Shown in pieces: positions 1 through 53,963 of a stretch of 53,963 bases of DNA. The notes beneath the pieces were generated by a model that worked only from the letters and a program-made list of their open reading frames with translations, searched no databases and was not told the origin of the DNA. The DNA is from Candidatus Woesearchaeota archaeon (GTDB lineage: Archaea; Nanobdellota; Nanobdellia; Woesearchaeales; SKGA01): NCBI GenBank assembly GCA_046543005.1, contig JBKHAG010000003.1, positions 1-53,963 on the forward strand, read 5' to 3'. A program made the translations under genes and the position numbers. Positions within the stretch are counted from its first letter, which is position 1. Each line of letters begins with the position of its first letter.

Positions 1-34
1 ACAATTAAAATTAACACATTAAAATAATAAAACG

Positions 35-215
35 GGCGGCGCCGGGGACGTTCAGTATAGAACGCGGAATGCAGGCCATCGGCGTGCAGATTGTTTCTAT
101 TCTTTTGAACCCCGACTAGGGGATACCAGCAAATACCAGCAATATATCAATTAAATAGCCACTTGCTGATACTTTCCACAGTCCCCTGTGCTAACCAGGT
201 TACACTAACGCCACC
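35..215 (-). tRNA. tRNA-His(GUG) with two introns: 37/38 (51 nt, 125-175) and T-loop 59/60 (55 nt, 49-103)
   Basis: Minus strand reads G(-1) GTGGCGT TA GTGT AACCTGGTTA GCAC A GGGGA CTGTGG[51 nt]A TCCCC TAGT CGGGG TTCAAA[55 nt]T CCCCG GCGCCGC C. The 7-bp acceptor has 2 G:U pairs, and an encoded G-1 lies opposite C73. Anticodon GTG is at 177-179. Both insertions sit in bulge-helix-bulge motifs, and splicing restores the T-loop TTCAAAT. No CCA is encoded. Confidence 0.85.
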
Positions 216-294
216 GCTAGGTTGTATGCAGGAAAAACCAATTTCTTTTTAAAGCTTGCGAGAATACTTATGAATAGATTTTTTGGGTGAATAT

Positions 295-2910
295 ATGAAT
301 TACAAAGAAATTGAAGCTAAATGGCAAAAAAAGTGGGACGATGAACAAACCTACAAGGTTGAAAAAAATGATAAACCAAAATATTACATTTTAGAAATGT
401 TTCCCTATCCTTCTGGAAGCGGACTTCACATGGGTCATGCTTTAAACTATACTATTGGAGATATTCAAGCGCGGTTTAAACATCTTCAAGGTTTTAATGT
501 TTTACACCCTATGGGTTTTGACGCTTTAGGCTTACCTGCAGAAAATGCAGCAATTAACGCAGGAACACATCCTCAAGAGTATACTCAAAAATCAATAAAA
601 CATTTTATCAAACAACAAAAACAATTGGGTCTTAGTTATGATTGGTCACGAGTAGTTAACACCTCGGACCCTTCTTATTACAAATGGGATCAGTGGATTT
701 TTTTGCAATTAGTAAAAAAAGGACTCGCATATCAAAAAGAATCATCTGTAAACTGGTGTCCTAAATGTAATACTGTTTTAGCAAACGAGCAAGTTCAAAA
801 CGAAAAGTGTTGGCGACATGAAGATACAACTGTTGAAGTGAGAAAACTCAAACAATGGTTTATTAAAACAACAGAATATGCAGATGAACTTTACGATAGT
901 ATTGATGCTCTTGACTGGCCTGCGCGAACTAAAGCCATGCAAAAAAATTGGATTGGTAAAAGTCACGGAACAGAAGTTTACTTTAAACAAGGTAAAAAAA
1001 GCTGGGCGGTGTTTACCACGCGACCAGATACTCTTTATGGAGTTACCTTTGTTGTTGTTGCAGCCCAACATCCCGAACTTGATTCTCTTGTTACACCCAA
1101 ACAACGCAAAGCTGTTGATGAATTCTTAAAAAAGACTCATAGCGTTTCAGAAAAAGATTTAGGAGATATGCAAAAGGAAGGAGTATTTACTGGTTCTTAT
1201 GTAACTCATCCTTTAACAAATGAAGAGGTTCCTGTTTATGCAGGTAATTTTGTGGTTGCAGATTATGGTAGTGGCATGGTTATGGCAGTTCCTGCTCATG
1301 ATCAACGAGATTTTGAGTTTGCAAAAAAATACGATATTCCTATTAAACAAGTTATTAGTGGAGAAATAACAAAGACTAAGGCATTTACAGAATCTGGTAA
1401 ACTTTTAGATTCAAAACAGTTTACAAATCTTAACAATAACGATGCGAAAGAACAAATCACGAATTTTTTAGAAGAACAAGGGAAAGGTAAACGAGTTGTT
1501 AACTTTAAACTTCGAGACTGGGGAGTTTCTCGGCAAAGATATTGGGGAACACCCATCCCCATAATCCATTGTAAAGATTGTGGCGCAGTTGCAGTTGCTG
1601 AAGATCAACTTCCGGTTACGCTTCCTAAAGATGTTACTTTTGGAAAAGGAAATCCTCTTAAAACAAATAAGGACTGGCTTAATGTTAGTTGCCCAAAATG
1701 TGGAAAAAATGCTCAACGAGAAACAGATACTATGGATACATTTGTTAATTCTTCATGGTATTTTTTACGATATACAGACCCGCAAAATGATAAGGCAATT
1801 TTTGATCCTGATAAAGCAAATTATTGGGCGCCAGTTGATACGTATATTGGTGGCGCTGAACACGCGTGCATGCATTTGATTTATTTCAGATTTTATACGA
1901 AGTTTTTACGAGACTTAGGATTAGTTGATTTTGATGAACCTGCAAAACACTTGTTTCACCAGGGAATGCTTCACGGCGAAGATGGAGATAAAATGAGTAA
2001 GAGTAAAGGTAATGTTGTATTGCCAGAAACTGTTTCTAAAAATTACGGTATTGATACCGCACGACTTTTTTTAGTAAGTCTTGCAAATCCTGATAAAAAT
2101 ATTGATTGGAGCGAAAAAGGCATTAAAGGAAGCTTGCGATTTATTGAAAAAATTGATTCATATATTGCTACTGTAAAACCAGGAACAACACCTGCCCACA
2201 TACAAAGCGCAATTCATCGAAGCGTTAGAGATATAACACACCACATTAAAGAGTTTAAATATAATTTGGCAATTATTACACTTCGAGAATTATTTGCAAA
2301 AATGCAACTTTCAAAAGAAATCAGTAAAGAAGATATTGAAACATTTATTGTGCTTCTTCATCCTTTTTGTCCTCATTTTAGTGAAGAATGGTGGGAACAA
2401 CAAGGTCATCAAAAAACTATTTGGAATAGTGTCTTGTGGCCAACATTTGATGAAGAAAAAATTGATGAAGCTCAAGAATATTTTGCAACAATAGATACAA
2501 AAATTAGTGAAGATATAAATAAAGTTATGGAATTTGCAAAAATACAAAATCCTCAAAAGATAACAATTATTGTAAGCGACCCTTGGAAATATTCGTTTTT
2601 TAATGAGCTTAAAAAACAACTAAAAACAACAAGAAATGGTGGCGAACTTATCAAACATTTTATGAGTAATGAAAGTTATAAACCATATGGTAAAGTTATA
2701 ACTAAAATCATTCCTAGTGTACTTAAGGACGCAAGCAAAATGCCAGAGTTTAACACTACTCAAAAAGATGAGTTTGATGCTATTAAAAATATCGTTGCAA
2801 CATTACAAAAAACATATCAGTGCACCATTATCGTTGAAAAAGCTCAAGATAGTACGCATAAAAAAGCAACCAATGCGAGCCCATTAAAACCAGCTTTAAT
2901 TTTAGAATAA
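295..2910 (+). CDS. leuS: Leucyl-tRNA synthetase, bacterial type
   Basis: HMGH motif (PYPSGSGLHMGHALNY), KMSKS motif, CP1 editing region, and bacterial-type N-terminus (WDDEQTYKV..KYYILEMFPYPSG). ATG at 295 is preceded by GGGTGA; the track start at 283 is TTG. Confidence 0.95.
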   Translation: MNYKEIEAKWQKKWDDEQTYKVEKNDKPKYYILEMFPYPSGSGLHMGHALNYTIGDIQARFKHLQGFNVLHPMGFDALGLPAENAAINAGTHPQEYTQKSIKHFIKQQKQLGLSYDWSRVVNTSDPSYYKWDQWIFLQLVKKGLAYQKESSVNWCPKCNTVLANEQVQNEKCWRHEDTTVEVRKLKQWFIKTTEYADELYDSIDALDWPARTKAMQKNWIGKSHGTEVYFKQGKKSWAVFTTRPDTLYGVTFVVVAAQHPELDSLVTPKQRKAVDEFLKKTHSVSEKDLGDMQKEGVFTGSYVTHPLTNEEVPVYAGNFVVADYGSGMVMAVPAHDQRDFEFAKKYDIPIKQVISGEITKTKAFTESGKLLDSKQFTNLNNNDAKEQITNFLEEQGKGKRVVNFKLRDWGVSRQRYWGTPIPIIHCKDCGAVAVAEDQLPVTLPKDVTFGKGNPLKTNKDWLNVSCPKCGKNAQRETDTMDTFVNSSWYFLRYTDPQNDKAIFDPDKANYWAPVDTYIGGAEHACMHLIYFRFYTKFLRDLGLVDFDEPAKHLFHQGMLHGEDGDKMSKSKGNVVLPETVSKNYGIDTARLFLVSLANPDKNIDWSEKGIKGSLRFIEKIDSYIATVKPGTTPAHIQSAIHRSVRDITHHIKEFKYNLAIITLRELFAKMQLSKEISKEDIETFIVLLHPFCPHFSEEWWEQQGHQKTIWNSVLWPTFDEEKIDEAQEYFATIDTKISEDINKVMEFAKIQNPQKITIIVSDPWKYSFFNELKKQLKTTRNGGELIKHFMSNESYKPYGKVITKIIPSVLKDASKMPEFNTTQKDEFDAIKNIVATLQKTYQCTIIVEKAQDSTHKKATNASPLKPALILE

Positions 2911-2929
2911 ATGCAAGTGAGGCACTAGT

Positions 2930-3583
2930 ATGAAAAAAGCAATTATCTTTGATTTAGACGGGACGCTTATCAACTCAATACCATATCATTTAGAGATTCA
3001 CAAAGCAGTGTTTAAAGATTTAAATATTACTGTTAGCAATGAATTTTTTCACACTCGTTGTAATGGCAGTTCTCCTAAAGATTTTTACAAAATAATTCTT
3101 GAGCATTACGCGGGAAATCTTGATTTGTACGATAAAGCAATGGTACTATGTGAAGAAAAAGACGCGTTAAAAATCCAAGAACTTAAACAAGTTAAATTAT
3201 TTCCTCAAGTTAGAGACGTCTTAGAAAGGCTCAAAAAACAAGGACTGCTTTTAGCTGTTGCATCATCATCACCAATAAAATACATAGAAACATTTTTAGA
3301 ACATACAGGAATTAAAGACTTTTTTTGTTGTTATACTGGAGGAGATGAAGTAAAACATAGTAAGCCCGCTCCAGATATTTTTTTACGCGCACAAGAAAAA
3401 CTTGGTATTGCTAAAGAAGATTGTGTTATCATTGAAGACGCTGTGCAAGGAGTTCTCGCTGCGCAAAATGCAGGAATTGAATGTATTTGTTTACTCACAA
3501 CAGAAAAAGAAGAAGACATTCCTGAGTACGCAACGATTGCTCAAAGTCACGATAAAATTATCAAACTTATTAAAAACATGTGA
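2930..3583 (+). CDS. HAD-superfamily hydrolase (beta-phosphoglucomutase-like)
   Basis: N-terminal FDLDGTLINS (DxDGT) motif, a later SSS block, and C-terminal IEDAVQG. These match HAD subfamily IA. Confidence 0.8.
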   Translation: MKKAIIFDLDGTLINSIPYHLEIHKAVFKDLNITVSNEFFHTRCNGSSPKDFYKIILEHYAGNLDLYDKAMVLCEEKDALKIQELKQVKLFPQVRDVLERLKKQGLLLAVASSSPIKYIETFLEHTGIKDFFCCYTGGDEVKHSKPAPDIFLRAQEKLGIAKEDCVIIEDAVQGVLAAQNAGIECICLLTTEKEEDIPEYATIAQSHDKIIKLIKNM

Positions 3584-3665
3584 GTAATTTACTGCAACGA
3601 CAGTTTTTACCACAATAAGATTTATTTCAAATTCTAAAACAAGATAACAAGGTGTAAAGAAGATA

Positions 3666-3934
3666 AAAAGTGGCACGCGAAAAGGTGGACAATGCATAAC
3701 ATCGCGGCTTAATCTTATAAGTTCCTTCTCTTTGCAACCCTTTAAACACCCAAATAACACAGTATGGCTGCTCCCGTCAAGGCCTGACCAGATTCAGTGT
3801 TATTTAGATCAAAAAGGACAAAGTATCAACAGTTCTTATAAGACCGCAGACACTACGCTTGCCGCCCTTATCGCTTCGACTCGCCCAACGATCCATTTGA
3901 CGTTACAGGTGAGGATCAACCACCCAGTCTAGCC
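3666..3934 (-). ncRNA. Signal recognition particle RNA (archaeal 7S type)
   Basis: Minus strand contains the helix-8 core TGGTCAGGCC-TTGA-CGGGAGCAGCC (compare the E. coli 4.5S motif CAGGUCC-GGAA-GGAAGCAGCC). It is closed by the 9-bp stem AAATAACAC/GTGTTATTT. Helix-5-like pairing TCTTATAAG/CTTATAAGA is present. The region is GC-richer than its flanks and ends in a T-run. Ends are uncertain by about 5 nt. Confidence 0.8.
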
Positions 3935-3956
3935 AATAAGAAGTAACAAGATACTC

Positions 3957-3965
3957 TTTATAAAT
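3957..3965 (-). promoter_or_regulatory. TATA-box-like element upstream of SRP RNA
   Basis: ATTTATAAA on the minus strand lies about 23-31 nt upstream of the inferred SRP RNA 5' end (GGCTAGAC at 3934). Confidence 0.4.
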
Positions 3966-3978
3966 TCTTCATTTTTAA

Positions 3979-4182
3979 GGCCTTGTTTAAAATACTGTAA
4001 ATTTGTATGCTGCGCGTTATTATTTTTATTTTTATTATTTTTTTTATTATTATTATTATTATTGTTATTACTATCGCTTTTGGACAAATAACGCGCAGGC
4101 GCTAAACAGGTAAGTAAATAGTCAGATTACTGTTTTTGTTGTAATTGGCAGTATACACAAAGACTCCTTTTTGAACAAGGTC
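3979..4182 (+). mobile_element. MITE family A, copy 1
   Basis: Termini GGCCTTGTTTAAAA...TTGAACAAGGTC. Internal hairpin CTGCGCGTTATT/AATAACGCGCAG encloses an approximately 60-nt AT/(ATT)n loop. Near-identical to copy 2. Flanks ATTTTTAA/TTTTTTTA match 6/8. Confidence 0.85.
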
Positions 4183-4442
4183 TTTTTTTAGACACTTTCT
4201 ATAATAAAACATTTATATGCTCTTTTTAGCATCTGCTGTTTTATAGTTTGAAAACTATTTCTCTCATTGCAGTTTATGGGCTCAATTAATTATTTTGCTC
4301 ACGCCAATAGTGCAAAGAAAAATACGCTGAGTATATGAAGTTCTCCTTTCTAAACAGAGTTGTTTTTGAAATAAACACTATGCACCAATTGCGACTCTTT
4401 TCTAAAAGGTGTAAAACAATTCTTTTTGAAACAAAATTCCTC

Positions 4443-5417
4443 TTACAATACGAATAAAAGTAGTTGCAAAATAATAGTCCCTGCAATACAACCAGCAGTG
4501 ATAAAAGGCATTGCAGGATAAAAAGTTCCTTTTTTTGCAATTCTAAAAAGAATCGCTAAAGCAACTAATGAACCAATCGAGATTAGAAGAGAAAATAAAA
4601 TTGCATGTGTAATAAAAACACCTTCTTGTAAAAGTGCAATAAGAACAGATCCTGCAAATAATAAAGGAAAAAGAACATCTCCTCCTCCAAGAATTGCTTG
4701 ATGAGACGACAAAGAAGGTTTTTTTAAAGTTGTTTTCGTAGTGGTTTTTTTAACAACATCAGAGGAAATTTTTTTTGAAGATGATGTGTGTTTTGGAGTA
4801 TATGATATAGAAAAACCAGGAAATAATTTTGATTGCGAAGTAAATTTTGCTAAAGCAATCATATGTTTACTTTTCCACACTGCATACATGTCATATACAC
4901 TAATAATAACTAAAAGCAGTAACGCCCAAAGTGGAGAAAATAAAGGAACCAATATAAGAGCGATTCCCACATATACAAAAATTTCTGTTACATTATGAAG
5001 TAAAGGATGCGAAAACCATATTTTAAGAACACCTAAAAGTAAAGCAATAAAAAAAGCAATGGCTGCAGGAATATACACTCCAAAAGTTACCGTCATCGCC
5101 ATAGTAACAGCCAATAAATACCAAATTTTCCAAACTAACAAGCCCTTTTTTAATCGCACAAGAAGAAGTAAAAGCATAGTTCCTATGCCAACAGCCACGA
5201 CAATATATATCACTGATGAAAAACCACTCATTTCTGGGCGCTCACCAATTGCTGTATCTGCATAAGTAACGTGAAAGGAACTTTCATTTACTGTTTTATT
5301 TTGTTGAATAGAAACGGGTTCAATAATTGCAGTTGAAGATAATAAAAAAAGACCAAGAATTTGAACAATTAAAAATAAAGAAAGTAAAAAAATAGTTTGG
5401 CGAAGAGGGTGTTTCAT
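4443..5417 (-). CDS. Presenilin / signal-peptide-peptidase-like intramembrane aspartyl protease (A22 family)
   Basis: Polytopic membrane protein with the YD motif (ISVYDMYAV), the GxGD motif (LGGGDVLFP) and a PAL-like motif (YPAMPF). A Lys/Thr-rich loop lies between the catalytic TMs. Confidence 0.75.
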   Translation of the reverse strand: MKHPLRQTIFLLSLFLIVQILGLFLLSSTAIIEPVSIQQNKTVNESSFHVTYADTAIGERPEMSGFSSVIYIVVAVGIGTMLLLLLVRLKKGLLVWKIWYLLAVTMAMTVTFGVYIPAAIAFFIALLLGVLKIWFSHPLLHNVTEIFVYVGIALILVPLFSPLWALLLLVIISVYDMYAVWKSKHMIALAKFTSQSKLFPGFSISYTPKHTSSSKKISSDVVKKTTTKTTLKKPSLSSHQAILGGGDVLFPLLFAGSVLIALLQEGVFITHAILFSLLISIGSLVALAILFRIAKKGTFYPAMPFITAGCIAGTIILQLLLFVL

Positions 5418-5429
5418 GTATACACATCA

Positions 5430-5837
5430 CTAGTTTTTTGTAGAAACTTTTTTACGAGATGAGTAATCAGAACTTTTTTTCGTAGTTCGTTTTGCTGCTT
5501 TTTTCTTGCCAGAAGCAGAAGGCGTTTTTCTTACCTTTTTTTTGTTTGCTTGTTTTTTTGCAGTTTTTTTCTTTTTTTGACGAGCATCATATTCTTTTTT
5601 AGAAAGAATTTTTACACGTTCTGCACGTTTTGATTTTGGACTATCAAGGGCAAGCTCATCTTCAACAGGTGCTGCAGTTACACTAATTATTGCTGCAAAA
5701 AACATCATTGCACTTATACCGCCAACGATAAACGCCCAGTTTAAAGAAATTGCTGAAAGCAAAAAAATTGCGGTAAAAAAGCCTAATAAAGATAGAAGAA
5801 AAAATCCTCCTGAAAGGGGTGCTACTTTGTATTTCAT
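5430..5837 (-). CDS. Small membrane protein with Lys-rich C-terminal tail
   Basis: Two predicted TM helices are followed by KKKKTAKKQANKKKVRK..GKKKAAKRTTKK. ATG at 5837 is preceded by GAGGT. The track start at 5870 is probably too long. Confidence 0.5.
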   Translation of the reverse strand: MKYKVAPLSGGFFLLSLLGFFTAIFLLSAISLNWAFIVGGISAMMFFAAIISVTAAPVEDELALDSPKSKRAERVKILSKKEYDARQKKKKTAKKQANKKKVRKTPSASGKKKAAKRTTKKSSDYSSRKKVSTKN

Positions 5838-5902
5838 AGTATATACCTCACATATAGTAAAACATATCAAAACTTTTTACTATTTAGTTCTTTTGTTTTT
5901 TA

Positions 5903-6079
5903 GGCGCTGTCCCAAAAGGTATACATATGTATGCTGCCTTGCGGCGAATTTTTTTGAAGCGAATAAGAAGAACTGTAAAGTTCGCACTTATAATCCTCGA
6001 TTCAAAAATAAAATCTATACGACCCAAGGCGATAACAAAAACGCGCAGTATACTAATCTACACCATGTGGGACAAGCCC
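5903..6079 (+). mobile_element. MITE family B, copy 1
   Basis: Termini GGCGCTGTCCCA / TGGGACAAGCCC. Perfect 8-bp direct repeat GTTTTTTA at 5895-5902 and 6080-6087. Shares AAAAGG..ATGTATGCTGCC and CCAAGGCGATAA..AACGCGCAGTATAC with family A, and an approximately 95-bp core with the copy at 17467-17641. Confidence 0.8.
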
Positions 6080-6093
6080 GTTTTTTAAATAAT

Positions 6094-7107
6094 TTAGTTC
6101 TTATCTTTTTTTGAAGCGATAAGAAGTAAAAGATCAACAAGCCTGTTTGAATATCCCCATTCGTTATCATACCATGCGCAAAGCTTTACCGTATTACCTT
6201 GTACTTTTGTAAGGCTTGCATCAACAATTGAAGAATGAGGATTGGTAATAATATCTGTGCTTACTAAAGGTTGATTGCTATATGCTAAAATATTTTTCAA
6301 ATGATATTTTGAAACTTGAGAAAATAAATGATTAATCTGTTCAAGAGTTACCTTTTTTTCTAATTGACAAACAACATCAGTTAAAGAACCATCGGCAATT
6401 GGTACTCGCACTGCAATCCCATCCAGTTTACCTGATAAATGAGGTAGAACGTGACCAACAGCAATTGCTGCACCTGTTGTTGTTGGTATAATATTAATAG
6501 CTGCGCTTCGTCCTCGACGTTTATCTACGTGAGGAGCGTCTACTAATCGCTGGTCTCCTGTAAATGAATGAATAGTTGTCATAAATGCTTGCACAACGCC
6601 AAAATTATCGTCTAAAACTTTAATAAGTGGAGCTAAACAGTTTGTTGTACAACTTGCATTACTCAAAAAAGGTTCGTTTGCAATGTCTACAGTGTGTTCG
6701 TTAACACCTAAAACAACTGTTGGAATAACATCTTCTTTTGCAGGCGCGCTTAAAATAACTTGTTTTGCTCCTGCATCTATATGTTGTTGCATAAGCTCTT
6801 TTGTTCTAAAATGACCTGAAGATTCTACAACCACATCGATATCTAAAGCTTTCCAAGGAAGAAGAGTAGGATCTGTTTGTGAAACAATTAAAATTTCTTT
6901 ATCATTAATGAGCAAACCATCATTTGTTACAGAAACAGTGCCTTGAAAAAGTCCATGAACAGAATCGTGCTTAAACAAATATGCCAATGTTTCTTTATCA
7001 GTTAAATCATTACAGGCTACAAACTCAATATTTTCTTGAGCAAGACCTGCTCGAAGAACCATTCGACCTATTCTTCCAAAACCATTAATTGCAACTCGTA
7101 ATACCAT
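6094..7107 (-). CDS. gap: Glyceraldehyde-3-phosphate dehydrogenase, type I
   Basis: INGFGRIGR Rossmann motif and active-site SCTTNCLAP; full-length class I GAPDH. ATG at 7107 is preceded by GAGGTG. The track start at 7116 is GTG. Confidence 0.95.
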   Translation of the reverse strand: MVLRVAINGFGRIGRMVLRAGLAQENIEFVACNDLTDKETLAYLFKHDSVHGLFQGTVSVTNDGLLINDKEILIVSQTDPTLLPWKALDIDVVVESSGHFRTKELMQQHIDAGAKQVILSAPAKEDVIPTVVLGVNEHTVDIANEPFLSNASCTTNCLAPLIKVLDDNFGVVQAFMTTIHSFTGDQRLVDAPHVDKRRGRSAAINIIPTTTGAAIAVGHVLPHLSGKLDGIAVRVPIADGSLTDVVCQLEKKVTLEQINHLFSQVSKYHLKNILAYSNQPLVSTDIITNPHSSIVDASLTKVQGNTVKLCAWYDNEWGYSNRLVDLLLLIASKKDKN

Positions 7108-7173
7108 CAAATACACCTCTGAAAAACAACAACAAACGTAGCAAGTGGGGTTTTAACAATACGTGATTGTTTT

Positions 7174-7202
7174 AAACCATTAATTGCAACTCGTAATACC
7201 AT
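7174..7202 (-). repeat. 29-bp duplicate of the gap start region (ATGGTATTACGAGTTGCAATTAATGGTTT)
   Basis: Exact copy of 7079-7107 (gap codons 1-10), located 95 bp upstream, with its own AGGT motif. It opens a 31-codon ORF (7107..7202) whose TGA overlaps the gap ATG (TGATG). Confidence 0.9.
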
Positions 7203-7229
7203 TTTAGATACCTAACATGTACAAAATAA

Positions 7230-9644
7230 TTATTTTAATCCCAAGGATTCTTCTTGTTTGGCAATTGCAAGAGTTGTTTTAATTACAGTGTCAGGATTTA
7301 AACTCATTGTTTGAATTCCTGATCGTACTAAAAATTCTGCAAAATCTTGATGATCACTTGGGCCTTGCCCGCAAATACCAATATATTTTCCTTTTTTATT
7401 TGCTACGTTAATAACTTGTTTTACTAATTTTTTTACCGCAGGATTTCTTTCATCAAATTCATCGCTTAGTGTTTCATTATCTCTGTCGATTCCTAATGTT
7501 AATTGTGTAAGATCATTACTTCCAATACTAAAACCATCAAAAATATCTAAAAACTCTTCGGCTAAAAGAACGTTTGAAGGAATTTCACACATACCTATAA
7601 TTTTTAAACCATTTTCTCCTTGTTTAAGCCCGTGTTTTGCAAACTCAGCAATTACTTTATGCGCTTCATTAATCGTTCGACAAAAAGGAACCATTAGTTC
7701 AAGATTTGTGAGACCATATTCTTCTCGAACTTTTTTTACTGCTTGGCATTCAAGAGCAAAACCTGCTTTGTAAGGACCTTGATAATAACGACTCGCTCCT
7801 CTCCAACCAATCATAGGATTATCTTCGAGTGGTTCAAATTCTTTTCCACCAATAAGATTAGCATATTCATTAGTTTTAAAATCGCTCATTCTTAAAATTA
7901 CGGGTTTAGGATAAAAAGCAGCTGCTATTTTTGCTATGCCAAAAGAAAGATTATCAACAAAATATTGACGTTTGTCATCATATCCTTTTGTGAGTTCATC
8001 AATTTGTTTTTTGTCTTCTTTATTTTTTAAGTCGTCATAATGAATAAGTGCAAGAGGATGAATTTTTATATGAGAGCTTACAATAAATTCTTCTCGAGCA
8101 AGACCAACACCATCGCAAGGGATAAAACTTTGTGCAAAAGCAAGTTCAGGATTTGCTAGATTCATCATTATTTTAGTTTTTGTCTTAGGAATTTGACCGA
8201 TTGATTTTTCATCTACTACAAATTTAAGTTCTCCTTCATAGACAAAACCATCATCGCCTGAGCTACAATCGACCGTTATTTCTTGACCGTTTTGAATTTT
8301 TTTTGTTGCGTCATCTGTTCCCACAACGCAAGGCAAACCTAGTTCTCGACTGATGATTGCTGCGTGGCATGTTCTGCCACCACTATTAGTTACAATAGCG
8401 CTTGCTTTTTTCATAATTGGTTCCCAATCAGGATCAGTCATTTCAGTAACTAAAACTTCGCCTTCTTTAAATTCAGATAGTTGAGTTGGCAAATGAAGAA
8501 TTTTTGCGGGCCCCACAGCAACTTTTTGACCTACACTTTTTCCTTGAACTAAAATTTTTGAGTGTTCTTCTAAATGATATGTTTGTATGATTGAGCGATC
8601 TGTTCGTGATTGTACTGTTTCAGGTCGTGCTTGAACAATAAACAATTCTCCTGATTCTCCGTCTTTTGCCCATTCCATATCCATGGGTTTGTAGTGTCGT
8701 GCTTTTTGAGAATAATGATCTTCAATAATAACTGCCCATCGCGCAAGTTCTAAAACTTCGTCATCCGTTATTGCAAAATAATTTTGATTTTTTTTATCTA
8801 CAAAAACATTTTTAGTGAGTTTATTACCGCCATGATCGTAGACCATTTTAATTTTTTTACTTCCTAATTGTTTTGAAATAATGCTTTTTTTACCTTGGCG
8901 AAGTGTTGGTTTAAAAACTACGAATTCATCTGGATTAACAGCTCCTTGAACAACAGTTTCCCCAAGACCGTATGCGCTTGTAATAAAAACAACGTTTTCA
9001 AAACCACTTTCTGTATCAATAGAAAACATTACACCGCTTGCTGCTTTGTCGCTACGCACCATTTTTTGTACGCCAATAGAAAGCCCAATAGAAAAATGAT
9101 CAAATCCTTTTTCTTCTCGATAACTAATTGCCCTATCAGTAAATAAACTTGCAAAGCATTTTTTACAAGAATTGATAAGTTCTTCTTCACCTACTACATT
9201 AAGGTATGTTTCTTGTTGACCTGCAAAACTCGCATCAGGCAAATCTTCAGCTGTTGCACTGCTTCGTACGGCAACATCACAAAGTTTTCCGTATTGTAAT
9301 TGTAAATGATGATATGCTTCTTTGATTACATCTATTAAATCTTGGGGGAAAGGTGCAGATTTTATAATATGTCTTGCCTTTTTTCCACGTCGTGCAAGAT
9401 CAGAAACATCGCCGGTATCTAAATCACGAAGAAGTTCTTGAAGTTGTTCTTTTATCCCGGCGCTTTTTAATACATAATGATATGCTTTTGCAGTAATTGC
9501 AAAACCATTTGGAATACGAACCCCTTTAGGTGTCAACGATACATACATTTCTCCAAGAGATGCGTTTTTACCTCCCACTAAAGGAACATCATCTATTGTA
9601 AGCTGATCAAACCAAAGAATATGAGCATCATTTTTCCAATTCAT
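7230..9644 (-). CDS. ppsA: Phosphoenolpyruvate synthase (pyruvate, water dikinase)
   Basis: N-terminal ATP-grasp (VPLVGGKNASLGEM), phospho-His domain GGRTCHAAIISRELGLPCVVG, and a C-terminal PEP-utilising TIM barrel. ATG at 9644 is preceded by AGGTG. The 41-codon upstream extension in the track is unlikely. Confidence 0.95.
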   Translation of the reverse strand: MNWKNDAHILWFDQLTIDDVPLVGGKNASLGEMYVSLTPKGVRIPNGFAITAKAYHYVLKSAGIKEQLQELLRDLDTGDVSDLARRGKKARHIIKSAPFPQDLIDVIKEAYHHLQLQYGKLCDVAVRSSATAEDLPDASFAGQQETYLNVVGEEELINSCKKCFASLFTDRAISYREEKGFDHFSIGLSIGVQKMVRSDKAASGVMFSIDTESGFENVVFITSAYGLGETVVQGAVNPDEFVVFKPTLRQGKKSIISKQLGSKKIKMVYDHGGNKLTKNVFVDKKNQNYFAITDDEVLELARWAVIIEDHYSQKARHYKPMDMEWAKDGESGELFIVQARPETVQSRTDRSIIQTYHLEEHSKILVQGKSVGQKVAVGPAKILHLPTQLSEFKEGEVLVTEMTDPDWEPIMKKASAIVTNSGGRTCHAAIISRELGLPCVVGTDDATKKIQNGQEITVDCSSGDDGFVYEGELKFVVDEKSIGQIPKTKTKIMMNLANPELAFAQSFIPCDGVGLAREEFIVSSHIKIHPLALIHYDDLKNKEDKKQIDELTKGYDDKRQYFVDNLSFGIAKIAAAFYPKPVILRMSDFKTNEYANLIGGKEFEPLEDNPMIGWRGASRYYQGPYKAGFALECQAVKKVREEYGLTNLELMVPFCRTINEAHKVIAEFAKHGLKQGENGLKIIGMCEIPSNVLLAEEFLDIFDGFSIGSNDLTQLTLGIDRDNETLSDEFDERNPAVKKLVKQVINVANKKGKYIGICGQGPSDHQDFAEFLVRSGIQTMSLNPDTVIKTTLAIAKQEESLGLK

Positions 9645-9929
9645 AAAAACACCTATAGCTTGTTGTAGACAAGACTTTACAATATAATATTTGCAAATAA
9701 TTTTGTAGTAAAAGGAGCAAGAATTTTTTTTGCTCAAGCAAAATATACTGCTTTTGCAAAGTCTCACCTCTTTTTCCCTTTAATACAACACACTCTTATA
9801 AAAAGAGCTTTTTAAATCTTTGTTACTCTTTGAAAAGAACAAAAAAATAAAAATAAGACTAGATAAGACCCAATAATGATAAAAAAAGTAAATAAAAAAT
9901 AATAAAAAAAGAAAAACATTAGCAAACAA

Positions 9930-10988
9930 TTATTTTTTCACATAAATTGTTTGACTGGGATATGCAAAGCCGATGTTTGCTTTTTCAAATCGTTTTTTTA
10001 TTTCTGTATTAATCTCATCTTTTGCTTGCAAAATCATATCTAAATCTGCAATCCAATAGATAACTTGAACATCAAGAGTAGAATCGTTAAAACCCACAAA
10101 ATGAACTAAAGAATTGTCCGCCGTGCTAGGATTTTTCTTAACAATATCTGCAAGTATTTTTTTTGCTTTTTCAAGTTTTGCAGAAGAGGTTGAATATTCT
10201 AAACCAAGTACTTGTCTTACTCGTCGTTTTTTTTCACGACTAATATTTTCTAAAGAAGCGTTAGCAATTTTACTGTTTGGAATAACAACGTGAGTTCCAT
10301 CAAAAGTTTCCATTGTGGTTGTTCGCATACTCAATTCTTTTACAAAACCATCATAACCTTCTACTTTAATTCTATCTCCAACTACAAAAGGTTTACTTGA
10401 AACGACAGCCGCACCACCAAAAATATTTCCTAAAACATCTTGTGCTGCTAATGCGAATGCTAAACCACCAATACCAAGACCTGCTACAAGACCTGTTGGA
10501 TCAACTCCAAAATGGGCTAAAAGTATTCCAATAGTGAGTATCCAAATAATAATTATAATAATTTTTTTAAGCATGGGAAATGCTGTTTTTGACCTGTCTG
10601 AACCTTTCTTTTTGGCAACTGGAGCAACATAATGCTCAAGTATACCTAAAAGTAAGCGAGTAACAAACCAAGATATATTAATAATAACTAAAGTCCAAAT
10701 ACCCTTTTTAATAAAAGGAGTTACTCCCTGAGGGAATGTTAAAATGTTTAATGAAAAATTTAATGCTATAATAAAAATAAGAAAAACAACAGGTCCTCGT
10801 AATGAATGAACTAAAATATCATCAAGATTACTTTTTGTTTTTTTAGAAAAAGCTCCAAAAACTTTTTGGAACAAAAAGTAGACTATTCGTGAGGCAAGAT
10901 ATGTTCCTGCAATGATTAGTAAAGCAAAAAACCATTGCGCCATGGTATTGCCCCACAATGTTTGTTGAAAAAATTCTCCTAAAATCAT
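9930..10988 (-). CDS. MscS-family mechanosensitive channel
   Basis: N-terminal TM helices, a pore-lining TM (GLGIGGLAFALAAQDVLGNIFGG) and a beta-domain (FVVGDRIKVEGYDGFV..VVIPNSKI). Confidence 0.85.
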   Translation of the reverse strand: MILGEFFQQTLWGNTMAQWFFALLIIAGTYLASRIVYFLFQKVFGAFSKKTKSNLDDILVHSLRGPVVFLIFIIALNFSLNILTFPQGVTPFIKKGIWTLVIINISWFVTRLLLGILEHYVAPVAKKKGSDRSKTAFPMLKKIIIIIIWILTIGILLAHFGVDPTGLVAGLGIGGLAFALAAQDVLGNIFGGAAVVSSKPFVVGDRIKVEGYDGFVKELSMRTTTMETFDGTHVVIPNSKIANASLENISREKKRRVRQVLGLEYSTSSAKLEKAKKILADIVKKNPSTADNSLVHFVGFNDSTLDVQVIYWIADLDMILQAKDEINTEIKKRFEKANIGFAYPSQTIYVKK

Positions 10989-11060
10989 GTTATCGCCTCA
11001 TATAATTTTTTTATTTAGTATATTACTTATTTTGTGCACTTTTTTAGTACTGTTGTTTGT

Positions 11061-12065
11061 TTAATTTACTTTATTTGTATAAGATTTTTTTATACATCCC
11101 TTAATATTTTCAACAGTAGTGTCTAAAATTCTTCGTAAAGCTTCATCTGTATAAAAACCTAGATGTGGTGTGATTATCACGTTATCTCGATTCATTAATT
11201 CGTGGTTTTCTACACAAATTTTTAATCGCGTCGGATTAGGGTGTTTTACAAAGGAATATATTCTTTTTTGTTGTTGATCACATTCATACTCTAATACGTC
11301 AAGTGCACAACCAGCGATTCTTTTTTCATCAAGCGCTCGTACGAGAGCATCTGTATCTATAAGTGCTCCTCGAGCAGTATTAATAATAAAAGCATCTGAT
11401 TTCATTAAAGAAATTTCTTTTTCTCCAATAATATGTCTGGTCTGTTCAAATAAAGGCAAATGTAGAGAAATAAAATCAGATTGTTTACAAAGTGTTTGAA
11501 GAGTTACATACGTATAATTTTCTTTTTTTGCAAGACGAGGATTTTTATGAGCATCATAAACAATGACTTTCATTCCAAAAGCTTTAGCATAATGAATCAT
11601 GTATTGTCCAATATGACCAGCACCTACGACGCCAAGAGTTTTTCCAGCGAGATCTCTTCCTCGAAGACCGTGATAATTAAATGAGTGTTTTTTAGTTTGT
11701 GAAACTGCTTGCACAATATGGCGATTTAAAGATAAAAGAAGTGCAAAAGCATGCTCTGCAACGGTATTTTGTCCATAAAAAGGCACTGTGCACACACTAA
11801 TTTTTTTGCTTGTTGCTGCTTGAACATCAATATGATCATAGCCTGTAGACATTGTAGCAATACAACGAAGTTTAGAAAACTTATCAAGAACTTTTTTGTT
11901 AATTTCAGAGAATATGAATATAACGATGATATCTGCATCTTTATAATAAGAAGCGTTTCTTGATGTTAAAGGCTTATCTACAAAGATGAGTTTGTGACGA
12001 GATAATTTTTTTTTTAAATATGCTTTTTCAAAGGGTTCTAATTCAAAACACGCTATAGTTGCCAT
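11061..12065 (-). CDS. D-isomer-specific 2-hydroxyacid dehydrogenase (D-lactate dehydrogenase-like)
   Basis: NAD-binding GVVGAGHIGQ, catalytic region INTARGALID, and C-terminal ITPHLGF. I chose the start at MATIACF; the track start at 12125 adds 20 unlikely residues. Confidence 0.85.
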   Translation of the reverse strand: MATIACFELEPFEKAYLKKKLSRHKLIFVDKPLTSRNASYYKDADIIVIFIFSEINKKVLDKFSKLRCIATMSTGYDHIDVQAATSKKISVCTVPFYGQNTVAEHAFALLLSLNRHIVQAVSQTKKHSFNYHGLRGRDLAGKTLGVVGAGHIGQYMIHYAKAFGMKVIVYDAHKNPRLAKKENYTYVTLQTLCKQSDFISLHLPLFEQTRHIIGEKEISLMKSDAFIINTARGALIDTDALVRALDEKRIAGCALDVLEYECDQQQKRIYSFVKHPNPTRLKICVENHELMNRDNVIITPHLGFYTDEALRRILDTTVENIKGCIKKSYTNKVN

Positions 12066-12257
12066 CAACCTCACACTCCATATAAATCTACAAAAAAGAT
12101 GTTTCAGTGTTTTTATTTTCATCACATATCAGACGGGAATAACATCATCATCAACATGAACAGTATTGTAGATTACTACTTTACAAATTTAAGAGCGTTA
12201 AAAGTATATAAAACTAACTCAAAACAAAGATGGTGCCTTTTTTAAAAATCTTATTTT

Positions 12258-12452
12258 GGCCTTGTTCAAAAAGGAGTTTTTATGTATACTGCCAATTACA
12301 ACAAAAACAGTAATCTGACTATTTACTTACCTGTTTAGCGCCTGCGCGTTATTTGTCCAAAAGCGATAGTAATAACAATAATAATAAAAAAAATAATAAA
12401 AATAAAAATAATAACGCGCAGCATACAAATGTACAGTATTTTAAACAAGGTC
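12258..12452 (-). mobile_element. MITE family A, copy 2 (inverted relative to copy 1)
   Basis: Near-identical to copy 1 apart from the (ATT)n length. Flanks CTTATTTT / (C)TCATTTT. It supplies the spurious N-terminus (MSKSDSNNNNNKKNN...) of track ORF 12353..13699. Confidence 0.85.
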
Positions 12453-12496
12453 TCATTTTGGGAATACTTAAAAAAAGGAAGCAATTTACGTACTGT

Positions 12497-13699
12497 ATGA
12501 AACTCGTGTTAAAAGGAATCGCAGAATGTTTAGATGTTGTTAAAAAAGACATTAAAGAATTAATACATAAAGATAGTTATAGTGAGGAATCACTTATATT
12601 TATTGATGATTGCAGTATAGAAGAAGCAAGTATTTTAGCATATAGATGTCAAAGCATATATGCTTTAGGCATCGTTGTATCCAAACAAGATATAAGCAGT
12701 AGTGCAAGTGATACAAAACACGAAGAAGCAGTTTTTGCAACTATGCAAAAGGGTTCTAAAAAAGATGCTACAAAGATAATACATCAGGGCAGTAGTTTTA
12801 AAATTCAAACGATTAAATGTGTCCAAGAAAAAGAAACATGCACAACGACATATAATGCGGCGATTGGAAGTGCAGTTTCAGATTTTGCTCAAAAAAATAA
12901 TATGGAGTTGTGCGTTGATTTAGATAAGCCTGACTTAGTATTTACTTATTTTGTTCAAAAAGAGCAAAGCATTCTTTGTCTTGATTTAATTGGCGACTCA
13001 CTTCATAAAAGACCCTACAAAATATTTTCCCAATCAAACTCCCTTAATAGTGTTTTAGCATATTGTTTTGCAAAACTATCAGGGGCAAAACAAGGAGACA
13101 CCTTTGTTGATTGTTGTTGTGGAAGTGGCATTATCCCCATAGAAGTTGCACAACAAAACACAAAAACATCCTCATTTGTTTATGAACAAAAATTTATGGG
13201 TCTACGATATCCTTTAAGTAAAGAGGCATTTGAAAACACTCAAAAAGAAATAAAAAATCGTTTACCTGCAAAAAAAGAGTCTCAAGAAAAAATATTTGGT
13301 TTTGATTATAACTTTACAAATATTACTAATGCTAAAAAAAATGCAAAACTTGCAGGAATTCATGAAGTGGTTAGTTTTTCAAAAGTCGCTCTTGATTGGA
13401 TTGATGCAAAATTTGACAAAGGAGAAGTTGACGTGTTAGCAGGAAACCTTCCAAAATTGAGTCAAAGAACAAAAAATGAAAAAGACATAAAAAAATTTTT
13501 AGATGAATTATTTTATCAAGCTCGTTTTATTGTAAAACCAAAAGGTTTTGTAAGTGTTTTATTTAATAATAAAAAATTATTAGAAGATGCTGGTTCTCGA
13601 CACGGTTTTACAGTTATAGAAGAAAGAATTATTCGACAAGGAGAACAAGAATATTTATTTATGAAATTTTCCTGTCCCCAAGAACCCTCGGAGGAATAA
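12497..13699 (+). CDS. THUMP-domain class I SAM-dependent RNA methyltransferase
   Basis: N-terminal THUMP-like region and SAM motif I VDCCCGSGIIPIE. The NPPY-type motif is replaced by AGNLP. Start set at the first ATG outside the MITE (MKLVLKG). Confidence 0.65.
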   Translation: MKLVLKGIAECLDVVKKDIKELIHKDSYSEESLIFIDDCSIEEASILAYRCQSIYALGIVVSKQDISSSASDTKHEEAVFATMQKGSKKDATKIIHQGSSFKIQTIKCVQEKETCTTTYNAAIGSAVSDFAQKNNMELCVDLDKPDLVFTYFVQKEQSILCLDLIGDSLHKRPYKIFSQSNSLNSVLAYCFAKLSGAKQGDTFVDCCCGSGIIPIEVAQQNTKTSSFVYEQKFMGLRYPLSKEAFENTQKEIKNRLPAKKESQEKIFGFDYNFTNITNAKKNAKLAGIHEVVSFSKVALDWIDAKFDKGEVDVLAGNLPKLSQRTKNEKDIKKFLDELFYQARFIVKPKGFVSVLFNNKKLLEDAGSRHGFTVIEERIIRQGEQEYLFMKFSCPQEPSEE

Positions 13700-13701
13700 A
13701 A

Positions 13702-14187
13702 ATGGTCGATTGTGAAATGTGCGGTAAAAAAAACGCTAAAATCAAAGCAAAAGTTGAAGGAACAACAATGACAGTTTGTTTAGAATGTTCAAAATTTGGT
13801 GATGTTGTACATAAGTCAAGAAAAAAAAATAATGTATCTAGTACGAATTCTTTTTATAAAAAAGAACAAAATGAAGAACGAGTTATCACAAATATTAGTC
13901 AAGAAATTAAACGACTTCGTCAAGAAAAAAACATAACTCCTGAAGAACTTGCTAAAAAAGTAAATGAAAAAGAATCAATTATCCTTAAAATAGAATCAGG
14001 ATCGTTTCAACCAAGTATTAAACTTGCAAATAAGTTAGGGAAATTTTTTCAAAAACGGTTCGTAAATAAAGAAACTGACCAAACACACCAATTATCTGAA
14101 GAACAAAAAGATCAAAAAAAATCTAATCAGCGACACGAACCTTTAACCATGGGCGATTTGTTAAGTAAAGCTATGAAGAAAAAATAA
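13702..14187 (+). CDS. MBF1-type transcription cofactor (zinc ribbon + HTH)
   Basis: CEMCG..CLEC zinc ribbon followed by an XRE-type HTH (ITPEELAKKVNEKESIILKIESG). This is the archaeal MBF1 architecture. Confidence 0.8.
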   Translation: MVDCEMCGKKNAKIKAKVEGTTMTVCLECSKFGDVVHKSRKKNNVSSTNSFYKKEQNEERVITNISQEIKRLRQEKNITPEELAKKVNEKESIILKIESGSFQPSIKLANKLGKFFQKRFVNKETDQTHQLSEEQKDQKKSNQRHEPLTMGDLLSKAMKKK

Positions 14188-14282
14188 CTGCGTAGAATTA
14201 TAAAAATAAAAAGCTATTAAAAATAAAGATACAAAAACAGTTTTATACATCAAAGAAAAAATCTTGAGCGCACTAAAGTAAC

Positions 14283-15767
14283 CTATTCATAAGGTCGATA
14301 AGCGTATATTTTGAAATTTTCTTGATGATTAATTAGCGTAAATTGAGAACTATGTTTCATCACAAAAGATAATCCTTCTCGCGTTTCATGCGTTATTTCT
14401 TCAGGTATAGATTCATAAACATAACAAACGTTTTCTTTATTTAATACAGAATAAATTTTTTGAGCAGCAGTCACATCAAATATATCTCGAGTAGTATTTG
14501 TTTGTTCATCAATAATGTTTAAAGAATAAACAGGTTCGATGCCTGTGTAATAATGAACGAATGGACTAAGTTCTTTATTTTTTATAAGAATTTTACAAGA
14601 AACATTTTCTGATGAAGAGACATTAGGTGAAGATGTATCAGAAGTATTTTTTAAAAAAGAAAAGGGTTGTGATAAAGAATTATGATATGAAGAAAGGTCT
14701 TCAAAAGCATCTTTTTGTGAAGACGAAGGATTTTGTTGTGAAAAATCTTGAATTGCAGAAAATGAAGAAAATATAAGAATGCAAAACAACAAAATAAAAA
14801 AAGGTTCTTTTAGCCAAACTAAAGACCAAGATCTTGAAAATAAAGTAGCAAGAGATTGAGCCGCATAAAAAATTAAAATAAATAATGCAATACAACGAGC
14901 TAAAATAAACCATAATGAAAGGATTAATACCAAAGTAATAACTATTTTAGAAAGTAAAGATATTTTTTTTGTATAGACTATAAAACCCCCAATACCAAAA
15001 ACCAAAATAAGTAAAGAAAAACCAAATGAAGCTCCAAAAAAGGAAAAAAGCGCGTTTATAGATAATGACGAACTATAAGAAAAAACAAACAGGGAAGGAT
15101 ATAGTAAAAAGCCTAAGATAAAAAATAGTGCAAAACAAGTTAAAAGCCATGCAACAAATATTTTTTTATATGCGAGCCAACGATCTAAACTAAATAATAA
15201 AAGAGCCACAAACGCAGTTAATGTGTGTGTAAAACTAAGAAGAATAATTACAAAAATAATACTCGCAGTTAAAGTAGTAGTTACTTTTTTTATCTTATGA
15301 GAAAACGTTTTTTTATTTTCATGATTTTTTAATACAAGAAATAATTTACAAAGGAGCAAAAGTAAAAGAATAACGACTTGAATTAATGAAAAGCCCACAA
15401 AAAAATAAAGTAAACCAGGAGTTGTAATTAAAAGAAGTAAAGAAATATAACGTGTCAAAGAAGATGAGGTTAAAGAAAAAATAATAGATCTTGCAAGAAT
15501 AAAGGTTAAAGTAAATATGATAAATGAAAATAAGAGTAAGCTAACAAAAGAGGGAGTGGATGAAAAAAGTAACAAAAACAGTTTATGGATTAAAGAAGAA
15601 GATTCTTGTGAAGACATGATTGTTAAATGTTTATAAGAAAAAGAACCAACAAGTAAGGTTTTTGCTTTTTGAAAACGCAAAAAAAAAGTTGTTGCTAGGA
15701 GTAAAAGACCAAGAATATAAGCTAAAAAACTTTTCCAATCACCTAAAGATTTTTTTGCAATTACCAT
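14283..15767 (-). CDS. Polytopic membrane protein with C-terminal soluble domain (possible GT-C fold, neighbour-like)
   Basis: About 12 hydrophobic segments are followed by an approximately 110-aa soluble tail ending ..CYVYES..FKIYAYRPYE. It has the same architecture and size as the adjacent gene and overlaps it by 7 nt. Confidence 0.3.
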   Translation of the reverse strand: MVIAKKSLGDWKSFLAYILGLLLLATTFFLRFQKAKTLLVGSFSYKHLTIMSSQESSSLIHKLFLLLFSSTPSFVSLLLFSFIIFTLTFILARSIIFSLTSSSLTRYISLLLLITTPGLLYFFVGFSLIQVVILLLLLLCKLFLVLKNHENKKTFSHKIKKVTTTLTASIIFVIILLSFTHTLTAFVALLLFSLDRWLAYKKIFVAWLLTCFALFFILGFLLYPSLFVFSYSSSLSINALFSFFGASFGFSLLILVFGIGGFIVYTKKISLLSKIVITLVLILSLWFILARCIALFILIFYAAQSLATLFSRSWSLVWLKEPFFILLFCILIFSSFSAIQDFSQQNPSSSQKDAFEDLSSYHNSLSQPFSFLKNTSDTSSPNVSSSENVSCKILIKNKELSPFVHYYTGIEPVYSLNIIDEQTNTTRDIFDVTAAQKIYSVLNKENVCYVYESIPEEITHETREGLSFVMKHSSQFTLINHQENFKIYAYRPYE

Positions 15768-17239
15768 CTTATTTCATACACCTTCACATTCGATTTATTA
15801 TATAGTAAAAAACTTTCATCCATTTCTTCAAAAAGAGAAGGTTTACCATATAACTTTTGAGCAAAAATAGAATAATAAACATAAGAGACATCATATGCTT
15901 TAAGTAAACGTTTTACTTCTAGTTCTGATTGAGATAAAAATATTGTTTGAACATCTTCATAACGTTGTTGAACACCAGGTGCAAGCATGAATTCGTTATC
16001 CATAAGAACTTTTCGATTCGTCACTTGAGTTACCACATTGCCTTCATCAACTGAGGCTAAAACTGTTTCTTGAGGATGAGAATGTTGCTTTAAAAAGTGT
16101 AAAGCAGCTATTTCTTGAGGTAAAGGAGCTTTATTTATAACAACTTGATTATATGAAATCGCAGAAAACCAAGTTATACAAAGAAGAAGGAATAATAATA
16201 TAACTAATAATAATTTAAGTTTAGGCAATTTAGTTTTATTAAAAAAGGTGTGTGCTTTGGAAAAAACTATTCCTGAAATAAGCGAAAGGCAAAGAACTAA
16301 AAAAAATAATCCTGATTGAAAGGGTAAAATTGCAAACCAAACTAAAAAACCAAATGAAAGTATTGAGGCACTTAAAAAAACTAATTTTCTATGGCGAATT
16401 TCAAATAAAGCGATGTATACACCTGTAAGACCCAATAATAAAGGTAAAAGTCCAACCACTGAAAGAGCTAAAGGAAAGGAAACGGATTGGAAATAAGAAT
16501 TAACAAGTTGTGCAGGAATACTTTGAGATAATAATTGCGCACCTTTTAAAAATAAGACTTTTTTATACATAAGTAAATGAAACCACAAAACAAACAAACC
16601 AGATACTAAAAATGCTTCAAATTCTTTTTTCTTTATAGAAAATTTTTCTAAACGTAATAAAGCAAAATAAAATAAAAAAATAACTACAAAAAGTAAGGAC
16701 AAAGAACTTACAAAAGAAGAAGTTATTACTAAACCAATAAACCACCAAGGTTTTTCATTTTGGTGTTCAAAACGTAAAAAAGTATACGTGGCGGCTAAAA
16801 AAAATACTGCAAAAACAAGTTCTGAAGAAAGCGTATTTGCAAAAGTGGTTAAAAAAACTGTACTGCTGGCAACAACTGTTGTTGTAAGTAATGCGACACC
16901 TTTTGTAGGAAATAAATAACGAGTTATTAAGTAAGAAAATATCACTATTAAAACTAAAAATATAATGCCTCCGAATTTGAAGAGTATTTGTAAAGGCAAA
17001 ATAAGAGATAATGCAAAACAAAGATAATGAAATAAGCCACCTCCTGCATGAGTTCTTCCTTGATAACTTAAATCATCAGAGGATAAAGGAAATCCTGTTT
17101 GAGCAATTGATTCAATTTGTCGCATTTCAAAATAAGAATCAAAACTAGGATTTGGTGTTTGAGAAGATAAAAATAATTGCGTTGCAACTACACCAATAAG
17201 TAATAAGATAAACAAAAATAGTTCTACTCGTTTATTCAT
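15761..17239 (-). CDS. STT3/AglB-like GT-C membrane protein with degenerate WWDYG motif
   Basis: First-loop motif FDSYFEMRQIE..G..DDLSYQGR resembles STT3 (DPYFNYR..D..YPLGR). The C-terminal VLASVDEGNVVTQVTNRKVLMDN..YDVSYVYYS aligns by eye to the WWDYG..D..YVLV region, but WWDYG is replaced by SVDEG. Confidence 0.45.
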   Translation of the reverse strand: MNKRVELFLFILLLIGVVATQLFLSSQTPNPSFDSYFEMRQIESIAQTGFPLSSDDLSYQGRTHAGGGLFHYLCFALSLILPLQILFKFGGIIFLVLIVIFSYLITRYLFPTKGVALLTTTVVASSTVFLTTFANTLSSELVFAVFFLAATYTFLRFEHQNEKPWWFIGLVITSSFVSSLSLLFVVIFLFYFALLRLEKFSIKKKEFEAFLVSGLFVLWFHLLMYKKVLFLKGAQLLSQSIPAQLVNSYFQSVSFPLALSVVGLLPLLLGLTGVYIALFEIRHRKLVFLSASILSFGFLVWFAILPFQSGLFFLVLCLSLISGIVFSKAHTFFNKTKLPKLKLLLVILLFLLLCITWFSAISYNQVVINKAPLPQEIAALHFLKQHSHPQETVLASVDEGNVVTQVTNRKVLMDNEFMLAPGVQQRYEDVQTIFLSQSELEVKRLLKAYDVSYVYYSIFAQKLYGKPSLFEEMDESFLLYNKSNVKVYEIRW

Positions 17240-17282
17240 AGTAGAAAAATTATGTTCTAGTTTTTATAAGTTACGAAAGAAA

Positions 17283-17458
17283 GGCCTTGTTTAAAATAGT
17301 GTAATTTGTATACTGCGCGTTATTGTTATTATTATTATTGTTATTACTATCGCTTTTGGACAAATAACGCGCAGGCGCTAAACAGGTAAGTAAATAGTCA
17401 GATTACTGTTTTTGTTGTAATTGGCAGTATACATAAAAACTCCTTTTTAAACAAGGCC
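17283..17458 (+). mobile_element. MITE family A, copy 3
   Basis: GGCCTTGTTTAAAA...TTTTTAAACAAGGCC, same core, 33-nt (ATT)n loop. Flanks GAAAGAAA/AAAAGAAG match 6/8. It abuts MITE-B copy 2. Confidence 0.85.
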
Positions 17459-17466
17459 AAAAGAAG

Positions 17467-17641
17467 GGCTCTGTCATCAATGAAATAAAAAGGTATATTG
17501 TCCAACTTAATTATCGCCTTTGGCACTTGTTGACTATGTTTGAGTCATTGATTATAAGTGCGAACTTTACAATTCTTCTTATTCGTTTCAAAAAGAAAAT
17601 TGCAATAAAATATACAAAAATCATACTCTTAAGACAGAGTC
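17467..17641 (-). mobile_element. MITE family B, copy 2
   Basis: Termini GGCTCTGTCAT / AAGACAGAGTC. Perfect 8-bp direct repeat AAAAGAAG at 17459-17466 and 17642-17649. The core TTTTTGAAACGAATAAGAAGAATTGTAAAGTTCGCACTTATAATC matches 5951-5996 in inverted orientation. Confidence 0.8.
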
Positions 17642-17687
17642 AAAAGAAGAGAAAAATATAAAAAAAAGAAAAAAATAGGTATAATAT

Positions 17688-18029
17688 TTATTTACGTTTA
17701 GACGTTTTACGTTTAGACGTTTTTTTCGTAGTTCGTTTTGCTGCTTTTTTCTTAGCAGGAGCTTTCTTACTAGCTTTTTTCTTTGTAGTAGACGTCTTTG
17801 CTCTTGTTTTCTTAACAGGTGCTTTATTTATTAAGCCAAGTTTAGCTTCAATAATATTTTCTTCTTTTTCGATTCGAAGTTCTTCGCGTAAGATTCTTTG
17901 AGTTAAAGACTCAATATTGAGATCCATTCGAGAGATTCTTCGTTCGAGTAAAATAAGAACTCGTAAGCTATACACAATCGCTGCTAATGTACCAATAATT
18001 ATTCCTAAAATAACACTATCTGCTGCCAT
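17688..18029 (-). CDS. Small membrane-anchored coiled-coil protein with Lys-rich tail
   Basis: N-terminal TM (VILGIIIGTLAAIVY), a heptad-like segment, and the tail KKTRAKTSTTKKKASKKAPAKKKAAKRTTKKTSKRKTSKRK. Confidence 0.5.
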   Translation of the reverse strand: MAADSVILGIIIGTLAAIVYSLRVLILLERRISRMDLNIESLTQRILREELRIEKEENIIEAKLGLINKAPVKKTRAKTSTTKKKASKKAPAKKKAAKRTTKKTSKRKTSKRK

Positions 18030-18254
18030 AATTCACCTCAACAAGCTTTAAATGCTTGCTCTTACCCACATATTACAAAAAAGAGTATTTAAAACTATCG
18101 GAAATAAGAGCCTATTTGTTTAAAAAAAGCAATACAAAATGAACAAGCAAGCAAAGAGTCTGAAAAATACCTACAAAAAAGAAAAATAAACGAAAACTAT
18201 TTAAATGGACTAATGGATATACAACGTATACTGTTCACACGAGGGTGATATATT

Positions 18255-18524
18255 ATGCTTAAAATGAAAAGAATCAGTGAAACCTACGAAATGAGAGTAT
18301 TCACAGACGCTGGAGATTATTTTGGCGATGTTGAAGAGTCAATTCTTACCAACACAAAAATATTCGGATGGAAAGTCCGTGCTACAAAAAACTCATTTTT
18401 AAATCAAGTTCTTGGAAGTGCTAAAGGAGTAATCGTTCCGCATCAGCTTGTTAAATCAACAGGAGATATTATGATTATTTCTAAAAGTGCAATTCCTTCT
18501 TACAAAGGAGAAGACAGCGAATAA
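18255..18524 (+). CDS. PRC-barrel-like small protein
   Basis: 89 aa. The pattern YEMRVFTDAGDYFGDVEESIL..GWKV resembles PRC-barrel domains. Strong SD (GGGTGA) lies 6 nt upstream. Confidence 0.4.
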   Translation: MLKMKRISETYEMRVFTDAGDYFGDVEESILTNTKIFGWKVRATKNSFLNQVLGSAKGVIVPHQLVKSTGDIMIISKSAIPSYKGEDSE

Positions 18525-18582
18525 AGAAATTGAATCAAAAAGGTGTAAGGTAGTTCATACACTACCAGCCATTTATTTTTAT

Positions 18583-18969
18583 TTATCTTACTAATTCTTC
18601 AAAAGAAATTCCTTTCAAAGACATATCTTTTTTTGTAAAGACAAATTGGGTTTTAGTGGGTGTTAAGTCCTCTGGAGAAACAAAACACCATTGTTGGCGA
18701 GGAAATTTTATGGCAAGCCAGCTTTCTGCACCAAAAGTTTTACCAAAATAACGCAACTGAATAAGTTCATCTTCTGGAAAATATTTTTTATCACATGAAG
18801 TAATTTTTGCTTCAATGACTAAACGCCTCCCATTGCGACCTACAATAATATCTGGGCTTGGAAATTGTGTTGAACCAGAGCCTGCAGCTCGCATTGCAGC
18901 CCAACCATGTTCCCAAAACCGTTTTATTAAATCACGCTCGGCTTGAGATCCCTTTGATTTTTTTGACAT
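18583..18969 (-). CDS. hjc: Holliday junction resolvase Hjc
   Basis: SKGSQAERDLIKRFWEHGWAAMRAAGSGS..PDIIVGRNGRRLVIEAKIT carries the Hjc E..SG..D..ExK nuclease signature. The start may be 18990. Confidence 0.85.
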   Translation of the reverse strand: MSKKSKGSQAERDLIKRFWEHGWAAMRAAGSGSTQFPSPDIIVGRNGRRLVIEAKITSCDKKYFPEDELIQLRYFGKTFGAESWLAIKFPRQQWCFVSPEDLTPTKTQFVFTKKDMSLKGISFEELVR

Positions 18970-19225
18970 AAACGTATTTAGCAAATGCATATTTAAAAAG
19001 ACTTCTTATAGTTGACCAGTGTTAACGCATGCGAACAAACAGTGGAGCAGAATGCAACAGTCAAATAAGCCATGGACTAGATATGCTAAGTAAAAGTCAG
19101 AATACAGTAGCTTACAACTATTACGTTCTTGAAATATCTATATCAAAGCATTTATATATTAAATAGATTTAAGAGAGATAAATTGAGCTTAAAAAAGCTT
19201 AAAAAAATCATTTAGAGGTGTATCT

Positions 19226-19429
19226 ATGAAACACGCAATTCCTCTCGCAGCAATGGAGCGAGTATTAAAAAATGCAGGCGCAAATCGCGTTTCTGAAGAA
19301 GCAAAAGTAGCACTCAGGCAAGTTCTTGAAGATATTGCTTTAGAAATTAGTGAAGAAGCAATTAAATTATCTGCTCATGCCGGTCGAAAAACAGTCAAAG
19401 CAGACGATATCAGACTTGCAAGCCACTAG
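19226..19429 (+). CDS. Archaeal histone (HMf family)
   Basis: 67-aa histone fold (PLAAMERVLKNAGANRVSEEAKVALRQVLEDIA..AGRKTVKADDIRLA). SD GAGGTG lies upstream. Confidence 0.9.
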   Translation: MKHAIPLAAMERVLKNAGANRVSEEAKVALRQVLEDIALEISEEAIKLSAHAGRKTVKADDIRLASH

Positions 19430-19479
19430 AAACAGTGAAGGGGGATCTGCTTGTCAGTGAACTGTCACATTTTCTTTTT

Positions 19480-20388
19480 TTAAAAATCTAATTCTAATTT
19501 CATTAAATCAAACGCACACATGGTGTTTACAAATAATTCCTTAGCTTCATCGCATAAAGGTGAAACGTCTTTGTAGCGTTGAGAGAAATGAGTAAGAATG
19601 AGTTTTTTTACACCGGATTGGCTTGCTACATTTGCTGCTTGGTATGCAGTCATGTGTTTGTATTCTTGAGCTTTATGCTCTAATTCTTGTAAATAAACAG
19701 CTTCTGAAATTAATACATCTGCGTCCTGAGCAAGATCAAAACAAGCATCACAAAGTTGCGTATCAAAAATAAAAGCAATTGATCGCTGGGCGCAGAGCAC
19801 AGAAACATCGTCAGGATAAATAGTCTTTTTTTCATACGTAATAGTTTTTCCTAATTGTAAATCGTTAAGATGAGGACCTTGTGCAAGATTATATTCTATG
19901 AGTTTTTTTTTATCTAATTTGCGACGTTCTTTTTTTACAAAACGAAAACCTAAGGTAGGTACCGAGTGATCTAAATTTTGTGCTTGAATATAATAAGAAT
20001 TTTCATCAAGAACAGTTGTTAGTTCTTTTGCAGTGATTTCAATAACTTCAACAAGTATTTTTGATTCAAAAATGCACGAATTCATCAAGTGAGTGAAATA
20101 ATCTTTTGAACCCTTAGGGCCATAAAGCTGAATTGTTTTTTCTTCGCCACAAAAATTACCAATAGTTTGCAAAATGCCAACAAGTCCAGACACGTGATCA
20201 CCATGCCAATGAGAAATGAAGATTGTCGTAATCTTTTGCGCGTTAAGATTTGCCATTTGAAGTTGACGTTGTGTTCCTTCGCCACAATCAAACAAAATTC
20301 CTTTTCCATTCACATCTAAGTAAATACTTTGAACGTTACGTTCTTTGGTGGGCACCATGCCTGCAGTTCCTAAAAATGTGAGATTCAT
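19480..20388 (-). CDS. rnz: Ribonuclease Z (tRNA 3' endonuclease)
   Basis: Metallo-beta-lactamase fold with HWHGDH. The N-terminal LTFLGTAGMVPT and the length (302 aa) are typical of short RNase Z. Confidence 0.85.
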   Translation of the reverse strand: MNLTFLGTAGMVPTKERNVQSIYLDVNGKGILFDCGEGTQRQLQMANLNAQKITTIFISHWHGDHVSGLVGILQTIGNFCGEEKTIQLYGPKGSKDYFTHLMNSCIFESKILVEVIEITAKELTTVLDENSYYIQAQNLDHSVPTLGFRFVKKERRKLDKKKLIEYNLAQGPHLNDLQLGKTITYEKKTIYPDDVSVLCAQRSIAFIFDTQLCDACFDLAQDADVLISEAVYLQELEHKAQEYKHMTAYQAANVASQSGVKKLILTHFSQRYKDVSPLCDEAKELFVNTMCAFDLMKLELDF

Positions 20389-20435
20389 AAAACTATGAAA
20401 AGAACAAGATGTTTATAAATATTCGCGTGGAATAC

Positions 20436-21638
20436 TTATTTTGAAAAATAGTCAATAATGACGCCAGTATATTCTTCTTCTATGAGCTTGAGACTTTTTT
20501 TAGTAAACTGTCCTGTTGTTAAAAATAGACAAGGAAGGTCATGTTTTTTTGCTCGCAATAAGGCAGGCGCTATATCTCCTTCATTGAGTCGTTTTTTGTC
20601 TTTTGCTCGGATAAACATTTTTAGCGATCCAACAGCGGAAGGAACTTTTGCTACAAAATCGTATTCTTTGTTCTTTTTGTTTTCTTCGACTGATTCAAGA
20701 AGCATATTTTTTTGAGCAAATAATATTTTACATTGTTGTAAAAAATCAGCAGGTTCTATATCTTCAAAGATATCTTTAGGAAAATCTTCTACTTGTTGAG
20801 AAGAATCAGATTTTTCTGCGGTTTTTTGAGGTGTTAAATACTCTTGAGAGGATGAAGAAGATTTCTTTTTTTTGTCAGGTAATTGAGTTGCTACAGAAAG
20901 TTTTTTTGGTACTTCTTCTTTAAAAGATTTTTTAAGATTAGGTTGAGATTCGTCCTTAGACTGTTTAGATGTGTCAGACTCATCTAGTTTTTTAGAATCT
21001 GTTAAAGGTTTTTGAAGTGATTTTGAAACAGGCTCTGAAGCAGGCAATGAAGGGGCAGACGTCGAAGTAGTATCTGCAGCAATTTCAGGTTTTGCTAAAG
21101 AATCTTTTTGAGTGTTAGGTAACGAAACCAAAGGTTCAGGTTGGGATGTTGATTGCGGGTTGGAAACTGGTTGTGATTCAGGTGTAGGCTGGGCAGGTCT
21201 ATTTCGTTGATTTAAAATAGTAATCGCTTCTTGTTCTGAAACTAAAAAATATCTCCAAAATAAAACTTCTCCTTGATTGGTTTGAGCTTTGAATTCTTTT
21301 GCAAAATCTTTAAGTTGACGCATTGCAACGCGATGATGAAGTTCTAATTCTCTATCAGCAAGAACGCGTTGTTCTTTTAAAAAATAAGCAGTTCGAGATT
21401 CTTTTTCAGGTAAATATTGCATGCAAGATTCTAATTGAGGCTCTTGACCAGGCAAGTAATAAAAAGGACTGCCTCCTCGTTTTACATTAGAAATTCTTAC
21501 TAATTTTCGTGAAGAAAGTTCTGCAAGCATAGCACCCAAAATAATGGTATCTCCACCAACAATTTTTTTAATAGCGTTAGGAACCATAGGTCCTTTTTCT
21601 TTAAGCGCGTCTAAAATTTCATCACGAGTAACTGCCAT
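20436..21638 (-). CDS. Winged-helix + low-complexity linker + Mrr-like PD-(D/E)xK domain protein
   Basis: N-terminal wHTH-like 70 aa, an approximately 170-aa S/P/Q/K-rich linker, and a C-terminal YDFVAKV..MFIRAKDKK..LFLTTGQFTKKS that resembles the Mrr_cat restriction-endonuclease fold. Confidence 0.4.
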   Translation of the reverse strand: MAVTRDEILDALKEKGPMVPNAIKKIVGGDTIILGAMLAELSSRKLVRISNVKRGGSPFYYLPGQEPQLESCMQYLPEKESRTAYFLKEQRVLADRELELHHRVAMRQLKDFAKEFKAQTNQGEVLFWRYFLVSEQEAITILNQRNRPAQPTPESQPVSNPQSTSQPEPLVSLPNTQKDSLAKPEIAADTTSTSAPSLPASEPVSKSLQKPLTDSKKLDESDTSKQSKDESQPNLKKSFKEEVPKKLSVATQLPDKKKKSSSSSQEYLTPQKTAEKSDSSQQVEDFPKDIFEDIEPADFLQQCKILFAQKNMLLESVEENKKNKEYDFVAKVPSAVGSLKMFIRAKDKKRLNEGDIAPALLRAKKHDLPCLFLTTGQFTKKSLKLIEEEYTGVIIDYFSK

Positions 21639-21777
21639 TGTTTATAATAAGAAAAGCTTGGTTTTTATAACTTGCGCCTGTGCAACACATATATTTAAGA
21701 AGATATAAACAACTCACCCATCGCCCACTTCCCGCTCACCCAACCTTGGGCGCTGTTTACTAGCTATCTGGCTTCAG

Positions 21778-22452
21778 TTATGGGCGCACCCATTTAATTT
21801 CCCAATATGTTACATCATTTTCATCGTCAACGACACCCATAAGTAATCGTTTTTTTGTTGAATGAGCAACACGATTTTTTGCTGCAAAGTCAAACCAGGT
21901 ATATCGCTCTCCTTCGTGAACAGGATACACAATCCAACGAGCATGATCCTGACCTGGTTTAATACCCCTATCATATACTCGAAAGTCAGCACCGAATTTT
22001 AGCGCGGTTTTAATAACATAACCACGATTTCTCATATCTTTAAAAACAGCGTATCGAATCCAAAAACTTGGCTCTACACGACTAGCTTTAGAAATATATT
22101 TTTCAAAATCCATTGGCGAATTTCGCCCGTCAACAACATAAATTTTTTTCTTTTCCATCAAATACAATCCTTCAGTAAGAGAAAGCTGTACTTTTCCATC
22201 ATCAAGAAGTGTTCCGTACGCATTCATGTTGTATAAATCTCTTGCAGCATCACATTTTTCAAGTATTATTCTTTCTCGAGAAAATACTGCTTTAATGCTT
22301 GGAGCTTTTTTAGATTTTTTTGTTGCGTTATCAACCACAGTTACTGTTTGCAGTTCAGAAGAATTTTCTTCGGGAACTTTTGCAACAGGTGAGGCGACTT
22401 TTTTAGTCGTTTTTGTTTGTTTTTTTGCTTTTACAGCTTTTTTTGTTGTCAT
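21778..22452 (-). CDS. endA: tRNA-splicing endonuclease EndA
   Basis: The C-terminal catalytic domain (FRVYDRG..HARWIVYPV..AHSTKKRLLMGVV) matches archaeal EndA. It has a Lys-rich N-terminal extension. ATG is at 22452; the track start at 22461 is GTG. Confidence 0.85.
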   Translation of the reverse strand: MTTKKAVKAKKQTKTTKKVASPVAKVPEENSSELQTVTVVDNATKKSKKAPSIKAVFSRERIILEKCDAARDLYNMNAYGTLLDDGKVQLSLTEGLYLMEKKKIYVVDGRNSPMDFEKYISKASRVEPSFWIRYAVFKDMRNRGYVIKTALKFGADFRVYDRGIKPGQDHARWIVYPVHEGERYTWFDFAAKNRVAHSTKKRLLMGVVDDENDVTYWEIKWVRP

Positions 22453-22514
22453 GAAGCTCACAAAAACCTAGTGCTTTAAAAAAGTTTTTATAGCATAAAG
22501 GATTTTGTCTGTTT

Positions 22515-23552
22515 ATGGGAGTTGCATTAAGTAAGATTATTTCATTTAAAGAACAAGATATAAAGAGTTTTAATGGCAGTGTTTTAGCAGTTGATGCTAT
22601 GAATATGCTCTATCAATTTGTAACAACTATTCGTCAACAAGATGGAACTCCTCTAAAAGATTCTCACGGAAATATTACCTCTCACTTAACAGGACTTTTT
22701 GCAAGGTGCAGTAAACTGTTACAACATAACATCAAATTAGTTTTTGTTTTTGATGGTTTAATGCCTGAATTAAAAAAACAAGAACGCGAACGACGTGAAA
22801 CGCTCAAAGCAAAAGCATTAGAACAATTAAACACTGCTGAACAAGAAAGAGACATCGCGTCAATGAAAAAATTTTCTCAACGAACTGCGCGTATAAGTAA
22901 AGAAATGGTGCAAGAAAGTAAAGAACTTCTTGATGCGATGGGAATTCCTTGGGTGCAAGCGCCCAGCGAGGGTGAAGCTCAAGCGGCGCACATGGTAAAA
23001 AAAGGAGAATGCGATTATGTTGCAAGTCAAGATTTTGATTGTTTAATATATGGGGCTCCTCGTTTTGTAAGAAATATTAGTCTTTCTCATCGTAAGAAAA
23101 AAATCAACGCCTTAACGTACCAACAAATTCAACCAGAAGTTGCAACGCTTTCAAGTGTTTTAGAAGAATTACAATTAAGCCTCAAACAACTTCAAGCGTT
23201 GTCCATAATTGTAGGAACAGATTTTAATGTTGGTGGTATAAAGGGACTAGGTCCTAAAAAGGCATTAAAGCTTGTATCTGAATATGGTGATGATTTAGAA
23301 AAATTATTTAATGAAATTGAATATGATAAGCATTTTGAAACGTCATGGAAAGATGTTTTTGAACTCATAAATAACATTGCTATAACTGATAAATACACTA
23401 TTGAATTTAAAGATACTAATCCAGAAAAAGTAAAAGAATTGCTTGTTGATAAACACGATTTTTCCATTGAACGAGTAGAAAACAAGCTCAAAGAAATTGA
23501 TGAAGCAAAAAAGAAAAGTCAACAAACAAATTTGGGAAATTTCTTTAGTTAG
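22515..23552 (+). CDS. fen: Flap endonuclease 1
   Basis: XPG-N (AVDAMNMLYQF), XPG-I (GIPWVQAPSEGEAQAAHM..DFD), H3TH, and a C-terminal PIP-like QTNLGNFF. Confidence 0.95.
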   Translation: MGVALSKIISFKEQDIKSFNGSVLAVDAMNMLYQFVTTIRQQDGTPLKDSHGNITSHLTGLFARCSKLLQHNIKLVFVFDGLMPELKKQERERRETLKAKALEQLNTAEQERDIASMKKFSQRTARISKEMVQESKELLDAMGIPWVQAPSEGEAQAAHMVKKGECDYVASQDFDCLIYGAPRFVRNISLSHRKKKINALTYQQIQPEVATLSSVLEELQLSLKQLQALSIIVGTDFNVGGIKGLGPKKALKLVSEYGDDLEKLFNEIEYDKHFETSWKDVFELINNIAITDKYTIEFKDTNPEKVKELLVDKHDFSIERVENKLKEIDEAKKKSQQTNLGNFFS

Positions 23553-23665
23553 AACACTTATTATTTTTCTTAAAAAATATAAAAAGAAAAAAGAAAACGC
23601 GGTCGAAGCAAAAACTTCTTGGCGATTTGAACACAAAAGTTCAAACAAAAGAAAAAATGCAGGTT

Positions 23666-23953
23666 TTATTCTGCAAGATTTAATTGGTTAATGGATGTTA
23701 CTAAAGCCCAAATCCAAATTCCTAAAGCTAAAGGAAATCCAATTAAAACAAACATTAAAGGTATTGAAACTATAAATAATACCATTTGTATAATTCCTTT
23801 TTGTGTGTCTTTATTAATTAAAGTCCCTAAACCAGGCCAAAATAAAACGTTTAAAAGTAAACCAACTATTGTTAATGTTTTATCATATTTTGCAACAGAA
23901 GCACTTTTCGTTTTTACAGTGGTTGTTTTTTTAGTTGTTTTTTTTGTTACCAT
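23666..23953 (-). CDS. Small membrane protein with Lys/Thr-rich N-terminus
   Basis: MVTKKTTKKTTTVKTKS followed by two TM helices. No family recognised. Confidence 0.45.
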   Translation of the reverse strand: MVTKKTTKKTTTVKTKSASVAKYDKTLTIVGLLLNVLFWPGLGTLINKDTQKGIIQMVLFIVSIPLMFVLIGFPLALGIWIWALVTSINQLNLAE

Positions 23954-24019
23954 AATATTACCTCAGAGGTTTTCTACCACTAAAACAAGAATACTACTAT
24001 TTAAATATTACCTAAAAAA

Positions 24020-24192
24020 GGCCTTGTTTAAACTACTGTAAATTTGTATACTGCGCGTTATTATATTATTATCATTATTATTATCAGCTTGGAACAAATA
24101 ACACGCCGGCGATAAACAAGTAAACACATAGCCAGATCACTATTTTTGTTGTAATTGGCAGTATACAAAAAGACTCCTTTTTAAACAAGGCC
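24020..24192 (+). mobile_element. MITE family A, copy 4 (most divergent)
   Basis: GGCCTTGTTTAAAC...TTTTTAAACAAGGCC, with the conserved TTGTTGTAATTGGCAGTATAC. Flanks CTAAAAAA/GTAAAAAA match 7/8. Confidence 0.8.
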
Positions 24193-24404
24193 GTAAAAAA
24201 GTAGTATAATCATTTCGCAAAGTTCTTAAACTCAAAATAAGTTCTTGACACTAAAGCACAGGTAAAAAGTCAACAAGTAAAGATTATCAAATACGTATTG
24301 TTGAGCTTTACAAATATAGTCTTGCATATATCAGACTATTTTTTGAGTTTACTTTAAGACGTGGCAAACTTCATACCTGTTGTTTATTTTAAAGAGGTAC
24401 ACTT

Positions 24405-24881
24405 ATGGAAGAAACATTTGATCAAAAAATTTTTCGCAATGTTCAAAATAAATTTTTAGTATACAAAACAACTGAAGTAGTAGGCGATAAAGCTCAAACA
24501 CCTAATCTTGAATGGGAAAATCCTGAAAAAGTAGATGAATTTTTTCAATTTGCAAACCACGTAGGAACAAAGATTATTTACATTACTGAAGGTGAAGAAG
24601 TAAACGAAGATACGAACGAATCACACAGTTCCATTTTACAAGTTGGTTTTTTATATCAAGGAATAATGCACCATATCAATATCGCTGATGAAAGCGATGA
24701 CGAGGAAGACAAAGAAGAATATGAGGATAGTGAGTATGAAGACGAATCATACGATGATGAAAACGAGAGTGATTATGAACAAGAGTCTGGTGAAGAAGAC
24801 ACAGAATCAGAAGACAGTCAAACGATATCGCAAGAACGACCATCTCAACCTCAATCTAATGTGCAACAGCAAAGGTATTAA
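24405..24881 (+). CDS. Hypothetical protein with extremely acidic C-terminal half
   Basis: 158 aa. The C-terminus is DESDDEEDKEEYEDSEYEDESYDDENESDYEQESGEEDTESED. No recognisable domain. Confidence 0.5.
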   Translation: MEETFDQKIFRNVQNKFLVYKTTEVVGDKAQTPNLEWENPEKVDEFFQFANHVGTKIIYITEGEEVNEDTNESHSSILQVGFLYQGIMHHINIADESDDEEDKEEYEDSEYEDESYDDENESDYEQESGEEDTESEDSQTISQERPSQPQSNVQQQRY

Positions 24882-24924
24882 TTGAGAACTTTATTTTTTA
24901 TTTTTCTTTTTTATTTCTAAAGAA

Positions 24925-27900
24925 CTAAATTTTAAGAGTGGTAACTTTGCTTGCTCCATGTTCATTCATGGAAACTCCATAGAGCGCGTCTGCTTCAGAA
25001 ATAACTGCATCATTATGACTGATGATAACGTATTGTGCTTTATTACAGTATCCTCTAACGAGTTCTGCAAGTTTTTTACTATTCTTTTTATCAAGTGCCG
25101 CGTCAACTTCGTCAAGAACATAAAAGCTTGCCGGCTCATATTCTTGAACTGCGAAAAGAAATGCGAGCGCAGTCATTGTCTTTTCTCCACCTGAAAGACT
25201 TCGAATATCAAGGAATCGTTTTCCAGAAAGACGTACCTTTATTTCTACACCGCCATTAAAAGGGTCGTTTTCGTCTTCGAGTTTAATACTTGCTTGCCCT
25301 TTCATAAGAAGTGTAGAAAAAATTCGTTTAAAATTTGCTTGAAGAGCTTCAAAGGTTTTCATAAAAAGTTCTTTTTTCTTGCTATCAATCTCGTTCATAA
25401 GTACCAAGACATCTTCTCGTTCATTTCGTAAAACATCTTTTTTTTCTAAAAGTGAAGCATATTCTTTTTCTACAGAATCATATATTTCTAAGGCACGCAT
25501 ATTGACAGCTCCTAAATTTGCAGCCATAGTTTCAAATTGAGAAAGCTCGCGTTTGATAACATCAAGAGATTTATTTTCATAAGGTTGCACGTCAAGAAAT
25601 TCTTTAGCTTCTTCTTCTAAACCACTAAATTCTGCTTTGAGGCGTGCTAGTTCTAAATGAACTGCATTATTTTTAAGCTCTATAGTTCGTTGAGAAGATT
25701 GTGTTGAAGCAATAGTTCCCTCTGCGACAGCTATTTCTTTTTCAAGTTTAGATTTTTTTGCAAATAAATCTTTAAATTGCGCCATGAATTTTTCTTGCTT
25801 AGTAAGAGATTCTTTGAGAGTTTTTTCTTTTTCCCCAATAGTTTTTTCTAAAGAATTTTTTTCTTCAGAGAAATTTTTAATTTCTTTATCGTGTTGTCGA
25901 ATAATATCAAGCATTTTTTTGCCTTCAGGACCAATAACAGTAACAAGTTCTGAAGAAACGTGTTTACGTTCTGCAGAGAGTTCAATAATTTCTTTTAAAA
26001 GAGCTGCTTTTTTATCTTGATAACTTTGTAATTCTGCAAGTTTTGTAGGATTTCTTAAATCAGAAATTTTATCCCTGAGTTGTTGACGTTCTCCTTTCAT
26101 TTGCGCAAGAGTTCGATTCTTTTGCGAAATTAGTTCTTGAATATCATCTATTTGATCATCAAGTTCAAGATTTTTTTCTTTGAGTTCTTTTTTCTTATTT
26201 TCATCAAGCAATGCATCGTCGCCATCCATATGTAAAGATTTTTCTTTTTTGATAATTTCTCCTTCAAGTTCTGCTTTTAATGCTCGAAGCCGTCCAATAA
26301 GACCAACAGTATCATCGTATTTTAATTCTAAGTTACTAATAACTGCTTGCGTGTCTGAAAGTTCTGATTCAAGAGCTTGAATTTTTTTAGAAACATCATC
26401 TTGACTAAATGCGCCTGCAACTTTTTTCTGACGAAAACCGCCTTGCATTGCCCCGCTAGTTTCTACGATATCCCCTGTGAGTGTAACCATTCGAACTTTT
26501 CCTACCCCGACATGTCTAGCTGTTTGAATATCATCGACTACAAGGGTAGAAGCAAAAATATGTTTGAATGCAGGCTCAAGTTCTTTTGCGTAGTCAACTA
26601 AATCGATGGCAAAGCCATGAATGCCTGCTCCAGAAATATTTTTTAGATCTGAAGAAAGAGTATGTTGTCGAATTTTATTAAGTGGTAAAAAAGAAGCAAC
26701 GCCTAAACGGTTTTGTTTAAGATGAGAAATACATTTTGCGGCTGTGGTGTCGGTGTCTACAATAATAGATTTTATTTTTGCACCAGCAGCAATTTCTAAT
26801 GCTTGAGAATATTTTTTATCTACTCGTGCAAGTTCTGCAACGGTTCCTTTAATTCCAGGAATAGATTGTTTTTTTTCAATAATTGCTTTTATGGCATTAC
26901 CCCCAGCAACTTGTTCTAAGAATGCACTTCGTCGCGCTTGAAGTTTTGCCAATTCTTCTTGTTTACTAATTGTTTTACTTCTCGCGGTTGCGAGTTGAGA
27001 AGATTGTTCTGAAGATTGAGATAAGGCTTTTGAAAGTTGCACACTTGTTTTTTTAAACTCTTGTTTTTGAGATTTTAATTGTTCTAGTTCTTTTTTATTT
27101 TCAGTGGCAACAGCTGCAATTTTTTCTAATTTATCATCAATGGACTGAAGTTGAAGTTCTACTTTGTCTTTTTCACGTAAATAATTTTGTTGTTTTTCTC
27201 GAAGAGCATTCATCTCTTGTTGAATGGATTCTACTTCTTTATCTATTTCGTCAACACGATTATCTGCAGAACTTTCTTGTTCTAAATTATGTTTTTTCTT
27301 AAAAGCAGAAATTTTATCATCAATAAGAGATTGTTCTTTTTTTCGTTGAGTTATTTGTTTATCAAATTCAGTTAATCGTTTTTTAAGAACATTTGTTTTA
27401 TCAACGAGTTCAACTTGATCAGATTCTAAATCTTTTTTACGAGCAGTAACTCTTTGAAGTTCAGTTTCTAAAGTTTCTAATCGTTGTTTATCAAGAGCTA
27501 AAGATACTTTTAAATTTTCAACGGATTTATTAAGTTGGACTTGGTCTTTATTTCCCTTTGTTTCAATTTCCGAATTTATTGATGCAATTACTTCTTTTTT
27601 CTCTTTAATAAGTTGTTGTTGTTTAGATATTTTTTCTTCATAAGAAGTTAATTTTTCAGAATTAGCATCCATAATTTTTTGCGATTTGTCAATTAGTAAA
27701 CGTTTTTTATCCATGCTGAGGGTAAGAAGGGTTTTTTTGTTTCGTTTACGTCGTTCTTCTAAATCTTTATATTTTTGAGCTTTATCCCTGTCTTTTTTTA
27801 ATTCTTTAAGATACGTTTCTCGTTCGCTTAAAATAATATCGGCTTCGTTAAGTTTTTCTTCAACACGATTAAGTTCACGAATTGCTTTTTGTTTTTTATC

Positions 27901-28419
27901 TTCATAAATGTTAATTCCTGCGATTTCTTCTATAATTCCTCGACGTTTTTCAGGCGTCATTTCGATAAGTCTAACAATATCTCCTTGTAAAATAATATTA
28001 TAGCCATCAGGGTTAATGTTTGCTAATGAAAGTACGTCAAGAATTTGAGTTCGTGTAGACGTTACATCGTTTATTTTATAAACACCTTGACCGGTGTGTT
28101 TAATGATTCTTGTAATTTTTACAGTATCTGATTCTATAGAAGGGAATTCTTTTTCTCGATTATCAAACCAGATAGAAACTTCTCCTTCCTTAGAAGGTTT
28201 TTTAGATTTACCACCATTGTAGATAAGATTGGAGGATTTTTCTACTCGCAGACCTTTTGCGCCTGCTTTTCCTAGTACAAAACAAAGAGAATCAAGTACG
28301 TTTGATTTACCACTACCATTTGGACCTAAAATACAATTAAACCCGTCACCAAACACTACTTCTGTTTTGCTCGCGAAGGATTTAAAGCCTTTCATTTCCA
28401 TACGTAGAATTTTTGTCAC
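24925..28419 (-). CDS. smc: SMC chromosome segregation ATPase
   Basis: Walker A GPNGSGKSN, long coiled coils, a hinge, the signature LSGGEKT and Walker B FYVLDEVDAALD. 1164 aa. Confidence 0.95.
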   Translation of the reverse strand: MTKILRMEMKGFKSFASKTEVVFGDGFNCILGPNGSGKSNVLDSLCFVLGKAGAKGLRVEKSSNLIYNGGKSKKPSKEGEVSIWFDNREKEFPSIESDTVKITRIIKHTGQGVYKINDVTSTRTQILDVLSLANINPDGYNIILQGDIVRLIEMTPEKRRGIIEEIAGINIYEDKKQKAIRELNRVEEKLNEADIILSERETYLKELKKDRDKAQKYKDLEERRKRNKKTLLTLSMDKKRLLIDKSQKIMDANSEKLTSYEEKISKQQQLIKEKKEVIASINSEIETKGNKDQVQLNKSVENLKVSLALDKQRLETLETELQRVTARKKDLESDQVELVDKTNVLKKRLTEFDKQITQRKKEQSLIDDKISAFKKKHNLEQESSADNRVDEIDKEVESIQQEMNALREKQQNYLREKDKVELQLQSIDDKLEKIAAVATENKKELEQLKSQKQEFKKTSVQLSKALSQSSEQSSQLATARSKTISKQEELAKLQARRSAFLEQVAGGNAIKAIIEKKQSIPGIKGTVAELARVDKKYSQALEIAAGAKIKSIIVDTDTTAAKCISHLKQNRLGVASFLPLNKIRQHTLSSDLKNISGAGIHGFAIDLVDYAKELEPAFKHIFASTLVVDDIQTARHVGVGKVRMVTLTGDIVETSGAMQGGFRQKKVAGAFSQDDVSKKIQALESELSDTQAVISNLELKYDDTVGLIGRLRALKAELEGEIIKKEKSLHMDGDDALLDENKKKELKEKNLELDDQIDDIQELISQKNRTLAQMKGERQQLRDKISDLRNPTKLAELQSYQDKKAALLKEIIELSAERKHVSSELVTVIGPEGKKMLDIIRQHDKEIKNFSEEKNSLEKTIGEKEKTLKESLTKQEKFMAQFKDLFAKKSKLEKEIAVAEGTIASTQSSQRTIELKNNAVHLELARLKAEFSGLEEEAKEFLDVQPYENKSLDVIKRELSQFETMAANLGAVNMRALEIYDSVEKEYASLLEKKDVLRNEREDVLVLMNEIDSKKKELFMKTFEALQANFKRIFSTLLMKGQASIKLEDENDPFNGGVEIKVRLSGKRFLDIRSLSGGEKTMTALAFLFAVQEYEPASFYVLDEVDAALDKKNSKKLAELVRGYCNKAQYVIISHNDAVISEADALYGVSMNEHGASKVTTLKI

Positions 28420-28586
28420 TATGTTGCACCCTTTATATACACCTTGATTTTAGGTTCTACAGTCACTAAAGAGAGTTGTTTTATAAAGATTATTATTCTA
28501 TTGGGGTCTGTCTTAAGTCTTTGAGTTAGTTAATACCATCTACGCCAATAGTACTTAAAATACAAGAAATTTTGAAAAAAACACAG

Positions 28587-28620
28587 GGTATGAAACAATA
28601 TTTGGTATGAAACAATATTT
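28587..28620. repeat. Perfect 17-bp tandem duplication GGTATGAAACAATATTT x2
   Basis: Read directly from the sequence. It lies in the 264-bp spacer between the rnhC stop and the smc start. Confidence 0.9.
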
Positions 28621-28683
28621 TTTCTGCAATGATGATGGCAAGGTAGAAGTGTTACTCAGGAAACTCTTGGGACAAACCCTATT

Positions 28684-29547
28684 TTATTTAACGTTTTTAA
28701 AATGAAGCTTTACGAATTCATCTTTTTTTAAACCTTTTAGAACTATTTTTTTAAGAGCTTGAGCGACATGAGTTGAGCCTTTTGGTAAGATAAAACCTGC
28801 TCGAGAAGAAAGTTCTTCAAATTGTTCAATAGCTATTGCTCGAGCAACAATACTTGCTGCGGCAACTTGTAAGTATGCAGATTCTGCTTTTGTAACCGCT
28901 ACGTCACCGGCAGTGCAACCAGGGAATTTATCCACCACGTGAGATGCTTGAGGAGCTATTTTTTTAAGATTTTCACCTACTTGAGCGTGTAAAGTATTAA
29001 GAAGCTGAGTTGAAGAATATGTTGATTGTTTGTTATTATATTCTTTAGGAAATAGATTTTTAACAACAAAGTTATGCGGAAATTCTTTTCGAAGTCGCGT
29101 AGCAATTGTTTGACAATCTCTGTCACTTAGTAGTTTAGAGTCTTTTACGCCATAAGAAAGTAATTGTGGTAATTGTTTTTTACAAAAAAGAGCGCCTACA
29201 ACGACAAGGCCGCCAAAAGTATCACCTTTAAGTGTTTCATCACTACCTATAATACAGTCTGCAAAAACTGCTTTGCAAGATTGTTTTTGTAAGGAAGGTT
29301 TCATATTTTTATGTTGAATAAGAAGGTTATGTTTTGCACATAAGCGTTTTAATTCTTCTTCAAGAGGTTGTTTTGCTTGGATAACGAGTTTTCCGCTTTT
29401 ATATAAAATAAAAACTGCGTCTTTGTAAGTATAACGAATGAGTTCATAAGGAGAACTTACTTTTTGAAGTGACGCTCCTAAATTGTTAAGAAAAGATATA
29501 TCTTGAGGAGCTACTTTTGTACATACAATCACCATTTTATCACACAT
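28684..29547 (-). CDS. rnhC: Ribonuclease HIII-like
   Basis: The catalytic block IGSDETLKGDTFGGLVVVG resembles RNase HIII (DE.GKGD.FGP). The N-terminal domain with ILYKSGKLVIQ resembles the RNase HIII N-domain. The track start at 29574 is TTG and overlaps the upstream gene; ATG at 29547 or 29535 is more likely. Confidence 0.65.
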   Translation of the reverse strand: MCDKMVIVCTKVAPQDISFLNNLGASLQKVSSPYELIRYTYKDAVFILYKSGKLVIQAKQPLEEELKRLCAKHNLLIQHKNMKPSLQKQSCKAVFADCIIGSDETLKGDTFGGLVVVGALFCKKQLPQLLSYGVKDSKLLSDRDCQTIATRLRKEFPHNFVVKNLFPKEYNNKQSTYSSTQLLNTLHAQVGENLKKIAPQASHVVDKFPGCTAGDVAVTKAESAYLQVAAASIVARAIAIEQFEELSSRAGFILPKGSTHVAQALKKIVLKGLKKDEFVKLHFKNVK

Positions 29548-29560
29548 GCTCAATACTACA

Positions 29561-30253
29561 TTATGAGGATTCAATTACTGAAGCCACTGAAGAAATTCCT
29601 TGAGACGCCCATATTTTAAGCCAACCAAACCAAGGAACTCGAGCGTAAGCAACTCCTAAAATTTGCGAAGAATTAATTGTTGTTTCATCGACATAGTCGT
29701 GTTGTATTTGATACCAATTATGATCTCCTTTTGTTTGAAACAAGTATGTTGTTTGATTGGTTTGTTCGTGCGTAATTGGTTTTTTTTGCACTACGCGATG
29801 AATTACAGGATAGGGAGTTTTTGCATTAAAAACTAAAACATCTCCTACGCTTATACGTTCAGGTTTTTTTCCATGTAACAAAATCAAATCCCCTTTATTA
29901 AAACCATTAGGTAGAGTAAATGAAGAAAAGTTTTTTTGAGAGATGTTTTTTTTAGCATACCATTCCTCTTGTGAACAAGTCGTTATATTATTGCATACTG
30001 CAGGTGAATTCCACCATTCATCAAAAGTTCCTTCGTGCTCCATACTTCCTGAAATAACCGCCACCAAAGGTAAATTTGTCCCCGCTATCAAACCAACAAG
30101 AGGATATATAATAAAACGCACTAAAATAAATGCCAAAAGAATTGCTAGAATCCAACTTGTTGATGAGGTACCATTCCAGACATAATTCCAAAATTGTTTG
30201 CCTTTTTTTAGCAGAGTAAAAAACCAGCCAGAAGATTTATCTGAGGAAGTCAT
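29561..30253 (-). CDS. Signal peptidase I, archaeal/eukaryal S26B type
   Basis: N-terminal TM, catalytic SGSMEH, GDLILL, VIHRV and TKGDHN boxes. Confidence 0.85.
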   Translation of the reverse strand: MTSSDKSSGWFFTLLKKGKQFWNYVWNGTSSTSWILAILLAFILVRFIIYPLVGLIAGTNLPLVAVISGSMEHEGTFDEWWNSPAVCNNITTCSQEEWYAKKNISQKNFSSFTLPNGFNKGDLILLHGKKPERISVGDVLVFNAKTPYPVIHRVVQKKPITHEQTNQTTYLFQTKGDHNWYQIQHDYVDETTINSSQILGVAYARVPWFGWLKIWASQGISSVASVIESS

Positions 30254-30297
30254 GTTTTATTATGAAGTAAGATTGTTTAAAAAGATTTGCATCAAAA

Positions 30298-30453
30298 GGC
30301 CTTATTCAAAAAGGAGTCTTTATGTGTACTGCCAATTACAACAAAAACAGTAATCTGGCTATTTACTTACCTGTTTACCGCCCGCGCGTTATTTGTCCAA
30401 AGGCGATAAGAATAACGCGCAGTATACGAATTCACAGTATTTTGAACAAGGCC
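30298..30453 (-). mobile_element. MITE family A, copy 5 (shortest)
   Basis: GGCCTTATTCAAAA...TTTTGAACAAGGCC. The hairpin loop is reduced to 12 nt. Perfect 8-bp direct repeat CATCAAAA at 30290-30297 and 30454-30461. Confidence 0.9.
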
Positions 30454-30605
30454 CATCAAAAGTAAATAAATAGGCTACAAGTAATATAATATAATATAAA
30501 TGCTCTTTTAGAACAATACTTGAGTAACGATAGATTTAAAAAAGTCAATTGTTTGCATAAGAGAATATGAAAAGAAGTAGTTCTTTTCAAAATAGGTGAT
30601 ATTTT

Positions 30606-31718
30606 ATGGTAACAAAAGCAAAGATTATTCAATCATCTGATGCTAAAAAAAAGAAACAACAAAAAGTAAAAAAATTCAATAAATCAAATAAGTCAACAGT
30701 AAAAAAATGTAAGACATCGTGTTGTCTACAGCCGTTTATGAAACGAAACGTACTTATTTTAACAACATTACTCGTAGTAGTAGCACTCTTATTTATATTC
30801 ACACATACTCCTGCAAGTGAAAACAATCAAGAAAATATGAGTGTTGTTGCAACTATTAATGGCGAACCTCTTTACCAATATGAAATTGATAATTATTGGA
30901 ATTTACTTTCAGCAGAACAAAAAACGCAAGTTGAAAAAGACGATTTAATTCAAGAGCTTATTTCTCAAAAACTTTTGTTACAACGAGCAGCAGAGCGCGG
31001 TTTTAGTACGACACGTGAGCAAGCTCAAACAATTTTAGAAAACCAAATTGCTCAACAAGGAGCAAATTTTAGTGAATATGTTGAGTGGTTAGAATCACAA
31101 GATATGAATCTAGAAGACGTTTTACAAACAATAGCTCAACAAACAACACTTTCTAAATTACTAGAAGAAGAGACAAATAGTTCTGCAGTTAATGTGAGTC
31201 AAGAAGAGATTAATACATACTATGAAGAAAACAAAGAACAATTTATGCGACCAGAACAAATGACTGTTCGACATATTTTGATAATGAATTCAGAAGATAG
31301 TAATGAAAGCGAAGTTGTTGAATTAGTCCAGCATATCGAATCAGAATTAGATGCTCAAAATAACGAAAATTTTTGTGAACTCGTTAACGAATACTCAGCA
31401 GATACTGCAAGCAAAGAAAATTGTGGAGAATATACTTTCAAAAAAGATGAAATGGTTCCTGAATTTGAAAATGCTGCTTGGGATATGGCAATTGGTGAAC
31501 GAAGAACTGTTCAAAGTAACTATGGATATCATATCATGCTTAAGATGGACAAAGTAAGCAAAGGGCGTTATACACTTTCTGATTTTGTACCAGGTACAGA
31601 AGAAATAACCTTTGAAAAAGCAATTGGAAATATGGTTTTAGAAGAAAAAGCAAAAGCTATTTTTGACGAATACGTCCAAGAACTTAAAAAAGGAGCGAAA
31701 ATAGTTTTTAAAGACTAA
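30606..31718 (+). CDS. Membrane-anchored parvulin-type peptidyl-prolyl isomerase (PrsA/SurA-like)
   Basis: Lys-rich N-terminus, a TM helix, a SurA-like chaperone region, and a PpiC domain (VRHILI..GYHIMLK). SD AGGTGA lies upstream. Confidence 0.8.
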   Translation: MVTKAKIIQSSDAKKKKQQKVKKFNKSNKSTVKKCKTSCCLQPFMKRNVLILTTLLVVVALLFIFTHTPASENNQENMSVVATINGEPLYQYEIDNYWNLLSAEQKTQVEKDDLIQELISQKLLLQRAAERGFSTTREQAQTILENQIAQQGANFSEYVEWLESQDMNLEDVLQTIAQQTTLSKLLEEETNSSAVNVSQEEINTYYEENKEQFMRPEQMTVRHILIMNSEDSNESEVVELVQHIESELDAQNNENFCELVNEYSADTASKENCGEYTFKKDEMVPEFENAAWDMAIGERRTVQSNYGYHIMLKMDKVSKGRYTLSDFVPGTEEITFEKAIGNMVLEEKAKAIFDEYVQELKKGAKIVFKD

Positions 31719-31950
31719 AAAGGCTTTCTTTTTGTAAAAAACGCTTTTTTCTTTTTTATTTTTCTTTTTTCTTCATATACTACAGCAAGAACCTATAACA
31801 ATAGTAATTTTATAGCACTGCGCCTGCATAATTGGCTTATGCTCAATACCGTGTCAAGGCCTTAGTATACTTTTTTATTCCTTTCTAGACAAAGCCTGTA
31901 AATGACAAGGTTTATAAAATCAAACCCACTTGATATTTTTATACATAAAT

Positions 31951-32117
31951 GGGTCCCACTCGAGTATTGAATGGAATTCAAAGCAATGAATTGTGGACAC
32001 TCTTATGTATACCAGCCCGACACGAGAGTACTTGTTGGAGCGACGACGAAATCAGCATCGTAAGATGTTGACTCCACTGGAGGTCAAGCTATGAATACAG
32101 GAGTTAGTGTCTCGGGC
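31951..32117. ncRNA. Candidate structured RNA (family and strand unknown)
   Basis: It lies inside a 615-bp ORF-free stretch (no ORF of 60 aa or more) that is GC-richer than neighbouring spacers. Hairpin GTCCCAC(31953)/GTGGAC(31993) encloses TTGAAT-GGA-ATTCAA. A long-range stem GCCCGACAC(32015)/GTGTCTCGGGC(32107) encloses nested stems. Confidence 0.3.
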
Positions 32118-32333
32118 AACAATCATTTACCTATACAAAAGCATAGCACGCCAGTAACGCGTATCACAATCATTTATTCACACTCACAAGCTCCAAGAAA
32201 CTAAAATAAAGCACTTTAAGAGCCTGTCTGTCAAGAAACATAGTCCCACATACAAGACTATTAGGTATACATTACGTAACGGCTAATTCTATGATCTTTT
32301 GTAATACTAAAAAACAAAGGAGGCGATGCTAAA

Positions 32334-33626
32334 ATGGCAAAAATCGCGCAAGTATCAGCAAAATATATTATTCATGCAACTATTAACATTGATGGAGTTG
32401 TAGATCGTCCTGATGTAATCGGAGCAATCTTTGGACAAACAGAAGGGCTTTTAGGAGAAGACTTAGAGCTTAGAGAATTACAAAAAAGTGGCCGAATTGG
32501 ACGAATTGAAGTAACTTCAGACAATAAAGGCGGAAAAACTAACGGAGAAATCATAATTCCTAGTTCACTTGACAAGGCAGAAACGGCAATTATAGCTGCA
32601 GCGCTTGAAGTTATTCAACGAATAGGACCTTGTAATGCAAAACTTGAAATCAAAAATATTGAAGATATTCGTGTTTCTAAACGAAAACAAGTTGTAGATA
32701 GAGCAAAAATTCTACTTAGAGATCTTATTGAAGGCGTTATGCCCGATTCTCAAGAAATAGCAGACGAAGTAGCATATTCGGTACGTGTTATGGAAATCCA
32801 AACATATGGGCGAGAACGACTATCAGCAGGACCTAATATTGACGAAAGCGATGAAGTAATTGTTGTTGAAGGTCGAGCAGATGTTCTTAATTTACTTAAA
32901 TATGGATTTAAAAATGCAATTGCTGTTGGAGGAACAGGTGTTCCAAAAACAATCGCAGAATTATGCAAAGAAAAAACAGTTACTGTTTTCGTAGATGGTG
33001 ATCGAGGTGGCGATTTAATTATTAAAGAATTGATGAGCCTTACAGAAATTGATTTTGCTTGTAAAGCACCAGACGGTAAAGAAGTTGAAGAACTTACTAA
33101 AAAAGAAATCCATAAAGCACTTCGTGGAAAAGTAACTGGTGAACAATTTGCTTTAGAACATGCAACTAATAAACCAGAGCACCATACTCGAAAAAGTAGC
33201 GACAACAAAAATTCACGAAACGACAAAACTACAAATCGAAAAAATACTGATCGAGATCGACGAGATCAATCAAACGAATATAAAAACTCGCGAAGCGACA
33301 AAACTACAAATCGAAAAAGTGTAGGTCCATCAGAGAACGAAAAAGAACAATTTAACAAAATGTTAGAAGATCTTATAGGAACACGAGGAGCATATATTCT
33401 AGATAAAAAACTAGAAATTCTTGGTAAAATACCTGTAAGTGAACTTGCAAATAGCATTAAAAGTTTACATAACGCAATCTATGCAGTAGTCTTTGATGGC
33501 TCTGTAGAACAAGAACTTTTAGATGTGAGTGAAAAAAGCAATGTTAAATTCTTAGTAGCTATGAGCAACACGCTTAAAGTAACAGGAAAAACAAAAATTC
33601 TCACACCAAACGAATTAAACGCGTAA
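32334..33626 (+). CDS. dnaG: Archaeal DnaG-type (Toprim) primase/exosome-associated protein
   Basis: The conserved archaeal DnaG N-terminus (AKYIIHATINIDGVVDRPDVIGAIFGQTEGLLG), Toprim (VIVVEGRADVLNL..FVDGDRGGD), and strong SD GGAGG. It contains a basic low-complexity insert. Confidence 0.9.
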   Translation: MAKIAQVSAKYIIHATINIDGVVDRPDVIGAIFGQTEGLLGEDLELRELQKSGRIGRIEVTSDNKGGKTNGEIIIPSSLDKAETAIIAAALEVIQRIGPCNAKLEIKNIEDIRVSKRKQVVDRAKILLRDLIEGVMPDSQEIADEVAYSVRVMEIQTYGRERLSAGPNIDESDEVIVVEGRADVLNLLKYGFKNAIAVGGTGVPKTIAELCKEKTVTVFVDGDRGGDLIIKELMSLTEIDFACKAPDGKEVEELTKKEIHKALRGKVTGEQFALEHATNKPEHHTRKSSDNKNSRNDKTTNRKNTDRDRRDQSNEYKNSRSDKTTNRKSVGPSENEKEQFNKMLEDLIGTRGAYILDKKLEILGKIPVSELANSIKSLHNAIYAVVFDGSVEQELLDVSEKSNVKFLVAMSNTLKVTGKTKILTPNELNA

Positions 33627-33645
33627 AGCGTTTTTTTTATTTTTC

Positions 33646-34476
33646 TTATTTTTTTGATTTCTTTATATGATTACGTTTATTTTTTGCTTTTTTGTGAGAC
33701 AAATATTTAGCTTCTTCATGAAGTTCTTTAGAATATACTCCTTCTCCTGAATCCGCGCTAAAACCTTTTACTAAGTAAAAAATTCCTGCACCAAAAGCCG
33801 CAACCGAAGCAAACAATAAAACAAATTTATCGCCTCTTTCTGCGGCTACTTGAGGTGTGGTTTCTAACATATATTTGAAAAATAAAGCAGAAGCACCAAA
33901 TGAACTTAAGCCAATTAATTTTGCAGTTCGAGCGAGTTTTATTTCTACTGAAGGCATAAATTTTTCTCTATGAAAAACATTTTTTAAGGCTTTAAGTTCT
34001 TTTTTCCAAGAACGTTTAAACGTTAAAAAATCTTTTTTTGAGCCAGTTTCTAAAAAAATAAGTTCGTTTTCTAAACGTGATTCAGAACGTTGAAAAAATG
34101 TCTCAATATCTTCAAAAAATTCTATTGTCTTATGACCTAAATCCACAAGTTCCTTAAGTTCTTTTTTTTTGTGGGAAGAATTTTTTTCATTTGAAAATTC
34201 TTTATCCAGTAGAGGCGAAACTTCTCCAAGAATTTCATGCAATCTATTTGCTGCATGCACTAATTGGCGTTTTGTAATCGCAAGTAAACGCTGCTCGTTA
34301 TGTGCGCAACGAGAAAGGGTTTTGTTAGCTTCTTCATGATATATATCTTTTTGAAGTAAAGGTATTGTTTTTGAGCGATCTTCATGGATTTTTACAAAAG
34401 AAGACGCAAAACGAGCAATATGTTTTGACATAGTAAGTATTTCAGCATAACGTGTTTGTAAAGAATGTAGTTGCAT
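33646..34476 (-). CDS. Hypothetical coiled-coil protein with C-terminal membrane segments
   Basis: An uninterrupted ORF with helical heptad-like regions, two hydrophobic segments (LIGLSSFGASALFF, FVLLFASVAAFGAGIFYLV) and a basic tail. The start is uncertain (34476 or 34509). Confidence 0.45.
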   Translation of the reverse strand: MQLHSLQTRYAEILTMSKHIARFASSFVKIHEDRSKTIPLLQKDIYHEEANKTLSRCAHNEQRLLAITKRQLVHAANRLHEILGEVSPLLDKEFSNEKNSSHKKKELKELVDLGHKTIEFFEDIETFFQRSESRLENELIFLETGSKKDFLTFKRSWKKELKALKNVFHREKFMPSVEIKLARTAKLIGLSSFGASALFFKYMLETTPQVAAERGDKFVLLFASVAAFGAGIFYLVKGFSADSGEGVYSKELHEEAKYLSHKKAKNKRNHIKKSKK

Positions 34477-34550
34477 AAGTGACACCTCAACAAAAAACAA
34501 GAAAGCCATATTTAAAAACCTTTTTATACTTGTCCAACTTTGTTGGCTTT

Positions 34551-35741
34551 ATGATTCCTTTCGCGTCCCAATTACCACAAAATCTAGATGATTTTATAGG
34601 TCAAGAAAAAAGTATTCAAGATATACGAAACTTTTTTGACAATTTTAGTAAAGGACAAGCTCTTCTTTTACACGGACCTACAGGCATAGGTAAAACAAGT
34701 TCAGTGCAAGTATTTGCAAAAGAAAAAAAGTATGATTTATTAGAACTTAATGCAAGCGATGCGCGTAATAAAAAAAATCTTGAAGAATTTTTGTCTAAAG
34801 CAACAGGACAAATGAGTCTTTTAGGAACTAAAAAAATAATTCTTATTGATGAAATTGATGGAATCTCAGGAACTAAAGATAGAGGAGCAATACCTACAAT
34901 AGTAAAAACGGTTAAAAAATCTCCTTTTCCAATAGTCATTACAGGAACAAATATTTTTGATAAAAAATTTTCTCCACTACGAAAAGTGTGCAAATTAGTC
35001 ACATTTAATACATTACAAAGTCAAGATATACAAAAAATATTAAACAAAAAATCTAAGGAATTACCAAAACAAATTGATGAAAGTATAATAAAAAAAATTT
35101 CTTATCGTTGTGGAGGAGACGCGCGAGGCGCGCTTACTGATTTATTTTGTACTGTGCTTACTCAAGAAACATCAACTGATTTTGATACTAGGCGTCAAAC
35201 TGTAGATATTGAGGATGCTTTACTTCGCGTTTTTAAAACTACACAAGCGAGTATGAGTTTAGGAGCTTTTGATCTTGTTGATGAAAATCTTGATAAAATT
35301 TTTTTATGGCTTGATGAAAACATTCCTCAAGAGTATAGTCGAGCAGAAGATATACATCAAGCGTTTGAAAAGCTTGCACTTGCAGATGTTTTCTTTGGAC
35401 GTATAAGACGTTGGCAATATTATCGATTTTATGCGTATTGTTATGTTCTTGTCACAGCAGGAATTTCTTTTGCTAAAAAAGAAAAATATTCTAAAATAAC
35501 AACGTTTAAACAACCAAGCCGATTGCTTAAGTATTGGCAAGCAAATATTACCTATGCGAAACGTAAAGCAATTGTTGAAAAAATAGCTCTTTTACAGCGT
35601 ATTTCAAAAAATACTGCTCTTCAAAGTTCTTTATATCAATTACTTCCAGCTCTTGCGTACGATAAGGGAGTTCAAGAAGAACTCGAACTCACAAGTGAAG
35701 AAATCGCGTGGTTACAAAAACAAACACCCACAACACCATAA
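34551..35741 (+). CDS. rfcL: Replication factor C large subunit
   Basis: AAA+ Walker A LLHGPTGIGKTS, NASDARN, Walker B ILIDEIDG, and sensor regions. Start set at ATG 34551 (MIPFASQ); the track extension overlaps the divergent gene. Confidence 0.85.
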   Translation: MIPFASQLPQNLDDFIGQEKSIQDIRNFFDNFSKGQALLLHGPTGIGKTSSVQVFAKEKKYDLLELNASDARNKKNLEEFLSKATGQMSLLGTKKIILIDEIDGISGTKDRGAIPTIVKTVKKSPFPIVITGTNIFDKKFSPLRKVCKLVTFNTLQSQDIQKILNKKSKELPKQIDESIIKKISYRCGGDARGALTDLFCTVLTQETSTDFDTRRQTVDIEDALLRVFKTTQASMSLGAFDLVDENLDKIFLWLDENIPQEYSRAEDIHQAFEKLALADVFFGRIRRWQYYRFYAYCYVLVTAGISFAKKEKYSKITTFKQPSRLLKYWQANITYAKRKAIVEKIALLQRISKNTALQSSLYQLLPALAYDKGVQEELELTSEEIAWLQKQTPTTP

Positions 35742-35767
35742 TAATACAAAAAAATAAGATTACAACA

Positions 35768-36322
35768 ATGATAGCGTATCAAAAAATAATTAACACCTAT
35801 TTCAAACCAGGATCCTTAGCTCACAAAATATATATGAATCACGTTACATTAGTTACTAAAAAAGCCTTAGAAGTCGCCAAACGAGTTCCAGAACTAGATC
35901 CTAATATAGAATTTATTGAGGAAGCAGCGATGCTTCACGACATAGGTATTTGTAAAGTGAATGCACCAGGACTGGGTTGTTTTGGAAAAGCGCCATATAT
36001 TCAACACACCATTTTAGGAAAAGAAATTTTAGAAAAAGAAGGTTTATTTAAACATGCTCATATTTGTGTTCATCACAATATTGGCCTTTCAAAAAAAAGA
36101 ATTATTCAAGCAAATCTTCCTCTTCCCCATAAAGATATGATTCCTGCGACTATTGAAGAAGAAATTATTTGTTTTGCAGATAAATTTTTTACAAAAATGC
36201 CAAATAGAAAAAATCCTGAAATGAGCATAAAAGAAATAAAAGAAAAAATAAAAAATCACCATCCAAAAAATGTAATTATATTTGAACATATGTGTAAAAA
36301 ATTTAAAGAACCAAACACATAA
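35768..36322 (+). CDS. HD-domain phosphohydrolase
   Basis: AAMLHDIG (HD motif) and a second His cluster CVHHNIG. About 185 aa from ATG 35768. Confidence 0.7.
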   Translation: MIAYQKIINTYFKPGSLAHKIYMNHVTLVTKKALEVAKRVPELDPNIEFIEEAAMLHDIGICKVNAPGLGCFGKAPYIQHTILGKEILEKEGLFKHAHICVHHNIGLSKKRIIQANLPLPHKDMIPATIEEEIICFADKFFTKMPNRKNPEMSIKEIKEKIKNHHPKNVIIFEHMCKKFKEPNT

Positions 36323-36375
36323 AAATAAAGCAACACCAACAAAAAAAGTAAAATAGAAAAATAACGAGTGAAATT

Positions 36376-37590
36376 ATGATTATAGGAATTGTAGGAAAAC
36401 CAAGTGTTGGAAAAAGCACCTTTTTCAAAGCGGCAACGCTTTCTGAAGTAGATATTGCAAATTATCCGTTTACAACAATTAAACCAAACCACGCAGTTGG
36501 TTTTGTAAAAATTACTGATGTTGCTCAGCTTGAGCCGTATAATAAACGAGCAAATCCTCGAGCAGGATATGTTAAGGGTCCTTGGCGATTTGTTCCTATT
36601 GATTTAGTTGATGTTGCAGGTCTTGTTCCTGGAGCACATAAAGGCGAAGGAATGGGCGGTTCTTTTCTTAATGACCTTAATCAAGCAAATGCTCTTATTC
36701 ACGTTATTGACGTTAGTGGCAGCGTTAATGAAAAGGGAGAAGCAGTAACTCCTGGAAGTTATGATCCTGCAAAAGATATTGCTTTTTTAGAAGAAGAATT
36801 AGATCATTGGTACGCAAGCATTTTGCAAACTGGTTGGATGAAATTTGTTCGAGTTCTTGAACAAGAAAAAGCCGATGTTGCAAAAGCAATAACTAAACAA
36901 ATGAGTGGCGTGGGCGTTAGTGAAGACATTGCTAAAACTGTTTTAAAAAACTTAAACCTATTAGAAAAATCTGCAAAAGATTGGGATGAAAAACAACGCT
37001 TCGCTCTCGCAGGAGAGTTACGAAAAAAAACAAAACCAATAGTTATTGCAGCAAATAAAGCAGATCATCCCAAAGGTCAAAAAAATATAAAACGCTTACA
37101 AGAAGAATTTCCCCAGTATAGTATAATTCCTACCAGTGCAGAGTCAGAGCTTGCTCTTCGAGAAGCAGAAAAAAAAGAATTAATAGAATATATTTCTGGT
37201 GAAAAAAAACTTATCATTACTGCAAAAGGTAAAAAAGAGTTATCCGAGCAACAACAAAAAGCACTCGAGTTCATTCAAGAGCATATTTTAAAAACGTATG
37301 AACAAGGAACAGGTATTCAAGCAGTTCTTAATAATGTAGTTTTTGATATTCTAAAAAGAAAGGCAATTCACCCAGGAGGTGTTGGAAAGCTCGAAGATAA
37401 AGACGGTAATACACTGCCTGATTGTTTTTTAATGAAACAAGACGCAACAGCTCTTAATTTTGCCTACACACTCCACAGCGATTTTGGAGATAATTTTGTA
37501 AAAGCAATTGATGTGAAAAAAAATATTCCTATTGGAAAAGATACTGTGCTTAATCATCTAGATATTATTGAAATTAAATCGACAAAATAA
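36376..37590 (+). CDS. Obg-like GTPase/ATPase, YchF/Ygr210 subfamily with C-terminal TGS domain
   Basis: G1 GKPSVGKST, G2 YPFTTI, G3 DVAGLV, NKAD, and a C-terminal TGS-like region (DATALNFAYTLHSDFGDNFVKAID). Confidence 0.85.
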   Translation: MIIGIVGKPSVGKSTFFKAATLSEVDIANYPFTTIKPNHAVGFVKITDVAQLEPYNKRANPRAGYVKGPWRFVPIDLVDVAGLVPGAHKGEGMGGSFLNDLNQANALIHVIDVSGSVNEKGEAVTPGSYDPAKDIAFLEEELDHWYASILQTGWMKFVRVLEQEKADVAKAITKQMSGVGVSEDIAKTVLKNLNLLEKSAKDWDEKQRFALAGELRKKTKPIVIAANKADHPKGQKNIKRLQEEFPQYSIIPTSAESELALREAEKKELIEYISGEKKLIITAKGKKELSEQQQKALEFIQEHILKTYEQGTGIQAVLNNVVFDILKRKAIHPGGVGKLEDKDGNTLPDCFLMKQDATALNFAYTLHSDFGDNFVKAIDVKKNIPIGKDTVLNHLDIIEIKSTK

Positions 37591-37695
37591 TTTTGAAGAT
37601 TAAACAATTGTATTACTTAAAATGATCAGAATAAAAAATACGAATGTAATTAAACATTTAGAAAAAATAATTTAAAAAAGAAAAGTAAAAATAAT

Positions 37696-38181
37696 TTATT
37701 TTCTAGCAACACCATAGTGTTGTAAAAGTGCTTTATAGCGGTCAAAATCTTCTGAACGACGAAACGCTTCAATTTGTTCAGGAGGAAGTTTACTTAACCA
37801 TTTATGCATTGCTTTTAGCACTTCTTTTGTTTCCTCTTGAACTAAAGACTCTTTATGTTCTACTGTTGCAGAGATATCTTCTTGAGAAATTTCTTCAATA
37901 TCTTCATCGTCAACAGACTTTTTTGAAGAACTAAATAATTTTTGAAAGAATCGAGCCATAAGATTTTGTTTTTTATTTTCTAAAGTTTCAACTTCTTCGT
38001 CAAGGTTTTGGACTTCTTCTTCTATAGATTCTAATTCGTCATATGTTTGAGGATCAGAAACGTGTGCTTCTTGAATTTCTTCTTCCATTAACTCAGCAGT
38101 TTTTGATTTCTTTTTGAATAAAAAGCCAAAAAAAGAGACTTTCTTATTATCATCATAAACGGTTGAACTTGTCACACTCAC
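37696..38181 (-). CDS. Hypothetical acidic coiled-coil protein
   Basis: The ORF is open. The track start is GTG with no SD. The frame stays open a further 46 codons upstream to a stop at 38321-38323, and GGGTGG is followed by in-frame ATT ATT (38313/38310), so the true N-terminus is unresolved. Confidence 0.4.
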   Translation of the reverse strand: MSVTSSTVYDDNKKVSFFGFLFKKKSKTAELMEEEIQEAHVSDPQTYDELESIEEEVQNLDEEVETLENKKQNLMARFFQKLFSSSKKSVDDEDIEEISQEDISATVEHKESLVQEETKEVLKAMHKWLSKLPPEQIEAFRRSEDFDRYKALLQHYGVARK

Positions 38182-38382
38182 ATCTGGAACACGTTGAGGT
38201 TCTTCTGATTTTGAGAAAAATGTTTTTGGAAAAAATGAACGTGAATTCCTTCCTTTTCGTTGCGCAATGTATGCGTCTAAATCGTTGTTGAAATCGTTTT
38301 TTCTTGCAATAATAAACCACCCTTAATGTGTATATGAAAAACCAACACGTTATAATTTATAAGTCTTTTGCAAAGAAAAAGG

Positions 38383-38536
38383 TGGGGACGCTGGGATTCG
38401 AACCCAGATCAACAGGTCTCTTCCTTAAAGCGAAAAACTTCAACAGACCTTTGGCCTAATCATTGCCATAGAAATTCTATAGCTCATCGCTCCAAAACTG
38501 GAGCCCATTATTCTAGCCAGGTTATACTACGCCCCC
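38383..38536 (-). tRNA. tRNA-Trp(CCA) with 80-nt canonical (37/38) intron at 38418-38497
   Basis: Minus strand reads GGGGGCG TA GTAT AACCTGGCTA GAAT A ATGGG CTCCAG[80 nt]A CCTGT TGAT CTGGG TTCGAAT CCCAG CGTCCCC A. Anticodon is at 38499-38501. The BHB has central helix CTCC/GAAG (1 mismatch), bulges AG|T and AG|A, and a 9-bp inner helix TTTGGAGCG/CGCTTTAAG. The D-stem is weak (an A.A mismatch plus 2 G:U). Confidence 0.8.
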
Positions 38537-38561
38537 GATAGAGAAAACAAACTATAAAGAG

Positions 38562-38570
38562 TTTATAAAA
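38562..38570 (-). promoter_or_regulatory. TATA-box-like element upstream of tRNA-Trp
   Basis: TTTTATAAA on the minus strand lies about 25 nt upstream of tRNA position 1. Confidence 0.4.
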
Positions 38571-38583
38571 GCTTTGATTCATA

Positions 38584-39087
38584 TTAATTAGAAAATTGAT
38601 AAGAAGATAATTGCTCTTTTAATTGTTTACGAGCGTGAAAAATTCTTGATTTTAAAGTCCCCAAGGGAATACCTATATCTTTGGATATTTTGGCATATGA
38701 ATACCCTTGAATAAATTTTTCAAAAGGTTCTTTATATAATGAAGACAAAGAATTTATTTCTCTATTAATATCTTCTTGAACAAATAAATCAGTAGCAGTT
38801 TTTGTATGCGCAAGAGCAGTTGATTCTGAAGAATCAAATGTTGCTTGAAATACAACTTTTTGGGATCGGCGATACTCATTTATGAAAGTGTTATACATTA
38901 TGGTCTTAGACCATGCTAAAACACTTTTGTTATAGGTATACGTATTTTTTTTCTCTAATGCCTTTAGAATAGTTTCTTGACGAAGATCTTTTGCCCGTTG
39001 ATCATTATTATTTGTTAAATGTAAAGCAAAAGCATATAATTTTTCTTGAGAAGCAATAAGTTCGTCAATAACTGTATCTTGATTCAA
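38584..39087 (-). CDS. ECF-type sigma-70 family protein
   Basis: Region 2 (RAKDLRQETILKALE..VLAWSKTIMYNTFINEYRR) and region 4 HTH (GYSYAKISKDIGIPLGTLKSRIFHARKQLKEQL) are both present. The track N-terminus (to 39195) is an alternate frame of the upstream Lys-rich tail. The likely start is TTG at 39087, 5 nt after AAGGTGA and 22 nt after the upstream stop. Confidence 0.8.
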   Translation of the reverse strand: MNQDTVIDELIASQEKLYAFALHLTNNNDQRAKDLRQETILKALEKKNTYTYNKSVLAWSKTIMYNTFINEYRRSQKVVFQATFDSSESTALAHTKTATDLFVQEDINREINSLSSLYKEPFEKFIQGYSYAKISKDIGIPLGTLKSRIFHARKQLKEQLSSYQFSN

Positions 39088-39109
39088 AATAATCACCTTA
39101 TAAAAATAA

Positions 39110-41770
39110 TTATCTTCGTTTTTTAGTTGTTTTTTTTGAAGACGGTTTTTTTGTTGTGCGTTTTTTAGAAGACTTTTTGGTTGTTTTTTTAGCAACTTTT
39201 TTAGTAGTTTTCTTTTTTGATGATTTTTTCTTTGAAGACCTTTTAGGTTTTTTCTTAACAGGTATTTTTTTCTTTGAAGATGTTTTCTTCGTTGAGGAAG
39301 TTAAGGATAATGACTTAGGTTTAGACGCTTTTTTTGATACTACTTTTTTTACACTGCTCTTTTTTTGTTGAGTTGATTTTTTTTGTCGAAGGGAAAAAAG
39401 TAACCAAGCCATCATAGCTGTAAGTAGGAATAATCCCCAATTAATATAACCACAAGCAAGATCAAAAAATTCTATTGGAGTGTAATCTTCAACAGGCATA
39501 ACGTCAACTACAATTACATCGCTTTGCGCAGTGCTATTATATGAGTCTGTTGCAGTCATTTCAATGGTTGTTGAGCCTGACCAATCTTGGGCAGATACTA
39601 ATTTTAAAATGTGGTCTTGAGTAAAAAGCTCATACTGTAATTCAGATTCATTAATTGAAGTTACATTGTAAGAAACAATATCATCGTCTGGATCTGCGAA
39701 AAAATTCGTTAAATCAAAGGTGCGAGCTCTATCTTCTTCTAAAATAATATGTCGCGTTGAATTTGTTTGAGTATCGTATGTTGTGTAAAAGGTATCTCTT
39801 GTTGGGATTCCTTGAGTATAGAGTAAAGCTGCTGCACTAAGAAAAATAAGTGCTAAAAGCACAAGCCCTAATACTTTTCGTCCAACGAATTTTCTTCCTT
39901 GACTTGCTCGAATAATAAGTACGATAAGTGCAACCAGAAATAAAGCGCTTAATCCCATTGCAATTTTTCGACAAGTTGATTGCTCCATAAACCAGTTGTA
40001 CGCATTTACGTGCCAAGGATGATCTTGTTTTAATACAATAGATAAGGATTTGCTGATTTGTACGCCTGAATAGTCTTGAGTAAAAACTAAAGTTGGTTGA
40101 CTGACTAAATCTTCTGAAGCGTTAATCATACTAAAATCTTGAGTAAGCGTGTCTTGATTGACATCAAAAATAATTTGTGTAGATTCACTTTTTCCTAATG
40201 CGATTTGAGAAGTGTTTTCTAAGGACAAATAAGGAGTTAGATTTTGCACCGCAACATCGTATACACCATATCGAAGACCATCATTTTTTACAGTAAAAAC
40301 GAGTTGTTCTGTACTCATATGTTTTGTTCTTGAAGAGGGTGTGACAGTTAGAGAGTCACAATCTTTTACAGGTTCTACTTTGAATACTGCTGTATTTACA
40401 TCAACAATATTTCCTGCCCTGTATGTTTCTATAGTCACTTCATGACTTGTTGTTTTATTAGGGTTTGGAAGTGTGTAAAGTAACTCAATATCTTGTTCGT
40501 CGTGAGCACCAACATGAATGCTTGTTTGATTTAATTCAAAAAATTCAGGCGCGTAAAGAACAAAACCAACATCTGTTTCCCTAACACCATCATTTTTTAC
40601 AGTAAATCGTTGATTACCTGTATCAAGTCCGCATCGAGAAAATTTTTCGTGTGGTGCGTAATTATATGTTGAAAGTTCATAACAATTAAGTAAACTAGCA
40701 TTAATTGATAGTTCTTTTACAATGTCGCCATTTTGTGAAATTGCTTCTACATTAATTGTATACTCTCCTTCTTTTGAAGGCTTTACAGCTTCAACGGTTA
40801 CAGGTATAGTTACTGATTTGCCAGCTTCTAAGGTTATGTGAGGAGAAGGTTCACCTTCAATTTCTGGGTAAGTTGCGTGTACAAAAGAAGGTGCATCTAT
40901 ATCTATAGTGTATGTTTCAGTAAAGTTATTATCGTTTTGTAAAAAGAGAGGAAATTCTAATCCATCTCGAACACAAGAAGATATATTTTGAGGTCCTAAA
41001 AGCGAGAAAGGATACTCTTGAGGAATATTAAGTTGTTGTGTGAGTTGCGCTTTAAGTTGGGAACCTTGTGCTTGAACATCATATGCTAATTCATGCTCGC
41101 CGTACACATCACAAGGTAAATTATAATGCACATATACATTTGCTTTACTTCCTGAAGGAATAATAATTGAATCTGATGAAAGAGTTGCGTAATCTTCAAA
41201 TTTTTCTACATCTATAGTGTATTCTTCAGTGAATAATCCAACGTTGTGAATTTGAAAAGAAGTTGAGAACGGCTCACATACTTCTTGAGTAAGCGTTGTG
41301 TTGTATAAACCTGTTACGAGGTTTTGACACGTTTTAAAATTAAGTTCTTGAGTAAGTACTTGAGTGTCACCATATACAGATGTTATTTGAATATCAAGGT
41401 CTTGACTACCTGAAACACCACAAGGTGCATTAATGTATAAAAGGATTTCTTCAGATGCTCCTGGAGCGATGTCTACTTCTGTTGTTGAAAGTACTACATA
41501 GTCTTTATTTGTTTGAATAGAATACTGGGAAGTGTATGAACCTGTATTGGTGATTTGAATAGAATCAGTCATAGTTGCACAAGTACAAAGTTCAAAACCA
41601 CTATAAGGAGAACTAACACTAAATCCTTTGTTCATATCAATAAGAGTCACATGAATACTTGTAGAATTATCAACTGAGTAAGCACCTTCTTGAGCAAATT
41701 CTGCTGATGTGAAGGGTAATGTGATTGCAAGGAGTGCAATAAGTGCAAGTATCATCCATATTTTTTTCAT
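39110..41770 (-). CDS. Large surface protein: signal peptide, repeated Cys-bracketed beta-sandwich-like modules, three TM segments, Lys-rich cytoplasmic tail
   Basis: N-terminal signal MKKIWMILALIALLAITLPFTSA. Repeated approximately 95-aa modules (C..ITNTG..Y.I......L....I.PG.....Y...PC). TMs are near residues 605, 640 and 765. The final 90 aa are a K/S/T-rich tail. Confidence 0.6.
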   Translation of the reverse strand: MKKIWMILALIALLAITLPFTSAEFAQEGAYSVDNSTSIHVTLIDMNKGFSVSSPYSGFELCTCATMTDSIQITNTGSYTSQYSIQTNKDYVVLSTTEVDIAPGASEEILLYINAPCGVSGSQDLDIQITSVYGDTQVLTQELNFKTCQNLVTGLYNTTLTQEVCEPFSTSFQIHNVGLFTEEYTIDVEKFEDYATLSSDSIIIPSGSKANVYVHYNLPCDVYGEHELAYDVQAQGSQLKAQLTQQLNIPQEYPFSLLGPQNISSCVRDGLEFPLFLQNDNNFTETYTIDIDAPSFVHATYPEIEGEPSPHITLEAGKSVTIPVTVEAVKPSKEGEYTINVEAISQNGDIVKELSINASLLNCYELSTYNYAPHEKFSRCGLDTGNQRFTVKNDGVRETDVGFVLYAPEFFELNQTSIHVGAHDEQDIELLYTLPNPNKTTSHEVTIETYRAGNIVDVNTAVFKVEPVKDCDSLTVTPSSRTKHMSTEQLVFTVKNDGLRYGVYDVAVQNLTPYLSLENTSQIALGKSESTQIIFDVNQDTLTQDFSMINASEDLVSQPTLVFTQDYSGVQISKSLSIVLKQDHPWHVNAYNWFMEQSTCRKIAMGLSALFLVALIVLIIRASQGRKFVGRKVLGLVLLALIFLSAAALLYTQGIPTRDTFYTTYDTQTNSTRHIILEEDRARTFDLTNFFADPDDDIVSYNVTSINESELQYELFTQDHILKLVSAQDWSGSTTIEMTATDSYNSTAQSDVIVVDVMPVEDYTPIEFFDLACGYINWGLFLLTAMMAWLLFSLRQKKSTQQKKSSVKKVVSKKASKPKSLSLTSSTKKTSSKKKIPVKKKPKRSSKKKSSKKKTTKKVAKKTTKKSSKKRTTKKPSSKKTTKKRR

Positions 41771-41910
41771 TGTGATATCCTCAATTTTTTACTTGTTTGT
41801 TTTTATTAATAGGTAATGTGATTGTGTGAATTATTAGGAATATGATGTTTAAGTATATTTGGATAATGAAAAATAAAAATTAAAAAAAAAAGAAAAGTTT
41901 AGACATACAT

Positions 41911-43194
41911 TTAGTAGTATGTTTTGTCTTCGTCGTCTTCGTCGTCTTCAGAGCCTTTTAGTTTGTTAAAACCAACTACAAGACCAACAATAATTAAAAC
42001 GATTACTAAAACGATAAGTCCAATTTCTAAAACTTTTTTTAAGCCATCCCAACCAGATGCGCTATCTGCTTCTACAACGGATGCTGTTAAAGGAATATTT
42101 TTACTTTCAGTACCATCGTCGATGGATAATTGGAAGTATTTTTCTCCAACAGATGCTTCGTCATCAGCAGTTACATACATGTAAGCGGTTGCTGTGCTTT
42201 GTGCAGGAACTACTACAGATGCACTAGGGTCGATTCGGTATGTTCCCCATGCGTCCATTCCAGATACTGCAATTGCATATGTTTTATCAGAGTTTGCGTC
42301 GTTTGCAATAGTGATAGGATATACTGCACCATTTCCTTGAACTTCAACTGATTGTGAAGTAGGAATGGTTACCTGTGTTGTTTCTTGTGCACTATTTGAC
42401 TCAACATCTCCAAGAACAGTTACGGTTGAAGTATGTGTGGTTGTTTCGTATTCATCGAATTTTACGGTGTATACAATATCATATACTCCAGCTTGTGCGT
42501 CGCTTGGGAATCGAAGGATGATTTTTTCGAATGTTTCAGCTTCGTCAGCTTCTAATTCGTCAAGAGTTTCTGTATCTCGAATGTTAAGTTCAGGTACATC
42601 AACGCTAAGAGTTACAGAATCTAAATCGTAATCTCCCATGTTTTTTATCTTAACTAAAGCACTAAGTGCTCGTCCAGGTAAAACTTCGTCTGCTGGGCTT
42701 AAGTATGCTTCTTTGATAACAACTGCATCATCAGCTTCTACACCTTGAACGTCAAGGTTATATTCCATTGTATAGGAAACGCTGTTTTTGTCAGTTACGA
42801 AAATTCGAAGTTTGTAATCTTCTCGATCCATATTCATTGGAATTTCCAAGTCAAGATCTACACTTCGTGTTCGGTCTGCTTCCAGATCAAAAACGTTAGA
42901 TGTTTGGATTACACTTTCTGTTTCGTACTGGCTGTATTGGTATCCAAAAATACCTGCAGTAACTTGAACATCTTCTACATCCGCAAGAGCGTTTACACGC
43001 ACACGGATAGGCAATTCTTCGCCTCGTTTAACTTCGAGAACATAATTGCTTTGGTTGTATGGGTCTAATTGTTCGCCATCGATTTTCAAGTAATCTACTT
43101 GTAAGTCGTTGGTTGCACTAACTAAACTCATTGGTACAATGGTTAATGCAAGTAATGCCACCATTAATACTCCGAAAAATTTATTTGAAACCAT
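41911..43194 (-). CDS. S-layer/CARDB-like surface protein with C-terminal TM anchor and acidic tail
   Basis: Signal peptide, acidic beta-rich repeats (VKIKNMGDYDLDSVTLSVDVPEL), a C-terminal TM (IGLIVLVIVLIIVGLVVGF) and the tail EDDEDDEDKTYY. Confidence 0.55.
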   Translation of the reverse strand: MVSNKFFGVLMVALLALTIVPMSLVSATNDLQVDYLKIDGEQLDPYNQSNYVLEVKRGEELPIRVRVNALADVEDVQVTAGIFGYQYSQYETESVIQTSNVFDLEADRTRSVDLDLEIPMNMDREDYKLRIFVTDKNSVSYTMEYNLDVQGVEADDAVVIKEAYLSPADEVLPGRALSALVKIKNMGDYDLDSVTLSVDVPELNIRDTETLDELEADEAETFEKIILRFPSDAQAGVYDIVYTVKFDEYETTTHTSTVTVLGDVESNSAQETTQVTIPTSQSVEVQGNGAVYPITIANDANSDKTYAIAVSGMDAWGTYRIDPSASVVVPAQSTATAYMYVTADDEASVGEKYFQLSIDDGTESKNIPLTASVVEADSASGWDGLKKVLEIGLIVLVIVLIIVGLVVGFNKLKGSEDDEDDEDKTYY

Positions 43195-43308
43195 TTTTTT
43201 AAAACCCCCATTTGTATAGGTGTTGATATTGTGATATAATCACAAAAACACAACTCCTATTTAAATGTTTCTGTTTTGTAACTATTATTGAGTAATTACA
43301 AAACACCT

Positions 43309-45792
43309 TTAGGCAGTCACCTCAAGGTATCCTGCTTTTACTCGCCGAATTTCATTGTCTGAGAACTCAATATAAGGATAATATACTCCTTCTTCTACGT
43401 ACTCAGGAACGAAACCGTGAATTTGTATTGTTGTTCGTTCTCCATCTTCAAGGCTAACGGCAGAACTTTTCATTCGTACGCCAAATTCTGGAAGAGTGAA
43501 GCTCATTCGAATTCCATCAAGATCAATTCCAGCATAATTTTCAATATCTGCTTGAATTATAATGGATTCTCCTGCCCGTGCTTTTTCAAAATCATGCCCG
43601 TAAACCCCAAATGATCGGATTTTAAGACCTGATTCTGGGCCAAAAGCATAAGCCTCAGATTCTTCCTTAGGAAGAACGGTAATTGGTTGGACCGCAATAG
43701 CATTATTGCCATTAGAATCTACAACCACTAAAACAAGGAAGTAATTTCCTTCTTGTGTAAATGTATGTTGTGCGGACATGCTTGTTGCTGTTGCAAGAGG
43801 AACTTGCGCAGCATCAGTTACAGTCCATTGATAAGAAGCAATATCCACGTTAGGAAAAGGCGAATAACTTTGTGAGCCATCCATAACAAATTCTTCTCCA
43901 ACGTATGCTACGGTAGGTGCATCAATAACTGCGACTGGATTTGCACTATCAACTACTTCAATATTAAGCCAAGCATCGCTTGCCCATTGACCATCGTAAG
44001 CAATTACTCGCACACTTGTTTGACCAACTGCGTTAAGATCTGCAGCTACATCGTCTCCTTGTAAATACGCTTCTAAAACTGACGAATCAGTAAATCCTGT
44101 ATCAAGGAAAAAGGTAATTTGATCACCGTCTGCATCAAGAACATGAGTTGGCAAATTATCAACTACTGTTACGTTTCCTTGAGAGAGGGGAAATGTGTAA
44201 TTTGAATTAAGTAACAATTCAGGTGCGGAATTTGATGCGCTTGAATTATACACTAATACTGTAAGTGTTTGCGTAACAGAGAGTTCTCCATCATAGGCGA
44301 TTGCGTCAACAGTTGTAAGACCTACACCTTCTAAACCACACTCCACTTCGTTGCTGTTTGTTAATGAACAATCAATTACAGACGCATCGGTAAATCCATC
44401 ATCTACAAAATACATCATGTTGTCGCCGTCCATGTCATGTGTAACATCATCAAGATCAACAAGATCTACAGGACTTTGTTGGTTAATATCAAACATGTAA
44501 AATTGTGTTAAGTTTACAAATTCTGGTGCGTTATTTGTGGTGTTTTCATCATATACCAAAATATAGATATATACAGATGTAGTATCCACTCCATCAGTTG
44601 CGCTTATCTCTACTGGTGCAAGACCAACAGACTGTAAGTCGCAATCAATAACGCTTCCTGCTAAAGAACAATCTGCAACAGCAGAGTTTCCATTAACTAA
44701 AGAGTAAGATAATTGATTACCATCTACATCATATGCAACATCATCTAAATCTACAACGTCAACAGATCCTAATTGTAAAGGATAGGAGTAAAATTGACTC
44801 ATGTTAAATTCTGGTGCGTTATTTAGTGAATCATCAGTAACTTGCACAGTTATAGTAATTGAGGTTTGGTCAATACCATCAGATGCAATAACATCAAAAG
44901 TTGTTTGACCAACACCTGTTAAGTCTGCGTGAAGTGTTGAACCTGTAAGACTTGCAACTAAAACATCCGCATCAGTTGATGTTTGATCAAGTGAAAATGT
45001 AATAGCGTCACCGTCTGCATCACTTACAACATTGTCTAAATCAACCATATCTACTTCATCAGCTGATAAAGGATAGGAGTAAAATAGTTGCATTGCACTG
45101 TCAAATTCTGGTGCGTTGTTTGTTGAAGGTGTTACTTGTACTGTGATTGTTGCACTTGTTTGTGCTTGACCATCTGATGCGATAACATCAAACGTTGTTT
45201 GGCCAACACTTTGTAAATCACATTGTACTTCAGATCCTGCTAAGGAACATGTTGCAACGTCAGGATTTGATCCTGCAGTGATATCATATGTTAGTGCGTC
45301 ATCATTTTCATCAAAAGCAACACTGTCTAAATCAACAAGTGTTACTGGTGAAGGTGTTGATAAGGGATAAGAATAAGATAAATTTAATCCGTTAAAAACA
45401 GGTGCAGTGTTTACTACACTAAGTTCAAGCGTATCTACACTTTGTGATCCCGTCTCTAAATTTTGGGCAAGACCATGGATGATGTAATTCCCGTCAAGAC
45501 CTTGTGTTGAAAAAGAATCAAAAGTAAAATCAATTCCGCCAACATCAGTAGATTGCACTAAAGTTTCAACTACTTGATAATCTTGCGTGTAAAGTGTAAT
45601 TGTTGAAGATACATTATATGAGCCAAATTCAAAGCTCGTGTATTCGTAAGCAACATCAGTTCCACGAGGCACAGATTGCGCCGCAGAACTTCCCCCTTCA
45701 TATTGAAGAGTCATAAGAACAGCAGAAACTGAACTTAATGTTACTATACCTAATACAAAGACGATTGCCATGAGTAAAGGTAATTTTTTCAT
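43309..45792 (-). CDS. Secreted adhesin-like protein: five cadherin-like repeats + PKD-like domain + C-terminal beta domain
   Basis: Signal peptide. Five approximately 97-aa repeats start NNAPEF..FYSYPL..VDLD.V..D.DGD. The DNA period is about 290 bp (AATTCTGGTGCGTT at 44520, 44808, 45105). A PKD-like segment (MDGSQSYSP..YQWTV..GNYFLVLVVVDSNGN) follows. Confidence 0.65.
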   Translation of the reverse strand: MKKLPLLMAIVFVLGIVTLSSVSAVLMTLQYEGGSSAAQSVPRGTDVAYEYTSFEFGSYNVSSTITLYTQDYQVVETLVQSTDVGGIDFTFDSFSTQGLDGNYIIHGLAQNLETGSQSVDTLELSVVNTAPVFNGLNLSYSYPLSTPSPVTLVDLDSVAFDENDDALTYDITAGSNPDVATCSLAGSEVQCDLQSVGQTTFDVIASDGQAQTSATITVQVTPSTNNAPEFDSAMQLFYSYPLSADEVDMVDLDNVVSDADGDAITFSLDQTSTDADVLVASLTGSTLHADLTGVGQTTFDVIASDGIDQTSITITVQVTDDSLNNAPEFNMSQFYSYPLQLGSVDVVDLDDVAYDVDGNQLSYSLVNGNSAVADCSLAGSVIDCDLQSVGLAPVEISATDGVDTTSVYIYILVYDENTTNNAPEFVNLTQFYMFDINQQSPVDLVDLDDVTHDMDGDNMMYFVDDGFTDASVIDCSLTNSNEVECGLEGVGLTTVDAIAYDGELSVTQTLTVLVYNSSASNSAPELLLNSNYTFPLSQGNVTVVDNLPTHVLDADGDQITFFLDTGFTDSSVLEAYLQGDDVAADLNAVGQTSVRVIAYDGQWASDAWLNIEVVDSANPVAVIDAPTVAYVGEEFVMDGSQSYSPFPNVDIASYQWTVTDAAQVPLATATSMSAQHTFTQEGNYFLVLVVVDSNGNNAIAVQPITVLPKEESEAYAFGPESGLKIRSFGVYGHDFEKARAGESIIIQADIENYAGIDLDGIRMSFTLPEFGVRMKSSAVSLEDGERTTIQIHGFVPEYVEEGVYYPYIEFSDNEIRRVKAGYLEVTA

Positions 45793-45815
45793 TTTATTTT
45801 CACCTGCTTTTAGAT

Positions 45816-47018
45816 TTATTGTTTATCCACTTTTTTGTAAGTGTTTGGTGTATATGTGATTCCCATTTGAATAGTTGGTTCGCTTGGACCAAAAAATAAG
45901 TGATTTGCTCCTAAGGAAAGCCCTACATTATCAGCTACAGGAATTTGGACGTTAAAGTATGCTCCGTCTAAAACCATGTTTGAACCTGTTTCTAAACTTA
46001 CAGGATCTGCTGATTCTCCTTTACTAAGAAGAACGCTTGACGCGTCAGGTTGAGAAAACATATAATCAGTTCGCGTGGTTGTAATATTTTCACCTTGTGT
46101 GGAAACATTAAGTCCTGTAGAAACTGCACAATTAAGTCCGTCTTTTGCTTGAATCCATTCACCGTCTTTGAATACTTTATCTTTTACTGGAATAATAAAG
46201 TTATAAGAAAGACCAGTACTAAATAAGTCTTGAGTAGATGTTTGATTATATTTTTCAACTTTTTGTGTTGCGTGCATGTTTGGAGCTACTTGAGTCCATT
46301 GCGTATACTCAGAAGATTGAAGTTGTTCTTCAGAAAGCACTTTAGGAGAAAAGAAATTTACTGCTGCTTGACCTAAAATGATGTGTCGTTTTAAGTCTTT
46401 ATCTTTAATTGTCCAAAGTGGTGCAGACACACTAGCATAACCGCTTGTATGGGGTTTGTATGCTTTTTCTCCATTTTCAGAAAGCACATTATCAATTCCA
46501 ACAACAGCTCCGGAAGAAAAAGTCATTTTACCAAAGTAATCTCGTTGTTGTGTAAGTTCATTATTTAATGAATCTGCAACTTTTTGACTTTCATCGATTT
46601 TTTTATTTTTACCTGCTCCTTCAAATGCAATGTTTTTTGCAGCGTCTCGATTCATGTCAGGACATTGCTCCATTAACATTTCATAGAGTTTTACGTCTTG
46701 TTGTTGTGGAAATTTCCATTCAAACTGACTTTGACCTGAAAGATTAACATTACCTAAACTATCATAATCTACTGCAAGAAAAGTAGGCTTATCTGCAATA
46801 TTTGCTTCTACTAATGCATTTTCTTCTAAAAAGTTTGTAAAACATTCATTTTTGAAAAGAGATGTTGTGTCTCCTTCTTGAACATATTCAATTACTTTAT
46901 CATGTTTGAGTTCTACACTATCAGGAATTTCCTGATATTGATTGCTTTGTCCGAACGCAGAGCTTGTTAGTGCCGCAAGGCCTAGTCCTGCAATAATAGA
47001 TTTTAATTGTTTAACCAT
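45816..47018 (-). CDS. Secreted hypothetical protein
   Basis: Sec-type signal MVKQLKSIIAGLGLAALTSSAFGQ. Beta-rich, with no TM anchor and no recognisable family. Confidence 0.5.
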   Translation of the reverse strand: MVKQLKSIIAGLGLAALTSSAFGQSNQYQEIPDSVELKHDKVIEYVQEGDTTSLFKNECFTNFLEENALVEANIADKPTFLAVDYDSLGNVNLSGQSQFEWKFPQQQDVKLYEMLMEQCPDMNRDAAKNIAFEGAGKNKKIDESQKVADSLNNELTQQRDYFGKMTFSSGAVVGIDNVLSENGEKAYKPHTSGYASVSAPLWTIKDKDLKRHIILGQAAVNFFSPKVLSEEQLQSSEYTQWTQVAPNMHATQKVEKYNQTSTQDLFSTGLSYNFIIPVKDKVFKDGEWIQAKDGLNCAVSTGLNVSTQGENITTTRTDYMFSQPDASSVLLSKGESADPVSLETGSNMVLDGAYFNVQIPVADNVGLSLGANHLFFGPSEPTIQMGITYTPNTYKKVDKQ

Positions 47019-47030
47019 TTTTTATTACCT

Positions 47031-47774
47031 CTAGTTATCTTGATTAGTTTTAGTTTTCATTTGAGCGCCCATTTCGAGTTCGCTTGGTGTTGGTGTAAAT
47101 GAGCCAACAGTATTCCAAGGAGATGTTGTCCCATATTCTGTGTTGAGTAAACCTAAAGCGTATGCTTCTCGTTTACCTTCAATAGATGTTGTGTCCACGT
47201 AATATGTTGAACCATTAATTTCATGTTCTAAACATCCCGCACAATCAGATGTACTATAGGTATAGTCACCAGTTGCTGATGAGGGAATGTTTGATGAAGT
47301 TGAAGACTTATTTGATGACTGATGTGAAGACCACTTTTTGCTTGGAGTGCCTTGAGTTGCTGATTCTTTAACAGATGCAGTATCTTGGAAATCAACCATA
47401 TAATTATCTAAAGAACCTTGCTCTTTAACAGTTTTAATTTGTGCGGTATCAGTAATAGAGTCTCGCACGTAACCGTTATGATCTGTAATTGTTGCAACAG
47501 AATCGTTAATAATAGTATATATAGAAGGTATTTGGTATGATCGCACCGCGTTACTATCTGTTACTGACTGTAGTGTTGAGTCAATTGAAGATAAGTGAGT
47601 GTTAAGAGTATCTGTTTGCACAGAATCTTGTTGTGTTTGTTCTACAGTTAATTCATTTTGATTTTTAAGTAAGTGTGTTTGCTTTGCAGTATGATATCCA
47701 AAGAAACCTAAGGTACCTAAACCTAGAAGAATACCTGCACCAATAGCAATTTTTTTATTATTATTTTTTGACAT
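47031..47774 (-). CDS. N-terminally anchored Ser/Thr-rich hypothetical protein
   Basis: MSKNNNKK plus TM IAIGAGILLGLGTLGFFGY, followed by S/T/Q-rich extracellular sequence. ATG at 47774 is preceded by GGGGGA. Confidence 0.5.
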   Translation of the reverse strand: MSKNNNKKIAIGAGILLGLGTLGFFGYHTAKQTHLLKNQNELTVEQTQQDSVQTDTLNTHLSSIDSTLQSVTDSNAVRSYQIPSIYTIINDSVATITDHNGYVRDSITDTAQIKTVKEQGSLDNYMVDFQDTASVKESATQGTPSKKWSSHQSSNKSSTSSNIPSSATGDYTYSTSDCAGCLEHEINGSTYYVDTTSIEGKREAYALGLLNTEYGTTSPWNTVGSFTPTPSELEMGAQMKTKTNQDN

Positions 47775-48178
47775 GTCAATCCCCCAAATCACTTTTTGTT
47801 TGCTACCTTATTTGCAATTCGTCAATTGCATTGTACTGCTAAGTAGTGATTCGTAGAAAAGCAAAATCAAGTATTATTTATAAACTTTATGTTTTTGTTG
47901 TCTTTTCGTAGTGAATACAGTCATTAGTTCGTGTTGTTGTGCACATACAAACAATATACTTTGCGTATATTATTTAAAATACCAACAACTTATTCTGCGC
48001 ACGGCATGTAAAAAACCCTTTAAAATAGTGCCTAACTCTTTTTTATATTCAATAACTAAGAATAAGCAGACAACTATTCAATAGACGCAAAAAGTATATA
48101 AACACACAGTTAATTTACTCAGAAGAGGCACAAGAGGTATAAAGTGCCACACAAAACAAGTAAGAGGAAGCGATTCAT

Positions 48179-50926
48179 ATGAAAGACACACATTCTGCAC
48201 ACAAACACATCCCCCACAACTCATCACAACAAAAAAAATCTTCAAAAAAGAAAAGAACAAACAGCCGATGGATTCAACCAACAATTATTGTTGCACTCAT
48301 TCTTTTTAGTATTATTATTAGTACAACGCTTCGTATGGCTCCGGATGAATTAAGCATTACTCAAGACTGGGCAGAGCAAGTATATAGTGCGCAAGTCAAA
48401 GAGCAAATCGCAAAGCAAGTACAAGCAGAATATCCTCACCTTCCAGACTCACAAAAGGCAGTGTATGTTAATGAACAATTTGATGAAGCGTGGCAACAAC
48501 AAAGACCGCTTATTCAAGAGCAAATAGATGAAACTGCAAACTATTTTAAAAGTCGATTACAAAACGACGATAATCAAACGTATTTGTTAGCAATTGATCC
48601 TTACCATTGGTTTAATTATGCTAAAAATTTTGAAGAATACAACCAAATGGGCGATAGCGTAAATGAAGAAGGAAAAAGTATTTTTTCACTACGAAATGGG
48701 CGAGAAGGAGAACCAACAGTATTTAATTTTCATCCTGTATTAATAACAGTCGTTAAAGATATAGGTCAAGTATTTGATAAGGATTTTTCATTACTTCGAG
48801 CAGCATACTTAATTCCTGTTTTTATTATTGCTCTTGCAATCATCCCGGCGTTTTTTTTAGGAAGAAAAATTGGCGGAAATGTAGGAGGTTTTTTAGCAGG
48901 GCTTATCTTAGCCATTAACGGTGCATTACTTGGTAGGACACCAGCAGGTTTTTCAGATACTGACGCATATATTATTTTTTTCCCACTCTTGATTATGTGG
49001 ATAGGTATTGAAGCAATGACGACAAGAGATGTACGGTGGAAAATCGGTTTAGGGGCGCTAGCTGGTGCAGTATTTACTGTGTTTATGAGAACATGGAACT
49101 CCGCATGGCATATTGGGAGTATTTTTGCAGGCGTTCTTGGAATTTATTTTATTGTCAGTCTAATTCAAGAACGAAAAGAATTTTCAAAAAAGAATGTCAA
49201 AACATTTTTTACGTCAACACGAAGTGGAAAAACAGTTCTTATTGGACTTAGTTTTATTCTTGCAACAATGATGTTTGGAAGTTTTATTATGGGTTTAGGA
49301 ACACCAGATGGCTTGAGTCTTTCTAATGCTATTGAACCAGTTAAATCTATAATTACATCACCCTTTGGAGCAACAAGCATTAAAAGTGTTGGAGAAGCAA
49401 CAGTGTTTCCAAACGTTTTAACAACCGTTGCAGAACTTAATGCAGGAAGTTGGGAACAAATAATTACCAGTGTTGGTGGAAAATTATTATTCTTATTTGG
49501 GCTCTTAGGAATTATTGCAACCTTTTTTTTAAAAACAGAAGACGAACATATGGAAACTCGTTACGCAATTATGCTCACGTTTTGGTCTGTCGTACTAATT
49601 ACAGCAGGACTTATGAGTAGCAGGTTTATTGCACTTCTTGCAGCACCATTCGCGCTTGCGTTTGGAGCACTCTTTGGAGTAACCTATAAAAAAGTAAAAG
49701 ATAAAATAAAAATTCCTCAAATCAAAAACACACAGCTCAAACATATTGCTCTTGGTTTAGGAATTGGAATTATTGCGATTCTTTTCTTACTTGCGCCGTT
49801 TACTAGTGCAAAACAAATCGCCAAAAACGAAGTTCCTAGTATGAACGATGCTTGGCAAGAAAGTCTTCATACCATCGATAACGCTACAGACGACGGAGTT
49901 ATTACAAGTTGGTGGGATTTTGGACACTGGTTCGTAAGCGAAGCAAATACTCGCGTAACATTTGATGGAGGTCATCAAGGTAAACGAATTTATTGGGTTG
50001 GAAATTATTTAACCAATAGTAATTCATCTGATGCAGATAATACTTTACGCATGCTTAATTGTGGACAAGAAGAAGGATTTAATCGACTTGTTGAACTCAC
50101 AAACGATGAATACTCAGCTGTAATGATTCTTGAAATTATTCAAGATCAACCTCTTGAAGAAGCAAAAACTACGCTTTCACAAGAAGGATTTAGCGATGAA
50201 GAAATCGCTCGAGTAGTTGAAAAAACGCATTGTAGCACGACAGAAGTTTTAGATCAATTCGTTATCGTATCTGAAGATATGATTGGTAAAGCGCCAGTTT
50301 GGGGCCACTTTGGAAATTGGGATTTTGATAAAGCTAAAGCATACAATATTGTAAGAAAAAGTAAAACTATTGACGATGCGATTAGTACATTGCAATCAAC
50401 ATTTAATTACGATGAGAAAAAAGCAACGCAAATGTATTATGATATTACTGCTTTACGTAAGGCCGATGTTGATTCTTGGATGAGTCCTTGGCCTTCATAC
50501 GTTACCACACAACCAGTAACTTGTGAAGAAAACACAAAAAACTATACGTGTACAATTAACAAAATTGTTGAAGAACAAGGAAGTAATCAACTGGTTATTT
50601 CACAAGCAGTTGTTTCTAAAGTAAGTCCTCAAGATAGTTACATGGTTCTTAGCACAGTTTCTAAGGGACAAGTTGTAAACAAACAACAAACAGTCTTTAA
50701 AGAAATAACAATAAATGGACAAACGACAACAAGCAAAAAAGATGGATACGCAATTGTTATTGAAGATGGTAAAGCAATTGTTGCAGACCCGCTAGTAGCA
50801 AACTCGCAATTTACAAAATTGTTCTTCTTTGAGGGTGCAAGAACTACAGGATACGAAAAAATAAGCGATGTAAGAGATTTTACAGGCGCAAGAATTATTG
50901 TTTACAAAAAAACATTCGAGGAATAA
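48179..50926 (+). CDS. aglB: Archaeal oligosaccharyltransferase AglB (STT3 family)
   Basis: 915 aa, 13-TM-like N-terminal half, the canonical catalytic motif WWDFGHW (WWDYG variant) and a large C-terminal periplasmic domain. Confidence 0.9.
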   Translation: MKDTHSAHKHIPHNSSQQKKSSKKKRTNSRWIQPTIIVALILFSIIISTTLRMAPDELSITQDWAEQVYSAQVKEQIAKQVQAEYPHLPDSQKAVYVNEQFDEAWQQQRPLIQEQIDETANYFKSRLQNDDNQTYLLAIDPYHWFNYAKNFEEYNQMGDSVNEEGKSIFSLRNGREGEPTVFNFHPVLITVVKDIGQVFDKDFSLLRAAYLIPVFIIALAIIPAFFLGRKIGGNVGGFLAGLILAINGALLGRTPAGFSDTDAYIIFFPLLIMWIGIEAMTTRDVRWKIGLGALAGAVFTVFMRTWNSAWHIGSIFAGVLGIYFIVSLIQERKEFSKKNVKTFFTSTRSGKTVLIGLSFILATMMFGSFIMGLGTPDGLSLSNAIEPVKSIITSPFGATSIKSVGEATVFPNVLTTVAELNAGSWEQIITSVGGKLLFLFGLLGIIATFFLKTEDEHMETRYAIMLTFWSVVLITAGLMSSRFIALLAAPFALAFGALFGVTYKKVKDKIKIPQIKNTQLKHIALGLGIGIIAILFLLAPFTSAKQIAKNEVPSMNDAWQESLHTIDNATDDGVITSWWDFGHWFVSEANTRVTFDGGHQGKRIYWVGNYLTNSNSSDADNTLRMLNCGQEEGFNRLVELTNDEYSAVMILEIIQDQPLEEAKTTLSQEGFSDEEIARVVEKTHCSTTEVLDQFVIVSEDMIGKAPVWGHFGNWDFDKAKAYNIVRKSKTIDDAISTLQSTFNYDEKKATQMYYDITALRKADVDSWMSPWPSYVTTQPVTCEENTKNYTCTINKIVEEQGSNQLVISQAVVSKVSPQDSYMVLSTVSKGQVVNKQQTVFKEITINGQTTTSKKDGYAIVIEDGKAIVADPLVANSQFTKLFFFEGARTTGYEKISDVRDFTGARIIVYKKTFEE

Positions 50927-50930
50927 AAAA

Positions 50931-51632
50931 ATGAGCACAGAAGAAAATATTCTCGCACGAGAAACAGCAATAGTTATTCCAGCGTATAATGAAGAAAAAC
51001 GCATAGGACGAGTACTTGATAGAATTTACTCAGTCAACAGAGCATACTTTGTTATTGTAATTAATGATGGCAGTAAAGATAATACTGCAGCCGTAGCTAT
51101 AAAACACGGCGCAACAGTAATTGATAGAAAACAAAATAGTGGCAAAGGAACAGTTGCTCGAATTGGTTGTGATTTAGCACGCAATAAAAATTATAAATAT
51201 ATTATATTAATGGATGCTGACGGACAACACCAACCAGAAGATATTCCTCGCGTGCAAAAACAATTACAAAAAGCAGATATTGTCTACACGTATCGAGTCG
51301 GCAAAGGTAAACAACCATGGATTTATAGACTGGGTAATTGGGGACTTTCAATGCTTTCTTGGATGTTTTTTGGTGTAAAAATAAAAGACACGCAATGTGG
51401 AATGAGAGGTTTTACTAAAAAAGCCTACGAACAAGTACGTTGGGAAAGTTCAGGATTTAGTTTAGAAACAGAAATAATTGCTAAAAGTAAAAATTTACGA
51501 TACAGAGAAATACCTATAAAAAAAATTTATGAAGACGAACATAAAGAAAACGGCAAAGGAACGCGACCACACATTGGAATAAAGATATTTTGGGATATGG
51601 TGAAATGGAAGATTAAAGGTGTGAAGAAATAA
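50931..51632 (+). CDS. GT2 glycosyltransferase (dolichyl-phosphate sugar synthase-like)
   Basis: IVIPAYNEE, INDGSKDNT and the DXD motif MDADGQH. ATG at 50931 follows the aglB stop by 2 nt. Confidence 0.85.
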   Translation: MSTEENILARETAIVIPAYNEEKRIGRVLDRIYSVNRAYFVIVINDGSKDNTAAVAIKHGATVIDRKQNSGKGTVARIGCDLARNKNYKYIILMDADGQHQPEDIPRVQKQLQKADIVYTYRVGKGKQPWIYRLGNWGLSMLSWMFFGVKIKDTQCGMRGFTKKAYEQVRWESSGFSLETEIIAKSKNLRYREIPIKKIYEDEHKENGKGTRPHIGIKIFWDMVKWKIKGVKK

Positions 51633-51636
51633 CCTA

Positions 51637-52073
51637 TTAAGAAAATAAAAGTACATGTATGTGTTTAAAAAAAGTAGCGGCATGTGAAATACTATCTTTT
51701 GCAGGATCTTTATTTGCTTGAGGAAATGTTTTGTAAGTAAACATTGCTCTTTTTTGTTTTTCTAAAGAAAATAAGTCTATAAGTTCATTTGCTCTAATTA
51801 AAACTTTTTTATACGCTTGAAATAATTCAAAATCAATAACTCCTTCTTTGGTTAAACGAGATAACTCTTGATATGTTTTTTATGCTCAAAAGACGCTTTT
51901 GTAGTTATATTCTTTAATGCGAGATAAGCTTTAGCAGAATAAAAAATAGCATAATAACTGTGAGTAATTACAGCGCTATAAAAGGTAATATAAGAAGAAA
52001 GATAAAAAACGTTTTCCTGCAATTGAGGAGTTGAAGAAAATAGTAAAAATTATTTGAGAAAGCAATAATTCAT
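51637..52073 (-). pseudogene. HEPN-domain gene, disrupted (in-frame TAA at codon 8 and a frameshift in an A-run near 51877-51882)
   Basis: ATGA overlaps the upstream nucleotidyltransferase stop. Conceptual translation gives ..SYYAIFYSAKAYLALKNITTKASFEHKK / TYQELSRLTKEGVIDFELFQAYKKVLIRANELIDLF.. only after a +1 correction in GAGCATAAAAAACAT. Confidence 0.5.
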
Positions 52074-52708
52074 TTTGTGCTCTTTTGAGAAGAATAGTTG
52101 AAGTCATTATATAATGTTAATAAAATACTTGAATAAAAAGGCAATGGATTAAAAATCGGAAGATTTTTGGAAACTATCTGTTTAGCAAGATTGTCATAAG
52201 GAGCAAGTAATAATTTTTTAAACTCAAAAAAAGTGAGAATGGTTGAATCTATAGGTAATAAAGAAGTTGTTTTTGCATGATTAAGAGCTATACGAACAGA
52301 TTTTTTTTGAGCTGAAGAAGGCGTAAGAATAAGAATATCTAAATCAGAAGAAGACGTTTGTGAATTATTAGCATATGAACCAAAAACAACAACTGAAACA
52401 AAAGGGCAAGAAGATAATTCTTTTGCTAAAAAATCTAAACTCATACGTGCTTGCACACAAAGAACGCCTTGCGCATATAAAGGCAGGTAAGAATACAAAA
52501 GAGAAGAAGAGATATTTAGCCTATACACTTTTGAGGAACCGATTCTTCTTGACAAAATAAGTTTTTTTTCAGTTAATAACAACAACGTTTTTTGTAAAAA
52601 AGAATGAGATGACTCTTGCAAGTGTTTTTTTAGATCAGAAAAAGAATATTCTGCAAACAAGTTTGAACTAAAAAAGCCTAAAATTTTGAGTTGTTTTTGA
52701 GTGAGCAT
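52070..52708 (-). CDS. wHTH + minimal nucleotidyltransferase (MNT-type, HEPN/MNT pair)
   Basis: VVVFGSYANNSQTSSSDLDILIL (the GS..SDxD pol-beta NTase motif) follows an N-terminal winged-helix-like region. Confidence 0.7.
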   Translation of the reverse strand: MLTQKQLKILGFFSSNLFAEYSFSDLKKHLQESSHSFLQKTLLLLTEKKLILSRRIGSSKVYRLNISSSLLYSYLPLYAQGVLCVQARMSLDFLAKELSSCPFVSVVVFGSYANNSQTSSSDLDILILTPSSAQKKSVRIALNHAKTTSLLPIDSTILTFFEFKKLLLAPYDNLAKQIVSKNLPIFNPLPFYSSILLTLYNDFNYSSQKSTK

Positions 52709-52822
52709 AAAAAAACCTCTTACCTAAATAAAGGTAATAGTTTACCTAAATGAAGGTAATTAATAAAAGTTTCGATAAATACAAAGAAAAAGTTTAAATA
52801 AGAAAGAAAATATGAAAGAAGA

Positions 52823-53963
52823 ATGAAAATACTTTTTTTTAATCAATATTATCACCCAATAAAAAATCCTCCAGCAAAAAGGTTATTCTCTTTTTCAAAA
52901 TATTTAGCAAAAAAAGGATGGAAAGTAACTATAATTACAGGAATGCCTAATTACCCATCAGGTAAACTATACAAAAAATATAAAAGACTATTCAAAAAAG
53001 AAAAAAAAGAAGGAATTAAAATATATAGATACTATGAAATCCCTGCAAAAATAAAAGGTACCATACGACCCCTTGTAAATTACATCTCTTTTTCATTAAC
53101 CAGTTTATGCTCTTGGAATAAAATAAAAAAAGCAGACATAGTATACATCTCTTCTCCACCTGTTTTTTCAACAATTACAGCTTTTTGGATGGCCCAATTA
53201 TTTAATAAAAAAATAGTTTTAGAAATACGAGATTTATATCCTGAATCAGCACAAGCCTTAGGAATAATAAGGAAGAAAAGTTTTGTGTATAAACAATTTA
53301 TAAAAATAAACAAAAGAATGTTTAAAAGAGCAGATAAAATAATTACTATAAATAAAGAAATGGCAAAAGAAATCAAAGAAAAATATAATGTAAAAAAAGT
53401 TGAAGTAATTACTAATTTTGCAAGTAAAAAAAATAATAAAAATATAAAGCAAAAAAATAAAAAAATAATGATTGTCTTCACAGGCGTATTAGGTAAAGCG
53501 CAAGGACTAAGCGATTTTTTAAAAAAATACAATAATAAAAAAATACAATCTAATGTAGATTTTCATATTGTTGGAAATGGAGAAGATTTTTCTGCGATAA
53601 AAAGACTAACAAAAAGTATGAAAAATATATATTTATATGGCTATCAAAGCAAACAATTTTGCGATACTATTATTAAAAAAGCAGATGTTGGACTTATTAG
53701 CTTGAAAAAAAATGCTGTTTTTGAAAAAGCTCTTCCTTCTAAATTTTTTGAATACCTATCCTTTGGTAAACCGATACTTTCAAATACTTCTAAAGTTATT
53801 AAAAAGTATATTAAAGAAAATGATTGCGGATGGTTTATTGAAGAGAAAATTCCTTTGTTAACTAAAAAAGCAATTATGATAAAATCACAAAATGCAAAAA
53901 GACTATTTGAGAAAGAATTTGAAGAAGAAATAGTTTGTAAAAAATTAGAAAAGTTGGTAAAAA
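52823..53963 (+). CDS. GT4 (GT-B fold, WcaI-like) glycosyltransferase, 3'-truncated by the window end
   Basis: My own translation from ATG 52823 is open to the window end (380 codons): MKILFFNQYYHPIKNPPAKRLFSFSKYLAKKGWKVTIITGMPNYPSGK...LPSKFFEYLSFGKPIL. It is absent from the ORF track, presumably because no stop is present. Track ORFs on the opposite strand here are spurious. Confidence 0.75.
   Translation, partial: MKILFFNQYYHPIKNPPAKRLFSFSKYLAKKGWKVTIITGMPNYPSGKLYKKYKRLFKKEKKEGIKIYRYYEIPAKIKGTIRPLVNYISFSLTSLCSWNKIKKADIVYISSPPVFSTITAFWMAQLFNKKIVLEIRDLYPESAQALGIIRKKSFVYKQFIKINKRMFKRADKIITINKEMAKEIKEKYNVKKVEVITNFASKKNNKNIKQKNKKIMIVFTGVLGKAQGLSDFLKKYNNKKIQSNVDFHIVGNGEDFSAIKRLTKSMKNIYLYGYQSKQFCDTIIKKADVGLISLKKNAVFEKALPSKFFEYLSFGKPILSNTSKVIKKYIKENDCGWFIEEKIPLLTKKAIMIKSQNAKRLFEKEFEEEIVCKKLEKLVK

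What the first reader, a model, noticed from the sequence alone, without database searches (positions are those of the whole stretch)
38584..47792. ECF sigma-70 factor gene embedded in an archaeal genome, at the end of a five-gene surface-protein cluster
The gene at 38584-39087 has both diagnostic ECF sigma blocks: region 2 (AKDLRQETILKA...AWSKTIMYNTFINEYRR) and the region 4 HTH (YSYAKISKDIGIPLGTLKSRIFHARKQL). Clearly archaeal features lie on both sides. A BHB-intron tRNA-Trp lies 48 bp away, and AglB lies at 48179. A histone, Hjc and EndA are in the same window. A local assembly chimera therefore looks unlikely.

Archaeal RNA polymerase is recruited by TBP/TFB and has no known use for sigma factors.

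The gene starts at TTG after AAGGTGA, 22 nt downstream of the stop of an 886-aa protein. That protein has a signal peptide, repeated extracellular modules, TM segments and a Lys-rich cytoplasmic tail. Upstream on the same strand lie:
- a TM-anchored S-layer-like protein;
- an adhesin with 5 cadherin-like repeats and a PKD-like domain;
- two unknown secreted or anchored proteins.

The arrangement recalls bacterial ECF sigma plus transmembrane sensor/anti-sigma surface signalling. However, the gene order is reversed and I see no ZAS (HxxxCxxC) motif. Spot counts suggest higher GC here (about 38%) than elsewhere (about 30%), which would be compatible with acquisition as a block.
Basis: partly seen in the sequence, partly recalled or inferred. 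Interest (0 to 1): 0.75.

Follow-up and report, generated by a model that had tools for sequence, protein, structure and literature searches.

The report
Bacterial-type sigma factor gene in an archaeon
A real, intact bacterial-style (ECF) sigma factor gene sits at the end of a native cell-surface operon in a tiny DPANN archaeon and its sister lineage; such genes were already reported in this group, their job in an archaeal cell is unknown, and here the gene looks maintained rather than decaying.

Summary
38584-39087(-) encodes a 167-aa two-domain ECF sigma factor that passes the Pfam and NCBIfam cut-offs. The contig is a Woesearchaeota (DPANN) archaeon. It is not a chimera: an independent NCBI assembly is 99.96% identical and has the same junctions.

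The closest sigma relatives are all Bacteroidota ECF sigmas, at no more than 44% identity. They usually have no adjacent anti-sigma and often sit next to light/carotenoid genes.

The adhesin, S-layer-like and 886-aa genes are a native Woesearchaeales locus. About ten other lineages have it without any sigma. So the cluster was not acquired as a block, and the GC argument fails: the sigma gene is 28.8% GC with host-like GC3.

A sister lineage has a sigma in the same slot. It is only 36% identical, although its neighbours are 79-94% identical. Both copies are intact and keep 32-34 of the 39 family-conserved residues. That argues for selection, or for allele swapping at this slot.

The 886-aa protein has no anti-sigma domain. 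Its lysine-rich tail also occurs in a relative without sigma (L026).

Sigma-70 genes in Woesearchaeota were reported by Castelle et al. 2021, so this is a new member of a known, still unexplained kind.

The parts
38584..39087 (-). ECF (group 4) sigma-70 family gene, 167 aa, TTG start. Sigma-2 domain is about residues 1-85, a disordered linker 86-100, sigma-4 about 98-166.
   Evidence: Pfam and NCBIfam hits above cut-off. Sequence matches to solved ECF sigma structures: 5uxx 1.8e-14, M. tuberculosis SigH 1e-12. AlphaFold model with mean pLDDT 80.5, and the top Foldseek PDB hits are all ECF sigmas. It keeps 34 of 39 positions that are at least 90% conserved in 101 bacterial family members.
39093..39099 (-). 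Shine-Dalgarno-like AAGGTGA, 5 nt upstream of the TTG start.
   Evidence: Read. An SD-like core (GGTG, GAGG, AGGT and similar) occurs upstream of 21 of 39 window genes. The sister-lineage sigma has GAGGTGG plus a TTG start.
39110..41770 (-). 886-aa membrane/surface protein: signal peptide, Ig-like (FixG_C-type) modules, TM segments and an 81-aa Lys-rich cytoplasmic tail. Its stop lies 22 nt upstream of the sigma start, so co-transcription is probable (inferred).
   Evidence: Orthologues at 23-40% identity in sigma-less relatives and 79% in L216.
41911..43194 (-). 427-aa TM-anchored S-layer-like protein, the most conserved gene of the native surface locus.
   Evidence: NF033506 PACE-CTERM putative S-layer protein, 94 bits, below the 110 cut-off. 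Pfam FixG_C, NPCBM_assoc and DUF4625. 43-64% identical in 12 Woesearchaeales loci.
43309..45792 (-). 827-aa adhesin-like protein with five roughly 95-aa repeats and a PKD domain.
   Evidence: Conserved upstream of the S-layer gene in relatives.
45816..47018 (-). 400-aa secreted protein of unknown function, specific to this lineage.
   Evidence: No Pfam or NCBIfam hit. Only three clusters among 5.8 billion. This search led to loci L213 and L216.
47031..47792 (-). 253-aa N-terminally anchored protein of unknown function, specific to this lineage.
   Evidence: 61% identical in L216. Absent from more distant relatives.
38383..38536 (-). Intron-containing tRNA-Trp(CCA), 47 nt downstream of the sigma stop. 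A BRE/TATA-like box (aaagcTTTTATAAA, about 38574-38561) sits between them.
   Evidence: Rfam RF00005, 33.3 bits. Sequence read. The same tRNA sits next to the 886-like gene in L027 and L084 with no sigma between them.
48179..50926 (+). AglB/STT3 oligosaccharyltransferase, divergently oriented. It marks the far end of the surface locus.
   Evidence: Pfam STT3, 86.7 bits. In the same relative position in L216, L225, L226, L231 and L236.

Best explanation
This is a horizontally acquired, Bacteroidota-type ECF sigma gene. It became fixed at the 3' end of a native Woesearchaeales cell-surface operon (adhesin, S-layer-like protein, 886-aa membrane protein) in the ancestor of two sister lineages.

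Shown:
- The protein is an intact two-domain ECF sigma.
- The host is archaeal and the join is real.
- The surface genes are native and occur without sigma in about ten other lineages.
- The sister lineage carries a sigma in exactly the same slot.
- Both copies are uninterrupted and keep the family's conserved core-binding, -10 and -35 recognition residues.

Inferred:
- The gene is read through from the 886-aa gene and translated from a host-type SD plus TTG start.
- Selection maintains it. Alleles may also be exchanged at this slot, because the 3' three-quarters are far more diverged than the flanks.
- With no bacterial core RNA polymerase in the cell, it most likely acts as a stand-alone sequence-specific DNA-binding regulator through its sigma-4 HTH and sigma-2 surfaces. 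It is probably not a canonical initiation factor, and it does not form a sigma/anti-sigma pair with the 886-aa protein.
For: Domain and fold:
- Family hits, solved-structure matches and the structure model all point to an ECF sigma.

Archaeal host:
- The window holds archaeal SRP RNA, EndA, Hjc, FEN1 and AglB.
- The GTPase 36376-37590 is up to 76% identical to Woesearchaeota MAGs.

Continuity:
- L213 (GCA_964409805.1) is 99.956% identical over 18,148 nt and has the sigma in place.

Donor family:
- The nearest relatives (36-44% identity) are Bacteroidota: the named or context-checked hits, L001, and nearly all of the best 80 of more than 544 genome hits.
- These genes sit next to MerR/B12-binding, crtI, crtB and photolyase genes, or stand alone.

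Native locus:
- The order GTPase / 161-aa gene / tRNA / 886-like / S-layer / adhesin is kept in L026, L027 and L084 (L029 keeps the genes but in a rearranged order), without sigma.
- A sigma HMM hits only L213 and L216 among the 14 loci tested.

Sister lineage L216:
- Neighbours are 79-94% identical in protein (one neighbour, p253, is 61%), and a sigma lies 25 nt after the 880-aa gene. The same arrangement occurs in three sequencing runs.

Signs of maintenance:
- The two sigmas are 72% identical at family-conserved columns and 23% elsewhere. They retain 34/39 and 32/39 conserved positions; bacterial members range from 82 to 100%.
- In a neutral simulation the ORF stays stop-free in 3.6% of runs at 0.1 substitutions per site and 0.3% at 0.2. 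Flanking dS between the lineages is 0.24-0.9.
- GC3 (0.16) and the SD motif are host-like.
Against: - No expression data are available, and no target sites were identified.
- The two archaeal sigmas are not robust sisters in NJ trees; both are long basal branches. Two separate captures, or a swap of alleles, cannot be excluded. In that case the argument that the ORF survived a long residence is weaker.
- Synonymous divergence in codons 41 to the end (pS 0.69) exceeds that of the flanks (0.44; Fisher p = 1e-5). Codons 1-40 match the flanks (0.35). That fits a mosaic origin, although NG86 estimates are unreliable at this level of amino-acid divergence.
- Retention at conserved positions is at the low edge of the bacterial range.
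- If only DNA binding mattered, conservation of the sigma-2 core-binding motif (DLxQET) would not be expected.
- The 'stand-alone regulator' role is inference only.
Confidence: 0.5

Rival explanations
1. Functionless passenger. The sigma genes are recent, possibly independent captures of Bacteroidota DNA into a recombination-prone slot beside tRNA-Trp. They have no role in the archaeon and simply have not yet decayed.
For: - The slot is variable. L026 carries a permease-methyltransferase plus a 139-aa ORF there, and L027 and L084 carry nothing.
- The sigma is confined to two lineages out of about eleven.
- The two alleles are as far from each other as from the bacterial members.
- The 3' part has excess synonymous divergence.
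- A 13/15 direct repeat brackets the ORF.
Against: - No donor above 44% identity exists among 5.8 billion protein clusters or the GTDB species genomes. A recent transfer would therefore need an unsampled donor, twice.
- Both genes have a host-like SD plus TTG start and host-like GC3.
- DNA homology between the lineages runs through the 886-aa gene into the first 115 nt or so of sigma. At least the 5' part is therefore orthologous and old, yet the ORF is intact.
Confidence: 0.22
2. True sigma-like initiation or RNAP-binding factor. The protein uses its conserved sigma-2 surface to dock on an RNA polymerase clamp coiled-coil. The target would be the archaeon's own Rpo1 (competing with TFE or Spt5) or the RNAP of a bacterial partner.
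For: - The core-binding and promoter-recognition residues of the family are retained in both archaeal alleles.
- The archaeal clamp coiled-coil is homologous to the bacterial beta-prime clamp helices. This is established knowledge and was not tested here.
- Castelle et al. note that the genes are prevalent in Woesearchaeota and leave the mechanism open.
Against: - No precedent exists for sigma-dependent archaeal transcription.
- The protein has no secretion signal, so nothing points to export toward a partner.
- No ECF-type promoter was identified, and no bacterial RNAP subunit lies in the window.
- L216 has Phe in place of a family-conserved Arg in sigma-4.
Confidence: 0.1
3. Surface-signalling pair. 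The 886-aa membrane protein would sense something outside the cell and sequester or release the sigma through its cytoplasmic tail, like an anti-sigma factor.
For: - The 22-25 nt adjacency and shared strand recur in both sigma-bearing lineages.
- The tail and the sigma are the fastest-evolving parts of the locus. The last 80 codons of the 886-aa gene have dN 0.51 against 0.15 for the whole gene, and sigma has dN 0.68.
Against: - No anti-sigma domain (RskA, zf-HC2, FecR and similar) was hit in Pfam or NCBIfam.
- The 886-like gene is present without sigma in about ten lineages, and L026 shows the same Lys-rich tail.
- The tail is low-complexity, 48% K/R, with pI 12. The sigma has pI 9.1, which is unfavourable for binding.
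- The bacterial donor family mostly lacks adjacent anti-sigmas.
Confidence: 0.07
4. Assembly or binning artefact: a bacterial fragment mis-joined into an archaeal contig.
For: The closest homologues are all bacterial.
Against: - The gene is flanked at 22 nt and 47 nt by archaeal features that are syntenic in relatives.
- The junctions are identical in an independent assembly that carries 8 SNPs.
- The sister allele was assembled in three separate runs.
- GC3 equals that of the host genes.
Confidence: 0.01

Closest known systems
Sigma-70 family genes reported in DPANN archaea, especially Woesearchaeota (fam00359; Castelle et al. 2021, Front Microbiol, PMC8204110)
   Same: A bacterial-type sigma gene on a verified archaeal contig from the same phylum-level group, with no anti-sigma partner and an unknown role alongside TBP/TFB/TFE.
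   Different: I could not test whether this gene belongs to fam00359, because the held supplementary files hold no match for 'fam00359' or 'sigma'. The passage on sigma factors in that paper does not mention this locus, its fixed position behind a surface operon, the hyper-divergent sister allele or the Bacteroidota affinity.
Bacteroidota ECF sigma family often encoded next to a MerR/B12-binding (CarH/LitR-like) regulator and crtI/crtB/photolyase genes
   Same: The best sequence relatives, at 36-44% identity. The two-domain size of about 165 aa is the same, as are the conserved motifs DLxQET, W..IM.NTFI..YR and IPLGT.K.RI. These genes usually have no adjacent anti-sigma.
   Different: The archaeal copies are long-branch outliers. 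They have no MerR/B12 or carotenoid neighbours. They sit in an archaeal operon with an SD plus TTG start, and the cell has no bacterial core RNAP.
Structurally characterised ECF sigmas (M. tuberculosis SigH/SigE/SigL, Bartonella RpoE, B. subtilis SigW, E. coli sigma-E)
   Same: Sequence matches down to 1.8e-14 and Foldseek probability 1.0 over both domains.
   Different: 22-30% identity. SigW, E. coli sigma-E and Bartonella RpoE were solved in complex with anti-sigma partners (RsiW, RseA, NepR). No such partner is encoded next to the archaeal gene.

Membership tests
Sigma-70 family, group 4 (ECF) | Sigma-2 domain (Pfam PF04542) above the gathering score | tested here: met
   35.3 bits against a cut-off of 24.
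Sigma-70 family, group 4 (ECF) | Sigma-4 domain (PF08281 or PF04545) above the gathering score | tested here: met
   PF08281 scores 39.1 bits against 25.7. PF04545 scores 19.3, below its 24.1 cut-off.
Sigma-70 family, group 4 (ECF) | Only two domains (no region 1.1 or region 3), about 160-200 aa, and a match to the ECF superfamily model | tested here: met
   167 aa. TIGR02937 scores 54.5 against a cut-off of 42.9. The model shows two helical domains joined by a disordered linker. The top PDB fold hits are all ECF sigmas.
Sigma-70 family, group 4 (ECF) | Binds bacterial core RNA polymerase and directs initiation at -35/-10 promoters | not testable with these tools
   The conserved residues are retained, but there is no biochemical or co-folding test, and the host has no bacterial core enzyme.
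Sigma-70 family, group 4 (ECF) | Co-encoded cognate anti-sigma factor (typical, but not universal) | tested here: not met
   There is no ORF between the sigma stop and the tRNA. The neighbours have no anti-sigma domain. L216 has a permease downstream.
Named NCBIfam ECF equivalogs and subfamilies (SigM, SigH, SigW, SigZ, GFO_1088 and others) | Score above the family-specific cut-off | tested here: not met
   The best is SigM_subfam at 68.9 bits against 147.95. All 25 best listed named models except the TIGR02937 superfamily model fall below their cut-offs.
Bacteroidota light/carotenoid-cluster ECF sigmas | Genomic linkage to a MerR/B12-binding regulator and crt or photolyase genes | tested here: not met
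   The window and L216 neighbours are surface proteins, a tRNA and a permease. The linkage is seen in the bacterial loci L001, L024, L025, L148 and L161.
Bacteroidota light/carotenoid-cluster ECF sigmas | Phylogenetic placement inside the family | tested here: inconclusive
   The NJ tree places the window sigma inside the Bacteroidota clade with 64-66% bootstrap support. The L216 sigma is basal. No ML tree was possible.
Anti-sigma factor (ZAS, RskA, FecR or RseA types), as a candidate role for the 886-aa protein | Cytoplasmic anti-sigma domain or HxxxCxxC motif | tested here: not met
   Pfam and NCBIfam give only Ig-like modules. The cytoplasmic part is an 81-aa K/S/T-rich tail.
DPANN sigma-70 protein family fam00359 (Castelle 2021) | Membership in that protein cluster | not testable with these tools
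   Neither 'fam00359' nor 'sigma' occurs in the held supplements.

The most novel reading that the evidence does not exclude
A bacterial ECF sigma has been domesticated in a Woesearchaeales lineage as a working part of archaeal gene control. It would be kept in the same operon as a fast-evolving cell-surface module. It would either dock on the archaeal RNAP clamp in place of TFE or Spt5, or be diversified allele by allele to retune which genes it binds. That would be the first functional sigma-type factor in Archaea.
Probability: 0.1. Interest if true: 0.85.

Novelty: new member of a known kind. Interest (0 to 1): 0.5.

Why it matters
Archaeal transcription is thought to run without sigma factors. 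It has been known since 2021 that Woesearchaeota carry sigma-70 genes, but not what they do.

This locus offers a concrete, testable case. The sigma gene has a fixed position behind a conserved surface operon. It was assembled independently several times. It is intact in two lineages despite extreme divergence, and it has a clear bacterial source family that works without an anti-sigma.

If expression and binding partners can be measured, this pair of alleles could show whether such genes are used by archaea or merely tolerated. If they are passengers, the locus is still a clean example of repeated cross-domain gene flow from Bacteroidota into DPANN genomes at a tRNA-adjacent variable slot.

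Tried and rejected
Searches that found nothing useful:
- ARAGORN found no tRNA. Rfam was needed.
- A phmmer search and a family HMM against about 65 Woesearchaeota loci around the conserved GTPase found no sigma.
- A viral-contig scan gave only hits at 36% identity or less, nothing closer than Bacteroidota.
- A metagenome scan with patterns specific to the archaeal pair returned only two relatives; the one examined (L223) has a Bacteroidota gene context.
- The Castelle 2021 supplements hold no match for 'fam00359' or 'sigma'. The ECF reclassification paper does not mention archaea.

Ideas dropped:
- Upstream regions of the bacterial relatives show repeated TGTTTAAC/GTTAAACA boxes. These are probably LitR/CarH operators, not an ECF promoter I could transfer to the window. 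I did not attempt a target-promoter search.
- I first concluded that the sigma was a singleton orphan insertion. I withdrew this when the search with the 400-aa neighbour uncovered the sister lineage L216, which has a sigma in the same slot.
- P0064, the tree neighbour of the L216 sigma, is bacterial and has its own TM anti-sigma-like ORF. It is not an archaeal relative.
- A sharp recombination breakpoint could not be shown. Nucleotide identity decays gradually from the Lys-rich tail into sigma.
- The TATA-like TTTTTATAA 8 nt upstream of the sigma start is too close to serve an SD-led transcript. It is not conserved in L216.

Full report
**1. The observation**

- The minus-strand ORF ending at 38584 is an ECF sigma factor by every test available.
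  - Pfam Sigma70_r2 scores 35.3 bits (cut-off 24) and Sigma70_r4_2 scores 39.1 bits (cut-off 25.7).
  - NCBIfam TIGR02937 sigma70-ECF scores 54.5 bits (cut-off 42.9). No named equivalog passes its cut-off.
  - phmmer against PDB sequences gives 1.8e-14 to Bartonella RpoE and about 1e-13 to M. tuberculosis SigH.
  - An AlphaFold model has mean pLDDT 80.5. It shows two helical domains joined by a disordered linker at residues 86-100. Its 25 best PDB fold matches are all ECF sigmas.
  - It aligns with the N-termini of the homologues.
  - AAGGTGA lies 5 nt upstream, and the start is 22 nt after the stop of the 886-aa gene.
  - The longer ORF back to 39195 merely overlaps the Lys-rich tail in another frame.
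- The neighbouring features are as described.
  - An intron-containing tRNA-Trp(CCA) lies 47 nt downstream, at 38383-38536.
  - AglB, EndA and Hjc are confirmed, and the window also holds an archaeal SRP RNA.

**2. Host and continuity**

- The rest of the window is ordinary archaeal housekeeping: LeuRS, GAPDH, PPDK, SMC, RNase HII, FEN1, DnaG-type primase and an RFC-like ATPase.
- The GTPase at 36376-37590 is up to 76% identical to MAGs labelled Woesearchaeota or Nanoarchaeota. Some relatives are deposited as 'uncultured Methanosarcinales'.
- An independent NCBI assembly (GCA_964409805.1, contig CAYPEB010000003.1, locus L213) matches window 35816-53963 at 99.956% identity, with 8 mismatches. 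It carries the sigma gene in the same place.
- A chimera is therefore excluded.

**3. Source of the gene**

- Among 5.8 billion protein clusters the only near-identical hit is the window's own protein. Everything else is 42% identical or less, and every hit with a source name or a checked genomic context is bacterial.
- A genome scan with the family alignment found more than 544 relatives. Nearly all of the best 80 are Bacteroidota: Prolixibacteraceae, Marinilabiliaceae, Sphingobacteriales, Flavobacteriales and Chitinophagales. The highest identity is 44%.
- In those bacteria the gene often follows a MerR/B12-binding regulator and precedes crtI, crtB and photolyase genes. Otherwise it stands alone. 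An adjacent anti-sigma was not seen in the loci examined.
- NJ trees put the window protein on a long branch within this family, with 64-66% bootstrap support.

**4. The surface cluster is native and was not co-acquired**

- Relatives keep the order GTPase / 161-aa coiled-coil gene / intron-tRNA / 886-like gene / S-layer-like gene / adhesin.
  - In L027 and L084 the tRNA directly follows the 886-like gene.
  - In L026 the gap holds a permease-methyltransferase and a 139-aa ORF instead.
- A scan with the S-layer alignment recovered 12 Woesearchaeales loci with the same core. A sigma HMM hits none of them.
- The 'higher GC' of 42-46 kb is matched elsewhere in the window. It sits mainly in first codon positions. 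The sigma gene is 28.8% GC with GC3 of 0.16, like the host genes.

**5. A sister lineage changes the picture**

- Searching with the 400-aa neighbour found a 20.9-kb contig, L216.
- Its genes compare with the window as follows:

| Gene | Protein identity to window |
|---|---|
| AglB | 80% |
| 253-aa protein | 61% |
| 400-aa protein | 80% |
| 827-aa adhesin | 85% |
| 427-aa S-layer-like protein | 91% |
| 886-aa protein | 79% |
| glycosyltransferase | 94% |
| sigma (169 aa in L216) | 36% |

- The L216 sigma lies 25 nt after the 880-aa gene and also has an SD plus TTG start.
- It occurs with the same flanks in three sequencing runs.
- Its own nearest relatives are again bacterial. One sits next to a lycopene cyclase gene, and another has a TM anti-sigma-like ORF.
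- The two archaeal sigmas are no closer to each other than to the Bacteroidota members.
- blastn homology between the lineages (81% identity) runs through the 886-aa gene into the first 115 nt or so of sigma and then fades.
- Synonymous differences tell a mosaic story.
  - In sigma codons 1-40, pS is 0.35, which matches the pooled flanks at 0.44 (p = 0.41).
  - In codons 41 to the end, pS is 0.69 (p = 1e-5 against the flanks, p = 0.006 against codons 1-40).
  - This suggests that the 3' part was replaced from a diverged allele. NG86 estimates at this amino-acid divergence are unreliable, so I treat this as suggestive only.

**6. Signs of maintenance**

- The window sigma keeps 34 of the 39 columns that are at least 90% conserved in 101 bacterial members. 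The L216 sigma keeps 32 of 39. Bacterial members range from 82 to 100%, with a median of 97%.
- The two archaeal proteins are 72% identical at those columns and 23% identical elsewhere.
- In a neutral substitution simulation with host base composition, the ORF stayed free of stop codons in 3.6% of runs at 0.1 substitutions per site and 0.3% at 0.2. Flanking dS between the lineages is 0.24-0.9.
- If the gene has sat here since the two lineages split, it has been kept open by selection.
- If instead it was captured or swapped more than once, the same slot has been refilled with the same kind of gene. That also points to use. Both readings rest on inference.

**7. Mechanism**

- Shown: an intact ECF sigma gene with host-type translation signals, lying 22 nt behind an operon gene.
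- Inferred: it is co-transcribed with the 886-aa gene. The TATA-like box just upstream is too close to the start and is not conserved in L216.
- The 886-aa protein is not a recognisable anti-sigma.
  - It has no anti-sigma domain.
  - Its cytoplasmic part is an 81-aa tail that is 48% K/R, with pI 12. The sigma has pI 9.1.
  - A similar tail is seen in L026, a relative without sigma.
- With no bacterial core enzyme in an archaeon, the most economical role is a stand-alone DNA-binding regulator acting through sigma-4 and sigma-2.
- Retention of the core-binding motif keeps a genuine RNAP-docking role alive as a low-probability, high-interest alternative.
- A passenger role remains a serious rival.

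**8. Comparison with what is known, and verdict**

- Castelle et al. 2021 (PMC8204110) reported sigma-70 genes as 'particularly prevalent in Woesearchaeota'. They ruled out mis-binning, found no anti-sigma factors and left the mechanism open. The ECF reclassification paper does not mention archaea.
- The kind is therefore known, and this is a new member of it.
- What is added here:
  - a fixed genomic position behind a conserved surface operon;
  - a Bacteroidota source family that lacks an anti-sigma;
  - a hyper-divergent or mosaic sister allele;
  - evidence against decay.
The block-acquisition and anti-sigma readings are not supported.

Noticed in passing
window 38574-38588 and 39079-39093: A 15-nt direct repeat, 13/15 identical and spaced 505 nt, brackets the sigma ORF exactly. 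On the minus strand the copies read ATTATTTTGAATCAA at the start and ATTAATATGAATCAA just after the stop. It could be an insertion or recombination footprint. However, this AT-rich 1.3-kb stretch gives about 20 such repeat families, and the empty sites in L027 and L084 lack the motif.
   Followed up: partly
window 38383-38536; L026 12478-12631; L027 12297-12422; L084 2005-2130: The tRNA-Trp carries an 84-nt insert in the window (shorter in L027 and L084) after the anticodon. GCGATGAG and ATGATTA motifs are conserved in all four genomes. They resemble the box C/C' elements of the known archaeal pre-tRNA-Trp intron that guides 2'-O-methylation (recalled from memory, not tested). ARAGORN misses all of these tRNAs.
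   Followed up: no
window 39110-39352 (C-terminal 81 aa of the 886-aa protein): The cytoplasmic tail is 48% Lys/Arg and 35% Ser/Thr, with pI 12, and has KKTTKK-type repeats like a histone H1 tail. A similar Lys-rich tail is seen in L026, a relative without sigma. It is the fastest-evolving part of the gene (dN 0.51). It might bind nucleic acid at the membrane.
   Followed up: partly
L026 12734-15268; L216 18545-20626: The same roughly 700-aa amino-acid-permease/methyltransferase fusion occupies the slot beside the 886-like gene in L026. There it is on the opposite strand and accompanied by a 139-aa secreted ORF. In L216 it follows the sigma gene. The region between the surface operon and tRNA-Trp is therefore a rearrangement hotspot.
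   Followed up: partly
window 45816-47792: The 400-aa and 253-aa proteins have signal or anchor sequences but no family hit. The 400-aa protein has only three clusters among 5.8 billion (self, 80% and 49% identity). In L225, a more distant relative, a stretch of about 3.7 kb without homologues of these two proteins lies between AglB and the adhesin.
   Followed up: partly
window 30606-31718: A SurA_N plus PPIC rotamase protein, a bacterial periplasmic-chaperone architecture, is encoded here. It is conserved in several Woesearchaeota relatives (26-40% identity). This is another bacterial-type gene that is stably resident.
   Followed up: no
loci L026-L028, L032, L036 and others: Many public MAGs titled 'uncultured Methanosarcinales archaeon' (binchicken and SRP co-assemblies) are the closest relatives of this Woesearchaeota-like contig. 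True Methanosarcinales hits are only 39-40% identical. The deposited taxon labels look wrong.
   Followed up: no
L024 7852-8000; L025 8586-8790; L001 1748-2000; L023 7670-8000: Upstream regions of the Bacteroidota relatives carry repeated TGTTTAAC/GTTAAACA boxes. These are probably operators of the adjacent MerR/B12 (CarH/LitR-like) regulator.
   Followed up: no
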